The translations under genes and the position numbers were made by a program. The notes beneath the pieces are model-generated. The model had not been told where the DNA came from, ran no database searches, and was given only the letters and a program-made list of their open reading frames with translations. DNA of 64,000 nucleotides from Okamejei kenojei. Lineage: Eukaryota. Of the stretch, positions 1-64,000 are shown one piece after another. Location of the stretch: contig CM069160.1 of NCBI GenBank assembly GCA_035221665.1, positions 8,432,001 through 8,496,000 of the forward strand. The letters run 5' to 3'. Positions within the stretch are counted from its first letter, which is position 1; every line of letters starts with the position of its first letter.

Positions 1-2072
1 CGGTCGTCTTGGACTCCATGCCACTGGATCCTGACCCAGATCTGTCAAGGACCATGGGGTGGCTGCCTGTGCACCAGTCTCCCCACGATAAACAAAGTCA
101 CGCACAGGCGTCCTCCAGGAGAGGACAGCCACACTTGTTTCGAGTGATCGCCGATGATGATGAAGACATTAGGAATAATGTGAGCAGCTTTGGGTCCCAT
201 ATCAGAGGAAGTATGTGCTGGTGTTGGAGAGAGAACAGTGCACGTTTACGAGAATGATCCCGGGAATGTTTGGGTTAACGTATGTGGAGCATTTGATGGC
301 TCTGGGCCTGTACTCGCTGGAGTTTGGAAGGAAAGGGGATATTTTATTGAAAACTATCATATAATGAAACGCCTAGATGGTGTGGATGTGGAGAGGATGT
401 TTCCAGTAACATCCAGATCCAGAGGACACAGCCTCGGAATAAAAGGAAGTGCCTTCAGATTGGAGACGAGGAGGAATTTCTTTAGCCGACGGATGGTGAA
501 TCTGAGGAATTAATTATCATAGATGGCTGAGGAGGCTGTTATTGGGTATTTTTAAAGTGGAAATGATAGTTTCTTATTCAGAAAGGGCATGAAAGGTTAC
601 AGGGAGGGAAGTAGAATAGGATTGAGAACGAAAGATCAGCCATAATGGAGGAGAATGGCGGAAAAGACTTGATGGGCTGAATGGCCTAATTCTGCTCCTA
701 TATCTTGAGGTGTTTTGGTCAAAATAGTTTACACCTTCGCAAGCAGCACAGGCAAAACTTAGGTAAGGATGTTGGTTCAATTTCAGTTCAGGTGTAGACA
801 CAAGGAACTGCAGATGCTGGAATCCCGAGCAAAGCACAAAGTGGTGGAGGAACTCAGTGATTCAGGCGGCAACTGTGGAAGGAATGGACGGGCAACGTTT
901 CGAGTCGGGATACTTCTTCAGCCTGATAGGAGTAGGCGGGAGAAAGCTGTAAAAGAGAGATGGGCTGGAACAAAGTGATGGGTGGAAAGCGATAGGTGGA
1001 TACAGGTGAGGGGGAGATTGGGTGGAGCAAGTGACAAAGGCTAGAGGTGAAAAGTAGAAGACAAGTTGTCAGCTAACAGAAGAAGAATTTATAGTTTAGC
1101 TTGGAAACGCGCCCTTCATCCCAACAAGTCCACACCAACCCCTGATCACCAGTTCACACAAGTTCTATCTTATCTCACTTGGGGTAATTGACCTACAAAC
1201 TCGCCTGTTCAAGAAGGAACTGCAGATGCTGGAAAGTCGAAGGTTGACAAAAGTGCTGGAAAAACTCAGTGGGTGCGGCTGCATCTATGGAGCGAAGGAA
1301 ATAAGCAACGTTTCGGGCTGCAGCACCCGCTGTGCTTATCCAGCACTTTTGTCATCCTACAAACTCGCCTGTCTTTGCAATGTGGGAGGAAACCAGGGCA
1401 TTGAGGGAAATCCCACATGGTCAGAGAGAGAACGTGCAAACTCTGCACAGACAGCACCCAAAATCAGGATTGAACCTGTGTCTCTGGCACAACGAGGCAA
1501 TGGCTCTACCAGAATCGCCACTGCCGTGCTCTAAAAGGAGAGGTGAAATGTAAGCTGGAGGGAGGGATGCAGGTGGAAGGGGACAGAGGGAAGGGAACGG
1601 GGGGTGGGGCGGGAGGAAGGGGGGGGTTGGTGGTGGGGGGGAGGGGGCGGGGGGGGGGGAATAAAAGGGAAATTATGGAGGAGCGTAAAGGGTCAGCATG
1701 ACTGGAGATTGTCCAGGTGCAAGCTGTCCAGCTTGTGAAAGTCACACTTGCCCCAGAAGTGGCCTCTTTATTGTAAAAACCTACAACTACCTTTCCCATA
1801 CTACTCGCCACACATTCATCAGACCTGCCATCCCATTGCCCTTCTTGTACCCAGTGGAAGGTGGCTCCAGAGACAGAAGGGTCCAGACCCAAAATGTCAC
1901 CTAGCCACGTTCTCCAGCGACAATTTCTTCACAGGAGCTATCAGACAATTGGGCAACAAGGTACACAAGGTATACAAATAGTCAGCACATAAAGGGCGCT
2001 TACAAAGTTGCGGTGGGCCGAAGGCCCTTTAATTCCTCACTGCACCTCTAAACTAAACTGTATTGAACCGTG

Positions 2073-2715
2073 ATAACCATATAACAACCATACAACAATT
2101 ACAGCACGGAAACAGGCCCTCTCGGCCCTTCCAGTCCGTGCCGACCATTTGTTTTCCCCTAGTCCCATCTACCTGCACTCAAACCATACCCCTCCATTCC
2201 CTTCACGTCCATATACCTATCCACTTTACTCTTAAATGTTAAAATCGATCCTGCCTCCACCACTTCTGCTGGAAGCTCATTCCACACAGCCACCACCCTC
2301 TGAGTAAAGAAGTTCCCCCTCACGTTACCCCGAAACCTCTGTCCCTTAATTCTCATGTCATGCCCTCTTGTTTGAATCTTCCCTACCCTCAATGGGAAAA
2401 ACGTATCCACGTCAACTCTGTCTATCCCTTTCATCATTTTAAAGACCTCAATCAAGTCCCCCCTTAACCTTCTGCGCTCCAAAGAATAAAGACCTAACTT
2501 GTTCAACCTTTCTCTGTAACATAGTTGCTGGAACCCTGGCAACATTCTAGTAAATCTCCTCTGTACTCTCTCTATTTTGTTGACATCCTTCCTATAACTA
2601 GGCGACCAAAATTGTACACCATACTCCAGAATTGGTCTTACCAATGCCTTGTACAATTTTAACATTACTTCCCTACTCCTATATTCAATGTTCTGATTTA
2701 TAAAGGCCAGCACAT
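2073..2715 (-). mobile_element. CR1-clade LINE 3' end, (taaccata)n-tail subfamily
   Basis: LYKALVRPILEYGVQFWSP...[15 protein letters not shown]...TRGH...FFTQRVV..WN.LP. Confidence 0.9.
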
Positions 2716-3694
2716 CATAAATTAAAGAGCAGTCCTGAGCCACTATCAATTTAATTGGAAACCCATCAGATTATCTTTAATTGGACTTTACTGGACTTCA
2801 TCTTGCACTCAACATTATTCCCTAATCCTGCATCTGTGCACTGTGGATGGATCCATTGTAATCCAGTATAGTCTTCCCACTGAGTCGATAGCATGCAACA
2901 AAAAGCTTTGCACTGTACCTCAGCACACCTGATTATAAACTAAACTAACTGTCCTGCTAAATTACTCCAGAATTTTGTGTCGTTCCTGTGCGCGCCAGCA
3001 TCTGGTTAACAAATGCTCTCTTGAACTTCTACAGGTTTACGGTAGAGAGCATATTGACTGGTTGCAACACGTCCTGGTTTGATAACTCGAATGCCCAGGA
3101 ATGAACAAGACTGCAATAAGTTGTGAACACTGCCCAGTCCGTCATGGTTATGACCGAGATGCGAAATCTTTTTTCACACAGAGAGTGGTGAATCTGTGGA
3201 ATTCTCTGCCACAGAAAGTAGTTGAGGCCAGTTCGTTGGCCATATTTAAGAGGGAGTTGGATGTGGCCCTTGTGGCTGAAGGGATCAGGGGGTATGGAGA
3301 GAAGGCAGGTACAGGATACTGAGTTGGATGATCAGCCATGATAATATTGAATGGCGGTGCAGGCTCGAAGGGCCGAATGGCCTGCTCCTGCATCTAATTT
3401 CTATGTTTCTATGAACTTCCCACCATTGAAGGGATCTATCTGCAGGAGTCACTGCCTCAAAAAAGCAGCCTGCATCATCAGAGACCCACACCACCCTGGC
3501 CACTCTCTCATTTGACTCCTGCCATAGGGAAGAAGGTACAGGAGCCTGAAAACTGTAATGTCCAGATTCAAGAGAGACTTCTTCCTGAAACTATCAAGTG
3601 ATTAAACACTACAAACTGCAAATAAGCTCTGAACTACAGTGTATAGACTTGGGACATTTTTTTTGTCTTTGCACTATTATTGTTTGGTTTTCGT

Positions 3695-4198
3695 TTTAGC
3701 CATCGATGGAGCTGGCGGCCTCCTCAGACTGACATAAGCCCCACCGCGGGGCGTGGATTTAACATCGGAGTCGATCCCTTGCCCGGGATCACTCCAACCT
3801 GCGGTCTGCGGACTTTACCAGCGTGAGCTCGCAGTCTCGGGAGAGGCTAGTCGGGAGCTCCAGCGACACAGATGCTCGACCAGTCCCGACCCGGGGTTGA
3901 GGAGCTGACATCCCCCGATGCGGAGGGCCCAAACGCCGCCGGCTACGGGAGTCAAGATCGTCCCGTGAACGGAGGGCTCAAGGCCCCCGACCGCGGGAGA
4001 GCAAAGAAGGGAAGAGATTTTCTCACCTTCCATCACTGTGAGGAATATGGAGGAGTCACTGTGGTGGATGTTTATGTTAAATGTATTTTGTATGTTCCGC
4101 TGCTTTTTACTTGTATGACTGACTTAGCAAATGAAATTCCTCGAGTATTGCCAAACATATTTGGCTGATAAAGTATTATTGTGATTGTGATTGTGATT
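3695..4198 (+). mobile_element. Unclassified GC/CpG-rich retroposon-like insertion with (attgtg)n tail
   Basis: Sharp composition change and a short tandem-repeat tail; no recognisable protein. Confidence 0.4.
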
Positions 4199-4287
4199 TT
4201 TTGTTGTTTATTATGATGTTAGCTGAGTACTATATTTACATATCTGCTGTGCTGCTGCAAAGAATAATTTTGCCTTGGACTTTCTTA

Positions 4288-4544
4288 AGGGCCTGTCCCA
4301 CTTTCACGAGGTAATTCACGAATTCTCCCGAGTTTTCCCCTGATTCAAACTCGCAGAATGTTCGTAACGAGTCCGTAGGAGGTCGAAGGAGTTCGTAGAT
4401 ATATCGTAGCGGCTCGTTATGCCAGCCACAGGTACTCGTGGCATCAGGTGAGTCGGGAAGCCTTTTCCTGCCCGATAAAAAATATGAACGAGCAAAAAAA
4501 TAGTCGGGATGAAAGAATTAAGTCGTGAAAGTGGGACCGGCCCT
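4288..4544. mobile_element. PIF/Harbinger-type MITE with TTA TSD
   Basis: TTA|AGGGCCTGTCCCACTTTCACGA...TCGTGAAAGTGGGACCGGCCCT|TTA. Confidence 0.75.
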
Positions 4545-4739
4545 TTAGACTTAGATTTAGAGACAAAGTGCGGAAACATTATTTTAATTGTTCCATTTAA
4601 GGACATATGACAATAAAACACTCTTAACTCTTGGTCTGTAGTTCCTTGCTTCCAACAGAGAATACTACCCTGCTTTTTTAATCTGTGACCCAGCTATTTA
4701 AATTCATGTGGCATGACCCTCACCTCTCTTCACAGTTTT

Positions 4740-5456
4740 CATAGAATCATAGAAAATAGGTGCAGGAGTAGGCCATTCGGCCCTTCGAGCCTGCACCGCC
4801 ATTCAATATGTTCATGGCTGATCATCCAACTCAGTATCCGTACCTGCCTTCTCTCCATACCCCCTGATCCCTTTAGCCACAAGGGCCACACCTAACTCCC
4901 TCTTAAATATAGCCAGTGAACTGGCCTCAACTACCTTCTGTGGCAGAGAATTCCACAGATTCACCCCTCTCTGGGTGAAAAATGATTTTCTCATCTCGGT
5001 CCTAAAATACTTCCCCCTTATCCTTAAACTGTGACCCCTTGTTCTGGAGTTCCCCAACATCAGGAACAATCTTCCTCCATCTAGCCTGTCCAACCCCTTA
5101 AGAATTTTGTAAGTCTCTATAAGATCCTCCCTCAATCTTCAAAATTCCAGTGAGTACAAGCCGAGTCTACCCAGTCTTTCTTCATGTGGAAGTCCTGCCA
5201 TCCCAGGAATCAGTCTGGTGAACCTTCTCTGTACTCCCTCTGTGGCAAGAATGTCTTTCCTCAGATTAGGAGACCAAAACTGTACGCAATACTCCAGGTG
5301 TGGCCTCACCAAGACCCTGTACAACTGGAGTAGTACCTCCCTGCTCTTGTACTCAAATCCTTTTGCTATGAATGCCAACATACCATTCGCTTTCTTCACA
5401 GCCTGCTGCACCTGCATGCCTACTTTCAATGACTGGTGTACCATGACACCCAGGTC
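4740..5456 (-). mobile_element. CR1 3' end, (tttctatg)n-tail subfamily
   Basis: ORFs 5139-5444 and 4812-5135 carry CR1 C-terminal motifs. Similar copies at about 3151-3413, 10139-10553, 25936-26440, 28530-29092, 32760-33230 and 52375-52877. Confidence 0.9.
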
Positions 5457-6394
5457 TATATTTTGCTATTAATACCAATGTAGACAGTCACCCATTGTTT
5501 GTCCATCCCTTTCGAATGTTCTGTAACATTCCTGATCCTTGGCAGGTTAAAGGAAACTAGGTCTCCAAATGTTTAAAGAGAGAGGAGAGTGAAGCAAAAA
5601 GCTGCAGCTGCTGGAAATCTGCGACAAAAACAGAAAATACCTGCAATACCAGCAGTCTGTGGAGCAACAGAGGCATCATTTCCGATCAGTGACCTCTCAG
5701 CAGATGTCACAGGTAGATAGTATGGTCAGTAAGGCTTTCGGCACATTGCCCTTCATCAGTCAGTGTATTGAGTGTAGAAGTTAGGATAGACACAAATGCT
5801 AGAGTAATTCAGCAGGTCAGGCAGCATCTCTGGAGAAAATGCTCAGGACACGTTTTGGGCCTTCAGATTGAATCGGTGGACAGCAAACAGATGGAAACCA
5901 AATTAACCTGCAAACCTGCAAGCCTTTTGGGTGTGGGAGGAAACCGGAGCACCCAGAGATCGCAGGTCACAGGGAGAACGTACAAACCCCGGGCAGACAG
6001 CATCCGTAGTCAGGATCGAATCCGATTCCCTGGCGCTGTAAGACAGCAACCCTACCACTGCGCCAGTAACAAGCGAACGCCACACTGTTAGGTAGAGAAC
6101 TGATAGAATTGACAGCCGATAGACACGAAATGCTGTGTAACAAGAGAATCCTCTTTGACATAACGAATCTCCGTAATCCTCTCAGGAAGTAGAGGCGGGA
6201 TCGAACCCGGTTTTAGCAACTCTACCACTGTGCCACCCATGCCATCTCCCTGAAACCCAGCTGTCAGTCAACATTCTGCCTGTTCTGCAACATTGCTAAT
6301 CACATATCAATAATCGAGTTCTGTTCGTGGGGCATTCCCACTAATGTCGGACCGACTGGAGAATGGATGGGTGGGAACATCTCTGTTGGATAGA

Positions 6395-6750
6395 GGCGAA
6401 ACTGAGGGAGTGCTGCGCTGATTTACTGAGATAGCACTGAACTTTGAGACATAGCAATGGAGTGCTGCACCGTTGGACATGGGTAATGAGGGAATACCTC
6501 ACTGTTAGATAGAAAACTGGGGGAATGCTGCACAGTTGGATAGTGAACTGAGGAAGTACTGCAATGTTGAGCAGGGGGAACTGAAGGAGTGCTGCAATGT
6601 TGGACAGGCGAACTGAGGGTGGGCTGCACTGTTGTGCAGAGGGCTCTTTGGATAGAGAAACTGATGGAAAGCTGCACTGTTGCGCAGCGAATTGATGGAA
6701 CGCTGCATGGTTGGATGGATCTGAGGAAGCACAGCTCTGTTGGACTGTGA
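6395..6750. repeat. Degenerate ~35-bp tandem repeat (actgagggagtgctgcactgttgga...)
   Basis: About 9 diverged units; a related short array lies at about 13940-14110. Confidence 0.75.
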
Positions 6751-6759
6751 ACTGTGGGA

Positions 6760-7640
6760 TACCTGCCCTCTACAAAACCTGTCCTGTACACCACCTGTCT
6801 CCAACACTACCTGCCTCATCAGTCCCCTATACTACCTGCCCATACCTGTCTATTCAACAAACTATCCTCTACTGTCCCCAACACTACCTGTCCCCACCTG
6901 TTCCTTTAAACTGCCTGTCCCCCACACTACCTGATCACTACACAACCTGTCCACACCTGTCCTCTACACTAACTGTTCACTACACTACCTGCCCAAACCC
7001 GTTTCCTGCACAAACTGTCCTCTAGTACTGTCCCCCACACTTCCTGTCCACATCTATCCCCTACACTACCTGATCACTACACTACCTGGCCACATCTGTC
7101 CCCTACACGACCTGTCCCTACACTACCTGTCCCAACACTACCTGTCCCTTCACTACCTGTCCCTACACTACCTGTCCCTACACTACCTATCCATACACTA
7201 CCTGTCCCTTCACCTCCTGCCCCTACACTACCTGTCCCTACACTACCTGTCCCAACACTACCTGTCCCTTCACTACCTGCCCCTACACTACCTGTCCCTA
7301 CACTACCTATCCATACACTACCTGTCCCTTCACCTCCTGCCCCTACACTACCTGTCCCTACACTACCTGTCCCAACACTACCTGTCCCTACACTACCTGT
7401 CCCAACACTACCTGTCCCTTCACTACCTACCCCTACACTACCTGTCCCTACACTACCTACCCCTACACTACCTGTCCCTACACTACCTATCCATACACTA
7501 CCTTTCCCTTCCACTACCTGACTCATACTTTGAAGGCCATTGAACTACCTGCCCTGTGCATGTTTTGCTCCTACACTAGATATGCACCCGTTTCCTACAG
7601 TACCTGTCCCCTGTACTACCGGTTCTCTACACTACCTGTC
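6760..7640. repeat. 15-bp minisatellite (ACACTACCTGTCCCT)n with degenerate flanks
   Basis: Regular core at 7100-7510; 7201-7260 and 7321-7380 are identical, implying a 120-bp higher-order unit. Confidence 0.95.
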
Positions 7641-7654
7641 ACAGTTGCCCCCTG

Positions 7655-7948
7655 CACGGTGGCGCAGCGGTAGAATTGCTGCCTTACCCGCACCAGAGAC
7701 CTGGGTTCCATCCTGACTAAGGGGCTGACTGTACGGAGTTTGTACGTTCTCCCCGTGACCTTGCGAGGGTTTTCTCCGGGTGCTCCGGTATCACCCAACA
7801 CTCCAAAGACGGGCAGGTTTGTAGGTTAATTCGCTTGGTATAATTGTAAATTGTTCCCAGTGTATGGGATCATGCTAACGTGCAGGGATTGCTGGTTGGT
7901 GCGGATTTGGAGGGCTGAAGGGCCTGTTTCTCTAAACTAAACTAAACT
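7655..7948 (+). mobile_element. HE1-type tRNA-derived SINE
   Basis: cacggtggcgcagcggtaga (A box)...gggttccatcct (B box)...tttgtacgttctccccgtgacc core...(taaac)n tail. Further copies at about 11950-12240, 17184-17505, 17808-18287, 20995-21560 (-), 24240-24520 (-) and 49130-49470. Confidence 0.85.
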
Positions 7949-9998
7949 TCATCCACTCCACACAACCAGCCTCCGTTGTCTGCTGTTCTTTAGGGGTTTA
8001 TTGGAATTGAATGATTGCAGAGGGCAATTAAGACCCAACCACAATAGCCAAAGCCATTAAGCATGGCATATTTCCTTTCTACAGGAGATTAAAGTATCAG
8101 ATGAAACCACTGGTTTCCATAAAAAGTATGTCTTTATTTCCACATTTCATTTAGTTTAGCTTAGAGATATAGTGCGGAAACAGGCCCTTCGGCCCACCGA
8201 GCCTGCCGCGATCCCCCAACATTAACACTGTCTGACACACACGCCAATACTGTTAGTCTTTGGAGTGTGAGAGGAAACCGAAACATAGAAACATAGAAAC
8301 ATAGAAACATAGAAAATACGTGCAGGAGGAGGCCATTCGGTCCTTCGAGCCAGCACCGCCACTCATTGTAATCATGGCTGATTGTCCCCTATCAATAACC
8401 AGTGCCTGCCTTCTCCCCATATCCCTTGACTCCACCAGCCCCTAGAGCTCTATCTAACTCTCTCTTAAATCCATCCAGTGACTTGGCCTCCACTGCCCTC
8501 TGTGGCAGGGAATTCCATAAATTCACAACTCTCTGGGTGAAAACTTTTTTTCTCACCTCAGTCTTAAATGACCCCCCCCCCCCCCCCCCTTATTCTAAGT
8601 AAGATCTCGGAGAAAACCCACGCGGTCTCGGGGAGAACGTACAAACTCCGTACAGACAGCAGCCGTAGTTGGGATTGAACCGGAGTTTTCGGAGCTGCAA
8701 GTGCTGTAAGGCAGCAACTGTTCATATTTTTCATATTTTTTAATTTATCACCATGTGCTATGGTGGGATTCGACCCCTGTCCTGACTTATTATGTAATTA
8801 ATCCGGAGATAACACCACTACGCCATCATCTCCCTGGTGAACCTGGTGTTGACCGATCGCTCTTCTCTCCGTGCTACCAGTCATCGTGGGGTGACTAGTT
8901 CACTAAATGATGCTCTCGGCATCACAGATGTTCCACAGTGGAACCATCAGTAATGCGTGAAGGCATTTATTTTCAGCGCATTCCTGCAGGTTCAATCGTT
9001 ATATATTCTTATGTCTGTGAGCCTCATGTATAATTCATCTCAGCCAGTTCAGTTTAGCTTATTGTCAAGTGTACCATGGTACAGCGAAAAGCTTTTTGTT
9101 GTGTGCTAACCAGTCAGCAGAAAGACAATATATGATTACAATCAATCAATTCACGTGATAAGGGTATGACATTTAGTGCAAGGTAAAGCCAGCATAGTCC
9201 GAGGGACATCAAAGAGGTAGATAGTAGTTCAGCACTGCTCACTGGTTGTGGTCGGGTGATTCAGTTGCCCGATCTCAACTGAGGGAAACATCATCATTAC
9301 ATTTAACTTGCCATACTCTGTACTCTAAAGAAGGGCCCCAAACCGAACCATTGCGTGCTCATTTCACCCCCACCCCCGTAGATGCTACTAATCCATTGAG
9401 TTCCACAACCACTTTGTGTTTTGCTCAAGATTTCAGCATCTGCCCTTTGTTGTGTCTCTGTGAGTCCCTTATGTTTTAGAGTCATACAGAGTGGAAACAG
9501 GCCATTCGGCCCAACATGTATGTCCCAGCTACACTAGTCCCATCTCCCTGAGTTTGGTCCATATCCCTCCAAACCTGTACTATCCATGTAACTGTCTGTT
9601 TCTTAAATGTTGGGATGGTCCCGGCCTCAACTACCTCCTCTGGCACCTCATTCCATACACCCACCACCCTTTGTGTGGAAAAAGTTACCCATCAGATTCC
9701 TATTCCTCTCTTCACCTTAAACCAATATCCTCTGGACCTCGATTCCCCTACTCTGGGCAAGAGACTCTGTCCGTCTACCCGATGTATTCCTCTCATGATT
9801 TTATACACCCATATAAGATCACCTTTCATCCACCTGCGCTCCAAGGAATTGAGTCCCAGCCTGCTCAACCTCTACCCGATAGCCCAGACCCTCAAGTCCT
9901 GGCAACATCCTCGTAAATCTTCTCTGGACGCCAACCAGATCACTCTTCAAAACTGAAGATGATAAGCAAATAATATTCTGATGTCCTTTTAATACATT

Positions 9999-10020
9999 TT
10001 TATTATAATTTCTCTTTATT
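9999..10020 (-). terminator. Candidate polyadenylation signals of the class I gene
   Basis: Two minus-strand AATAAA hexamers (10020-10015, 10004-9999) in a non-repeat AT-rich stretch about 1.75 kb after the stop codon. Confidence 0.4.
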
Positions 10021-11686
10021 ACCCATTGCATAATAGAAAATAGTATTTTGACATTCATTTAATATATTTGTATTAAATATATTATACAATATATGATAAA
10101 TTTTACAGCAAAAACAGGTGATCTTAAAAAGACAACAGGACTCGCTAGAATTTAGAAGATTGAGGGGGGGATCTTATAGAAACTTACAAATTCTTAAAGG
10201 GTTGGACAGGCTAGATGCAGGAAGATTGTTCCCAATGTTGGTGAGGTCCAGAACAAGGGGTCACAGTTTAAGGATAAGGGGGAATTCCTTTAGGACCGAG
10301 ATGAGGAAAACATTTTTCACACAGAGAGTGGTGAGTCTCTGGAATTCTCTGCCACAGAGGTAGTTGAGGCCAGTTCATTGGCTATATTTAAGAGGGAGTT
10401 AGATGTGGTCCTTGTTGCTAAAGGGATCAGGGGGTATGGAGAGAAAGCAGGTCCAGGATACTGAGTTGAATGATCAGCCATGATCATATTGAATGGCGGT
10501 GCAGGCTCGAAGGGCCAAATGGCCTACTCCTGCACCTATTTTCTGTTTCTATGACACAGACCCTGGTGAGTTTAAAGGGAGTGAGGCCAACATACCCCGG
10601 CATTTTAAAGGATGAGTATAACTGGGCTCCAGTGTGTGAGAGGGAGGGTGGGAGTCAGCTTCTGCCTCATGTGGACTACCAGGATTTCCAAATAATTGGT
10701 TAGTGGACAATCGGTATTTGCCTACATTGTGGAACTGATAAAAAGCATTAATCACAAAAGCTGGTGTAACTCAGCTGGTCAGGCAGCGTCTCTGGGGGAA
10801 AGGAATAGCTGACGCTTTGGGTTCAGACCCTTCTTGAGACCAAGAGTCAGGAGGGAGGGAAACTTAGAGATATGAAAAGTAAAAGTGATATCTCAGATCA
10901 AAAGGCCTGGACAGAGTGATTGTGGCGAGGATGATTCAAGTAGTGGAAGATTCTAGGACCAGAGGGCACAGCCGCAGAATAAAAGGACGTGCCATTAGAA
11001 TGGAGATGAAGAGGAGTTTCTTGATTCTGGTGAATCTGTAGAATCCATTACCACGGGTGTCTGTGGAGGCTAGGTTATTGGATATTTTTAAAGCGGAGAT
11101 TGATAGGTTCTTGATTAGCAAGAGCGTCAAAGGTTACAGGGGGAAGAAAGGAGAATGGGATTGAGAGGGGAAAAAAAAAATAATGGAATGCTTTGAATGT
11201 ATGGCAGAGCAGACTTGATGGGCTCAATGGCCTAATTCTGGTCCCAATGACATGATCTTGTGAAAAGCTCAGGCTTGGCACAAAGCTTGCAGTCCACAGG
11301 GCAGCAGTGGTAACTGGTCTTCTGGGGATATCTATCTACAACATCCATGGATGCTGCGTGACCTGCTGAGCGGTTCCCGTTTTTATTTCGGAGTGCTCTC
11401 TGTGTGGAGTTTGCACGTTCTCACTGGGACTGTGTGCGTTTTCTCAGGGTGCTCCGGTTTCCTCCCACACTCCAAAGGAGTGCGGGCTTGTAGGTTAATT
11501 GGCTTCAGTCAAATTTATAAATTGCCCGTAGCGTGTAGGATCGTGCTAGTATGCAGGGTGATCGCTGGTCAGTGCAGACTCAGTGGGCTGAGGGGTCAGT
11601 TTCCACACTGTATCTCCAAAGTCTAAAGAATCATCCATTCCAATGAGAGGGCACAAGTACACTCGAGTAGGATCCATGATTGGGGA

Positions 11687-11794
11687 TAGACACAAAATGC
11701 TGGAGTAAATCAGCGGGACAGGCAGCATCTCTGGTGAGAAGGAATGGGTGACGTTTCGGGTCGAGACCCTTATTCAGACGGGGCAGTCAGACTT
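11687..11794 (-). mobile_element. Short Penelope-derived insertion with 12-bp TSD inside the last class I exon
   Basis: CATGATTGGGGA flanks both sides (11675-11686 and 11795-11806). The interior matches the abundant gtctgaagaagggtctcgacccgaaacgtcacc...gagttactccagcattttgtgtcta repeat that follows GIY-YIG fragments elsewhere in the window. Confidence 0.8.
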
Positions 11795-11895
11795 CATGAT
11801 TGGGGAGTCTGACTGGGGAAGCATTTTCTCTTCCTCGTTCCCGTCAACTCCTCCTGCTGTTACATCCTTCGGCAAAGACTCACTGCTGGTGGAAC
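11774..11895 (-). CDS. MHC class I exon 7, terminal cytoplasmic exon ([40 protein letters not shown])
   Basis: Acceptor tttctatcttAG, phase 1, open to TGA at 11776-11774. The last six residues and the stop come from a repeat insertion. An internal GTGAGT could be an alternative donor. Confidence 0.68.
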
Positions 11896-14800
11896 CTAAG
11901 ATAGAAAGTAACAAGGTGAGCGGAAATTCCAGGCAAGATTTGTGATAGGACAGCGCAGTGGGTGGACCTGCTGCCGCACAGCGACAGCGACCCAGGTTCG
12001 CTCCTGACCCCGGGTGCTGCTGGCGTGGAGTTTGCACGTTCTCCCTGTGACCACGTGGGTTTCCTCCGGCTGCCCTGGTTTCCTCCCACATCCCGAAGGC
12101 GTGTAGGTTTACTGGCCCTAGTGTCAGGTCGTGGGTGCAAAAGTGGGGTGACGTAGAACTAGCGTAAACGCGTGCACGATGGTTGGTGTGGACCCGGTGG
12201 GCTGAAGGGCCAGTTTCCATGCTGGATCCCAAAACTAAACACCATCCGACGTCCTTCTCTCTCCCCACCACCACATGCCCAACCCTCCTCACATAAGTCA
12301 AGTCAGGTCAAGTCACATTTATTTATATAGCACATTTAAAAAAAACTCTCGTTGACCAAAGTGCTTTACATTTGTTATAAGAGTAGTATACACAAGCAGG
12401 CTACGTACATATATACATATAGCCCTCGCTCAGAGGACGTCAGGGAGAACAGATACGTTTTTAGACTGGATTTAAAGAAGTCGATGGAGGGGGCAGTTCT
12501 AATGGGGAGGGGGATGCTGCTCCACAGTCTAGGAGCTGCGACCGCAAAGGCGCGATCGCCCCTGAGTTAATGCCTGGACCGCGGGACATTCAGCAACCCC
12601 AAAGTCGGCCGACCTGAGGTGGTGTAGTGGGTGAGAAGACTTTTAATGTAGGTGGGTGCAAGCCCACTGAGGGTTTGTAGACAAAGAGGAGGCTCTTGAA
12701 AATTAATTCGGAACCGCACAGGGAGCCAGTGGAGAGAGGCCAGGATCGGGGCGATGTGGTCCCTTTTTCGGGTGCCCGTCAGGAGTCTCGCTGCAGCATT
12801 TTGGACCAGTTGCAGGCGGGACGGGGAAGATTGGCTGATGCCACTGTAGAGGGAGTTAATCCAGGCGGGAGGAGATAAATGTATGGATGATCTTTCCGGG
12901 GGGGGGGGTGGGGGGGGTGACTGCCTAGAACAAACTGCCAAGGTGGTTGAAGCAGATAGGAAAGTGCCATTTCAAAGACTTTTGGATAGGTATATGGATA
13001 CGATGGGAATAGAGGGATATAACCATATAATAACCATATAACAATTACAGCACGGAAACAGGCCCTCTCGGCCCTTCCAGTCCGTGCCGACCATTTGTTT
13101 TCCCCTAGTCCCATCTACCTGCACTCAGACCATACCCCTCCATTCCCTTCACGTCCATATACCTATCCACTTTATTCTTAAATGTTAAAATCGATGCCGC
13201 CTCCACCACTTCTGCTGGAAGCTCATTCCACACAGCCACCACCCTCTGAGTAAAGAAGTTCCCCCTCACGTTACCCCGAAACCTCTGTCCCTTAATTCTC
13301 ATGTCATGCCCTCTTGTTTGAATCTTCCCTACCCTCAATGGGAAAAACATATCCACGTCAACTCTGTCTATCCCTTTCATCATTTTAAAGACCTCAATCA
13401 AGTCCCCCCTTAACCTTCTGCGCTCCAAAGAATAAAGACCTAACTTGTTCAACCTTTCTCTGTAACATAGTTGCTGGAACCCTGGCAACATTCTAGTAAA
13501 TCTCCTCTGTACTCTCTCTATTTTGTTGACATCCTTCCTATAACTAGGCGACCAAAATTGTACACATGACGCCATCCCTTAACTGCCTGCCCATAATCCA
13601 TAATATGGATTATGGGCAGGCAGTTAAGGGATGGCGTCATGTTCGGCATAGACATTGTGGGCTGAAGGGCTCATTCATGTGCTGTACTGTTCTATGTCCT
13701 ATGTTCCATTATTGTGATCCATGCTGGGAGCTGAATTTAGCACCAAGTCCTGCCCTGGTCCAACAAGCCCGTACAATGTCACTTACCTGATGCGGTAGAC
13801 TTGGTCTCACTGGATCCTAAAAAAAAATGAAAAGGCACAAGTCAGCTGCTGAGAAATGTCAAAAACACTGTCATAGGCTCCGCATCAAATGGCTTCCACA
13901 AGAACAAGCACATCATATTCTGGGAGGGTAAACCACAGCTGGAGATATTGGAGAGAGGGAGCGCTGCACTGAAGCATAGTGAACAGAGGGAGTGCTTCAC
14001 TGTTGGAATGAGGGAGTTGATTGAGTGCTGCATTGTTGCACAGAGAACCGAGGGAGCGCTGCACGGCTGCACAGAGAACGGAGTGAACCGAGGAGTACCA
14101 TACAACTGCCGGACGAGTCTGTGTTCCACGTGTATAAGGAGGGAGAGAGGTGGCAGCCCCTGTTCCAATACCTACAGTGGCTTGCAAAAGTTTTCATACC
14201 CCTTGAACTTTTCCACATTTTGTCACGTTACAACCACAAACGTAAATGTATTTTATTGGGATTTTATGTGATAGACCAACACAAAGTGGCGCATAAATGT
14301 GAAGTGGAAGGAAAATGATACATGGTTTTCACTTTTTTTTTTACAAATAAAAAACTGAAAAGCGTGGCGTGCAAAAGTATTCAGCCCCCTTTACTCTGAT
14401 ACCCCTAAATAAAATCCAGTGCAACCAATTGCCTTCAGAAGTCACCTAATTAGTAAATAGTGTCCACTTGTGTGTAATAACCATATAACCATATAACAAT
14501 TACAGCACGGAAACAGGCCCTCTCGGCCTTTCCAGTCCGTGCCGACCATTTGTTTTCCCCTAGTCCCATCTACCTGCACTCAGACCATACCCCTCCATTT
14601 CCTTCACGTCCATATACCTATCCACTTTACTCTTAAATGTTAAAATCGATCCTGCCTCCACCACTTCTGCTGGAAGCTCATTCCACACAGCCACCACCCT
14701 CTGAGTAAAGAAGTTCCCCCTCACGTTACCCCGAAACTTCTGTCCCTTAATTCTAATCTCAGTATAAATACAGCTGTTCTGTTAAGGCCTCAGACGTTTG

Positions 14801-17800
14801 TTAGAGAACATTAGTGAACAAACAGCATCATAAAGCCCAAGGAACACACCAGACAGGTCAGGGATAAAGTTGTGGAGAAGTTTAAAGCAGGGTTAGGTTA
14901 TAAAAAAAAATCCCAAGCTTTGAACATCTCACGGAGCACTGTTCAATCCATCATCCGAAAATGGAAAGAGTATGGCACAACTGCAAACCTACCAAGACAT
15001 GGCCGTCCACCTAAACTGACAGGCCGGGCAAGGAGAGCATTGATCAGAGAAGCAGCCAAGAGGCCCATGGTAACTCTGGAGGAACTGCAGAGATCCACAG
15101 CTCAGGTGGGAGAATCTGTCCACAGGACAACTATTAGTCGTGCACTCCACAAATTGGGCCTTTATGGAAGAGTGGCAAGAAGAAAGCCATTGTTGAAACA
15201 AAGCCATAAGAAGTCCCGTTTGCAGTTTGCCACAAGCCATGTGGGGGACACTGCAAACATGTGGAGGAAGGTGCTCTGGTCTGATGAGACCAAAATTGAA
15301 GTTTTTGGCCTAAATGCAAAATGCTATGTGTGGTGGAAAACTAACACTGCACATCACCCTGAACACACCATCCCCACTGTGAAACATGGTGGTGGCAGCA
15401 TCATGCTGTGGGGATGGTTTTCTTCAGCAGGGACAGGGAAGCTGGTCAGAGTTTGGTGGGAAGATGGATGGAGCCAAATACAGGGCAATCTTGGAAGAAA
15501 ACCTGTTAGAGTCTGCAAAAGACTTGAGACTGGGGCGGAGGTTCACCTTCCAGCAGGACAACGACCCTAAACATACAGCCAGATCTATAATGGAAAGGTT
15601 TAGATCAAAGCATATTCATGTGTTAGAATGGCCCAGTCAAAGACCAGACCTAAATCCAATTGAGAATCTCTGGCAAGACTTGAAAATTGCTGTTCACAGA
15701 CACTCTCCATCCAATCTGACTGAGCTTGAGCAATTTTGCAAAGAAGAATGGGCAAAAATTTCAGTCTCTAGATGTGCAAAGCTGGTAGAGACATACCCCA
15801 AAAGACTTGCAGCTGTAATTGCAGCGAAAGGTGGTTCTACAAAGTATTGACTCAGGGGGGCAGAATACTTTTGCAGCCACACTTTTCAGTTTTTTATTTG
15901 TAATAAAATTTGGAAACCATGTATCATTTTCCTTCCACTTCACAATTATGCACCACTTTGTGTTGGTCTATCACATAAAATCCCAATAAAATACATTTAT
16001 GTTTGTGGTTGTAACGTGACAAAATGTGGAAAAGTTCAAGGGATAGAAAACTTTTGCAAGCCACTGTGAAGCAGCTGCTCCTTGCCTTCTGGCTGCACTT
16101 CACACCCACCATCCTCATCTCTGGACACCCTGTGCACAGGTGAGAGGGTAGGGCCGAGGATGTCCTGGTTGGGTTGCTCCTGGGCCTGGCCAAGCTGGGC
16201 ATCCAAGAGTCAAGGCGTCAGGCGGAAGAGGGCTCTGCGCCTGGGTGGTTTTAGAAAGGGACTACGCACTGTCCACGAACGCCCTGGGGAATTTCCTGGC
16301 TTGCTGGGCACCGTGGGGGCATCCTAAATATGGCTGGTGATATTGTTGTTTCAGAATGTATTTGACATTTAAGAATATTTGTTTAGATAATTGGGTGATT
16401 TGTTGGTTTGTTTGGTCTTGCTTTGTATTGTATATTTTATTCTTGCAATCATTGATTAAATTTGTTACAAAAAAAAAAAGAGCACTTGACTGTGGGCATT
16501 CTAGCCCTCTACACCAGGGATCTGGGGCAGAGGGTACTGCCTGCATCGAGGAGTCACATGCAACCTGTTTCCATCCCGGTTCACAGACTTGCCTGCCGCC
16601 TGCTCCAATATCTAAAGGGGCTGCTTCTTGCCTTCTGGTGGCACCTCTCGCCCACCATCCTCGTCTTTGGACGCCCTGTGCATAGGGGAGGAGGAGGAGC
16701 CGAAGATGTTCTGGTTGGACATCTCCCGTGCCTGGCCAAGCTGACGATCTGCGAGTCACAGCGCCAGGCGGAAGAGGGCTGCCCGCCCCTTTTTCGGGGT
16801 TACGTCCATGCCCGGGTGGTACTGGAGAGGGACTGCGCACGGTGCATGGGCACCCTGGGGGATTTCCAGGACCGCTGGGCATCGCGGGGCGGGGGGGGGA
16901 TGAATGCATCCTTGACAAGGTTTGTAATACAATCATTTAATTTTCAGTATATTGAAGAATATTTGTTTTACTTTGTGCTGTGATGTTGGGTTTGTTGTTA
17001 TCGTTTTGTATTGTACATATTATTCTTGTAAATAATTGATTACAATTATTTTTTGGCGTAACAAAAAAAGCTCCATTTGCTTGCTCTGTGCCTCTTTGAT
17101 GGAGTATTGCTCATTTTCAATGCTCGTCTTCATTGCGTGTTTGGGGCTCAGTATATTGCAACAAAAAGAATCTTAACAGTCTGTGGCAGCACGGTGGTGC
17201 AGCGGGTAGAGCTGCTGTCTCACAGTGCCAGAGACCCCGGGTTCGATCCTGACCACGGGTGCAGTCTGTGTGTGCAGAGTTTGCACATTCTCCCTTTGAC
17301 CGCGTGGGTTTGATCTGCGTGCTCCGGTTTCCTCCCCCTTCCCAAAGATGTGCGGGTCTGTGGGTTAATAGTCCCCCCCCCCCCCCTCCCCAGTGTGAAG
17401 GGAGTAGATGAGAAACGGGATAACATAGAACTAGTGTGAACCAGTGATCGATGGTCAGCGTGGACCGAAAGGCCTGTTTCATTGGTGTATGTCTAAACTA
17501 AACCAAGTGCTTGAGGTTAGCAAATGCGAGCGGCTTGTCCCTGACTGTCGCATGTGAAACAGATCGTGCAATGTGGACTTACCTTTGCCAAAACAGCAGT
17601 TGTTTTTCACCACTCCTGAACCCTTCTTCCACAAGATGAAAACAACCCACAGTGTGCACAGTAACAGCAGGAAAGCCGGGACCGCTAGCCATATAAGAGC
17701 TCGGCCACCCTGGTCTAATTAAACAAGAAGTCATTGTAATATCAGCGGACGGGAACGATCAGTCAGCGCATAGTGCACCCAACCCTTACCCAGCGTCCCT

Positions 17801-20800
17801 TACCCAGAGGTGGCACAGTGGCGCAACTGGTAGAGTTGCCGCCTCACAGCACCAGAGACCCTGGTTCAATCCCGACCTCAGGACAAAGCCGAGCAAGTGA
17901 TGGGTGGATACAGGTGAAATGTGGTAGTGGGTTTGATTGGCGGATGGGTGGGCAAAGGACCACAGGGCGCAGTGAGCAGAGCTGCTGCCTCACGCCACCA
18001 GAGGCCCGGGTTCGATCCCGACCCCTGGCGCTGTCTGTGTGTGGAGTTGCACATTCTCCACGTGACCGCGTGGGTTTCCGCCGGTGCTCGGCTTTCCTCC
18101 CACATCCCAAGAAAGACGTGCGGGTTTGTAGGTTAATTGGCCCTCTGCAAATTGACCCTGGTATGTAGCGAGTGAATGAGAATACGAGATAACATAGAAC
18201 TATTGTCAACAGGTGAGCAGATGGTCAGCATGAATTCGTTGGGCCGAAGGGTCTGTTTCCGTGCTGTATCTCTACAGTAAACTAAATCCCACCCTCCTGC
18301 CCTCTCTCTGGATACACAATTAGCTTGATGGTAGGAAGCAGCTGAATATGGTGCAAGGTTGGCTTGTTTGGACTTGAGCCCAATGGTATGCGTCAGGGAT
18401 CGGTGCTGAGCCCTTTTCCCGAGTTTGATCTCTATTAACGATTTGGATGAAAATGTAGAGATATAATGGTGGAGTAACTCAGCGGGACAGACAGCATCTC
18501 TGGATAGAAGGAATAGGTGATGTTTCGGGTCGAGTCTGAAGAAGGGTTTCGACCCGAAACATCACACATTCCTTCTATCCCGAGATGCTCCCTGTCCAGC
18601 TGAGTTACTCAAGCATTTTGTGTCTATCTTCAGTTTAAACCAGCATCTGTAGTTCCTTCCTACACATTGGATGAGAATGTACGAGCCATGGCTAGTAAGT
18701 TTGCAGATGACACTAAAGTAGTTGGTATTCTAGGGTGGGAAGATGAATAGAGTCAGAGTCTTATAACATGGAAACAGGCCCATCAGCCCAATTTCCCAAT
18801 GCAGACCAACCCGCCCCATCACTCTAGCCCCACCTGCCTGCATTTGGCCCATATCCCTCTAAACCTGCCCTATCAATGTGCCTCTCTAAATGTTTCTTAA
18901 ACTTTGTGTTAGTGCCTGCCTCAACTACCTCCACCAGCAGCTCGTTCCATATGCCAACCACCCTTTGTGTAAAAAAAGTTGCCCCTCAGTTTTTTTCTAT
19001 TGCATTTTTAAAAATAATCTTTTGGATGGCGCAACATAACATAACCTTAGAAATTAAATGGTTTAGAACTGGGTTACGGATGGGCAAAAATATGAGATAG
19101 GTAGATCTCTCCTAATCTCTCTTTTCTTTTTACTTTTTCCTTTTCTTTCAATCTTTTAACTGCTCACCTCTGTCCTTTATTTTTTTTTGTTTTCTGTTTC
19201 TACTCGCTTGTCTATCTATTCTGACACTCTTTATTTCTTTTTTCTCTCACTGTTCGTTTATTATTGAACCAAAAGTATGAAGTTGTACAAGAATGATAAT
19301 ATGTATTTATGTATTAGGTTCTTAAGTACCAGACTACTGTACTTACTTCTAACAAAACTAAACAAACAAAAAAAAAAAAAATAATAATAATCTTTTGGTT
19401 ATCAAGAATTACAGTGCGATCTTAATCAGCTGGGCAGGTGGGCCGAGGAATGGCAAATGGAGTTTAATTCAGACAAGTCCGAGGACTTGCATTTTGAGGA
19501 GTCAAACAAGGGCAGCACTTTCACAGGTTAACAGTATGACCCCGAGGAGTGTGGTGGAGCACAGGGATCTAGGAGAAGGGATATACAGTTCCCTGAAAGT
19601 GGCATCAGAGGAACTGCAAGTGCTGATTTAAACCAAAGATAGACACAAAAAGCTGGAGTGACTCAGCGGGACAGGCAGCATCTCTAGAGAGAAGGAATGG
19701 GTGACGTTCATACCACGGGTATGAATTTTGATTTCTCTAACTTCAAGTAACCCCGGCATTCCCTCTGTCTCCATCCCTCCCCCACCCAAGTTGCACCAGC
19801 TTCTCGTTTTCACCCAACAAAGAGCTAACAATGGCCTGTTTCCTTTATGATTGTTACTTTTTTGCATATCTTTTGCTCATTTGTTCTATATCTCTCTACG
19901 TCATTGCCTATATCCCTCATTTCCCTTTCAAGTGACTCGTCTGAAGAAGGGACTAGACCCAAAAGTACACCCATTCCTTCTCTCCAGAGATGCTGCCTGT
20001 CCCGCTGAGTTACTCCAGGTTTTTGTGTATATCAGAGGTAGTCATGATGGTGAAGAAGGCTTTTGACTTTAATCTGTAAGGGCCTTTACTATGGAGGAAC
20101 TGCACATGCTGGTTTACAAAGAAAGAACTGTAGATTCTGGTTTACAAAAAAAAAGACACAAAGTATTGGATAACTGAATGGGTCAGGTAGCATCTCCGGA
20201 GAACAAGGAAAGGCGATGTTTTGGGTTGGGTCCCTTCGTCGGACTAGAAGACGGTTATGGTTGGGATCCATTCTCAGACTGAAAAAGAGCCCCAATCCGA
20301 AACGTCGCCTATCCATGTTCTCCAGAGATGCTGCCTGACCCGCTGTGTTACTCCAAAACTTAATGTGAAAACCAAAGAGCTGCAGATGCTGGTTTATACC
20401 AAAAATAGACACAACGTGCTGGACTAACTCAGGAGAAAAAGAATGGGTGACGTTGCGGGTCGGGCTACTTCAGTGTGGAAATGGGTCCCGACCCAAAATG
20501 TCACCTATCCATGTTCTCCGGAGATGCTGCCTGACCAACTGAGTTGCTTTAGCACTTTGCATCTTTCATTGAGTATGGAGGTTGGGACGTGTTGCTACAG
20601 TTGTACAAGTTGTTCTTCATCCATCTCTTACCCCAGTCAACAGTCATTCCTTCGGGCCTGCTGCTGTGCCACACGCGGCAGACGTGCTCCCGTCTCTCTG
20701 CAGGCTCCATCAGCAGAGAAAGCTTCATCTGGTAGGTGCCATCGTGGTTGGGTAGAACGCCAGAGTTTCTGTTCGCGGGGACAGGTTGCCCCTTGCGGAA

Positions 20801-23800
20801 CCAACTCATGTTGATGGCCTGCGGGAAAAAGCCAGTCGCCAGGCAATGGAGAGCGAGTTTCTGGCCATCGGGAGACCTCCCGGAGTAGACCCTCACATCT
20901 GGAACAGCTGAGAGAATAGAGAGAGAGAGAGAGACATGGAGATACAGGGAACCACAGACACTGGAATATTGAGTTAATATTGGAGAAGCCCGTTAGACTT
21001 TAGATATCCAGCGTGGTTACAGGCCCTTCCGCCCACTGAGTCCGCACCAACCAGCGATCAACACTAGCACTATCCTACACGCACTGGGGACAGTTTACAA
21101 TTTTTACCGAACCAATTAACCGATAAACCTGTACGTCTTTGGAGTGTGGGAGGACACTCGAGCACCTGGAGGAAACAGGAAGACGGTACCAAATGTATCC
21201 GTACATTCAGCACCCATAATCAGGATCAAACCTGGGTCTCTGGTGCTGTAATGGCCCTGTCCCACTTAGGAAACCTGAACGGAAACCTCGGGAGACTTTG
21301 CGCCCCACCCAAGGCTTCCGTGCGGTTCCTGGAGGTTTTTGTCAGTCTCCCTAATGGTCGAAAGTGGTTTCCATTTTAAAAATCGGTAATTTTTTTAGTC
21401 GAAGCCGGTTGCGATGCTAGTTGAAGGTGGTTGCCGGAGGACAAAAACCTCCGGGAACCGCACGGAAACCTTGGGTGGGGCGCAAAGTCTCCAGAGGTTT
21501 CCGTTCAGGTTTCCTAAGTGGGACAGGGGCATTAGGCAGCAACTCTACCGCTGTGCCACTGTGCTCGACAAACCCAGAGGGTCAGGCAGCATCTGTGGAG
21601 GACAATGGGCAGGAACACTCTCTGAACCACAATGCCCTCTGTCCATTCCCACCAGCGATGCTGCCTGTTGGAGCCATTAAGCTTGTCAGTATTATTATCA
21701 TCATGCCTGATATTTTTAGTTTTAGTTTGTAATCTGCCTGTACTTTTGTAGGTGGGATTTGATACATAGTTAGGGGTGTGTTGTTTTTGTTAGAGGCATC
21801 TGGCACAGACTCTCAGATTTGAAGTTTCAGTTTGGTGTCGGAGAATGAGGGGAAACAGTTTTCTGCCATGATCACACACATGTTACGAAACGACATACCT
21901 CTATAAGAAGCTTTTATGCGATTTAGATGATGTGAATGGAACAGCGATAAAGAGCAGAAAAGTTATGAGTTCTTTCTTTGTTTTGTATTACTTCAATAAA
22001 AAAGCAATTAATCAAGAAACGAGGTCTGGAAGATTAACCTTTGCTGTCTTATGTGTGTCGTGCGTGCGTTAGGCTGTACCTCAGAATCATCTCCGATAAT
22101 TAATGGCTATCGAAGTCGGACTTTGAGAACGTTGTAAAAAGTGCCATTGTACAGCCTAAACCACCGATGTTTGCTGCCTTACAGCGCCAGAGACCCGAGT
22201 TTGACCCCAACTACAGCAGAGATGCCAACCCTAAATTTAGTTCACAGTAACATTTAACCCATTTGTCCGTAACAAATGGGGTTAAATGCATTTCTCTCCG
22301 TACTCACCTGGGGTTGTTGCCGGCGGCTATGCGCCTGCGCACTGGTGCAGATCAGCGGGCTGCTGGCGGGCGGGTGCGGCACATGCGCACTTGGCAAGGT
22401 TGCCGGCGGGTCTGCGCCTGCGCACTGGGTGGGGGTGGGGGGGAGGCCCGGTGATGGGGCTGCCGCAAGAAAGTGCCGCTGATCGCGCGGGCCGGCGCCG
22501 CCCGGGCTCTGGGCCGGGCGTGGCGTGGCTCGAAATGGCGCCAGGCCCGGCAACCCTCCCCCACTGCGCATGCGCGGCCACTGGGGCCCGGCAACCCTCC
22601 CCCACTGCGCACGCGCGGCCACTGGGGCCCGGCAAAGTGCCGCTGATCGCGCGGGCTGGCAAACCGGGGACACATGGCGCCGGTGTTCACCACGGGAGGA
22701 ACACCGGCGCGGCGGTGTTCCGTAACAGCATGTTTGGCTGCCGGAACACCGTAAAAAGTTTATTTCGCCGGGATAAAATACGGCGAATCCGGGACACTTG
22801 GCATCTCTGCTACAGGCGCTGTACGTATGGAGTTTGTACGTTCTCCCCGTAACCTGCGTGAGTTTCCCCCAAGAGCTCCAGTTTCCTCCCACACTCCAAA
22901 GATGAACAGGTTTGTAGGTCAATTGGCTTGGTAAAATAGTATATTGTCCCGCTGGTCGGCACGGACTCAGTGGACCGAAGTGGCCCATTTCCTTGCTGTA
23001 TCTCCAATACTAGCCTAAAAACTGTGGAAGATAGTCATGGCCAGGGTCTCGAGTGCACAACCTGTGGAGGTCAACAGCGCAACAGATTGAGAGCTCCTGA
23101 GACCCTGGTTTGAACCTGACCCCATTGCTGCCTGCATGGAGTTTACAAATTCTCCCTGTGAGTCCATGGGTTGCCACCAGGTACTCCGGTTTCTTCCCAT
23201 ATCCTAAAATTAAGTGGCCAAATAGTCTCAAGTGTTAAGATGAGTGGTGGAATCTGGAGGAACAAGATGGGAATATGGGATTGGTGTAGAACATAGGATA
23301 GTACAGCATGGAAACAGGCCCTTTGGCCCGCTCTGTCTGTGCTGATCATCATGCCAATTTTAACTAATAACATCTGCCTGCACAGGGTTTGAATCCCTCC
23401 ATTCCTCTGTTCATTGTTGTTCGTGTGCCTGTCTAAATTTATTTTAAACATTGCTATCATGTTTATCTGGCAGCACATTCTTTGGACCAATCAGCTGTCT
23501 TGCAAATCTCCTTTTTGCTGACACCTCCTAATCCAGGCATCATTCTGGTAAACCTCTCCCGTAACCTGCGCAAAGCTCCCACTGCGGCACCTTCTCGCGG
23601 CCGAGCCACTTTGGTCACGAACCGTCGTTCGTCGAGCTCGAGCTCTTACGTGAACGCTGGTGATCGGCGCTGATCTGGGTGGTCAGCTGACAGGGTGCAA
23701 CAGACGATGGAGCCAGTCTTCCCTTGGCAGTGAACGCGTTAACACACTTTGCACTAATATTACACAGAGTTTAAATATTAAACTGATTGTTTATACAACA

Positions 23801-26800
23801 CGTGAACTTTATCCTTTCTTTAACAAGGCGACTGGAATGGCACGCATTACTCCAAATGAGACCCAATAATATTTACACCTGCACCATGACTTCCCATCTT
23901 GTATATTCAGCACTCTGACTGATGAATGCTATTATATCTCCGGCCCTCCTCCCCGCCCTATCTACTTGTGTTGGTACTTTCAAAGAACTATGGATTTACA
24001 CCCAAGATCCATCTGTACGTCACTGCTCCCTGGAGTCTTGCCCTTTATCTTTCCTCTTACATTTGACCTTCCAAAATGTAGCAATTCACACTTTTCCAGA
24101 TTAAACAATATCTGCCAATTCTCTACCCACATTGCCAGCTGGTCTATATCCAGTTGGTTTCTTTGACAACCTCTCTCACTTTCAATAACATAAATTTTGT
24201 GTTCTGTGCAAAGCTACTATTCAGCCCACCTATGTTTAGACTTTAACACTTTATACTTTGGAGATACGCTGTGGAAACAGGCCCTTCAGCCCACGGAGTC
24301 CATGCCAACTAATGATCACCCCCTTAAACTAGCACTATCCTACACACTTGGGACGGTTTCAATTTTTACCAAACCCAATTAGTCTACAAACTTGTACATC
24401 TTTGGAGTGTGGGAGGAAACCGGGGCACCTGAGGAAACCCACATGGTCACAGCGAGAATGTACAAACTTTGTATAGACAGCACCCGTAGTCAAGATTGAA
24501 CCCGGGTCTCTGGCGCTGTAACATAGAAACATAGAAAATAGGTGCAGGAGGAGGCCATTCGGCCCTTCAGCCCATTCATTGTGATCATGGCTGATCGTCC
24601 GCTATCAATAACCCGTGCCTGCCTTCTCCCCATATCCCTTGATTCCACTAGCCCCTAGAGCTCTATCTAACTCTCTCTTAAATCCATCCAGTGATTTGGC
24701 CTCCACTGCCCTCTGTGGCAGGGAATTCCACAAATTCACAACTCTCTGGGTGAAAACGTTTTTTTCTCACCTCAGTCTTAAATGACCTCCCCTTTATTCT
24801 AAGACTGTGGCCCCTGGTTCTGGACTCGCCAAACATTGGGACCAATTTTCCTGCATTTAGCTTGTCCAGTCCTTTTATGATTTTATATGTTTCTATAAGA
24901 TTCCCCCTCATCCTTCTAAACTCCAGTGAATACACGCCTAGTCTTTTCAATCTTTCCTCATATGCCACTCCTGCCATCCCAGGGATCAATCTCGTGAACC
25001 TACGTCAGCAACCTACGATAGTAAGTCAGCAATTCTACTGCTATGCCACCGAGCCGCCCCAAATTACTGCCCAAATCATTATTTAGTTTAAAGATAGATG
25101 CAAAATGCTGGAGTAACTCAGTGGGTCAGGTAGCATCTCTGGTGAAAATGGATGGCGGCGCGCACGGGCGCGCGGCTCTCAGCTCTCCGACTAGGTGCTT
25201 CTTGTTTGTAAATAGGTTGTGTGTTGTGTTTAGTGTTTAGTGTCTAATGTGTCCTAGAAATGTGCTACGGGGATACATTTGTTTACCGTCGGTTTTAAAA
25301 ATGGTGCAACACCGACGTTACAAGTGATTTCCAGCGAACTCGCAATCGGGACCGGGAGGCGGCGCAGACGGCGAAGGGGGCGGAGGCGGAAGCAGAAGCG
25401 AGGAAGCCGGGCGGGCCTACTCGCTAGGCTGAGGAAACAGCCGCACAAACGTCTGTTACCGGGCATCTTCCTCACCAACGCCAGATCCATCGTCCGTATA
25501 ACAGACGCACTGGAACTACAGATTGCTGCAAACCCCTACGTTCACGAATGCTGGGTGATGATCATAACAGAAACCTGGCTACACCCGCTGATCCCGGACG
25601 CTGCGGTGCAACTGACGGGCCGTACGTGCCACCCATCGGCCAAGACAGAAACGGTGACTCCGGTAAGAGCAGAGGAGGTGGTCTTTGCATCTATCTACAT
25701 AATAACTGGTGTACAAACAGCAAGATCATATACACCCATTGCTCTCCTCACACGGAAGTAAAGTCTGTCATTTGCAGTCCCTTCCATTTGCCTAGAGAGC
25801 TCAAAGTAGTGATGATGGCAGCTGTCTATATCCCACCACGTGCCAACGTTAGCACAGATCTTGTCCACCTGCATGACACCATCAACAAACAACAGCAGGC
25901 TCATCCTGAGGGAGTTTACATTTTTTGCAGGGGATTTAGAAACATAGAAACATGGAAAATAGGTGCAGGAGTAGGCCATTCGGCCCTTCGAGCCTGCACC
26001 GCCATTCAATATGATCATGGCTGATCATCCAACTCAGTATCCCGTACCTGCCTTCTCTCCATACCCCCTGATCCCTCTAGCAACAAGGGCCACATCTAAC
26101 TCCCTCTTAAATATAGCCAATGAAGTGGCCTCAACTACCTTCTGTGGCAGAGAATTCCACAGATTCACCACTCTCTGTGTGAAAAATGTTTTTCTCATCT
26201 CGGTCCTAAAAGACTTCCCCCTTATCCTTAAACTGTGACCCCTTGTTCTGGACGGCAAGAATGTCTTTCCTCAGATTAGGAGACCAAAACTGTACGCAAT
26301 ACTCCAGGTGTGGTCTCACCAAGACCCTGTACAACTGCAGTAGAAACCTCCTGCTCCTATACTCAAATCCTTTTGCTGTGAATGTTAACATACCATTCGC
26401 TTTCTTCACTGCCTGCTGCATCTGCATGCCTACTTTCAACCAAGCAAGCTTAAAGTCAGTGCTTCCTAAATTCGTACAAATACATACAGTGTCCCACCAG
26501 GGGGAAAAACACACTGGACCACGTCTACCCAAACATAAAGCATGCATATAGAGCAGTACCTCTCCCACATTTGAGCCTGTCAGACCATTTCTCACTGCTC
26601 CTCATCCCAGCGTAGACTCCCCTCAGGAGGAAAACCAAGCTGAACATAAAGATCATACAAACCTGGACTGAGGGAGCAGCTACAGGATTGCTTTAGACAT
26701 AGAGCATGGTATATATTTGAACTACAGGACTACACAGAAACTGTACTGTTCTACATAAAAACTGCACCGATAATGTCACTGGTGAAAAACGCACCCGCGT

Positions 26801-29800
26801 TTATCCCAAGCAAAAACCCTGGATGACTAATGAAGTACAGTCACTCCTGAGAACCCGCAACTCCGCCTTTAGATCGGGTGACAGGGCCCAATACAGCATG
26901 GCAAGAGCAGAACTGAAGAGAGGCTTCAAAGCTGCAAAGGAGGCATACAAGAAAAAAGTGGAGGACCATCTCACACACAATAACCCACGGCAGGTGTGGA
27001 AAGGATTACAGCAAATCACCAATTACAAAGGAAACTCACCTGTGACTGACTGTGCTAAAGCCTCGCTGGCGGAGGAACTAAACCATTTCTTTGCTCGCTT
27101 TGAGGCAAAGAGGCCCCATGCAGTCACCCTGCTCCCACCGACCTCCAGCTCCTATTCGCTCACTCTCCAGGAACACCAAGTGAGGCGTGCGCTCAAGTCG
27201 GTGAACCCAAGGAAAGCCGCTGGACCTGATGGTGTACTCGGCAAAGTACTCAAAGCTTGTGCAGACCAGCTATCAGGGGTCTTTACCAAGATCTTCAATC
27301 TTTCCCTGACACAAGCCACTATACCACCTTGTCTGAAGTCAGCTACCATCATCCCTGTCCCTAAGAAGCCAGTCATAAACAGTCTCAATGACTACAGACC
27401 AATTGCATTAACATCAGTAGTCATGAAATGCTTTGAAAGACTAATTTCACAGCACATCAAAGCCAGCCTCCCCCCAAACCTTCAGTTTGCTTATGGAGCA
27501 AACAGATGGACGGAGGACACCATCGCCACTGCCCTCCACACTGCACTGAGCCAGCTGCAACACCCGGGGAACCATGTAAGGATCCTTTTTATTGACTATA
27601 GCTCAGTTTTTAATACAATCATCCCCGACATACTAGTCAACAAGCTGTCGGACTTAGACTTCCCCCCTCTCACCTGCACCTGGATAAAGGACTTCCTCAC
27701 TAATTGCCCTGTCCCACAGTGCAAGTTCATTCCAAGAGCTCTCCCGAGTTTAAAAAAAATATCAAACTCGTGGTAAGCACGGAGAATGAACGTAGCGGGC
27801 ATGTCGGAGCTCGGGGACGTCTCTTAGCGCTAACGGCAGGTATTCGGGAAGACTCGCTAGCGGCAGGTAAGCACGGGAAGACTCGTGAAAATTTTTCAAC
27901 ATGATGAAAAATGTCCACGAGAGCCCCGAATATGGACGAGTGGCCATTACCGTAAATCTCCGAGTTTCAATCAGGGCAAACTCGGGAGAACTCTTGGAAT
28001 GTACTCGCACCGTGGGACAGGGGTTTAAAACCGCCCACAAACAGTAAAAATGGGCCCCCACATGCATCTCCACCCTCACACTCAGCACTGGTTCTCCACA
28101 GGGCTGTGTGCTGAGTCCACTCTTCTATGCTCTGTACATCTATGACTGTACTCCCATCCACTCCACAAACCCCATTATTAAATTTGCAGATGACACCACG
28201 GCGGCGGGACTCGTATCAGGAGGAGACGAGGCAGCGTACAGAGACGAGGTCCTGAAGCTGTCAGAGTGGTGTTCTGCGAACAACCTGGCACTCAACATCA
28301 GCAAAACAAAGGAAATGGTTATCGCCTACAGAAGGCACAGAGCGGACTCTGCCCCGCTCTGCATCCACGGGGACTGTGTCGAGAGGGTTTCCTCCTTCAA
28401 ATTCCATGGGAACACACATCGCGGAGGACCTCTCCTAGTCTGCCAACACTTCAGCGGTGGTAAAAAAGACCCAGCAGCAATTGCTCTTCCTGAGAGTGCT
28501 AAGGACGAACAGTCTAGAGAAGAAGCTGTTAGTTGTACAGGGTCTTGCTGAGACCACACCTGGAGTATTGCGTACAGTTTTGGTCTCCAAATCTGAGGAA
28601 AGACATTCTTGCCATAGAGGGGGTACAGAGAAGGTTCACCAGACTGATTCCTGGGATGTCAGGACTTTCATATGAAGAAAGACTGGATAGACTCGGCTTG
28701 TACTCGCTAGAATTTAGAAGATTGAGGGGGGATCTTATAGAAACTTACAAAATTCTTAAGGGGTTGGACAGGCTAGATGTTCCCGATGTTGGGGATGTCC
28801 AGGACAAGGGGTCACAGTTTAAAGATAAGGGGGAAATCTTTTAGGACCGAGATGAGAAAAACATTTTTCACACAGAGAGTGGTGAATCTGTGGAATTCTC
28901 TGCCACAGAAGGTAATTGAGGCCAGTTCATTGGCTATATTTAAGAGGGAGTTAGATGTGGCCCTTGTGGCTAAAGGGAGAGAAGGCAGGTACGGGATACT
29001 GAGTTGGATGATCAGCCATGATCATATTGAATGGCGGTGCAGGCTCGAAGGGCCGAATGGCCTACTCCTGCACCTATTTTCTATGTTTCTATGACCTTCT
29101 ACCGCTCCACCATCGAGAGTGTGCTGCATATTGTATCACGGTGTGGTATGCCGGCTGCTCAGTAGCAGACAGGAGAGCACTGCAGAGAGTGATCAAAACT
29201 GCCCAGAAAACCATCGGGTGGCCTCTGCCTTCCCTGGAAGACATCTCCAGCTCTCAGTGCCTCTGTGGAGCCAGGAAAAGAATCAAAGACCCCTCCCATC
29301 CTGAACAGTTCCTGTTCAACCTCCTATAGGCGGTACAGGTGTGTCAAAAGCCGGACAAACAGACTCAAGAACAGTTTTCTTTCCCATGGCCATCAGCACT
29401 CTAAATTCCTCAAATATCCACACAACATGAGAATGCTGTCATCCATTCCACTACAGAACAGACCACTCGGCTAATATTTCTTTTTTTTAAATTCTTTTAA
29501 AGTATTTTGTTTTAAAGTGAATCTTTTAAAGTAATTCTTTTAAAGTGAATCTGTGGAATTCTCTGCCACAGAAAGTAGTTGAGGCCAGTTCGTTGGCCAT
29601 ATTTAAGAGGGAGTTGGATGTGGCCCTTGTGGCTGAAGGGATCAGGGGGTATGGAGAGAAGGCAGGTACAGGATACTGAGTTGGATGATCAGCCATGATC
29701 ATATTGAATGGCGGTGCAGGCTCGAAGGGCCGAATGGCCTACTCCTGCACCTAAAATTATTAAATTTTAAAGTGTAATGTTCTTCCAGTGCAATGTTTCT

Positions 29801-30487
29801 CCCCTGGTGTGATAATTGTAATGTATCTACTATTTCAAGCAGTTAAATAACGTAATATAAAGTATAAAGAATAAGTACGTATACAATATCCTTTATTGTC
29901 ATTCAAACTTTTGGTTTGAACGAAATTCCGTGCCTCGCAGTCATGACAGAGAATAAAATACAGAACGCACAATGAACACAGTTTAACATCCACCACATGT
30001 GAGTCTACCAGAACACCTCCCTACTGTGATGGAAGGCAAAAGTCTTAAAGTCCTTGTGCATTGAATGTATTGGATGTGTTTTTGCCTTGTTTGGACTCGT
30101 TTTGGTTACACTGATCAGGAGTAGCTCTCCTAATTCCATTGTATTTCTAAGTACAATGACAATAAAGGCTTATTATTATTATTATTATTATTATATTGTG
30201 GCGTCAGCCAATACACGGGCCACTTATGCTCGAACCCTCGTCAGGAGGTACAAGGGCAGGCACGTGACGTCATGGGCTAGAGGGAGTGTCCTGGTACTTA
30301 AGGTCATCTCACCTCGAGACCCGAGTAGTCAACAGGTAGCTGAGCCCCGAGAGAACAACCTCGCTCAGCTACAGCAACAATGTTAATATAGTTAGCACCA
30401 ACCTAACGTAACGACTGAATAAACAACTGTTTGAACCGGCCTGACATCTCACCTTTATTTACCACGTTTGGTGCCGCTACATCATCA

Positions 30488-30535
<48 letters not shown>

Positions 30536-33500
30536 GAGACTTTTAAAGTCAGGACCCTTCATCAGTCTTTGAAATTTACAAACTGGAAAAAGGATTCTGA
30601 TTTTCTACTCTATCTAAGCCCCTCATAATTTTATATTCTTCCATCACATCTTCCCTCAACCACCAGCGCTCCAGAGAAAACAGTCCAATTTTGTCCAACC
30701 TCTGCTTATAGCTAATACCCCTAATCCAGACAACATTCTGCACCCTCTGCAAAGCCTCCACATCCTTCCTGCAATGGGGCGACGAGAACAGCACACCGTA
30801 CTCTAAAGGCGGCATAACTAAAGTTTTACAAAGCTGCGTCATGACTTCCTGACTCTTATGCCCAATGCCCTGACTGATGAAGGCTAAGCACACATTACAA
30901 CTCAGCGAGCTAGCGTTAGGGCAGAGGGGTTCCATCACCCAGTGTGTGTGGGGGTGGGGCAGTGGTTCCCATACCATGGGGGAGGCAGCGGGAGGGTGTG
31001 GAGTCACTCATGAAGGCAGTTTGGGGTTCGACACGAAACCCAAAGTGTTGGAGCAACTCAATAGATCAGGCAGCATCTGTGGAGGGAATGGATCACCAAC
31101 GTTTTGGGTAAGGACCCTCCCTCATAAGGGTCTACACGCCAAGCGGCAAGGGGGGTAGATAATGCAGGTCCACACAGCAAGTGTGGCCTTTGGTCAACCA
31201 GAAATGGGTGTGACTTCCCATCCTGGTGACCAAACCCAAGGGTGATAGAGGAGGTAAGACAAATGGTGGAGTAACTCAGTGGGACAGTCTGCATCTCTGG
31301 AGAGAAGGATTGGGTGACGTTTCGGGTCAAGACCCTTCTTCAGACTGATAGAGGTGGTGGCGGGACAAGAGGGGGGTAGGATTGGCGGGCGGAGGGGCAG
31401 GCGACGGCTGGCACAGCCTGACCTACCTTTGCGAGATAGCGCGGAGTCTCCGTACTTGAGGTATTTCTCCAACCATTCCACGCAGATCGTGTCGGTGTAA
31501 TGCTTCTTGTAGAGGTTGTTGGCTGTGTCCCTGTTCCACTTGTCCTTCGTGCTCAAGGCCAAGGGCGAGGCGGTGACCCAGATGGACCGCTCGAAGTCAA
31601 AGCTGATCAGGTCCTGGCCGTTGAAGGCGTACTGGCGCACCCCGCTCACCGTCCCGTTGTCCGAGATGCTGCAGCCCGACGTGTACTGCAGGTAGTTCAG
31701 CTCTAGACATGGAGAGAACGTCAAAAGCCGTCCGAAACTCACACGCATCCTCTACATCCACCAACCCAAGGGTGGCATATGGATACAACAAGATGGATAT
31801 TACCCACCATTACCTGCCCATTACTGTCCCAATTCAGCACGTAACTCAACATCCCGTTACACTCCCGATAGATGTAATAAAACTTTTGGTGACACCATAT
31901 ATTAGTTTTGTTTATTATTATTGTCAAGTCATAGACTCATACAGCATGGAAACAGGCCATTTGGCCCAACTTCCCACACCGACCAATATTCCCATCTGCA
32001 CTAGCCCCACCTGCCTGCGTTTGGTCCATATCCCTCTCAACCTGTCCTATCCATGTGTCCGTCTCATTGCTTCTTAAATGTTGCAATCGTCCCGACATCA
32101 ATTACCTCCTCTAGCAGCTGATCCCATATACCCACCACCCTTTGAGTGAAAAAGTTACCCCTCAGATTCCCATTGAATCTTCCCCCCTTCAGCTTAAACC
32201 TATGTCGTCTGGTTCTCGATTCCCCTGCTCTGAGCAAGAGACTCCGTGAATCTACCCGATCTATTCCTCTCATGATTTTATACACCTCAAGAGTACAGAG
32301 GTGTATTAAAAAGCTTTTCCCTGCATGCTAAAAGGCAATACATGATTACAATCAAGCTGCCCACAGTGTACAGATAAAGGGAATGATGTTTACTGCAAGA
32401 TAATGTCCAATTAAAGATAGTCCAAAGGTCTCCAATGAGATAGGTGGTGACTCAGGCCAGCTTTCTAGTTGGTGATAGAATGGCTCAATTGTCTCTAAAG
32501 AGCCTTTGAAGAAACTGTCCCTGAATCAGGAGGTTTACGTGTTCACACTCCCGTGCCTCTTGCCTAACGGGAAAGGGGAGAAGCAGGAGTGACTGGGGTG
32601 AGACACATCCTTCATTATGCTGGCATTCCTAGGATGGCTGATTTGGAGGGTTGTGTTCAGTTTTGGTTACCCTGCTCTAAGAAGGAAGTTAATAAACTGA
32701 GAAGAGAGCAGAGAAGGTTTACTTTCTCCCCGTGACCTGCGTGGGCTTTCTACTATATATTCCTGGGACGGCACGATTTCCATATGAAGAAAGACTGGAT
32801 AGACTTGGCTTGTACTCGCTGGAATTTAGAAGATTGAGGGGTGATCTCATAGAGACTTACAAAATTCTTAAGGGGTTCGACAGGCTAGATGCAGGAGGAT
32901 TGTTCCCGATGTTGGGGAAGTCCAGGACAAGGGGTCACAGTTTAAGGATAAGGGGGAAGTCTTTTAGGACCGAGATGAGAAAATCGTTTTTCACACAGAG
33001 AGTGGTGAATCTGTGGAATTCTCTGCCACAGAAGGTAGTTGAGGCCAGTCCGTTGGCCATATTTAAGAGGGAGCTGGATGTGGCCCTAGTGGCTGAAGGG
33101 ATCAGGGGGTATGGAGAGAAGGCAGGTACAGGATACCGAGTTGGATGATCAGCCATGATCATATCGAATGGCGGTGCAGGCTCGAAGGCCTGCTCCTGCA
33201 CCTAATTTCTATGTTTCTATGTTTCTATATGTTCGGTTTGCTCTCGCACCCCAAAGATGTAGAGGTTTATGGGTCAATTGGCGGTGCAGACTTGGTGGGC
33301 CGAAGGGCCTGTTTTCACGCTGTATCTCTAAACTAAACTGAAATGTCTGAGCAAATCATTGCCCATGACATGCAGTGTGAATCAAGCAGTGAGGATACAC
33401 GCACCCATCTTGCTGAGGTTAGCTCGCTGCATCATGATCTGGACATTGGCCATGTACAACTTGTGTCGATTGATCAATCTCTGGGTCTCCTTGTCCCAGT

Positions 33501-36500
33501 AGTCACTTCCCAGGGCTCTCTCCATCCAAGGCTGCCGTGCAATGTCCTCCTCGGATTTGCTGTCAAAGTAGGTTATCTGAACGCCATCCAAAACTCCGAT
33601 GTGCACAAACTCGGGAAGGTCCACACTCCCGACCATCGAGGTGTAGTAATACTGCAGTGAGTGAGTCTCTGTAAATCACAACACAACACAACCTCAGAAT
33701 GAGATAACATGGTGCCGGCCTTTCAGACACCTCCCCTCCTCTATCTCCTGCCCACCACCTCCCCAGTAAAATAACATGGAACATAGAACAGTACATTACA
33801 GGACAAAGGCCCTTGGACTCACAATGTTTGTGCCAAACATGACGCCAAGATTAGAAGATCTAATCTGCCGGTACATGGGGCATATCCCTCTATTATTTTC
33901 ACTTTGAATTGAATTGAATTAATTCAGTCTGAACGAAATTTCGCTCCCCTGCAGTCATACACATAATTTAAAAAATGATAGAAACACACAATAAACACCA
34001 ATTTAACATCCACCACAGTGAGTTCACCAAACACCTCCTCACTGTGATGGAAGGCAAAGTCTTAAAGTCTCTGTCTCTTCCCTCTTTGTTTCCCACTTAC
34101 AAGTACCTACCTAAAAGCCTCTTAAATGCCACTATCGTATCTGCCTCCACCACCTGTCAGTGCGTTCCTGGCACCTACCACCCTCGGGGTAAAAATCTCA
34201 CCCAGCACATCTTCATTGAACTTTCCCCCTCTCACCTTATAGCTATGCCCTCTAGTATTGGATATTTTTATTTATTTATTTATTTTTTTTCAAATATTTT
34301 TATTATAGAAACAAAATAATAACAAAGTACATTATTTTGCAATGACGAAAATACATGATATTAATGATATATTCGTACTGTTAATAATATTTGTATTATT
34401 ATTGATTATTAATTTTAAGATTATGTATTTTATATAATTGAGAATACATGGTACTAGTAATACATTCATAATATTAGTAATATACTCGTACTGTTGATAA
34501 TATTTGTATTGTCACTGATTTTGAAATGTAGGACCATATTTTATATAATTGAAAATACGTAATACTAGTAAAACCTTCATGATATTCATTATATTTTCAT
34601 ACTGTTAATAATATTTGTATTATCATTGATTTTAAAATTTAAAATTATATATTTTATATAATTGAAAATACATGATACTAATAATACTTTCATGAAATTA
34701 GTAATATTTATATTCGTACTGATATTAAAAATTTAAGATTATGTGTTTCTATACATTTTTCTAATTTTTTATAAAAGTATGAAAAAATAGAGAAAAAAGA
34801 GTGTGAAAAGTTTGATGGAGAATGGAGTATTAATCATTAATCCGTCCTTGGAGATGTATTCATGATTTATTATATATATTTCTTCATCCATTCAAATATT
34901 CAGGCCGATATGTTAACTCTAGGGGAAAAAAGGTTCTGTCTACCTACCCTGTCTATGCATCATGATTTCATCTACTTCTATCAAGCCTCCCTTCAACCTC
35001 TAATGTTTCAGAGAAAACAATCCAAGTTTATCCAACCTAATGGGCAGAGAGAGCTCAAGAAATGAATGCCTTCATCTGAATGGAGACACAAGGAACTGCA
35101 GATGCTGGAATCCTGAGCAAAACACAAAATGCTGGAGTAACTCAGTGGGTCCGGCAGTATCTGTGGAGGGCAGGCCGCGTTTCAGCTCAGGACCCTGTTT
35201 CGACTACATCTCCGTTGGAAGAAAATTATTAAAACAGAGAGGTGAAAGTGTACACTTATAGTCTCCACACTACAGGAAGAATGTGGCTACGGGGAAAACG
35301 TACACACAGACAGCACCCATAGTCAGGATTGAACCCAGGTCTCTGGCGCTGTAAGGCAGCTGCTCTACATCTGCGCCACCATGCTTGTAGGAATCTGAGG
35401 GGCAACTTGTTCATGCAGAAGGTGATGGCTATATGGAACAAGCTTCCAAAAGTGGTATTTGAGGCAGGTACTATAGTAGCAGGTACAACATTTAAAGACT
35501 TTTGGACAGGTGCACGGATAGGAACGGTTCAGAGGGATATTGGCCAACCGCAGGAAGCTAGGAATAGTGAAGATGGTCGCCTTGGGCAAGTTGGGCCAAA
35601 GATCCTTTTTCCATGCAGTATGACACCGAGTAATTCCAACATTTTCTAATTTATTTTTCACATTGCAGACTGAGGGGTGATCTGTATAAAACCATGAGGG
35701 GAATAGACACGATGCATATACAGAGTTTTTTTAAGCGAGGGTAGGGAAATCAAATAGAAGAGGACATAGGTATAGAAGTGGATAGGTATATGGACGTGAA
35801 GGGAATGGAGGGGTATGGTCTGAGTGCAGGTAGACGGGACTAGGGGAAAACAAATGGTCGGCACGGACTGGAAGGGCCGAGAGGGCCTGTTTCCGTGCTG
35901 TAATTGTTATATGGTTATATGTTCAAGGTGAGAAGGGATAGATTTAATGCAGACCCGAGAGCTATCTTTTTCACTCAGAGGGTAGTAGCATATAGAACCA
36001 GCTGCCGGAGGAGGTAGTTGAGGCAGGCATGATAACTGCATTTAAAAGATACTTAGTCAGGTACGTGGAGAGTAAATTTTTAAAGGGATGTGGGCCAAAC
36101 GTGGGCAAATGGGACTAACTTAGATGGGCCTGCTTCGGGGAATGAAGGAGTTATGCCGAATGGTCTGTTTCATTGCTGTATGACTCCAGTAGAGATGTGA
36201 ACACAATAAACAGCATAGACAGGGTGGGTCATAGGGCCTGCTCTTGTACTCTATAAATCTATGATTATATCGTTCGCAAATTTATGTTGACCTATTTATT
36301 TATCACGCATTGACCTGGCTCTCCACTTTTCCATACCCCCGCCCCCATTATAATGTCATTCTCGACCCGAAATTGCACTTGTCCATGTTCCCCAGAGTTA
36401 TTCCACATCTTCCCATCTTTCTCCCCCCCCCCCCCCCCCCATCTGCCTTCCGCAAAGACCGCTCCCTCCGCAACTCCCTTGTCAATTCTTCCCTTCCCCC

Positions 36501-37618
36501 CCCCCCCCCGCTCCACCCCTTCCCCGGGCACTTTCCCTTGCAACCGCAAGAGATGCTACACTTGTCCCTTCACCTCACCCCTACACTCCTTTCAGGGACC
36601 CAAGCAGTCCTTCCAGGTCCGACAGACCAGGTTCACCTGCACCTCCTCCAACATCATCTACTGCATCCGCTGCTCCAGATGCCAGATGATCTATATCGGT
36701 GAGACCAAGCGGAGGCTTGGCGATCGTTTCGCCGAACACCTCCGCTCGGTCCGCAATAACCAACCCGACCTCCCGGTGGCTCAGCACTTCAACTCCCCCT
36801 CCCATTCCATATCCGACCTCTCGGTCCTGGGCCTCCTCCACGGCCAGAGTGAGCAACACCGCAAGTTGGAGGAACATTTTTTTTAATTTCAAAATATACT
36901 TTATTCAAATGATAAATATATACAATACATTAACCTTGCGGAAAATCCATCCGACATTTTCGGAGGCTGTACAATAGATCAATACAGGTTAGACATTTCT
37001 TTCCCCCAAATTTCCACAAATCAGTCCCCCACTCGTGCCACAATGGCGTGGGATACCTTCCCTTATATTGCGGGGCGTCTCCACCATACCGTACCCCCCA
37101 TGTCCAGCAGCGGAAGGGCCTTAGACTGTGGCCCTCCCTGGAGGAACAGCCCCTCATATTCCGCTTGGGGAGTCTGCATCCTCTGGGCTTGAACATTGAA
37201 TTTTCTCAATTCTGTTAACCCTTGCTGTCTCCTCCCCTTCCCACCTCTCCCTCAGCCCTCGGGCTCCTCCTCCTCCTTTTTCCTTTCTTCTCCCCGCCCC
37301 CCCCCCCCCCCCCTCCTCCCATCAGGCTGAAGAGGGTTTCGGCCTGAAACGTTGCCTATCTCCCTCGCTCCATAGATGCTGCTGCACCCGCTGAGTTTCT
37401 CCAGCCTTTTGTGTACCCTCGATTTTCCAGCATCTGCAGTTCCTTCTTAACACTTATTCCTGCCTGACCCAGGCACCTGCCTGACCCGCAGAGTTATTCC
37501 AGCATTTTGCGTACATTAGTCCTTTATTCTCTCCAAAGGGAGGCTAGAGAAATGAACTCCACCTACCTGAACAGACCCAGGGAAGGCATAGACACAAGGT
37601 ACCGAGTAGCAGCAACAT
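11774..37618 (-). CDS. MHC class I heavy chain gene (7 coding exons, 383 aa); probably non-classical UDA-like lineage of cartilaginous fish
   Basis: Seven minus-strand exons with GT-AG phase-1 junctions join into one open frame of 52+264+276+276+132+30+122=1152 nt: signal peptide, alpha1, alpha2 (C101-C164), C1-set alpha3, TM and a two-exon cytoplasmic tail. No stops or frameshifts seen. Lineage call is an inference from the 8/9 anchor pattern. Confidence 0.93.
12295..12875 (-). mobile_element. L2 LINE 3' fragment
   Basis: [33 protein letters not shown] motif; (cttga)n tail at about 12296-12315. Confidence 0.85.
13017..13567 (-). mobile_element. CR1 3' end, (taaccata)n-tail subfamily
   Basis: Near-identical to 2073-2620. 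Confidence 0.9.
13787..13816 (-). CDS. MHC class I exon 6, cytoplasmic mini-exon ([10 protein letters not shown])
   Basis: Strong acceptor (ttttcattttttttAG) and donor CAG|GTAAGT around 30 nt, phase 1-1; Ser/Thr-rich like class I tail exons. Confidence 0.8.
14175..16066 (+). mobile_element. Tc1-family DNA transposon (DD34E, IR/DR-type TIRs of about 215 bp), defective copy 1
   Basis: TA|CAGTGGCTTGCAAAAG...CTTTTGCAAGCCACTG ends; transposase motifs [35 protein letters not shown]. Start codon mutated to ATA, frameshift near 15455, CR1 fragment inserted at about 14478-14753. Confidence 0.95.
16067..17070 (+). mobile_element. Two tandem Tx1/L1-like 3' fragments with A-tails
   Basis: Two similar LLLAFW.H..PTIL..G.PV units, each followed by a T-rich UTR and an A-run (about 16470-16480 and 17063-17069). 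Confidence 0.6.
17583..17714 (-). CDS. MHC class I exon 5, transmembrane ([44 protein letters not shown])
   Basis: Acceptor ttaattAG, donor AAG|GTAAGT, 132 nt, phase 1; about 23-aa hydrophobic stretch followed by KK stop-transfer. Confidence 0.9.
20632..20907 (-). CDS. MHC class I exon 4, alpha3 Ig C1-set domain (AVPDVRV...[10 protein letters not shown]...LPNHDGTYQ...HVCRVWHSS...VDW)
   Basis: Polypyrimidine (tc)n tract and cAG acceptor, donor G|GTAAGA, 276 nt; C1-set Cys pair, GFFP and LPNxDGTYQ motifs. Confidence 0.96.
21252..21531. mobile_element. PIF/Harbinger-type palindromic MITE inserted in a SINE
   Basis: CCCTGTCCCACTTAGGAAACCTGAACGGAAACCTC...GAGGTTTCCGTTCAGGTTTCCTAAGTGGGACAGGG, inverted arms of about 85 bp, flanked by TAA/TTA. 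Confidence 0.75.
22217..22809. mobile_element. GC-rich non-autonomous DNA transposon with 6-bp TSD (hAT-like), inserted in a SINE
   Basis: CTACAG|CAGAGATGCCAA...TTGGCATCTCTG|CTACAG; internal tandem duplication of about 42 bp. Confidence 0.8.
25150..29420 (+). mobile_element. Rex1/Babar-type non-LTR retrotransposon, apparently 5'-complete, interrupted by nested insertions
   Basis: Arg-rich N-terminus [24 protein letters not shown] motifs ITETWL and GGGLCIY, RT motifs [25 protein letters not shown] and KFADDT; several frameshifts. Confidence 0.85.
27704..28026. mobile_element. PIF/Harbinger-type MITE inserted in the Rex1 RT
   Basis: CCCTGTCCCAC...GTGGGACAGGG ends; it splits the FLTN|RPQ codons of the LINE. 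Confidence 0.75.
30197..30481 (+). mobile_element. Probable solo LTR (285 bp)
   Basis: TGTGGCG...CGCTACA inverted termini, AATAAA at 30418-30423, embedded in a (TAT)n tract; TSD not clean. Confidence 0.6.
31427..31702 (-). CDS. MHC class I exon 3, alpha2 domain ([11 protein letters not shown]...STKDKWN...[17 protein letters not shown])
   Basis: Acceptor tctAG, donor AAG|GTAGGT, 276 nt. G100-C101, Q-Y-A-F-N-G-x-D, W133, T143-K-x-K146-W147, Y159, C164, W167, Y171. Confidence 0.96.
33405..33668 (-). CDS. MHC class I exon 2, alpha1 domain ([11 protein letters not shown]...DYWDKETQ...QRANLSKM)
   Basis: Acceptor tttacAG, donor G|GTGCGT, 264 nt. Motifs H3-S-L-x-Y7, PEFV..G..DG, PWM, Y59-W-D-x-E-T, R84 and the N86-L-S sequon. 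Confidence 0.96.
34265..34906 (-). mobile_element. 3'UTR and poly-A of the same L1 family, in class I intron 1
   Basis: Reverse complement matches 43120-43770 (ggcctgaatat..gaatggatgaagaaatatatat..tccaaggacggattaatga); T-run at the left end. Confidence 0.8.
36385..37455 (+). mobile_element. Penelope-like element 3' part (GIY-YIG endonuclease plus terminal repeat), interrupted by a Tx1-like fragment at about 36880-37140
   Basis: ORF 36353-36886: [34 protein letters not shown]; resumes EEQ.LIFRLG.L.P.GLN at about 37140, followed by a CTGAAGA...GAAACGT terminal segment. Confidence 0.88.
37567..37618 (-). CDS. MHC class I exon 1, leader peptide [17 protein letters not shown]
   Basis: ATG at 37618-37616, hydrophobic 17-aa signal peptide, phase-1 donor CAG|GTAGGT at 37566; lies about 170 bp downstream of the X/Y promoter boxes. 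Confidence 0.88.
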
Positions 37619-37759
37619 TCCCCAAACCAAATGCCCCGAGCCAGGCAAGGGGGCAAAAACTCCAAATAAGAATAAACAACAAGTGTTTATCCGCACATTA
37701 TGGCGTCGTTTGCATTTCGGGCATTTCCTCGAATTGAACGCGGAAGCAGAGAAAGGGAA

Positions 37760-37862
37760 TCATTGGGCACTCGGATGCAAGCGGCCAATGAGAGATTTTC
37801 ACAGTACCTGCTCACCAGTTACCAGGCCGCCTAGACTCAAACAGTTTAAAAACAGGAAACCG
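37760..37862 (-). promoter_or_regulatory. MHC SXY-type promoter module: X1 box, Y box, downstream CCAAT; possible S box and ISRE/ETS-like site
   Basis: Minus strand: X1-like CCTGGTAACTGGTG (37826-37813), exactly 20 nt, Y box CTCATTGG (37792-37785), then a forward CCAAT 18 nt after the ATTGG (37766-37762). GGTTTCCTGTTTT upstream (about 37861-37849). Confidence 0.75.
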
Positions 37863-37999
37863 CACCTCCAACAACAGGACAGGCTTAGAGGCTCGACATA
37901 ACATGCTGGAGTAACGCAGCGGGCCGGGCACGGCACATCACCCGTCCCTTCTCTCCAGAGATGCTGCCAGTCCCGTTGAGTTATAGGGAGGGGAGGGGG

Positions 38000-38760
38000 T
38001 GGTTTGCACGAAAGGTCACTGAATCAAAGGGCTTGACGCACGGAGCCGCTCAATCCTTCTGGAGGACATCGCTGCTTCTGGTATATGTTATTAATGCAAG
38101 AAACGCGTACTTTCCTACCTGTTTAAAAACCGCCAAAATGTTGAATTTCTGCGCTGTAAACAATGGTGAACGTCAGGGTAAGCGTGAGAGACGTGTACCC
38201 GACTTCACAATTTCAAAAGTCAAGCGAAATGAAGGTAAAGAGAAGCGAGAGCTGAAGGGACAACAACAGCTAAAGTGCTTGGCGAACATTGGCCGTGCAG
38301 ATATCGGAATTGAAAATATTGGGAATTAGCGCGTTTGCTCACTGCATTTCATCAACAGTAAGGCATTATTTGTGTTTTGTCTTGATTGCTTTGGTGTCTC
38401 AGAAGTGATAAATCTGGCTGTAAATTTTGCTTCAGAGGCGTTTTCTTTTTGTATGTTAAAAACTCACTTGAGGACCATGGGCGATTTAAAAATTTTACAG
38501 CCAGATTTATCACTTCTGAAACTTTTTACACACAAACACAAATAATGCCTTAGTTGATGAAATGCAGTGAGCAAACGGCCAATGTTCGCCAAGCACTGGT
38601 TGTTGTTGTCCCTTCAGCTCTCGCATCTAACTACCGTCATTTCTCCTCACTTTTGGAATTCTGAGTAGGCTAAATGTTTCTCATGCTTATCCCGATTTCC
38701 ATAATTATTTACAGCGCAAAAATTGATCATTCGGTGGGTTTTAACGGGCCCGCTACGCTG
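38000..38760. mobile_element. Fold-back (long inverted repeat) element just upstream of the class I promoter
   Basis: Arms at about 38245-38430 and 38490-38625 are reverse complements (gcttggcgaacattggccgt / acggccaatgttcgccaagc; agaagtgataaatctggctgtaaa / tttacagccagatttatcacttct). Confidence 0.65.
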
Positions 38761-38769
38761 GAACCAATG

Positions 38770-39200
38770 GTCAGAGTGAGCAACACCGCAAGCTGGAGGA
38801 ACAGCACCTCATATTCCGCTTGGGGAGTCTGCATCCTTTGGGCTTGAACATTGAATTTTCTCAATTCTGTTAACCCTTGCTGTCTCCTCCCCTTCCCACC
38901 TCTCCCTCAGCCTTCGGGCCCTGGCATTCCCTCTATCTCTATCTCCCTCCCCCACCCTAGTCGCACCAGCTTCTCATTTTCACACCACAAACAGCTGACA
39001 ATGGCTTGTTCCCTTTATCATCGATACTTTTTTGCATATCTTTCATTCATTGTTCCTTATCTCTCCACATCACCGTCTATATCTCTCGTTTCCCTGATCC
39101 CTGACCAGTCTGAAGAAGGGTCTCGACCTGAAACGTCGCCTATCTCCTTTGCTCCTTAGATGCTGCTGCACCCGCTGAGTTTCTCCAGCTTTTTGTGTAC
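38770..39200 (+). mobile_element. Penelope-like element 3' end
   Basis: Near-identical to 60476-60920; encodes [17 protein letters not shown] and carries the terminal hammerhead-like segment. Confidence 0.8.
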
Positions 39201-42200
39201 CCATGGTCAGTTCTTATCTGCAGTTCATCGCGTGTACTCCATTTGGTGTAGCGAAGCAACAGTACGGGTCATAGGTTGTGACCCGACTGCCGTGAAACCT
39301 CCCTATACCAGCATTTTGTGTCTATCTTTGTTTCAATACAGCATCGGCAGTTCCTTTGGTTGCTGGACACTAGTGGGCACAGGCTTTTCAGTTCACTAGG
39401 ATGAGAGAGTTATTAGCTCTAAGAAGAGGCCCGGCAAACCTGGGAAAATGTAGATACAAGGAACTGCAGACGCTGGTTAATACACAAAAGGAGACAAAGC
39501 GCTGGAGAATGATGCAAAGATCCTTGTCACGATTTATCCTGAACTGCTCTGCAGCAGAGGATAGGCACACAAAGCTGGAATAACTCAACGTATCAGGCAG
39601 CATCTATGGAGAAAAAGAATTGTTGACGTTTTGGGTGGAGACCCTTCTTCAGAGTCAGTGGAAAAGAAAACTGGGATGCAGAGAAATAGAGAACATGTAA
39701 ATTAATGATATGCAAAAAAGTAACGATGATAAAGGAAATTGGCCATTGTAACAGAGATCTATGTGCTGCTCCCAGGGACGCATTCAGAGACGGACACCGA
39801 GTGCTGCTGGAAGGTCATCAACTCGGTAAAATACCCTCTTTGGTCTGCCGGAGCTTTGTTGACCTCCCAGCAGTGCGAGATGTCCATCGGGGAATGTGGC
39901 CGACTGGCCCGCTCCAGACTGCAGGAGTACGTGCTGAGGGTCGCGCTGAAGCTCGGTGCAGCCAACCCAAGGCTCTGTGGGGGAGGAGCACAGACTTGGG
40001 ACCTTCTGTTGCTCGGCATTAGGAGGCAGGGTGTGATGGAGACGCCCCTCAAACGAGGAAAGGGATATCACCCCAGGGGGCCACATGAGGGATGCCATTT
40101 AGACTGGGTGATTGTTTCGTTGACTGTTTGACCTCGACTGAAACGGACTGTTCCAGCTGCTACGGTCAGGCAAACGCCTCGGTTGCCACGCTGTGAAAAC
40201 GGAGAGGTTGAGAAGGAGTTTCTTCCCAGAGGCCATTAGGACTGTAAACTCCTACCTCACCAGGGACTAACTTATTGCACCAATTTACTGTTGTGTGGTG
40301 TCTTTTTATAATTGCTGTTTTTTTCTTTACTCCCACAAATATGTAATATGTGATTCTGTTCCATTCTGTTTTGTAGTTTGTTTTGTTTGCACAATCTGCA
40401 AGCATTGCCACTTTTCATTTCCCTGCACATCTCGTATGCGTATGTGACGAATAAACTTGACTTTGTGAGATACCCTTTATGCTCACAATTAATACTCAAA
40501 GACTAAATCCTGGAAGCAAGAGATTTCTTTATTTTACGAGTCTGCAGACCGGATGCCTCTCCAACTCGAGACACACCGAAGCCAGAGAGATCATCCCCCT
40601 TTATACACAGAATCTTACATTCAACCTCCCCTCCGGACCCTTCTCCAATCAGGGTCGGAGGTGCACAATCTGTAGGTACATTCCACCGTACATCCCCTCG
40701 CACTTCCCATATCATACATTGCATGTTCAAACATGTTCATGGTAATGAGCAATTTCTTGACCAGGGGTGTGTTGTAATATTCATTTTTCTATTAAGCATG
40801 CTCAATCTCTCATGACCTGGCCCAGTTTTACTCACCTCCTAGTGAACCCTCTCAGTTTTCCTATATCAATACTAAAGCTAAGCTATAGTGACAAGGGTCC
40901 CATCTATCACTCCCTTTCACTGATAGGGATCTCTCTACATCACTCCCTTCTACAGCTATACAATGCTATCACTTCTTACTCAAGGACTCAAGGATGGGTC
41001 TGGCAACCTTCAGACACTGCTGTGTCAGAATCCTCTCTCCAGCCCCTCTCTGTTTGAATTCTCTTTAAAACTCCTTTCTTTAATAGGGTTTAATCACTTT
41101 ATCACTCACAATTCCTCCCACAAATATGTAATATGTGATTCTGTTCCATTCTGTTTTGTAGTTTGTTTTGTTTGCACAATCTGCGAGCATTGCCACTTTT
41201 CATTTCACTGCACATCTCGTATGCGTATGTGACGAATAAACTTGACTTGAGTTGAACACCTTCACTCAGTCCGCCTGGAGCTACCTGATCTCCCGGTTGC
41301 CAAACACTTTCATTCCCATTCCCACACTGAACTTTCTGTCCTAGGCCTCCTCCATTGTTAGAGTGAGGCCAAACGAAAATTGGCGGTACAGCATCTCATA
41401 TTTCACTTGGGCAGCTTTCAACCCAGTGGTATGACTTGGATTTGGCTAACTTCAAGTAACCCTTGCATCCCTTCTCTCTCTAGTCCCCCCCGCCCACCCA
41501 AGTCATACCGTCTTGTTGTGTCTCATTGTCTGTAACTCGTTTTCACCTAGCCCACAGAGAACAATGGCCTGTTTCCTTTATCATTGTTACTTATATGCTT
41601 ATCTTTCATTCATTTGTTCGATAGCTCCCTACATCACCGTCTATATCTCTTCTTTTCCCTTCTCCTGACTCTCAGTCTGAAGAAAGGTCTCTACCCGAAA
41701 CATCACCTATTCCTTGTCTCCAGAGATGCTGCCTGACCCAGAGTTACCGCAGCTTTTTGTGTTTCTCTTGCGTACAATAACAGTTCGCTGAACACTACCA
41801 AATACAATGCTGATGAATGTGTCTACAGCCACTGAGAGTGTCAGAAGCATGGTTGCACAGTTCTTGTTTTGTGTGTATTTTATATTTTGAATAAAGTTTA
41901 TTTTGAATAAACAAAAAAAAACTCAGCAGGTCATGCAGCATATCTGGAAAACATGGATAGGAGACATTTCGGGTCAGAACTGATTCCGGGTCTCTACCCG
42001 AAATGTCACCTATCCATGTTCTCCAGAGGTGCTGAGTTACTCCAGCACTTTGTGTCCTTTTGGGACAAACTTGAATTGTTTACTCTGCAATGTCAGAGAC
42101 TGAAGGGAGACCTGATAGGAGTATATACAATTATGATAGGAGAGATAGAAAGTCTTACCCAGGGTGGGAGTGACAAGCTAAGTTTAGTTTATAATCACGT

Positions 42201-42295
42201 GTATCAAGATACAATGAAAATCTTTTTTTGCATGCCATCCAGTCGAAGGAAAGATAATACATGATTACAATCGAGCCATTCACAATGTCCAGATG

Positions 42296-43949
42296 CAGGC
42301 CCGTATGAAGCTTTCCAAAAAGGGGGGTGGCATGACAGGATTATAAAAATGTTAATGTGAAATAACGTGCGCGCTGCGCACATCACGAGCACGAAGCGTG
42401 AAGTCCATCGATGCCGGGGTCCAGGTCCCGCTTAAGGGCCCTGGAAGCTCTGGGGTTTTAGATGCTCTCTGATTCATCCTGAGCCTTATTTTGGAGCATT
42501 CGTGCACCAAATTTGTGACCAATATTTCAGAAATTAACAGGAATCTGAGAGTTAGCTTTTTCACAGTGTGGCGTGCAAATGGCAGTCTGATCCCGCCCGG
42601 GCCCACTGCGCAGGCACGGATGGTCGCATTTTTGTCTCCCAAATCATCCAGCGGCCTTCCAAATCTAAATTACATAGTATATTTCCAAAATTATCTCCTA
42701 TATGTGATAAATGTCAAATCTCAGAAGCAAACTTGTCACATTCATTTACTAATTGTATAAAAATTGTAGAATACTGGAACGAAATATTTAAGATCATTTC
42801 GAATGTTATTAATATTACTATGACTTCTGATCCAAAGTTAATAATACTTGGAATACTTGAAACGGACCAACTAATTACAATGAACCAAAGAATTTTTATC
42901 GACTATTGTTTAATAATTGGGAAAAAATTAATACTAAAATTTTGGAAAGGCCCTGCATCCCCAACAATTAAAATGTGGAATACAGAAATGTCGGAGACAC
43001 TTCACTTGGAGAGATTGAGGCTTGTCCTTATGGATAGGTTAGATCTCTTCAGAGGGATTTGGTCTCCATATATTAAATATTTACAGGGTCATAATGGTTC
43101 GGCGCGAGGACTTGACTGAGGCCTGAATATCTGAATGGATGAAGAAATATATATAATAAATCATGAATATATCTCCAAGGACGGATTAATGAGTAATATT
43201 CCAATCTCCATCAAACTTTCCATACTCTCTTTTCTATTTTCCTATGCTTAATTAGAAAAAAGTATAGAAACACATTATATTAAATTCTTAATATTAGTAC
43301 GAATATAGATATCACTGGTTGTATGAAAATATTATTAATGTCTTGTACTTTCAATTATATAAAATTGTGTATTTTCAACTATATAATAATTTTGGAATTT
43401 AAAGTCAATAATAATACAAACATTCTTAATATTATGAAAATATAATGAATATCATAGAAGTTCGGTTAATATTGTGTATTATCAATTATAACATGGGGAC
43501 CTGTATTTGGAAATCAGAGGAAATATGGATATCATGGGTAGTATGAGTATATTGCTAATACTAGGAATGTACTATTAATACCACATACTCCCAATTATAT
43601 AAAATAAACAACCTTAATATGTATAATTATAATATTACAAATAATATAAACAGTATCAATTTATCATTATTATCATGTATTTTTTGTCGTCGTATAAGAG
43701 TGTACTTTGTAATTACTTTGTTTCTATAATAAAAAATTTAAAAAAAAAATAAAAAAAAAAAAAAATAAAAAAAAATCATCCAGCGGCCGGAACCAGAATT
43801 TTGGGCGCTTTTCCGACAAACTGGAAACGCTGATTATTTTCCCGATTTTTTTTTTCCCCTTTTTTTTCTTCTCGGGATTTTTTCTAATCTGGGGGAAAAA
43901 AGGGGGGGTGCGGTCGCACCCAATGCACCCCCCCCTTCGGACGGCCATG
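42296..43949. mobile_element. Non-autonomous DNA element (hAT-like ends) that hosts the L1 insertion
   Basis: Imperfect inverted ends caggcccgta...gggggggtg / caccccccc...ggacggccatg; no clear TSD. Confidence 0.45.
42657..43772 (+). mobile_element. 5'-truncated L1-clade LINE (ORF2 C-terminal CCHC knuckle, AT-rich 3'UTR, poly-A) with 16-bp TSD
   Basis: CDKC...LSHSFTNC...YW motif; A-rich tail about 43726-43772; AAATCATCCAGCGGCC at 42641-42656 and 43773-43788. Confidence 0.88.
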
Positions 43950-44717
43950 TGCGCCCTGTATCAGCGGTGTGGTGAAGGGTCTGGGAGAGGGTCTGGTCGG
44001 TTAGACTTCCAGGCAGAGTGAACGCGGTGCATTAAAGCCGCTTGCAGTCGTCCCCTGCTCATTTGCAACGTACTTTATTGAGGGGGCGGACAAAACATGT
44101 AAGAAGAAACTGCAGATACTGGTTTACACCAAAGATAGACACACATTGTAGGAGTAACTCAGCGGGCCAGGCAGTATCTCTGGAGAGAAGGAACAGGTGA
44201 CGTTTTTTGTCGAGACCCCTCATCAGGCTTTTTGTCTGATGAAGGGTCTCAACCCAGAGAGTTGTGAATTTGTGGAATTCCCTGCCACAGAGGGCAGTGG
44301 AGCCAAATCACTGGATGGTTTTAAGAGAGAGTTAGATAGAGCTCTAGGGGCTAGTGGAATCAAGGGATATGGGGAGAAGGCAGGTGTGGGTTATTGATTG
44401 GGGACGATCAGCCATGATCGCAATGAATGGCGGTGCTGGCTCGAAGGGCCGAATGGCCCCCTCCAGCACCTATTTTCTATGTTTCAATATGCCACCTAGT
44501 CTATGGTGGCTATTGCACAGAGGAGTGCAGGTGTGATACGATATGATGCGATGGCACTTATTGATCCCAGGAGGAAAATTGATCTGCTAACAGTCATAAA
44601 ACACAAGATACACGAAACATGAGATTAAAGTGACGAGTGTAAAGGTTTGGGGATGTGCACCGATTGGGAGGGGTTGGGAGTCAATCTACCGCATGACAGA
44701 AGGGGGAGAAGTTGTAC

Positions 44718-46025
44718 TAACCATAACCATATAACCATATAACAATTACAGCACGGAAACAGGCCCTCTCGGTCCTTACAGTCCGTGCCGACCATTTGTT
44801 TTCCCTAGTCCCATCTACCTGCACTCGGACCATACCCCTCCATTCCCTTCATGTCCATATACCTATCCACTTTACTCTTAAATGTTAAAATCGATCCTGC
44901 CTCCACCACTTCTGCTGGAAGCTGATTCCACACAGCCACCACCCTCTGAGTAAAGAAGTTCCCCCTCACGTTACCCCGAAACCTCAATCAAGTCCCCCCT
45001 TAACCTTCTGCGCTCCAAAGAATAAAGACCTAACTTGTTCAACCTTTCTCTGTAACATAGTTGCTGGAACCCTGGCAACATTCTAGTAAATCTCCTCTGT
45101 ACTCTCTCTATTTTGTTGACATCCTTCCTATAACTAGGCGACCAAAATTGTACACCATACTCCAGAATTGGTCTTACCAATGCCTTGTACCATTTTTAAC
45201 ATTACTTCCCTACTCCTATATTCAATACTCTGATTTATAAAGGCCAGCACACCAAAGGCTTTCTTTACCACCCTATCAACATGCGATTCCACCTTCAGGG
45301 AACTATGCACAGTTATTCCTAGATCCCTCTGTTCCACAGCATTCCTCAATTCCCTACCATTTACCATGTACGTCCTATTTTGATTTGTCCTGCCAAGATG
45401 TAGCACTTCACACTTATCAGCATTAAACTCCATCTGCCATCTTTCAGCCCACTTTTCCAAATGGCCCAAATCTCTCTGTAGACTTTGAAAATCTACTTCA
45501 TTATCCACAACACCACCTATCTTAGTATCATCTGCATACTTACTTATTCAATTTTCCACCCCATCATCCAGATCATTGATGTACATGACAAACAACAGTG
45601 GACCCAATATAGATCCCTGAGGCACCCCACTGGTCACCGGCTTCCAACCTGACAAACTGCCATCCACCATCACTCTCTGACCTCCCATTCAGCCACTGTT
45701 GAATCCATGTTGCTACTCCGCCATTAACACCCAAAGATTGAACCTTCTTAACCAACCTTCCATGGGGAACCTTGTCAAAGGCCTTACTGAAATCCATATA
45801 GACAACATTCACTGCTTTACCCTCATCAATTTCCCTAGTTACCGCTTCAAAAAATTCAAGAAGGTTTGTCAAACATGACCTTCCAGGCACAAATCCATGT
45901 TGACTGTTCCTGATCAGACCCTGTTTATCCAGATGCTTATATATATTATCCCTAAGTATCCTTTCCATTAATTTGCCCACCACTGACGTCAAACTAATAG
46001 GTCTATAATTGCTAGGTTTACTGTT
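44718..46025 (-). mobile_element. CR1 LINE RT plus 3' end, (taaccata)n-tail subfamily, with an internal deletion
   Basis: NYRPISLTSVVGK, QHGF..GRSCLTNL, YMDFSKAFDKVPH, WQMEFNADKC. Confidence 0.9.
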
Positions 46026-46159
46026 TGATAGCCACAGGGAAGAAGGATCTTCTGTAGCGTTCTGTACCGCATCTTGGTGGAACACTTTTGAAATGCAGAG
46101 CACCTTACAGTTGGTGAATGCTTCAGTGCCCAGATTCCTCTGCAAACATGAATATGAAA

Positions 46160-46680
46160 CATTAACCTACGGCATCACTTCCTGGTTCGGGAGCTGCAAG
46201 GCGTACGAACGGCACCAACTGGACAGGATTGTGAAGACCGCCAGCAGGATTATTGGTGCTCCACTCCCTTTCCTGCTGGACATATACAGGAAGAGATGCA
46301 TCAGCAGAGCCATCTCCATCATCAAAGACCCCCACCACCCATCGCATCACATATTCTCCATCCTGCCATCTGGGAAGAGGTACAGGAGCATCAGCTGCAA
46401 AACCAGCAGGATGCTCCTCAGCTTCTTCCCGCAGGCTATAAGACTGATAAACGGACTTTGCCCCCTGCCAAAGTATCGCGCACCAACCCGGACACACTAA
46501 AGCAGAGCCATTGTCATGCCGCTGCCGATTGGAACTCATGATATATGTATTTTTATTTTTATTTCTATTTATTTTTTACCGCACACTAAATGGACACTGG
46601 TTGAGCAACGTTTTTTCGTTTCCCCTGGGTATGTAAGTACTCAGGAAAAATGATAATAAAGATATACAATACAATGCAAT
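46160..46680 (+). mobile_element. Rex1/Babar 3' fragment
   Basis: LTYGITSWFG...L.RIVKTA.RIIG..LP...IIKDP.HP.H..FS.LPSGKRYRS...SFFPQAIRL; (caata)n tail. Confidence 0.8.
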
Positions 46681-47326
46681 ATCATATGAAGGTCTCCTGA
46701 ACTGCCAGCTCTGTTCATGTATCTGCACAGACACCGATTGTCCTGCTAGATCTTCAAACAGAAGGTAGACACAAAATGCTTGAGAAGCTCAGCGGGACAG
46801 GCATCGTCTCTGGGGTAATGTTTTAGGTCGAGATTCTTCTTCAGATCTTCACACATCGTCTCTGATATTGCAGATTCCTGAACGTGGTACAGCACAGCAC
46901 AGCACAGGGACAGGCCCTTCGGCCCACACTGTTCTGCGCCGATCGTGACGCCAAGTTCAGTAGGAAGGAACTGCAGATGCTGGTTTACACCAAAGATATA
47001 CACAAAATGCTGGAGTAGCTCAGCGGGACATACAAGATACAAGATACAAGATACATTTATTTGTCACATGTGCCAGATGGCACAGTGAAATGTGATTACC
47101 ATACAGCCATACAGTGTAAATAAAGAACACAACACACGATAGAATTCAACATAAAAACATCCCCACACAGCAGAATCAAAGTTTCCCACTGTGAGGGAAG
47201 CCACCAAAGTCAGTCTCTTCCTCTAATGTAACCCAATGTTCACCCGTGGTCGGGGGCCTCCCTGAGCCTTCTGCTGTCGCCGCTGCGGGTGGCCCGATGT
47301 TCAGGCCCTCTCGCCGAGTTGATAAG

Positions 47327-48907
47327 CAGTGGCTTGCAAAAGTTTTCATACCCCTTGAACTTTTCCACATTTTGTCATGTTACAACCACAAACGTAAATG
47401 TATTTTATTGGGATTTTATGTGATAGACCAACACAAAGTGGTGCATAATTGTGAAGTGGAAGGAAAATGATACATGGTTTCCAAATTTTTTTACAAATAA
47501 AAAACTGAAAAGTGTGGCATGCAAAAGTATTCAGCCCCCTTTACTCTGATACCCCTAAATAAAATCCAGTGCAACCAATTGCCTTCAGAAGTCACCTAAT
47601 TAGTAAATAGAGTCCACTTGTGTATAATCTAATCTCAGTATAAGTACAGCTGTTCTGTGAAGGCCTCAGAGGTTTGTTAGAGAACATTAGTGAACAAACG
47701 GCATCATGAAGCCCAAGGAACACACCAGACAGGTCAGGGATAAAGTTGTGGAGAAGTTTAAAGCAGGGTTAGGTTATAAAAAAAATATCCCAAGCTTTGA
47801 ACATCTCACGGAGCCCTGTTCAATCCATCATCCGAAAATGGAAAGAGTATGGCACAACTGCAAACCTACCAAGATATGGCCGTCCACCTAAACTGACAGG
47901 CCGGGCAAGGAGAGCATTGATCAGAGAAGCAGCCAAAAGGCCCATGGTAACTCTGGATATGCTGTAGAGATCCACAGCTCAGGTGGGAGAATTTGTCCAC
48001 AGGACAACTATTAGTCGTGCACTCCACAAATCGGGCCTTTATGGAAGAGTGGCAAGAAGAAAGCCATTGTTGAAGCAAAGCCATAATAAGTCCCGTTTGC
48101 AGTTTGCCACAAGCCATGTGGGGGACACAGCAAACATGTGGAGGAAGGTGCTCTGGTCTGATGAGACCAAAATTGAAGTTTTTGGCCTAAATGCAAAACG
48201 CTATCTGTGGCGGAAAACTAACACTGCACATCACCCTGAACACACCATCCCCACTGTGAAACATGGTGGTGGCAGCATCATGCTGAGGGGATGCTTTTCT
48301 TCAGCAGGGACAGGGAAGCTGGTCAGAGTTGATGGGAAGATGGATGGAGCCAAATACAGGGCAATCTTGGAAGAAAACCTGTTAGAGTCTGCAAAAGACT
48401 TGAGACTGGGGCAGAGGTTCACCTTCCAGCAGGACAACGACCCTAAACATACAGCCAGAGCTACAATGGAATGGTTTAGATCAAAGCATATTCATGTGTT
48501 AGAAAGGCCCAGTCAAAGTCCAGACCTAAATCCAATTGAGAATCTCTGGCAAGACTTGAAAATTGCTGTTCACAGATGCTCTCCATCCAATCTGACTGAG
48601 CTTGAGCTATTTTGCAAAGAAGAATGGGCAAAAATTTCAGTCTCTAGATGTGCAAAGCTGGTAGAGACATACCCCAAAAGACTTGCAGCTGTAATTGCAG
48701 CGAAAGGTGGTTCTACAAATTATTGACTCAGGGGGGCTGAATACTTTTGCACGCCACACTTTTCAGTTTTTTATTTGTAATAAAATTTGGAAACCATGTA
48801 TCATTTTCCTTCCACTTCACAATTATGCACCACTTTGTGTTGGTCTATCACATAAAATCCCAATAAAATACATTTACGTTTGTGGTTGTAATGTGACAAA
48901 TGTGGAA
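47327..48907 (+). mobile_element. Tc1-family DNA transposon, defective copy 2 (same family)
   Basis: Same left TIR; ATG at 47706; +1 frameshift in the A-run near 47780; ORF to 48726 with the DD34E triad; outer ~35 bp of the right TIR missing. Confidence 0.95.
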
Positions 48908-51900
48908 CAGTTTCCCCCTTACCCTGCCCCCCCCCCCCCACATAGAAAAGTTAAAGTTTCCCCCCACAGCAGACTTTAAACTAATTAAATAATTTTTAAA
49001 AACATTGAAAGGACAAACAGGCTGTAGGCAGAGGCTGCCATCAGTGCGGCAACATTCCTGCTATCTGCCTCTCCCGCTGAGCTACTCCAGCATTTTGCGT
49101 CTATCTATGATGCCAAACTGAACTAATATCAGTAGCGCAGCGGGTAAAGCCGCTGCCTCACAGCACAAGAGACCCAGGTTCGATCCTGACCTCGGATACT
49201 GTCTGTGTGAGCAGTTTGCACGTTCTCCCTGTGACCGCGTGGGTTTCCTTCAGATGCCCCGGTTTCCGCCTGCATCCCAACGACGTGCAGGTATGGAGAT
49301 AAATTAGCCTCCGTAAATGGCCTCCGGTGTGTAGGTAGTGGATGAGAACTTTGGATAACATACAATCAGTGTGAACGGGTGATCGATGGTTGACGTGGTC
49401 TCCGTGGGCCAAACGGTCGGTGTTCATGCTATATCTCTAAACTAAACTAAACTAAACTAAACTAAACCAATCTCCTCTGCCAGCATATGATCCATATCTC
49501 TCTATTCCTTTCCTAACCATGAACCTATTCAGAAGCCTCTTAAATGCTGGTGGCTGCTTTTGCTAAGAATTGTAGAAGTTTATAGATGCAAGAGACTGAC
49601 CCAATCACAGACAAGGTGGACTTCGTGGCGCATTTGGTAGATTCGCTGTCTCATAACGTCAGAGACCCGGGTTCGGTCCTGACCTCGGGCATCATCTGTG
49701 GGGAGTTTGCATATTCTCCCTGTCAACACGTAGTATAGTATGTGACTAGTAGACTCCGTAGAATGAAGAGCCCAGTTTCCACACTGTATCTTAAAACTAA
49801 ACTTAACTAATGGGTCACGACCCGAAACGGCACCCATCCTTTTTTCTCCAGAGATGCTGCCTGACCTGCTGAGTTACTCCAGCGCTTTGTGTCTATCTTC
49901 AGAGTAAACCGGCATCTGCAGTTTCTTTCTGCACACTTTGTCCCTGCTTTCTTCTGACCTTTTCTTACTTCCAATTCCTCCCCCCTACATTCAGCCTGAA
50001 GAAGGGTACCAACCCGAAACATCGTCCATCCTTTTTCTCCAGAAATGCTGCCAGGCCCACTGAGTTACTCCAGCACATTGTGTCCATCGGAACGGAACTA
50101 ATACTCTATCTGATGAAGGCCAATGTGGAATTCATTGCCCCAGAAGGCTCTGGAGGCCAAATCAATGCATATTTTTAAGGCAGAGATTGATAGTTTCTTG
50201 ATTAGTACGAGTGTCATGGGTTATGGGGAGAATGCAGGAGAATGGGGATAGACAGGGAAAGATGGGAAGAAGGTGGAAGATAGATCTGCCATGATTGAAT
50301 GGTGGAGTAGACTTGATGGGTCGAATGGCCTGATTATTCTCCTATCACTCATGAACGTATAGCAAACATGAGTATAATCAAACCATACAGGAATACAGTG
50401 GGTAGTGCAAATGAGAAGGGAGAATATAGTGTAGCAGCTGCAGAGAAAGTGCAGCTTATAACTTGCACGGATCACATTGAGGTAGATGGGGAGAATGTGA
50501 TTTTTTCCCCCGTGGCATATGACAGGTCCGTTCAAGTGTCTGATAACAGCGGGGAAGAAACGGCTCTTGATAAGTGATTACAAACTTTTATATCCTGTGC
50601 CCATAAGGGGAAAAATGATGAGGAATGATCAGGGTATGAGTGGCCCTTCATTAAGTTGGCTGCTGTCCCGGGACACTGAGAAGTGCACATAGAGTCGATG
50701 GCTGGGGGCTGCTGTGGGTGATGGACTGGGCAATATCTGCAACTGTGCAATTTCTTGCTGCCTTGGGCAGAGCAGTTGCCAAACCAAGCTGTCCCTTTTC
50801 TCCAGGGATGCTGCCTGGCGCGCTGAGTTACTCCAGCATTTTGTGCTTATCCTCTCTGGAGATCCACAGGGGGGCTCACGCCGGAGAGAAGGCAGGAAGG
50901 TCATTCAGGGCCGGTCCCAGCAGCATGCAACTCCATGCGAAGAGCGCGACCTAACGTGGTCGCTTGAGCCGTCCGGCGTCGCGGGGCTGGTCCCACTTCG
51001 ATCGCGGAATTGTGCGGAGTTCGTCCTGACATTGCGCGGGGCTCCGAAAAACTGACCATGTTCAAAAATTCCGCGCGGCAACGGCTTGTCGGCTCGCAGT
51101 CGCCTCGACGTCGTGCCTCCGTGGCCCTCTCTGTAGGTGTCTCCGTGACCCTCTGTGCCCCTCTCTGTGTGTGCCTCTGTGCCCCTCTCTCTGTGTCCCT
51201 CTCTGTCCTGGCGAACTTACCTTTAAGACTTTGCTCCAAGTTCGCCTCACTTTGCGCCGCATTTTGCGCCACTCACCCCATCTCCGCGCGGCCCCCGCTG
51301 CCGGTTTGGTCGCACTCACCGAATGGAGTCAGATGCTGGTAGGACAGACCCTTACTGCAGTTGTACAGGGCCCTGGTGAAGCCGCGCCTGGAGTATCATG
51401 TGCAGTTTTGGTCTCCTGATTTGAGGAAGGATATTCTTGCTATTGAGGGAATGCAGCGGAGGTTCATTATTGCTATTGAGCGTAGGTTCACTCGGTTAAT
51501 TCCCGGGATGGCGGGACTGACATATGATTAAAAAAAATGTGTCTACTGGGCTTGGGCTGACTGGAATTTACAAGGATGTCGTATACAAACATATAAAATT
51601 CTTAAAGGATTGGACAGGCTAGATAAAGGAAAAATGTTCCCGATGTTGGGGGAGTCCAGAACTGTTCCCGATGTTGGGGGCTCACAGTTTAAGGATAAGG
51701 GGTAGGCCATTTAGGACTATGATGAGGAAACACTTTTTCACCCAGAGAGTTGTGAATCTGTGGAATTCTCTGCTGCAGAAGGCAGTAGAGGCCAAGTCAC
51801 TGGATGTTTTCACGAGACAGTTAGATTTAGTTTTTAGGGCTAAAGGAATCCAGGGATATGGAGAAAAAGCAGGAACGAAGAACTGATTTTGGACGGTCAG

Positions 51901-52069
51901 CTATAATCTTATTGAATGGCGGTGCTGGGTTGAATGGGCGAATAGCCTACTCCTGCACCTATTTTCTATGTTTTTATGTTTCAGCCCTCCTTCCGAAGAC
52001 GCCTCGCCCCATGGAGTCAATTCACCCGGGCTCTCCAGAGGGAATTGAATTTGCTGTTTCAACAAGGTG

Positions 52070-52920
52070 ACCTTGGAAGCAGAGCGGTGGGGTAGAACTG
52101 ACCTCAAAGAGCCAGCGCCGGCCTGGTGTGTAGAATGGCCTGCTCGGTAAATAGATGGAAACAGTGGTGGAATAAAAGCAATGAACTCAGAGATCCAGCA
52201 CAGAATGGCCTGCTCCGTAATCAACTGGTAGCAGCAGTGAGATAGAAGTCCGTAATTAACTCGCATGCCAGCATAAGCCCGATGGGTAGAATGGCCTGCT
52301 CAATAAATAACAGGAAGCAGTTGTGTGATAGAACTAATTAACTCAAAAAGCCAGCACAGGTCTGACGGGTGGAAGTTTTGGTCTCCAAATCTGAGGAAAG
52401 ACAGTCTTGCCATAGAGGCAGTACAGAGAAAGGTTCACCAGACTCATTCCTGGGATGTCAGGACTTTCATATGAAGAAAGACTGGATAGACTCGGCTTGT
52501 ACTCGCTAGAATTTAGAAGATTGAGGGGGGATCTTATAGAAACTTACAAAATTCTTAAGGGGTTGGACAGGCTAGATGCAGGAAGATTGTTCCAGATGTT
52601 GGGGAAGTCCAGAACAAGGGGTTTAAAGATAAGGGGGAAATCTTTTAGGACCGAGATGAGAAAAACATTTTTCACACAGAGAGTGGTGAGTCTCTGGAAT
52701 TCTCTGCCACAGAAGGTAGTTGAGGCCAGTTCATTGGCTATATTTAAGAGGGAGTTAGATGTGGCCCTTGTGGCTAGAGGGCTCAGGGGGTATGGAGAGA
52801 AGGCAGGTACGGGATACTGAGTTGGAAGGGCCGAATGGCCTACTCCTGCACCCATTTTCTATGTTTCTATGTTTCTAAATGCCTGTTTGGTAAATAACTG
52901 GAAGCAGTGGTGGGGATTGT
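52070..52920. repeat. Degenerate 70-90 bp tandem repeat (agaatggcctgctc..taaata...ggaagcag), split by a CR1 insertion at 52375-52877
   Basis: agaatggcctgctc recurs at about 52132, 52202 and 52288; the unit resumes after 52878. Confidence 0.55.
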
Positions 52921-53429
52921 ACTGATCGCTGATAGTACAGATTGTACTGATTAGCTAGCTCGCATTGCATTCAAGATACATTCCTAGAGAATGGAGTGCT
53001 AAGCGAAATAGCGCTCTAACTCATTTTAACTAAGCATAAATGGAGATGTTATCTTGATAAGTTATTTTTAACTCATACCATTTATGGCTCCAGTATTAAA
53101 AGATTCATAAAACGACAAGTTTCCCCGATGCCCTGACTGTAGTTTTCATTCTCATGCACAAACCTAACAAGACCATCCAGAGATGCTGCGTGGCCAGTTG
53201 AGTTACACCAGCACTTTGTGTGCTGGGCAAGATTCTAGCATCTGCAGTTTCTTATGTCCGGGATAGTGTCGAACCATAACCTGGCCTGGGTGATGGACTG
53301 GGCTACATCTACAACTCTGCAGATTCTTGCGGTCCTGTTGGCAGAGCAGTTGCCAAACCAACTGTGATGCTTCACATTTCAATATACATTTTCATCTATA
53401 GAGTTGGTTAGTGCTGGAGTGAGGAACCA

Positions 53430-54100
53430 CCCACGAAAGTCTTTTCAGGTGAGGCAGAGTTTCACTTGCACCTCTTCCAACCTCATCTACTGTATCTGCT
53501 GTTCCAGGTGTGGACTCATATGTATCAGCAAGACCAAGCGCAGGCTCGGTGATGGTTTCGCTGAACTTCTCTTCTGAGTCTGCCTAAACATACCCGATCT
53601 CCCTGTTACTAAACTCCCCTCCCATTCCCACGCTGACCTTTCTTTCCTGGTCCTCCTCTATTGTCCGAGTGAGGCCAGCGCAAATTGGAGGAACAGCACC
53701 ACATATTTTGCTTGGGCAGCTAGGGTATAAATATTGACTTCTCTAACGTCGAGTAACCCTTGCCTTCCCTCTCTCTCCATCCATCCCCCTTCCCAGTCCT
53801 CTGACCAGTCTGACTGTGTCCCTAATTTACATTGTATCTCTGTTTGTTTTGTTGCCACCTCCTCCTAGATAACAATGATCTATTTTACATTTTGCTTGAT
53901 CCACATCTCTTTTGATTTGTCATTTTCACGCCTTACCTTCCTTATCTCTGTGGCTCCCTCTCCCACGATTCTCAGTCTGAAGAAGTGTTTCGACCCGAAA
54001 CGTCACCCATTCTTTCCATCTAGAGATGCTGCCTGTCCCGCTGAGTTGTTCCAGCATTTTGTGTCTAACTTCGATGAAAACCACCATCTGCAGTTCCTAG
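53430..54100 (+). mobile_element. Degraded Penelope-like element 3' part
   Basis: Recognisable FTCTSSNLIYCI.C..C and EEQH.IF.LG remnants followed by the terminal repeat segment. Confidence 0.7.
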
Positions 54101-54172
54101 AGAGCAAGATAACTAGCTCGCTAGATAGGCAATTCTCTGCAGGACGCGCTTTCTCTACCACTCACGCTGCGG

Positions 54173-54369
54173 NNNNNNNNNNNNNNNNNNNNNNNNNNNN
54201 NNNNNNNNNNNNNNNNNNNNNNNNNNNNNNNNNNNNNNNNNNNNNNNNNNNNNNNNNNNNNNNNNNNNNNNNNNNNNNNNNNNNNNNNNNNNNNNNNNNN
54301 NNNNNNNNNNNNNNNNNNNNNNNNNNNNNNNNNNNNNNNNNNNNNNNNNNNNNNNNNNNNNNNNNNNNN
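54173..54369. other. Assembly gap (N run)
   Basis: Run of n, flanked by degenerate tagatagc-type low-complexity sequence. Confidence 1.
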
Positions 54370-57300
54370 TAGCAAGTTAGGTCGGTAGCGAGCTAGATAG
54401 ATAGCAACATAACTAGATACCTAGAAAGCGAAATAGCTACAGGTAGATAGCTGGATAACCTGCTGGACAGCTAAATAGCTTGCTATCTAAAAGAAAGGTA
54501 GCTGGCCAGATAACTAGATAGCTTGATAGCAATTTAGGCAGCTACCTAGATACATTGACAGATAGATAATGGCTAGATTGATTTATATTCCCATTAGTTT
54601 ATTTGGTTTTGTTCTACCTTTCGTATTGTAGCTCTGCTGATCTTGTTGTGATCGCACTTCCCCAATAAGGTCTTTTCTTGCACTGTATTAGGCAAAACTC
54701 ACCGTAATCCGACTAAAAATTTGAAGTTGCTGCTGGAGATTATATTACAATTTTCTTCCTGTTGTTCCTGATAAACACCTACCCTTGCACGTCCTCATCA
54801 CTACATTGGGATAAATAAAACGATCAAACATCTGTGGAATTCTCTGCCACAGAAGGTAGTTGAGGCCAGTTCATTGGCTATATGTAAGAGGGAGTTAGAT
54901 GTGGCCCTTGTGGCTAAAGGGATCAGGGGGCATGGAGAGAAGGCAGGTACAGGATACTGAGTTGGATGATCAGCCATGATCATATTGAATGGCGGTGCAG
55001 GCTCGAAGGGCCGAATGGCCTCCTCCTGCACCTACTTTCTATGTTTGTATGTTTCTATCATAAAATAAATGAGCAACACTAAATGGTGCGAGATACAAAT
55101 ATCGATAGTTTGGTAGTTTTCTGCGGAGTGAAAACAATTGCTAGGATGGAAGTACAGAGATAGATTCTTCATTAGCAAGGATGTTGGAGGAGAAGGCAGG
55201 AAAATGGGGTTGAGAGGGAAAGATAGATCAGCCGTGATTGAATGGCAGAGTAGACTTGATGGGTTGAACGGTGTAATTCTGCTCCGAGAACATATGAACT
55301 TATGAAGCATGGTAGAGTACGCCCCAATCAGCAGTAATGATGCCGAAGAGGAAATGGTTGAGATCTTCAACTTCCGAGGGGTAAATATCACTAATAATCT
55401 GCCATGGACTAACCATATCTACCTCCCAAGGAGACTGGACGAAATTCGGCATGTCTCCAATGACTTTTAATACATCTCTGCAGATGCACCACATAAAGCA
55501 TACTTTCGGGTTGTATCACAGAAGGAACTGCAGATGCTGGAGAATCGAGGGTACACAAAAAGCTGGAGAAACTCAGCGGGTGCAGCAGCATCTAAGGAGC
55601 GAAGGAGATAGGCGACGTTTCGGGTCGAGACCCTACTTTCGGGTTGTATCACAGCTTGGTTTGGGAACAGCCCTGACCAGGACCACAACAAAATTGCAGT
55701 GAATTGTGGATGTAACCCAGTCGATCACGCAGACAAGATTTCTCACCACCGACTCCATCTACACCACGCTGCCTCGGAAAAGCAGCCAACAAAATCAAAG
55801 GCTTGACCCACCCCGGTCATTCCTTCTTCTCCCTGCTCCGGGACAGACAGAAGATGCTGTCTGATAACCGGCCTCGACCCGAAACATCACCACCCATTCC
55901 TTCTCTCCAGAGATGCTGCCTGTCCCGCGGAGTTCCTCCAGCATTTTTGTGTCTAGGCAGAAGCTTGACATCACGCACCGTCAGACAGGAACAGATTCGT
56001 CCCTCTGTTATCAGACTTCTGAAAACGGTCTTTCCATAATCATTGGGGTTATCAAGTTATCAACCACCCTTCAATGATGTTTCAGTTGAGTTCTGGTGTC
56101 CTCGAATCCCCTCTCTCAACATAAGGTCTCACCACCTATGCTACTAGTTAATTTTCTCTTTTACTCAGTTACTCTTTCACAAACAAATGCTGACTTTGTT
56201 CGATCATGTTAATGTTTTCTAGATGTTCTGGTATTAATTTTTATTTTGCTTTAGAATCCAGCATTCTCCCCACTGTTGTCACGAGGCAAGCTGATCTGTG
56301 AATCCCTGCTTAATCTCTCAGTCCTTTGATAAATAGTGCGTTTTCTCTGGGTGCTCTGGTTTCTTCCCACACGTCAAAGACGCACAGGTTTGGTGGTTAA
56401 TTGGCTTCGGTAAAATTGTAAATTATCCCAAGTGTGTGTAGGATATTGTTAGTGTACAAGGATCGCTGGTCGGCGTGGACGCGTGGATACGTGTTTCCAG
56501 GCTGTAACTGTAAACTAAATTAAAAGCAATAATGGGCATACCCTCCCATCTGTGGGAACAGCCAAGAGTCTAATTAACTGTGGGAGATATCCACCAATGC
56601 ACATTATGTTATGGGATACTTCCTTTAGTAGTCTAGGATGTAGATTGTAGAACAAAGGAACAGTTTACAATGGAAGACACAAAGTGCTGGAGTGACTAGT
56701 GGGTCAGGCAGCATCCCTGCAGATCATGGATAGGTGATGTTTCGGGTTGTGACCCTTCTTCAGACTGATTGTAGGGGGGAGGTGGGGAATGAAAGGTTGA
56801 AGCGAGAAGGGGGCGGGACAAAGGCTGGCAGGTAATAGGTTGATACTGGTGAGGTGGATGGTAATGAATTAGCGTTGGCTCCCCTCCCCCTCCGGAACAT
56901 GTGTTGGCCGGGAAGATCTTCGGGGACGGGCGACTGTACAGAAGAGTCCAGAGTCTCTGGGATGTTCAGCCTATAACCGGACGTCATCTGCTGAGAGAGG
57001 GGTTCCGTCTATCTCAAGGAGAAGCCAGCGACCTGAAGGTGAGTGTCGGCACACTCCCTCCGTCCCTCTCTGATCCTCCCCTCTCCCTTCCTCCTCCCAC
57101 ATCTGGACAGCACAAGGAGGTGGGCCAATCCACCTACGCCCCCGCACCACCACAACCCCCACCTCCATACCGCCGCGGGACGTACGACAACCAGGGCATT
57201 CAGCAACCATCTGAAAGGGGCAGTAGGCGGACATTTGCCAATCTCAGGGGCGGCTGCTGGCATCAGGTCCCCTATGTATCGGCGTGACGAAGGCATGGGT

Positions 57301-57837
57301 CAACGTTTCACGGAACACTTATGCTCAGTCCACCTTGGCCTAGGTCAGGGGTTCCCAACCTGGTTCGTCCCATTTACCCCTGGCAACTTTAATAGCACAT
57401 GACAATCTTATTTCATTTATTTATGAACAACTAATGATGAACAGATATGGGTTTACCCGCACCAAACACAGTCAGTCAATGAGAAAAAAGATGTACAAAT
57501 CCAGAATCAACAAATCTACCCCCTGGGTAGGCGAAATGTCCCCTCTGGGTAGGCGACATTTACCCCCCGGGGTGAATTTACCCCAGGTTGGGAACCCTTG
57601 GCCAAGGCGATCTCCCGGTTGCTAATCGTGTTACTCCCCTTCACATTCACATACCGACCTTTATGTCCTGGGCCTTCTCCACTATCAGAGTGAGGTCACA
57701 CGTAAATTGGAGGAACATAACCTCATATTTTGCTTGAGCAGCTTACAACCCAGCGGTATGAATATTGATAGACACAAAATGCTGGAGTAACTCAGCGGGA
57801 CAGGTAGCATCTCTGGATAGAAGGAATGGGGACATTT

Positions 57838-59292
57838 CTCTCTCCCTCCTTTAAAAAAGGAGGGAGAGAGAAAACGGGGAATTACAGACCAGTTAGTCTA
57901 ACATCGGTAGTGGGGAAACTGCTAGAGTCAGTTACTAAAGATGGGATAGCAGTACATTTGGAAAGTGGTGAAATCATTAGACAAAGTCAGCATGGATTTA
58001 CGAAAGGTAAATCATGTCTGATGAATCTTATAGAATGTTTTGAGGATGTAACTAGCAGAGTGGATAAGGTAGAACCAGTGGATGTGTTATATCTAGACTT
58101 TCAGATGGCTTTCGACAAGGTCCCACATAAGAGATTAGTATACAAACTTAAAGCACACAGTATTGGGGGTTCAGTATTGATGTGGATAGAGAACTGGCTG
58201 GCAGACAGGAAGCAAAGGTAGGAGTAAACGGGTCCTTTTCAGAATGGCAGGCAGTGACTAATGGGGTACCGCAAGGCTCGGTGCTGGGACCCCAGCTATT
58301 TACAATATATATTAATGATTTGTACGAGGGAATTGATTGCAACATCTCCAAGTTTGCGAATGACACTAAGCTGGGGGTAGTGTTTGGTGTGAGGAGGATG
58401 CTGGGAGACTGCAAGGTGAATTGGATAGGCTGGGTGAGTGGGCAAATGCATGGCAGATGCAGTATAATATGGATAAATGTGAGGTTTGGTGGCAAAAACA
58501 GGAGGGTAGACTATTATCTGAATGGTGGCAAATTAGGAAAAGGGGAGATGCAACGAGACCTGGGTGTCATGGTACACCAATCATTGAAAGTAGGCATGCA
58601 GGTGCAGCAGGCAGTGAAGAAAGCAAATGGTATTAGCATTCATAGCGAAAGGTTTTGAGTATAGGAGCAGAGAGGTTCTACTGCAGTTGTACAGGGTTCT
58701 GGTGAGACCACACCTGGAGTATTGCGTACAGTTTTGGTCTCCAAATCTGAGAAAATACATTCTTGCCATAGTGGGGGAACAGAGAAGGTTCGCCAGACTG
58801 ATTCCTGGGATTTCGGGACTTTCATATAAGGAAAGACTGGATAGACTTGGCTTGCACTCGCTAGAATTTAGAAGACTGAGGGGGGTTCTTATAGAAACTT
58901 ACAAAATTCTTAAGGGGTTGGATAGGCTAGATGCAGGAAGATTGTTCCCGATGTTGGGGATGTCCAGAACAAGGAGTCACAGTCTAAGGATAAGGGGAAA
59001 TTCCTTTAGGACCGAGACGAGGAAAACATTTTTCACACAGAGAGTGGTGAGTCTCTGGAATTATCTGCCACAGAAGGTAGTTGAGGCCAGTTCATTGGCT
59101 ATATTTAAGAGGGAGTTAGATGTGGCCCTTGTGGCTAGAGGGATCAGGGGGTATGGAGAGAAGGCAGGTACACTATACTGAGTTGGATGATCAGCCATGA
59201 TCATATTGAATGGCGGTGCAGGCTCGAAGGGCCGAATGGCCGAATGGCCTATTTTCTCTGTTTCTATGTTTCTCTGTTTCTATGTTTCTATG
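57838..59292 (+). mobile_element. CR1 LINE RT plus 3' end, (tttctatg)n-tail subfamily
   Basis: [48 protein letters not shown]; frameshifts. Confidence 0.9.
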
Positions 59293-60119
59293 AGACCCTT
59301 TGTCAGACTGAGAGTCGGGTAGAGGTAGGTACAGAGTTAAGGAAGGGTAAGTTGAGAAAACGAGGCCTCGAAGGAGGGACTCAAGCAAAATGTAGAATAC
59401 ATCATTGTTAGCTACTAGAGGGTGAGAACGACTATTCAATATTGACTTCTGTAACTTTAACAAACTATTGGATCCATTCTCTCTCCTTCCCTACCTCACC
59501 CTAGTCATCCTGCTAGTTTCGCTGTTCGTATCCCTTCATTATCACCATCTTCCACGGTCGACAAAGGGCCATAATTTGGTCCATATTTTTTGAGTCACCA
59601 GTACCGGCTGTTCCTTTTCTACCTTTAGATGCTGCACCTTTTCATACCTCTAGATTCCGTCTCCCATGAATCAAAGTCTGGGGAAACGTTTTCAACCTAA
59701 ACACCATGTATTCCTTTTCTCCAGAGACACCGCCTGACCCGCTGAGTTACTCAAAACAAAGAATTTCGCTGTGAATTGTCATGTGACAATAGAAGGATTG
59801 ATTGGTTCATTCATTCACGTCCCATGGTGTTCTGTCCACATTGCCGCGCCCGTGGTGCTCCCTCCCCTTCCCCTGCGCTTCCTCATTGACGCCCCTCCCG
59901 CGGCTTTGCCCATTCGACATCGCCGACAGACAGCACCCGTAGTCGGGTTGGAACCCGGGTCTCTAGCGCTGTGAGGCTCTACCGCTATGCCACCGTGACG
60001 CCCCGAAATACAGCCATTCGATTGCTACTCTCCGGCGCATCTGGCAGTACAAGGCGTAAGGCAGCAACCCCACCTGCTCAACTTCCCAGCTCAAAGTAAC
60101 ATTAGCAAATTTTCAAAGT

Positions 60120-61592
60120 AACATTAGCAAATTTGCAGATGACACAAGACTGGGTGGCAGTGTGAACTGTGAGGAGGATGCTATGAAAATGCAGGGTGAC
60201 TTGGACAGGTTGGGGGAGTGGGCAGATGCATGGCAGATAAAGTTTAATGCGGATAAATGTGAGGTTATCCACTTTGGTAGCAAAAACAGGAAGGCAGATT
60301 ACAATCTAAATGGCGTCAAGTTGGGAAAAGGGGAAGTACAACGGGATCTGGGGGTCCTTGTACATCAGTCTATGAAAGTAAGCATGCAGGTACAGCAGGC
60401 AGTGAAGAAAGCGAAGCACTTCAACGCCCCCTCCCATTCCTTATCCGACCGCTCGGTCCTGGGCCTCCTCCACGGCCAGAGTGAGCAACACCGCAAGTTG
60501 GAGGAACAGCACCTCATATTCCGCTTGGGGAGTCTGCATCCTCTGGGCTTGAACATTGAATTTTCTCAATTCTGTTAACCCTTGCTGTCTCCTCCCCTTC
60601 CCACCTCTCCCTCAGCCCTTAGGCCCTGGCATTCCCTCTCTCTCTATCTCTCTCCCCCACCCTAGTCGCACCAGCTTCTCATTTTCACACCACAAACAGC
60701 TTACAATGGCATGTTCCCTTTATCATCGATACTTTTTTTTGCATATCTTTCATTCATTGTTGTTTATCTCTCCACATCACCGTCTATATCTCTCGTTTCC
60801 CTGATCCCTGACCAGCCTGAAGAAGGGTCTCGACCCGAAACGTCGCCTATCTCCTTCGCTTCTTAGATGCTGCTGCACCCGCTGAGTTTCTCCAGCCTTT
60901 TGTGTACCCTCGATTCTCCAGCATCTGCAGTTCCTTCTTTAACAAAGCAAAGTGCATGTTGGCCTTTATAACAAGATAAATTGAATATAGGAGCAAAGAG
61001 GTCCTTCTGCAGTTGTACAGAGCCCGAGTGAGACCACACCGGTCTCACAATACCGAGTATTGTGCGCAGTTTTGGTCCCCTAATTTGAGGAAGGGCATTC
61101 TTGGTATTGAGGGAGTGCAGCGTAGGTTTGCAAGGTTAATTCCCGGGATGGCAGGATTGTCTTATGCTGAGAGAATGGAGTAGCTGGAGTTTAGAAGGAT
61201 GAGAGGATATCTCATTGAAACACATAAGATTGTTAAGGGCTTGGACACACTAGAGGCAGGAAACATGTTCCCGATGTTGGGGGAGTCCAGAACCAGGGGC
61301 CACAGTTTAAGAATAATGAGTAAGCCATTTAGAACTAGACGAGAAAACACTTTTTCTCACAGAGAGTGGTGAGTCTGTGGAATTCACTGCCTCAGAGGGT
61401 AGTGGAGGCAGGTTCTCTGGATGCTTTCGAGAGAGAGCTAGATAGGGCTCTTAAAAATAGCGGAGTCAGGGGATATGGGGAGAAGGCAGGAACGGGGTAC
61501 TGATTGGGGATGATCACCCACGATCACATTGAATGGCGGTGCTGGCTCGAAGGGCCGAATGGCCTCCTCCTGCACCGATTGTCTATCGTCTA
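60120..61592 (+). mobile_element. CR1 LINE fragment split by the PLE insertion
   Basis: KFADDT, WQ.KFNADKC..IHFG, then RPH..YC.QFWSP and the 3' tail. Confidence 0.8.
60415..60942 (+). mobile_element. Penelope-like element 3' end inserted into a CR1 fragment
   Basis: ORF 60162-60578 switches from CR1 RT (QQAVKKA) to PLE sequence (HFNAPSHS...[10 protein letters not shown]); the CR1 resumes at about 60945. Confidence 0.82.
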
Positions 61593-61962
61593 TGTCCACC
61601 GCTACACAACCGTGACGCCGTTAGTTGGGCAAGGCGGTTGCCAGTTTCCACTTGCCAGTCTCGCCCAATGTAGAGGAGGCCACATTGGGAGCACCGAAAG
61701 CTGTAGACGAGTAAATGGATAGGAAAGGTTTAGATGGATATGGGCCAAACTCAGACATGCATGGAGGACGATTGTGGATGGGACAACTTGGTGTGCATGG
61801 GCAAGTTGGGCCAAAGGGCCTGTTTCCCTGCTCACTGACCTATGAGGTTCAAGGAGATGCATAGCTCACTCGACCTTTCTCTCTCTGCTGATCCGGACCC
61901 TTCTCCTCTGCATCTCCTTCCTCAGGTCGGAGATCCTCCATCTCCCAGCGGCTCCCTGGACC

Positions 61963-62670
61963 ATGGCCGGGGATGGTCCCCGCTTCACCGTCCGCCCGTT
62001 CCGGGCCGGCGACTTGCTGGAGGCCCGCAGGATTTTCTCGCAGGGTGTGATGGACCTGCCTTGGCCCGCCTTCCGCCGGGCCCTGCTGTCGCCCGCCGCG
62101 TCCTGCCTCCTCCTGGCTGCCGGGGCCGCCGTCTACGTAGCCAGCTGGTCGTTGGCCTGGGCCGCTCTGACCGTCGCCGCACTGCTAGCCCTGCTCTACC
62201 TGGCCTGTCGCATGGTCTTTGCCCGCTGCCTGAGGGAGACGCTGGAGGCGGACATGGCGGACATTGAGGGGACGTACATGGGGAGGCCGGGGGCGGGGTT
62301 CTGGGTGGTGGAGGAGGAGGGGGGAGGCGGTGGGCTTTGGGGGATGGTCGCGGCGCAGGCGGCCGAGGGACAGCCGGGCTGCTGCCAGCTCCTCCGCCTC
62401 TCGGTCGACCGCCGATGCCGGGGCCTGGGCCTGGGCCGCAGACTGACCCGCCGGGTGCTGGAGTTCGCCCGGGACAACGGCTTCAGAGAGTGCGTCCTGC
62501 ACACTTCCACCTCCCAGCTTCCCGCCATCCGGCTCTACCAGGCCCAGGGCTTTCGGGTGACCAGGGAAGACGAGCCCATGCCCGGATCGGCCCTGCTCTC
62601 CTGGGTCACCAACATTTACCAGTGCGAGATGAGGCTGGACTTCTGGACGCCGGTAATTCCGGCTGAGTAG
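61963..62670 (+). CDS. NAT8/camello-like membrane-associated GNAT N-acetyltransferase (235 aa, single coding exon)
   Basis: Good Kozak ccATGG; acceptor ttcctcAG at 61925. N-terminal VRPF..DL..ARRIF..G, hydrophobic hairpin, DMADI..Y..FWV, GMVA, acetyl-CoA motif A RLSVDRRCRGLGLG, LHTS..Q..AIRLY...GF. Exact paralog (NAT8, NAT8L or NAT14-like) is not resolvable by eye. Confidence 0.9.
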   Translation: MAGDGPRFTVRPFRAGDLLEARRIFSQGVMDLPWPAFRRALLSPAASCLLLAAGAAVYVASWSLAWAALTVAALLALLYLACRMVFARCLRETLEADMADIEGTYMGRPGAGFWVVEEEGGGGGLWGMVAAQAAEGQPGCCQLLRLSVDRRCRGLGLGRRLTRRVLEFARDNGFRECVLHTSTSQLPAIRLYQAQGFRVTREDEPMPGSALLSWVTNIYQCEMRLDFWTPVIPAE

Positions 62671-64000
62671 GTCACGGGTCACGGGGTGGGTACATGTCAA
62701 TAAAGGAAACGCCCCGTGAAGAAAATGCCTCTGAGCTCGAAGCTAGACACAAAATGCTGGAATTACTCAGCGGGACAGGCAGCAACTCCGGAGAGAAGGA
62801 ATGGGTGACGTTTTGGGTCGAGGGCTTGTTTTCACTGGAATTTAGGAGGATGAGAGGTGATCTTATGGAAACATATAACGTTCTTGAAGCACTGGACAGG
62901 CTAGATGCAGGAAAAATGTACCCGATGTCGGGGAGTCCAGAACCAGGGGTCACAGTTTAAGAATAATGGTTAGGCCATTTAGGACTGAGATCAAGAAAAA
63001 CGTCTTCACCCAGAGAGCTGTGAATCTGTGGAATTCTCTGTCACAGAAGGCAATATCTGGCCTATTGCATATATTCATGAATATATATGACCCACTCCTT
63101 CACATTGTTCTATGTTTCTTCAGACTAGTCTAGCCTTTGACTAGTCTGAAGAATGGTCTCGACCGGAAACATCACACATTCCTTCTGTTCAGAGATGCTG
63201 CCTGTCCCGCTGAGTTACTCCAGCATTTCGTGTCTACCTTCGATGTAAACCAGCATCTGCTGTTCCTTCCTACACACGTGTGTGAGCTCATTGGTGTGGG
63301 TAAGGGGGGGGGGGGGGGGGGGGAGATGGGTGGGATGGGGAGGTGAGAAGTGGCGAACGGCACAAACATGAGGTTAACTAGTGTTTCCATGTGACCTCCC
63401 CATAGTTAGCTGACACAGTCGTCAGTGAACAACGTGGTATCTCAGTTTCACCGCGGGTCGTCCTTGAAATTGAGACGCATTTGTTTTTATTCACACTTGT
63501 GTAGAGATACTGGATTACACAAAGTAACACGCGGTTTTCAGTGGCTTTCGGTTGCGGAAATGAAAATAAACATATCTTGCTCTCACCCCTGCGAGATATT
63601 AAATATACCTAATTTGACATCTCGCCCTTCCTGCGGCACTCCTTCCTGGCTGTCCTTCCACACCGCGCCCACCTCGCTGCCCCTCTCTTCACCTTACCCC
63701 TCTCATGACGCTCCTTCCTTGATGCCCCTCCCAATGCGCTCCCTCCTCACCGCCTCTCCTGGGGCTCTCCCTCCACCGCGCCCCTACCTCGGCAGTCTAC
63801 CCTTGCAGAGGGAGGGTCAGGTAAGCGGGAGGTGCAGAGAGAGGGGGAGATTTGTGAGTATGTGGGAGGAGGTTAGTGTAGAGAGGGTGAGGTTGAATTA
63901 AATTTTGGGGGGTGGGGGGGTTAGGGGGCGGAATGTGTGGGGAGACAAGGCTTGAGAGAAGGTCTAGGGGGTGGGGACGGTGACATTTGGGATGTTTGAG

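Follow-up and report, generated by a model that had tools for sequence, protein, structure and literature searches.

In the window (the whole stretch of DNA analysed, 64 kb in length), the tail of an MHC class I gene ends in a 108-bp fragment of a Penelope-like element (PLE), which lies in the last coding exon and provides six C-terminal residues and the stop codon. With a probability of about 0.8, this PLE would have been inserted in a skate ancestor, given the class I tail its end and its stop, been spliced into the mRNA and kept, the change of G8 to U (G8U) in its hammerhead-like core being neutral. Transposable elements becoming coding sequence is an already known phenomenon, to which the skate class I tail adds a case. 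New here are spliced contigs over both the insertion junction and the stop, the RSDCPV tails of Leucoraja erinacea and the link to a PLE.

Host Gene and Its Transcripts

Homology identifies the host gene as non-classical MHC class I, located on the minus strand and comprising seven exons that extend from ~37.6 kb (leader) to 11.9 kb (last exon):

37568–37618, minus strand: leader exon, coding part (tblastn, residues 1–17 of the L. erinacea and Amblyraja radiata proteins)
33391–33669, minus strand: alpha-1 exon (tblastn, elasmobranch class I proteins)
31425–31700, minus strand: alpha-2 exon (tblastn, elasmobranch class I proteins)
20618–20908, minus strand: alpha-3 (C1-set Ig) exon (tblastn, elasmobranch class I proteins)
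17583–17715, minus strand: exon 5, connecting peptide, transmembrane segment and tail start (hydrophobic scan, splice sites, joint 17583/13816)
13787–13816, minus strand: exon 6, 30-nt cytoplasmic exon (SSETKSTAS), phase 1 (both end joints present in four runs, splice sites)
11774–11895, minus strand: exon 7 (last), coding part (joint 13787/11895 in four runs; frame)

The class I exons were compared with homologues singly, exon by exon. Identity with elasmobranch class I proteins (PF00129 and PF07654) is 59–92% for alpha-1 and alpha-2 and 45–80% for alpha-3, and the coding part of exon 7 shows 80–85% identity with skate homologues. The closest named relative of the gene is 'nonclassical MHC class I antigen [Ginglymostoma cirratum]'. 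In a representative protein library the alpha-3 exon retrieves mainly multi-Ig proteins, the informative matches being only P0009 and P0024.

The lengths of exons 5–7 (133, 30 and 122 nt) give a sum divisible by three, i.e., their phases are compatible. Joints 17583/13816 and 13787/11895 (GT..AG, minus strand) are present in X1, X2, X3 and X19 (two studies), which are assembled contigs, two of them labelled 'probably DNA', and carry no RNA ends, strand or expression level. Contigs of 1283 and 1270 nt span 11893 down to 11747/11753. The initial annotation had proposed that exon 7 and its stop are used in transcripts; this is confirmed by the spliced (assembled) contigs, which skip two GT..AG introns and cross the insertion junction and the stop. 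An internal GTGAGT, considered there as a site at which transcripts might splice out of the exon, is read through by the same contigs. No insert-free contig was found among the contigs and joints listed. The evidence of transcription consists of spliced joints, RefSeq and transcript-derived proteins, not of raw reads.

Insertion and Its Junctions

A 12-bp direct repeat bracketing the 108-bp insertion, described in the initial annotation, is recovered by an exact 12-mer search: TCCCCAATCATG occurs exactly twice in the 64-kb window (minus strand), and the chance expectation for such a duplication in 64 kb is 0.04. The features of the insertion are as follows:

11795–11806, minus strand: 5' copy of the target-site duplication (TCCCCAATCATG, S-P-I-M codons; exact 12-mer)
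11675–11686, minus strand: 3' copy of the target-site duplication (exact 12-mer)
11687–11794, minus strand: 108-bp insert, 5'-truncated terminal fragment of a PLE, short class lacking the optional tail, sense-oriented relative to the gene (blastn, 3'-end match)
11784–11815, minus strand: perfect 10-nt inverted repeat (11784–11793 and 11806–11815) around the 5' duplication copy (predicted mRNA fold: 10-bp hairpin)

The insert gives 45 blastn matches within the 64-kb window, and its 3' end is the commonest short end of the repeat family. Most window copies match from insert position 16 on, and three match from positions 5–9; the exonic copy begins just upstream of the hammerhead-like core. TC also follows five of the six other copies having the same short 3' end. 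The element probably ends in ...GTGTCTATC, which would imply a true duplication of 10–12 bp with 2 nt of microhomology.

The 10-bp inverted duplication reported earlier at the junction is a perfect pair, the arms being separated by 12 nt. As a refinement, AGTCNGACT is itself palindromic, so that the 'inverted duplication' doubles as an 8/9 direct match. Template switching at the 5' junction of the insert is possible. One transcript allele carries A>G at 11800, inside the 5' duplication copy. The proposal that a sense-oriented retroelement insertion rewrote the class I tail holds, with a target-site duplication located in a real last coding exon.

Reading Frame and Stop Codon

The minus-strand frame passes through the insert and terminates at TGA 11776–11774, the insert contributing KSDCPV and the stop, as had been claimed. 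Two features are listed here:

11774–11776, minus strand: stop codon UGA, made up of the core bases U4-G5-A6 and preceded by GUC, the codon of the C-terminal Val (ORF end, spliced contigs)
11382–11387, minus strand: candidate polyadenylation signal, the first canonical AATAAA past the stop, at a distance of 386 nt (sequence scan)

The stop is indeed the UGA of the CUGA box, within the core at 11779–11750, and the remainder of the insert is now 3' UTR. All three frames of the exonic repeat copy stop within eight codons. If the insert is removed, the frame continues as SPIMDPTRVYLCPLIGMDDS... for 46 codons beyond SPIM to a TAG stop inside another repeat, in agreement with the open read-through described before.

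The contigs stop inside the repeat (11747–11753), short of the candidate AATAAA, and the polyadenylation signal is a sequence-only call. An alternative poly(A) signal, AAUAAG made by G8U, was dropped: the contig ends have no A-runs and are consistent with assembly breaks at high-copy words.

Source Element

The repeat family is assigned to the terminal region of a Penelope-like element, because ends of a GIY-YIG ORF lie upstream of core copies and the 3' end of the family falls into two classes. The Penelope derivation given in the initial annotation is thereby upheld. Two features illustrate the source:

36314–36883, plus strand: GIY-YIG endonuclease ORF fragment of a PLE, outside the gene structure (Pfam PF01541, E 3.9e-4)
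60393–60844, plus strand: example of an element 3' end, with the ORF end at 60575, ~237 nt of untranslated repeat and a complete core at 60815–60844

The GIY-YIG fragment scores 21.1 bits with PF01541, just below the cut-off of 22.6. Its L. erinacea homologue (89% identity) carries RVT_1, another homologue carries PF01541, and the protein atlas points to GIY-YIG only below threshold (score 0.89). The C-terminal peptide of this ORF occurs seven times in the window, and five of these lie 107–237 nt upstream of a same-strand core copy.

The 3' ends of the family form clusters at reference positions 85–93 (19 copies) and 124–134 (17 copies), ~32 nt apart, and the exonic copy, ending at position 93, belongs to the shorter class; the 5' ends are variable. 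No full PLE is present within the 64-kb window. In the copies that were read, the stretch past the core is closed by TAA and offers no long ORF, so the abundant copies may come from a non-autonomous or rearranged relative.

Hammerhead-like Core

The core and its altered position are located as follows:

11750–11779, minus strand: minimal hammerhead-like core with CUGA-A-U-A, an extra A, helix II GGGU/ACCC, GAAA, palindromic ACGU and C17
11772, minus strand: G8-equivalent position, here U, in the 3' UTR two bases past the stop (core alignment, contigs)

The exonic sequence GTCTGAATAAGGGTCTCGACCCGAAACGTC (11779–11750) matches the commonest family 30-mer except for a single mismatch, at 11772. 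At this position the 22 core copies of the window carry G in 18 cases, A in three and T in one, the exonic copy alone; the earlier statement that G8 is mutated here and is G in most other copies is therefore correct. The exonic copy reads CUGAAUA and so departs from the catalytic box C3-U4-G5-A6-N7-G8-A9, every position of which is kept in 82–95% of the 22 copies of the family. The G12-A13-A14 box, A15.1, U16.1 and H17 are present in the exonic copy (GAAA-CG-UC, 11757–11750), as are the extra nucleotide between A9 and 10.1 (A), the G10.1-C11.1 pair closing a 4-bp helix II (GGGU/ACCC) and the palindromic 15.2–16.2 (A-C-G-U), where CG is found in 12 of the 22 copies and mostly CA in the others. 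Helix I falls short of 4–5 bp, only U2.1-A1.1 and G2.2-C1.2 being able to pair in the exonic and longer copies alike.

In helix II of the window copies 84% of cells are paired; the covariation score of 0.094 is reached by 116 of 500 shuffles and is not significant, and the copies within one window mostly show decay. Rfam yields no hammerhead match at gathering score over the 64 kb, and none at E<=10 on the exonic copy or on the near-complete copy at 39108 (one core change). This result means that no curated model matches at threshold; such motifs lack a canonical helix III (PMC6155905).

Tails in Other Elasmobranchs

The insertion is considered old, fixed and common to at least one other skate species, because the L. 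erinacea RefSeq proteins XP_055521806/7 end in ...SPIMRSDCPV. The listed transcript-derived proteins in the 32-member cluster of XP_055521806/7 end in RSDCPV, RSGCPV or RSDCPA, and a separate transcript-derived protein, P0188, ends in KSDCPV. Isoform X1 of L. erinacea includes the 30-nt exon 6 segment, and isoform X2 is without it. A protein search with the L. erinacea tail alone returned just the two known skate clusters and no additional species.

The Amblyraja radiata protein (XP_032903621.1) stops one residue past SPIM (...SPIMV), most likely due to the same GTC-TGA. If A. radiata were without the insert, the insertion may have occurred later, or the ancestral protein may already have ended shortly after SPIM. 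The sawfish protein ends in ...KMLV, and those of sharks in ...PLV, with or without an extension. The comparison of orthologous tails suggested in the initial annotation is thus favourable in L. erinacea, while the objection raised there, that orthologues without the insertion might also end near SPIM, is partly touched by the A. radiata tail.

Origin of the Tail and Alternative Explanations

The proposed event could have proceeded as follows. In a common ancestor of two or more skate lineages, a PLE transcript would have been reverse-transcribed into the last coding exon, synthesis being primed on a staggered nick, which would yield the 10–12-bp duplication. Reverse transcription would have begun at the internal start of the element (...GTGTCTATC), the one without the ~32-nt optional tail, and halted just past the minimal hammerhead core, so that only ~93 family-derived bases were inserted. 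A further 4–15 junction bases, including an inverted copy of the flank, would then have been added.

The six residues could be of little consequence if the ancestral end ...KMLV had already been lost and the insert was simply the first stop in a non-conserved read-through, an explanation that we find rather unlikely. It fits the entry of the insert-free frame into another repeat before a stop, the ...LV ends of Pristis, Heterodontus and Pristiophorus, which align with skate ...KML while other sharks add 6–25 unrelated residues, and the variation of the insert-derived residues among transcripts (K/R, D/G, V/A). However, PKSDSPIM is the same in L. erinacea and A. radiata and reads PQSDSPIM in the window gene, which argues that the stretch is coding and conserved in skates, and Val closes both the window protein and 15 of the 16 tails listed, the remaining one closing with Ala. 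Another proposal, that the insertion was kept since GUC-UGA is a ready-made 'Val-stop' that would have restored to the skate protein a short valine-terminated tail, a piece of ribozyme core being co-opted as a trafficking-competent MHC C-terminus, is quite improbable. Val is also terminal in the sawfish and three shark orthologues; in mammalian MHC class I heavy chains a C-terminal Val/Ala is a reported ER-export signal (PMC3741148, with reference to earlier work of the same group).

As to the core, CUGA...GAAA might be kept as terminal RNA recognised by the reverse transcriptase, its likeness to a hammerhead being historical. The Rfam result, the 2-bp helix I, the lack of covariation and copies that neither begin nor end at the predicted cleavage site all agree with this, as does the Anolis element, in which ribozyme mutants do not affect in vitro insertion and RNA-seq shows no reads terminating at the cleavage site (PMC11167929). 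The idea is nevertheless doubtful: the commonest family form shows all the sequence characteristics given for minimal hammerheads of PLEs (PMC4209133), namely both boxes, the extra base after A9, G10.1-C11.1, the palindromic 15.2–16.2 and the U-H cleavage site. It was further suggested in the initial annotation that the motif was disabled possibly because it lies in the mRNA; an active inserted hammerhead would then have cut the class I mRNA, and G8U would have been selected as a silencer. G8 matters for catalysis: its 2'-OH has been put forward as the general acid (PMC6155905), and G8C abolishes cleavage of the Anolis element (PMC11167929). G8U is the sole change in the 30-nt core of the exonic copy, and U8 is common to both diverged transcript forms, with no difference at 11772 in the X1, X2 and X19 contigs. 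Adaptive silencing is still very improbable, and this suggestion was not sustained. Core-disabling changes occur in 14 of the 21 other window copies, none of which lies in the mapped class I exons (G12 is lost in eight and G8 in three of the 21, and seven keep all 14 core positions), and three substitutions over 93 nt would hit at least one of the 14 core positions with a chance of ~0.39. Helix I of the exonic copy has just 2 bp, and the predicted fold favours the 10-bp junction hairpin over the hammerhead. In Schistosoma mansoni, the sole element tested, a single copy showed no detectable in vitro self-cleavage and tandem dimers cleave weakly (PMC4209133), and the Anolis ribozyme requires the protein of its own element (PMC11167929); a solitary minimal hammerhead truncated at its 5' end should in any case not cleave. 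Since so many other copies are disabled too and U8 is present in both transcript forms, we infer that G8U is one of ~3 neutral substitutions, produced by ordinary decay and without a demonstrated role.

Implications

The class I tail is a clean, datable case of a transposable element turned into coding sequence in an immune gene of cartilaginous fish, having an exact duplication, a source family, transcription and a distribution shared among skates. The abundant Penelope-derived repeats of skates can close an ORF in any frame, which is useful for elasmobranch gene annotation. The window also shows internally the two-start-site 'tail' signature, for which biochemistry so far comes only from a lizard element. 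The loss of a catalytic residue from a ribozyme copy in an exon seems meaningful until it is set against non-exonic copies, two-thirds of which are disabled; caution is needed here.

Comparison with Known Systems

The skate core shares with the minimal hammerheads of PLEs (Cervera and De la Pena 2014, PMC4209133) the CUGANGA and GAAA boxes, the extra base and G10.1-C11.1. Neither has a real helix III, but each has a palindromic ACGU through which two copies would pair. Both also occur as truncated copies dispersed in their thousands and in head-to-head pairs. In those motifs helix I is usually 4–5 bp, whereas in the skate it is 2 bp, as known only for a D. virilis variant; helix II is 6–8 bp there, whereas the skate has 4 bp and a tetraloop. 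The exonic copy carries U at G8, and the skate motif is known here by sequence.

In the Anolis PLE (Frangieh et al. 2024, PMC11167929) an optional 30–40-bp tail lies between two reverse-transcription starts, to which the skate ends ~32 nt apart correspond. In both, too, the copies have a common 3' end located some tens of bases downstream of the hammerhead, with two versions making up about half each, and the 5' truncation is variable. The Anolis start sites are located 111–118 bp inside the ORF, whereas the skate stretch after the core is without a long ORF.

Rodent Clec2 genes have a discontinuous hammerhead in their 3' UTR (Martick et al. 2008, cited in PMC6155905), which likewise resides in the mRNA of an immune membrane protein, at or next to the stop. 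The Clec2 ribozyme is a complete, active type III hammerhead conserved as a ribozyme, whereas the skate insert has only one core, minimal and of type I, which carries a disabling change and bears no mark of selection as a ribozyme. Non-LTR retrozymes of Xenopus (Li, Clavereau and Pollet 2026 preprint, 10.64898/2026.07.22.740005) are exonic in 0.24–0.32% of cases, mostly in the last exon; their overlaps are mainly with the 3' UTR, whereas the skate insert straddles the coding end and gives a stop and six codons. The reported export signal of mammalian class I, Val/Ala (PMC3741148), has a possible counterpart in the skate tail, which also ends in Val (Ala in one variant); the skate Val codon differs from the mammalian one in being the GUC that adjoins the CUGA box of a ribozyme.

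Gene Structure and the Inserted Stop Codon

Class I exons, compared individually by reference, lie on the minus strand as follows.

37618–37568, minus strand, leader exon, placed by proteins from searches
about 33669–33391, minus strand, alpha-1 exon, placed in the same way
31700–31425, minus strand, alpha-2 exon, placed in the same way
20908–20618, minus strand, alpha-3 exon, placed in the same way
17715–17583, minus strand, transmembrane (TM) exon, from a hydrophobic scan and splice sites; ends ...CCFGK plus one base of the next codon
13816–13787, minus strand, 30-nt exon, from spliced joints; encodes SSETKSTAS
from 11895, minus strand, last exon, from the joint 13787/11895

The 12-mer TCCCCAATCATG (minus strand) occurs in the 64 kb only at 11795–11806 and 11675–11686 (0.04 occurrences expected by chance) and encloses a 108-bp insert (11687–11794), which matches 45 places in the window. 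The minus-strand frame across the insert ends at TGA 11776–11774, the UGA of the CUGA box in a 30-nt core stretch (11779–11750). This stretch differs from the family's commonest form solely by T for G at 11772, the position equivalent to G8, where 18 of the 22 core copies in the window have G, three have A and only the exonic copy has T. Without the insert the frame reads SPIMDPTRVYLCPLIGMDDS... for 46 codons up to a TAG within a different abundant repeat. A perfect 10-nt inverted repeat (11784–11793/11806–11815) marks the junction. Each coordinate of the initial annotation is correct on re-examination, and its exact direct repeat, inserted stop codon, altered G8, open read-through and inverted duplication are all confirmed.

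Another abundant repeat (...GTGGGAGGAAAC...GTGCAAACTCCAC..., minus strand) has two copies around exon 7 in the same orientation (11400–11620 and 11990–12100), the downstream one being the source of the stop for the frame read without the insert. Intron 6 contains two overlapping ORFs of 232 and 154 aa (14872–15850, plus strand), by eye Tc1/mariner transposase-like with a frameshift.

Spliced Contigs

Contigs from four public sequencing runs (two studies) were placed on 11640–17639. The joints 17583/13816 and 13787/11895 are found in all four, with both introns GT..AG on the minus strand, and thus define the 30-nt exon and the start of the last exon; the exon lengths (133 + 30 + 122 nt) preserve the frame given initially. 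Contigs of runs X1 (1283 nt) and X2 (1270 nt) extend from 11893 to 11747 and 11753, respectively, crossing the internal GTGAGT, the 5' duplication copy, the insertion junction and the stop codon, so that the proposed exon 7 and its stop are found in spliced contigs, and splicing out at the internal GTGAGT, which would have spoken against them, is not seen in these two contigs. Both terminate within the repeat, in a bin with summed depth above 10^5; breaking where 31-letter words are shared with a very high-copy family is what assembly does. The conclusion that the exon with the insert is transcribed rests on the spliced form of the contigs and on homologous proteins, the runs being uncertified as RNA and all represented by assembled contigs.

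Relative to the window, the contigs of X1 and X2 carry 5 differences in 147 nt (11780, 11800, 11814, 11831 and 11846), and another run, X19, has two forms, one nearly identical to the window. No contig of these three runs differs at 11772; therefore the U is older than the divergence of the contig forms. At 11800 the difference falls in the 5' duplication copy and replaces I by V, a change to be expected of an old insertion. At 11838, within the coding sequence of exon 7, one X19 form has 3 extra nt (TCC, plus strand). Alleles or paralogues differ here in length without loss of frame, in the tail's acidic stretch.

Tails of Homologous Proteins

One 90%-identity protein cluster includes two RefSeq isoforms from Leucoraja erinacea with the end ...KMLPKSDSPIMRSDCPV; a 10-residue segment matching the 30-nt exon is present in one and absent from the other. 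The twelve listed transcript-derived proteins of the cluster (355 aa) end in RSDCPV, RSGCPV or RSDCPA, and a second transcript cluster (P0188, without alpha-3) ends in KSDCPV. In P0188 (263 aa, Logan transcript protein) alpha-2 is joined straight to the TM exon (...SMLSRK/DQGGRVPIWL...), alpha-3 being skipped and the KSDCPV end kept.

The window gene is 77–92% identical to these skate proteins in the ectodomain exons, and is therefore either paralogous to them or the orthologue in a different skate; in either case the insert-derived end is shared and old. An end near SPIM in orthologues without the insertion was named initially as evidence against a rewritten tail, a condition that Amblyraja radiata partly touches, its one cluster protein ending ...KSDSPIMV; L. 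erinacea ends RSDCPV. GTCTGA is present twice near the insert 5' end, and an ATG directly before GTC-TGA would yield the A. radiata 'MV-stop'; the insert-less sequence (GAT CCT ...) would need several changes. We infer that A. radiata probably carries the insert with a small indel.

The orthologous tail finishes in ...EKDKMLV in sawfish and in ...LV in Heterodontus and Pristiophorus; other sharks continue for 6–25 unrelated residues. The differing ends in sawfish, sharks and skates indicate that the tail end is evolutionarily labile.

Origin of the Repeat Family

The repeat family can be linked to Penelope-like elements by evidence within the window, in agreement with the initial assignment. 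An ORF fragment of 190 aa (36314–36883, plus strand) has an (I)IY...YIGET motif and matches Pfam GIY-YIG at E 3.9e-4 (21.1 bits, under the cut-off of 22.6); one relative, in L. erinacea (89% identity over the matched part), has RVT_1, and another GIY-YIG. The last 35–60 residues of the ORF occur seven times in the window, and in five of the seven a core copy follows 107–237 nt downstream on the same strand.

ORF end 60575, core 60815, same strand
ORF end 38870, core 39108, same strand
ORF end 41433, core 41675, same strand
ORF end 53744, core 53975, same strand
ORF end 37215, core 37327, same strand

The 3' ends of the family form two groups, one at reference positions 85–93 (19 copies) and one at 124–134 (17 copies). 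This pattern matches the optional 30–40-bp 'tail' that separates two internal start sites of reverse transcription and that Frangieh et al. (PMC11167929) describe as unique to Penelope-like elements. The positions of the 5' ends are spread out, as in other target-primed retroelements. The exonic copy has the family's commonest short 3' end, and TC follows five of the six other copies with that end; the element terminus is, from sequence, probably ...CTATC, and the duplication is therefore 10–12 bp with 2 nt of microhomology.

The copy with most ORF among those seen lies in intron 1 (36314–37453, plus strand), antisense to the class I gene and about 100–1,300 bp 3' of the leader exon. After the GIY-YIG fragment comes an interruption, followed by the ORF end once more (37138–37215) and by a core-bearing terminal repeat (37327–37453). 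Two head-to-head repeat pairs are present (18452–18666; 44199–44263): minus- and plus-strand copies meet at the core at 18534, forming a long palindrome, and 5 nt separate cores 44199–44228 (minus) and 44234–44263 (plus). PMC4209133 mentions minimal hammerheads paired on opposite strands in other species.

The 5' Junction

Matches to the insert start only at its position 16 in most copies and at positions 5–9 in three, so the first 4–15 nt, AAGTCTGACTGCCCC, are partly or wholly junction filler. Within them the flank is copied in inverted form over 10 nt, and a template switch or fold-back while joining is a fair reading of this. The inverted copy is weaker as proof for two reasons: AGTCNGACT is itself palindromic and so matches 8/9 in direct orientation too, and ...CTGAC... 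occurs in the family immediately 5' of the core. Structure prediction for the mRNA pairs the inverted-repeat arms into a 10-bp hairpin that lies eight bases ahead of the stop, and does not prefer the hammerhead.

The Change at G8

The suggestion that the motif was disabled because it lies in mRNA is not borne out. Only seven of the window's 21 further core copies are intact at all 14 core positions, and the remaining 14 copies carry changes (G12 lost in eight, mostly through CpG decay; G8 in three). Over 93 nt the exonic copy departs from the majority letters at about three positions, and three substitutions would give at least one core change with a chance of 1-(79/93)^3, about 0.39. For the Schistosoma mansoni element, the only one tested, in vitro self-cleavage was not detectable with a single copy and only weak with tandem dimers (PMC4209133); the Anolis ribozyme depends on the element's own protein, and no RNA-seq ends fell at its cleavage site (PMC11167929). 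None of these data require selection against an active ribozyme.

Comparison with Known Systems

The family's core shows each of the sequence features that Cervera & De la Pena list for the minimal hammerheads of Penelope-like elements (PMC4209133), namely both boxes, the extra base after A9, the G10.1–C11.1 pair and a palindromic A-C-G-U replacing helix III; helix I has 2 bp at most. Rfam search reported no hammerhead, near-complete copies included, and helix II covariation among the window's copies was not significant. At 63144–63173, G10.1>U and C11.1>G retain a U-G pair, the sole helix II double change among 22 copies.

The C-terminal residue (Val or Ala) of mammalian class I chains is reported to be an ER-export signal (PMC3741148). 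C-terminal Val is found in the sawfish and three shark orthologues, and the insert's GUC-UGA is Val-stop, with Ala in one variant; for these reasons the insert may have been tolerated, or favoured, because it restored a short tail ending in Val.

With the Clec2 3'-UTR hammerhead (PMC6155905) the skate motif has only its location in common. The insert is consistent with a recent report of exon-overlapping retrozyme copies in last exons (10.64898/2026.07.22.740005). Here a transposable element has become coding sequence; its family and the mechanism are both known, and the gene is an interesting one.

Follow-up and report, generated by a model that had tools for sequence, protein, structure and literature searches.

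A skate orthologue of the nonclassical class I gene UDA with a near-constant groove

The 64,000-nucleotide stretch of Okamejei kenojei DNA analysed here (the window) carries a class I gene that is almost certainly the skate orthologue of UDA, a nonclassical class I gene of cartilaginous fish. The UDA lineage is ancient and already described, and the window gene is an additional skate orthologue. Taken as a whole, the data are best read as a single-copy UDA gene whose product likely pairs with beta2-microglobulin and whose peptide groove has probably been held near-constant by selection.

Gene structure, lineage and genomic position

The initial annotation had placed a class I groove at 31427..33668, and both ends proved to be exact exon ends (alpha1 33668-33405, alpha2 31702-31427, minus strand). 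A further five exons lie outside this interval. The complete minus-strand gene is intact and spans 26 kb (37618-11774), with seven exons encoding 383 aa, no internal stops and GT-AG boundaries throughout.

37785..37826, minus strand: putative X1-X2-Y promoter module, closed by a Y box (ATTGG), some 170-210 nt 5' of the ATG
37567..37618, minus strand: exon 1, signal peptide of 17 aa (leader score 85, next 23; GT donor)
33405..33668, minus strand: exon 2, alpha1, 88 aa, with the N86 glycosylation sequon (AG/GT, phase 1; PF00129)
31427..31702, minus strand: exon 3, alpha2, 92 aa, with C101-C164 and an additional N106-G-T sequon (AG/GT, phase 1)
20632..20907, minus strand: exon 4, alpha3 Ig C1-set domain
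17583..17714, minus strand: exon 5, connecting peptide, transmembrane helix and juxtamembrane Cys-Cys (tblastn with skate orthologues; AG/GT)
13787..13816, minus strand: exon 6, cytoplasmic, 10 aa (score 30, next 19; AG/GT)
11774..11895, minus strand: exon 7, end of the tail with an EEEKML dileucine-like motif and the stop codon

Exon 6 is missing in one little-skate isoform (P0024). In four assembled contigs near-identical to the window gene, from runs taken as RNA by guess, alpha1 is spliced to an alpha2 of exactly 31427-31702; alpha1 had no coverage at 96% identity in runs X3 and X4. As a UDA gene it would be expected to show lower and more tissue-restricted expression than UAA.

Upstream of the gene there is probably an X-Y promoter module of the MHC type; the search pattern for it was derived from the consensus after the site had already been seen, so that the chance figure of the match carries little weight. 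The promoter of a UAA-like gene (L066) has a comparable core and spacing by eye and gave no match to the strict X1-X2-Y pattern. No ISRE or kB match occurs in the 580 nt upstream of the UDA gene, which is uninformative because the L066 control promoter has neither; in a second control gene, L067, the leader could not be placed.

With lineage labels assigned by eye on the basis of PMC10751288 (supplementary file 10), we found that alpha1 and alpha2 are identical to labelled little-skate UDA at 82 of 88 and 78 of 92 positions, respectively (counted by eye). In a tree of 63 rows, which took in UAA, UBA, UFA and UGA rows and a single UCA/UEA-like row, a 100/99 branch separates the 19 UDA-like rows from all others, with Leucoraja and Amblyraja as the neighbours of the window gene; the reference row P0019 is the labelled nurse-shark UDA sequence. 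Forcing the window gene together with 12 UAA/UBA-like rows gave a p-AU of 4e-125. The tree and the AU test thus set the UDA clade apart from UAA, UBA, UCA/UEA, UFA and UGA, placing the window gene among UDA and rejecting a grouping with classical UAA. Two other identities were also discarded: the window gene keeps peptide anchors and falls outside the clades of the CD1-like UFA and UGA, and it does not match the Z-specific groove residues of teleosts (by eye, against one Tetraodon Z row).

Searches of the skate's own genome with three exons returned one self match each, the next best being at 39%, 39% and 51%. Such counts are lower bounds, and this is the only UDA copy found in the Okamejei kenojei genome; UDA is likewise described as single copy in PMC10751288. 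Within the 64 kb it is indeed the sole class I gene, as first annotated, and the absence of TAP and PSMB exons was borne out, with no proteasome or ABC-membrane matches (again lower bounds). A UFA-like gene begins about 34 kb past the left edge of the window, its class I exons adjoining UDA on the same strand at C30:8.39-8.40 Mb. The class Ia region of C30 has TAP-like (1.47 Mb), PSMB8 (1.50 Mb) and UAA-like (1.55 Mb) sequences, 6.9 Mb from the UDA gene; a further TAP2-like exon lies at 5.55 Mb, and the nearest TAP-like exon is 2.9 Mb from UDA. UDA is hence located with UFA in an MHC class Ib area, away from class Ia and free of tight PSMB8/9-TAP linkage. These neighbour searches covered UFA, PSMB8, TAP and UAA.

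The cytoplasmic tail of the window UDA has no tyrosine and hence no classical tyrosine motif; tyrosine is present in all 22 delimitable UAA-like tails (24 examined). An ExxxML dileucine-like motif occurs in 9/9 batoid UDA tails, and shark UDA tails have no canonical motif of this kind. We treat the batoid motif as a new lead, which Almeida 2020 or the 2021 follow-up may already describe, as they may the groove charge.

A reading as a polymorphic gene of the classical UAA type, or as a duplicate that arose from UAA recently, might be argued from the nine anchor residues of the window gene, which are the same as in four of 21 UAA-like sequences, and from a sequencing run (X9) that differs from it at two groove positions. 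Against this reading stand the gene's distance from PSMB8/TAP, its tail, and its few matches to the UAA-like gene of the same genome (18/45 positions in the groove, 48/135 outside it). The tree and the p-AU value exclude it, and we leave it next to no probability. Label identity, tree and AU test, single copy, MHC position and groove invariance all agree on the UDA-type gene that was originally proposed.

Anchor residues and the character of the groove

Residues were numbered on HLA-A2 with motif anchors, following HLA-A2 as it stands in the published alignment. Every residue listed in the initial annotation was found in place: the anchors Y7, Y59, R84, T143, K146, W147, Y159 and Y171 together with L123; groove residues Y9, H24, D45, R66, R70, Y74, Y97, S99, R114, Y116, Y155 and K156; and N93-Y94 and N119. 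Almeida et al. are said to have reported in J Immunol in 2020 that UDA retains eight of nine invariant peptide anchors. This set is present here, but it does not diagnose UDA, because the identical set, L123 included, occurs in four of 21 UAA-like shark/ray sequences. Within UDA, Y59 is lost in two of 21 elasmobranch sequences and in the holocephalan-like one, and K146 in one of the 21. The window gene has M81 in the F-pocket wall, where the other 20 UDA have A (19) or V (1); Y74 is common to skates and holocephalans, most rays and sharks having S.

All UDA rows listed carry N/N in place of the conserved H93/D119 pair, and for this reason pairing with beta2-microglobulin is an assumption. Q96, A117, G120 and D122, which we take to be interface positions, are present in the window gene. 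A model of the Amblyraja orthologue, standing in for the window protein, adopts the usual class I fold, with a mean pLDDT of 84.8. The altered beta2m-side residues N93, Y94 and N119, and the longer Tyr-free tail with its dileucine-like motif, would suit a non-presenting receptor, transport or chaperone role like that of FcRn, HFE or ZAG, with the groove as a protein-binding surface. Conservation is nevertheless concentrated in the groove, the terminal anchors are retained, and the MHC-type promoter module is likely there, all of which make such a role very improbable.

The groove was described at first as having an unusual basic and aromatic lining, positively charged, Tyr-rich and suited to a restricted, perhaps acidic, ligand set; this is only partly borne out. 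The basic part holds as a count: at 20 inward positions there are four K/R in 18/18 UDA versus 0-3 in 21 UAA-like sequences, and R66, R70, R114 and K156 do not vary across 21 elasmobranch UDA. The aromatic part does not, the UDA count of 5-6 lying inside the UAA-like range of 3-10. Furthermore, D45 and E63 are invariant as well, and D69 and D152 are added in most shark UDA. Summed over 36 chosen positions, batoid UDA has a net charge of +1 to +2 and shark UDA one of -1 to +1; acids partly offset the basic residues, which leaves the shark groove near neutral.

Conservation was assessed over 45 groove positions, our own list based on the HLA-A2 literature rather than that of the Almeida paper. 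Compared with nurse shark, identity is 38/45 in the groove versus 69/135 elsewhere (Fisher p 9e-5), and with holocephalan-like UDA it is 34/45 versus 54/134. Two Triakis class I alleles show the reverse pattern, 26/45 versus 107/133. Invariant groove positions number 28/45 in 21 elasmobranch UDA rows versus 8/45 in 21 UAA-like rows, and three more differ solely by a gap in one incomplete UDA row. Positions 62, 69, 74, 81, 116 and 152 are tolerant and vary.

At closer range, 13 skate-cluster UDA sequences, unassigned to species or individual and capped at 90% identity, have no variable groove positions versus 25/45 among 15 Triakis sequences. Four samples from one study carry identical listed differences from the window, none in the groove among the 8/9 displayed. 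Run X9 has eight non-synonymous and two synonymous changes, including the groove changes Y74H and Y116F. Its species label is that of a run near-identical to the window; X9 may come from another species, the alternative being allelic groove variation.

Proposed function of UDA

From the sequence comparisons, UDA would probably present short peptides drawn from a narrow and conserved set. Because both terminal anchor sets are retained, the peptide ends would be gripped in the way known from classical class I. The invariant centre (Y9, H24, D45, E63, R66, R70, Y97, S99, R114, Y155 and K156) would select one motif, and an acidic or polar mid-peptide anchor could rest on R114, K156 and R70, as on Arg111 of chicken BF2*0401. 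By this analogy an acidic anchor is possible, a proposal we make tentatively. Recognition of the complex would fall to NK-type receptors or to T cells of the invariant type instead of a diverse repertoire. UDA of skates and rays may be routed through endosomes by its ExxxML tail; we rate such routing as rather doubtful.

The single copy and the invariant cluster of R66, R70, R114, K156, Y9, Y97 and Y155 could suit a small non-peptide, probably anionic, metabolite or phosphorylated compound held in the manner of MR1, and MR1 is frequent among the fold and sequence matches, as all class I molecules are. However, most of the 21 elasmobranch UDA retain the two terminal anchor sets, in contrast to UGA- and UFA-like rows, from which several anchors are gone. 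UDA carries Asp at position 45 and has no Lys close to the one used by MR1, which we take to be K43, and the fold search ranks MR1 no higher than shark, carp and chicken class I. A ligand of this kind is therefore unlikely, and peptide presentation remains our preferred reading.

Relation to known class I systems and significance

The window gene agrees with published UDA in orthology, anchors with L123, groove set, single copy and class Ib location, and differs in M81, the extra N106 sequon and surface changes. Classical shark and ray UAA (e.g. PDB 6LUP) shares the fold, exon layout and terminal anchors but has its own clade, a variable groove, a tail tyrosine motif and PSMB8/TAP linkage, and does not have the N93/N119 of UDA. 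No UDA-titled structure is found among Foldseek ranks 1-50, where UAA and UGA structures are present.

According to PMC6523485, the typical Z lineage of bony fish is ancient, with a near-invariant groove and a predicted conserved 8-9-mer ligand. Compared by eye alone (one Tetraodon row; the trees held no Z row), Z shares with UDA Y9, a basic residue at 70, N77, I80, Y116 and Y155, but differs at 24, 45, 63, 66, 67, 73, 97, 99, 114, 156 and 171. Chicken BF2*0401 likewise has an Arg on the groove floor, numbered 114 in HLA and Arg111 in chicken, and this residue forms a salt bond with a P5 Asp (PMC8926493). BF2*0401 is a classical allele with R9, R80 and R111 and a strongly positive groove, whereas UDA has Y9 and I80 and acids that offset the charge. 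The CD1-like UFA and UGA of sharks, with reported lipid binding (PMC12562908; PDB 9CH4 is UGA), are also MHC-linked low-copy class Ib genes, and a UFA-like gene directly adjoins UDA; they differ in having lost several peptide anchors and in forming separate clades.

The annotation itself is routine, and the interest lies at the level of the lineage, in which ligand keeps the groove near-fixed from skates to chimaeras. Concrete mutants for ligand-elution and trafficking work can be drawn from the full gene model, the tail motif and the tabulated fixed and tolerant positions. It is conceivable, if improbable, that batoid UDA cycles through endosomes and presents a single conserved class of peptides, acidic or modified. 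If true, a groove fixed since the shark-chimaera split would be combined with an ExxxML motif replacing the classical tail tyrosine, and in skates and rays a class I molecule would be loaded by a class-II-like route.

Structure and spliced form of the UDA gene

The interval 31427-33668, which the initial annotation had read as a class I groove, ends at the outer borders of the alpha1 and alpha2 exons. The other exons were found by orthologue-guided search.

Exons of the UDA gene (window coordinates)
37618-37567, minus strand, leader exon
33668-33405, minus strand, alpha1 exon, 264 nt (AG/GT, phase 1; PF00129 above the curated cut-off)
31702-31427, minus strand, alpha2 exon, 276 nt (AG/GT, phase 1; PF00129 above the curated cut-off)
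20907-20632, minus strand, alpha3 exon
17714-17583, minus strand, transmembrane exon
13816-13787, minus strand, cytoplasmic exon, 30 nt
11895-11774, minus strand, last exon

The spliced model comprises 383 aa with no internal stops and GT-AG borders in all six introns; a near-final version (380 aa) gave 83-84% identity with the Leucoraja and Amblyraja proteins, a similarity that places the animal among the skates. Contigs of 948-1283 nt from four runs of one study, presumed to be RNA, join alpha1 directly to alpha2 at the predicted boundaries, with 9 differences from the window across both exons. Two of these runs were flagged 'probably DNA', yet their contigs lack the alpha1-alpha2 intron. 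This shows that the spliced form exists in near-identical sequence, the contigs saying nothing on expression level.

A putative X1-X2-Y-like promoter module lies at 37785-37826, with spacing resembling that of a UAA-like promoter in locus L066. Mobile-element remnants comprise Tc1/mariner transposases (14818-15847 and 47968-48723, one within a UDA intron), a LINE reverse transcriptase in intron 3 (25258-28548) and a GIY-YIG Penelope-like fragment in intron 1 (36314-36883).

Lineage and genomic setting

UDA labels were taken from sequences in supplementary file 10 of PMC10751288. By eye, the comparison protein P0019 is identical to the labelled nurse-shark UDA, and little-skate UDA shares 82/88 alpha1 and 78/92 alpha2 residues with the window. 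In an alpha1-alpha3 tree of 63 rows out of about 155, near-duplicates and most amphibians being left out, a 100/99 branch sets apart 19 UDA-like rows; the window gene's nearest neighbours there are Leucoraja and Amblyraja, followed by Rhinoraja and next by other rays. In a constraint test on 32 rows, forcing the window gene together with 12 UAA/UBA-like rows was rejected (-161 log-likelihood units, p-AU 4e-125), so the clustering with classical UAA that would have overturned the initial annotation does not occur. Classical UAA/UBA-like membership is thereby ruled out, and the UDA-type assignment of the initial annotation is borne out by tree placement and constraint test alike. The gene is real, intact and correctly identified, a new orthologue of the already described UDA lineage.

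Genome searches with each extracellular exon returned one self match each, the next best reaching 39%, 39% and 51% identity, and all alpha1 and alpha2 class I matches listed fell on contig C30, which bears the window at 8.43-8.50 Mb. About 46 kb past the UDA stop codon, beyond the window, lies a UFA-like gene on the same strand; the same order, UDA then UFA, occurs in fused gene models of Rhinoraja, Scyliorhinus, Stegostoma and Rhincodon. UDA lies 6.9 Mb from a cluster in which a PSMB8 exon, at 1.50 Mb, is flanked by TAP-like exons at 1.47 Mb and a UAA-like gene at 1.55 Mb. Copy number and position fit the layout given in PMC10751288, where single-copy UDA and UFA share a class Ib cluster separate from the compact class Ia region.

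Several other loci were observed. A class I gene in four near-identical copies, one partial (C30 3.85, 4.12, 4.38 and 7.00 Mb; loci L004, L005, L008, L009, L018-L020, L025, L026, L028), groups as the sister of UGA with 97/89 support on a long branch; most of its peptide anchors are gone, and by eye it has no counterpart among labelled supplement rows. It may represent a UGA-related group that has no name yet, and its several copies could be a product of assembly duplication. UGA-like sequences at 4.66-4.86 Mb (L006, L007, L010, L016, L017, L023, L024, L029) comprise two apparently intact copies that face opposite ways, plus a degenerate third. UAA-like genes are scattered at 1.55, 3.03, 6.55 and 7.72 Mb (L002, L003, L012-L014, L021, L031, L032), with a stop in the 3.03 Mb copy and W147L in the 6.55 Mb copy; only the 1.55 Mb copy adjoins PSMB8/TAP. 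A second TAP2-like exon (L058) lies at 5.55 Mb, separated from the class Ia cluster by 4 Mb. UFA-like alpha3 sequence is present as two degenerate fragments at 5.60 and 6.69 Mb (L034, L035). Small contigs carry Ig C1 exons (L030, C1003:16484-16729; L033, C574; L036, C1028), that of L030 resembling a supplement row labelled UHA and that of L036 a class II or W-type alpha domain. Upstream of UDA, within the MHC class Ib area, are single-exon, apparently tandem GNAT acetyltransferase ORFs (PF00583), presumably NAT8-like, at window 61846-62667 (+), L064:3342-4238 (+) and near 6083-6502 in L065.

Composition and conservation of the groove

Residue numbers were set by conserved motifs together with HLA-A2 as it stands in a published alignment; on this numbering every residue listed in the initial annotation is present at its position. 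The nine-residue anchor set with L123 does not serve as a UDA mark, the same set occurring in 4/21 UAA-like rows. Of the proposed basic/aromatic lining the basic part held, with four basic residues at 20 inward positions in 18/18 UDA rows versus 0-3 in UAA-like rows (acidic residues there number 2-3 in the 18 UDA rows), whereas aromatic counts (5-6) lie inside the UAA-like range of 3-10. Over 36 positions, batoid UDA carry a net charge of +1 to +2 and shark UDA one of -1 to +1. On these alignments the groove, proposed to be fixed and positively charged, appears fixed with a basic centre, but not strongly positive across the lineage. Anchors are lost in some shark UDA, namely Y59I with K146A in the Mustelus sequence P0018 and Y59D in the Logan sequence P0011, which suggests relaxed constraint in those lineages.

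Of 45 groove positions compared, 28 were invariant in 21 elasmobranch UDA rows, with 3 more differing only by a gap, and 8 in 21 UAA-like rows. Between the window and nurse-shark UDA, 38/45 groove and 69/135 other positions are kept (p 9e-5); between two class I alleles of Triakis the pattern is reversed (26/45 and 107/133 identical). Among 13 of 32 skate-cluster sequences, 0/45 groove and 9/135 other positions vary (p 0.11); 15 Triakis sequences from a single cluster vary at 25/45 and 31/135. The sequence of DNA run X1 is almost the same as the window and may be where the window comes from; run X9, under the same organism label, carries Y74H and Y116F among its eight non-synonymous changes and would count against UDA monomorphism. 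A different species is a plausible source of X9, since its 11 differences from the window over about 567 nt approach the 13 of a differently labelled organism.

Cytoplasmic tail and proposed role

A tail tyrosine occurs in 22/22 delimitable UAA-like tails (24 examined); the window UDA tail has none. The motif [DE]xxxML is present in 9/9 batoid UDA tails, which are related by descent and do not represent nine independent events, and the holocephalan-like P0044 has EAQILI. The canonical motif is absent from shark UDA tails (six delimited, four from fused models), most of which show a V-Q/E-x-P-L-V/I type word, and it was found in none of the UAA-, UBA- and UGA-like tails. Fish class I tails with dileucine motifs have already been described (PMC3760826, PMC6523485); a literature search outside the two primary UDA papers found no report of a UDA tail motif or ligand. 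Nearly all UDA tails have a juxtamembrane cysteine (window 17583-17640), possibly a palmitoylation site.

As a stand-in for the window protein, the Amblyraja orthologue was folded with a 99-row alignment (mean pLDDT 84.8; above 90 throughout alpha1-alpha3). Its closest structures are nurse-shark class I (6LUP), shark UGA (9CH4) and chicken BF2*0401, and these near-equal scores give no indication of function. Rival readings are that UDA binds a small ligand in an MR1-like manner or has a non-presenting role. By analogy with Arg111 of BF2*0401 (PMC8926493), UDA peptides with an acidic mid-peptide anchor are plausible. Most likely, UDA presents a restricted, conserved peptide set as a beta2m-associated molecule: its product would pair with beta2m and the complex would display a narrow, conserved set of peptides, much as proposed for the typical Z lineage of bony fish, to which UDA, compared by eye with one Tetraodon row, does not belong.
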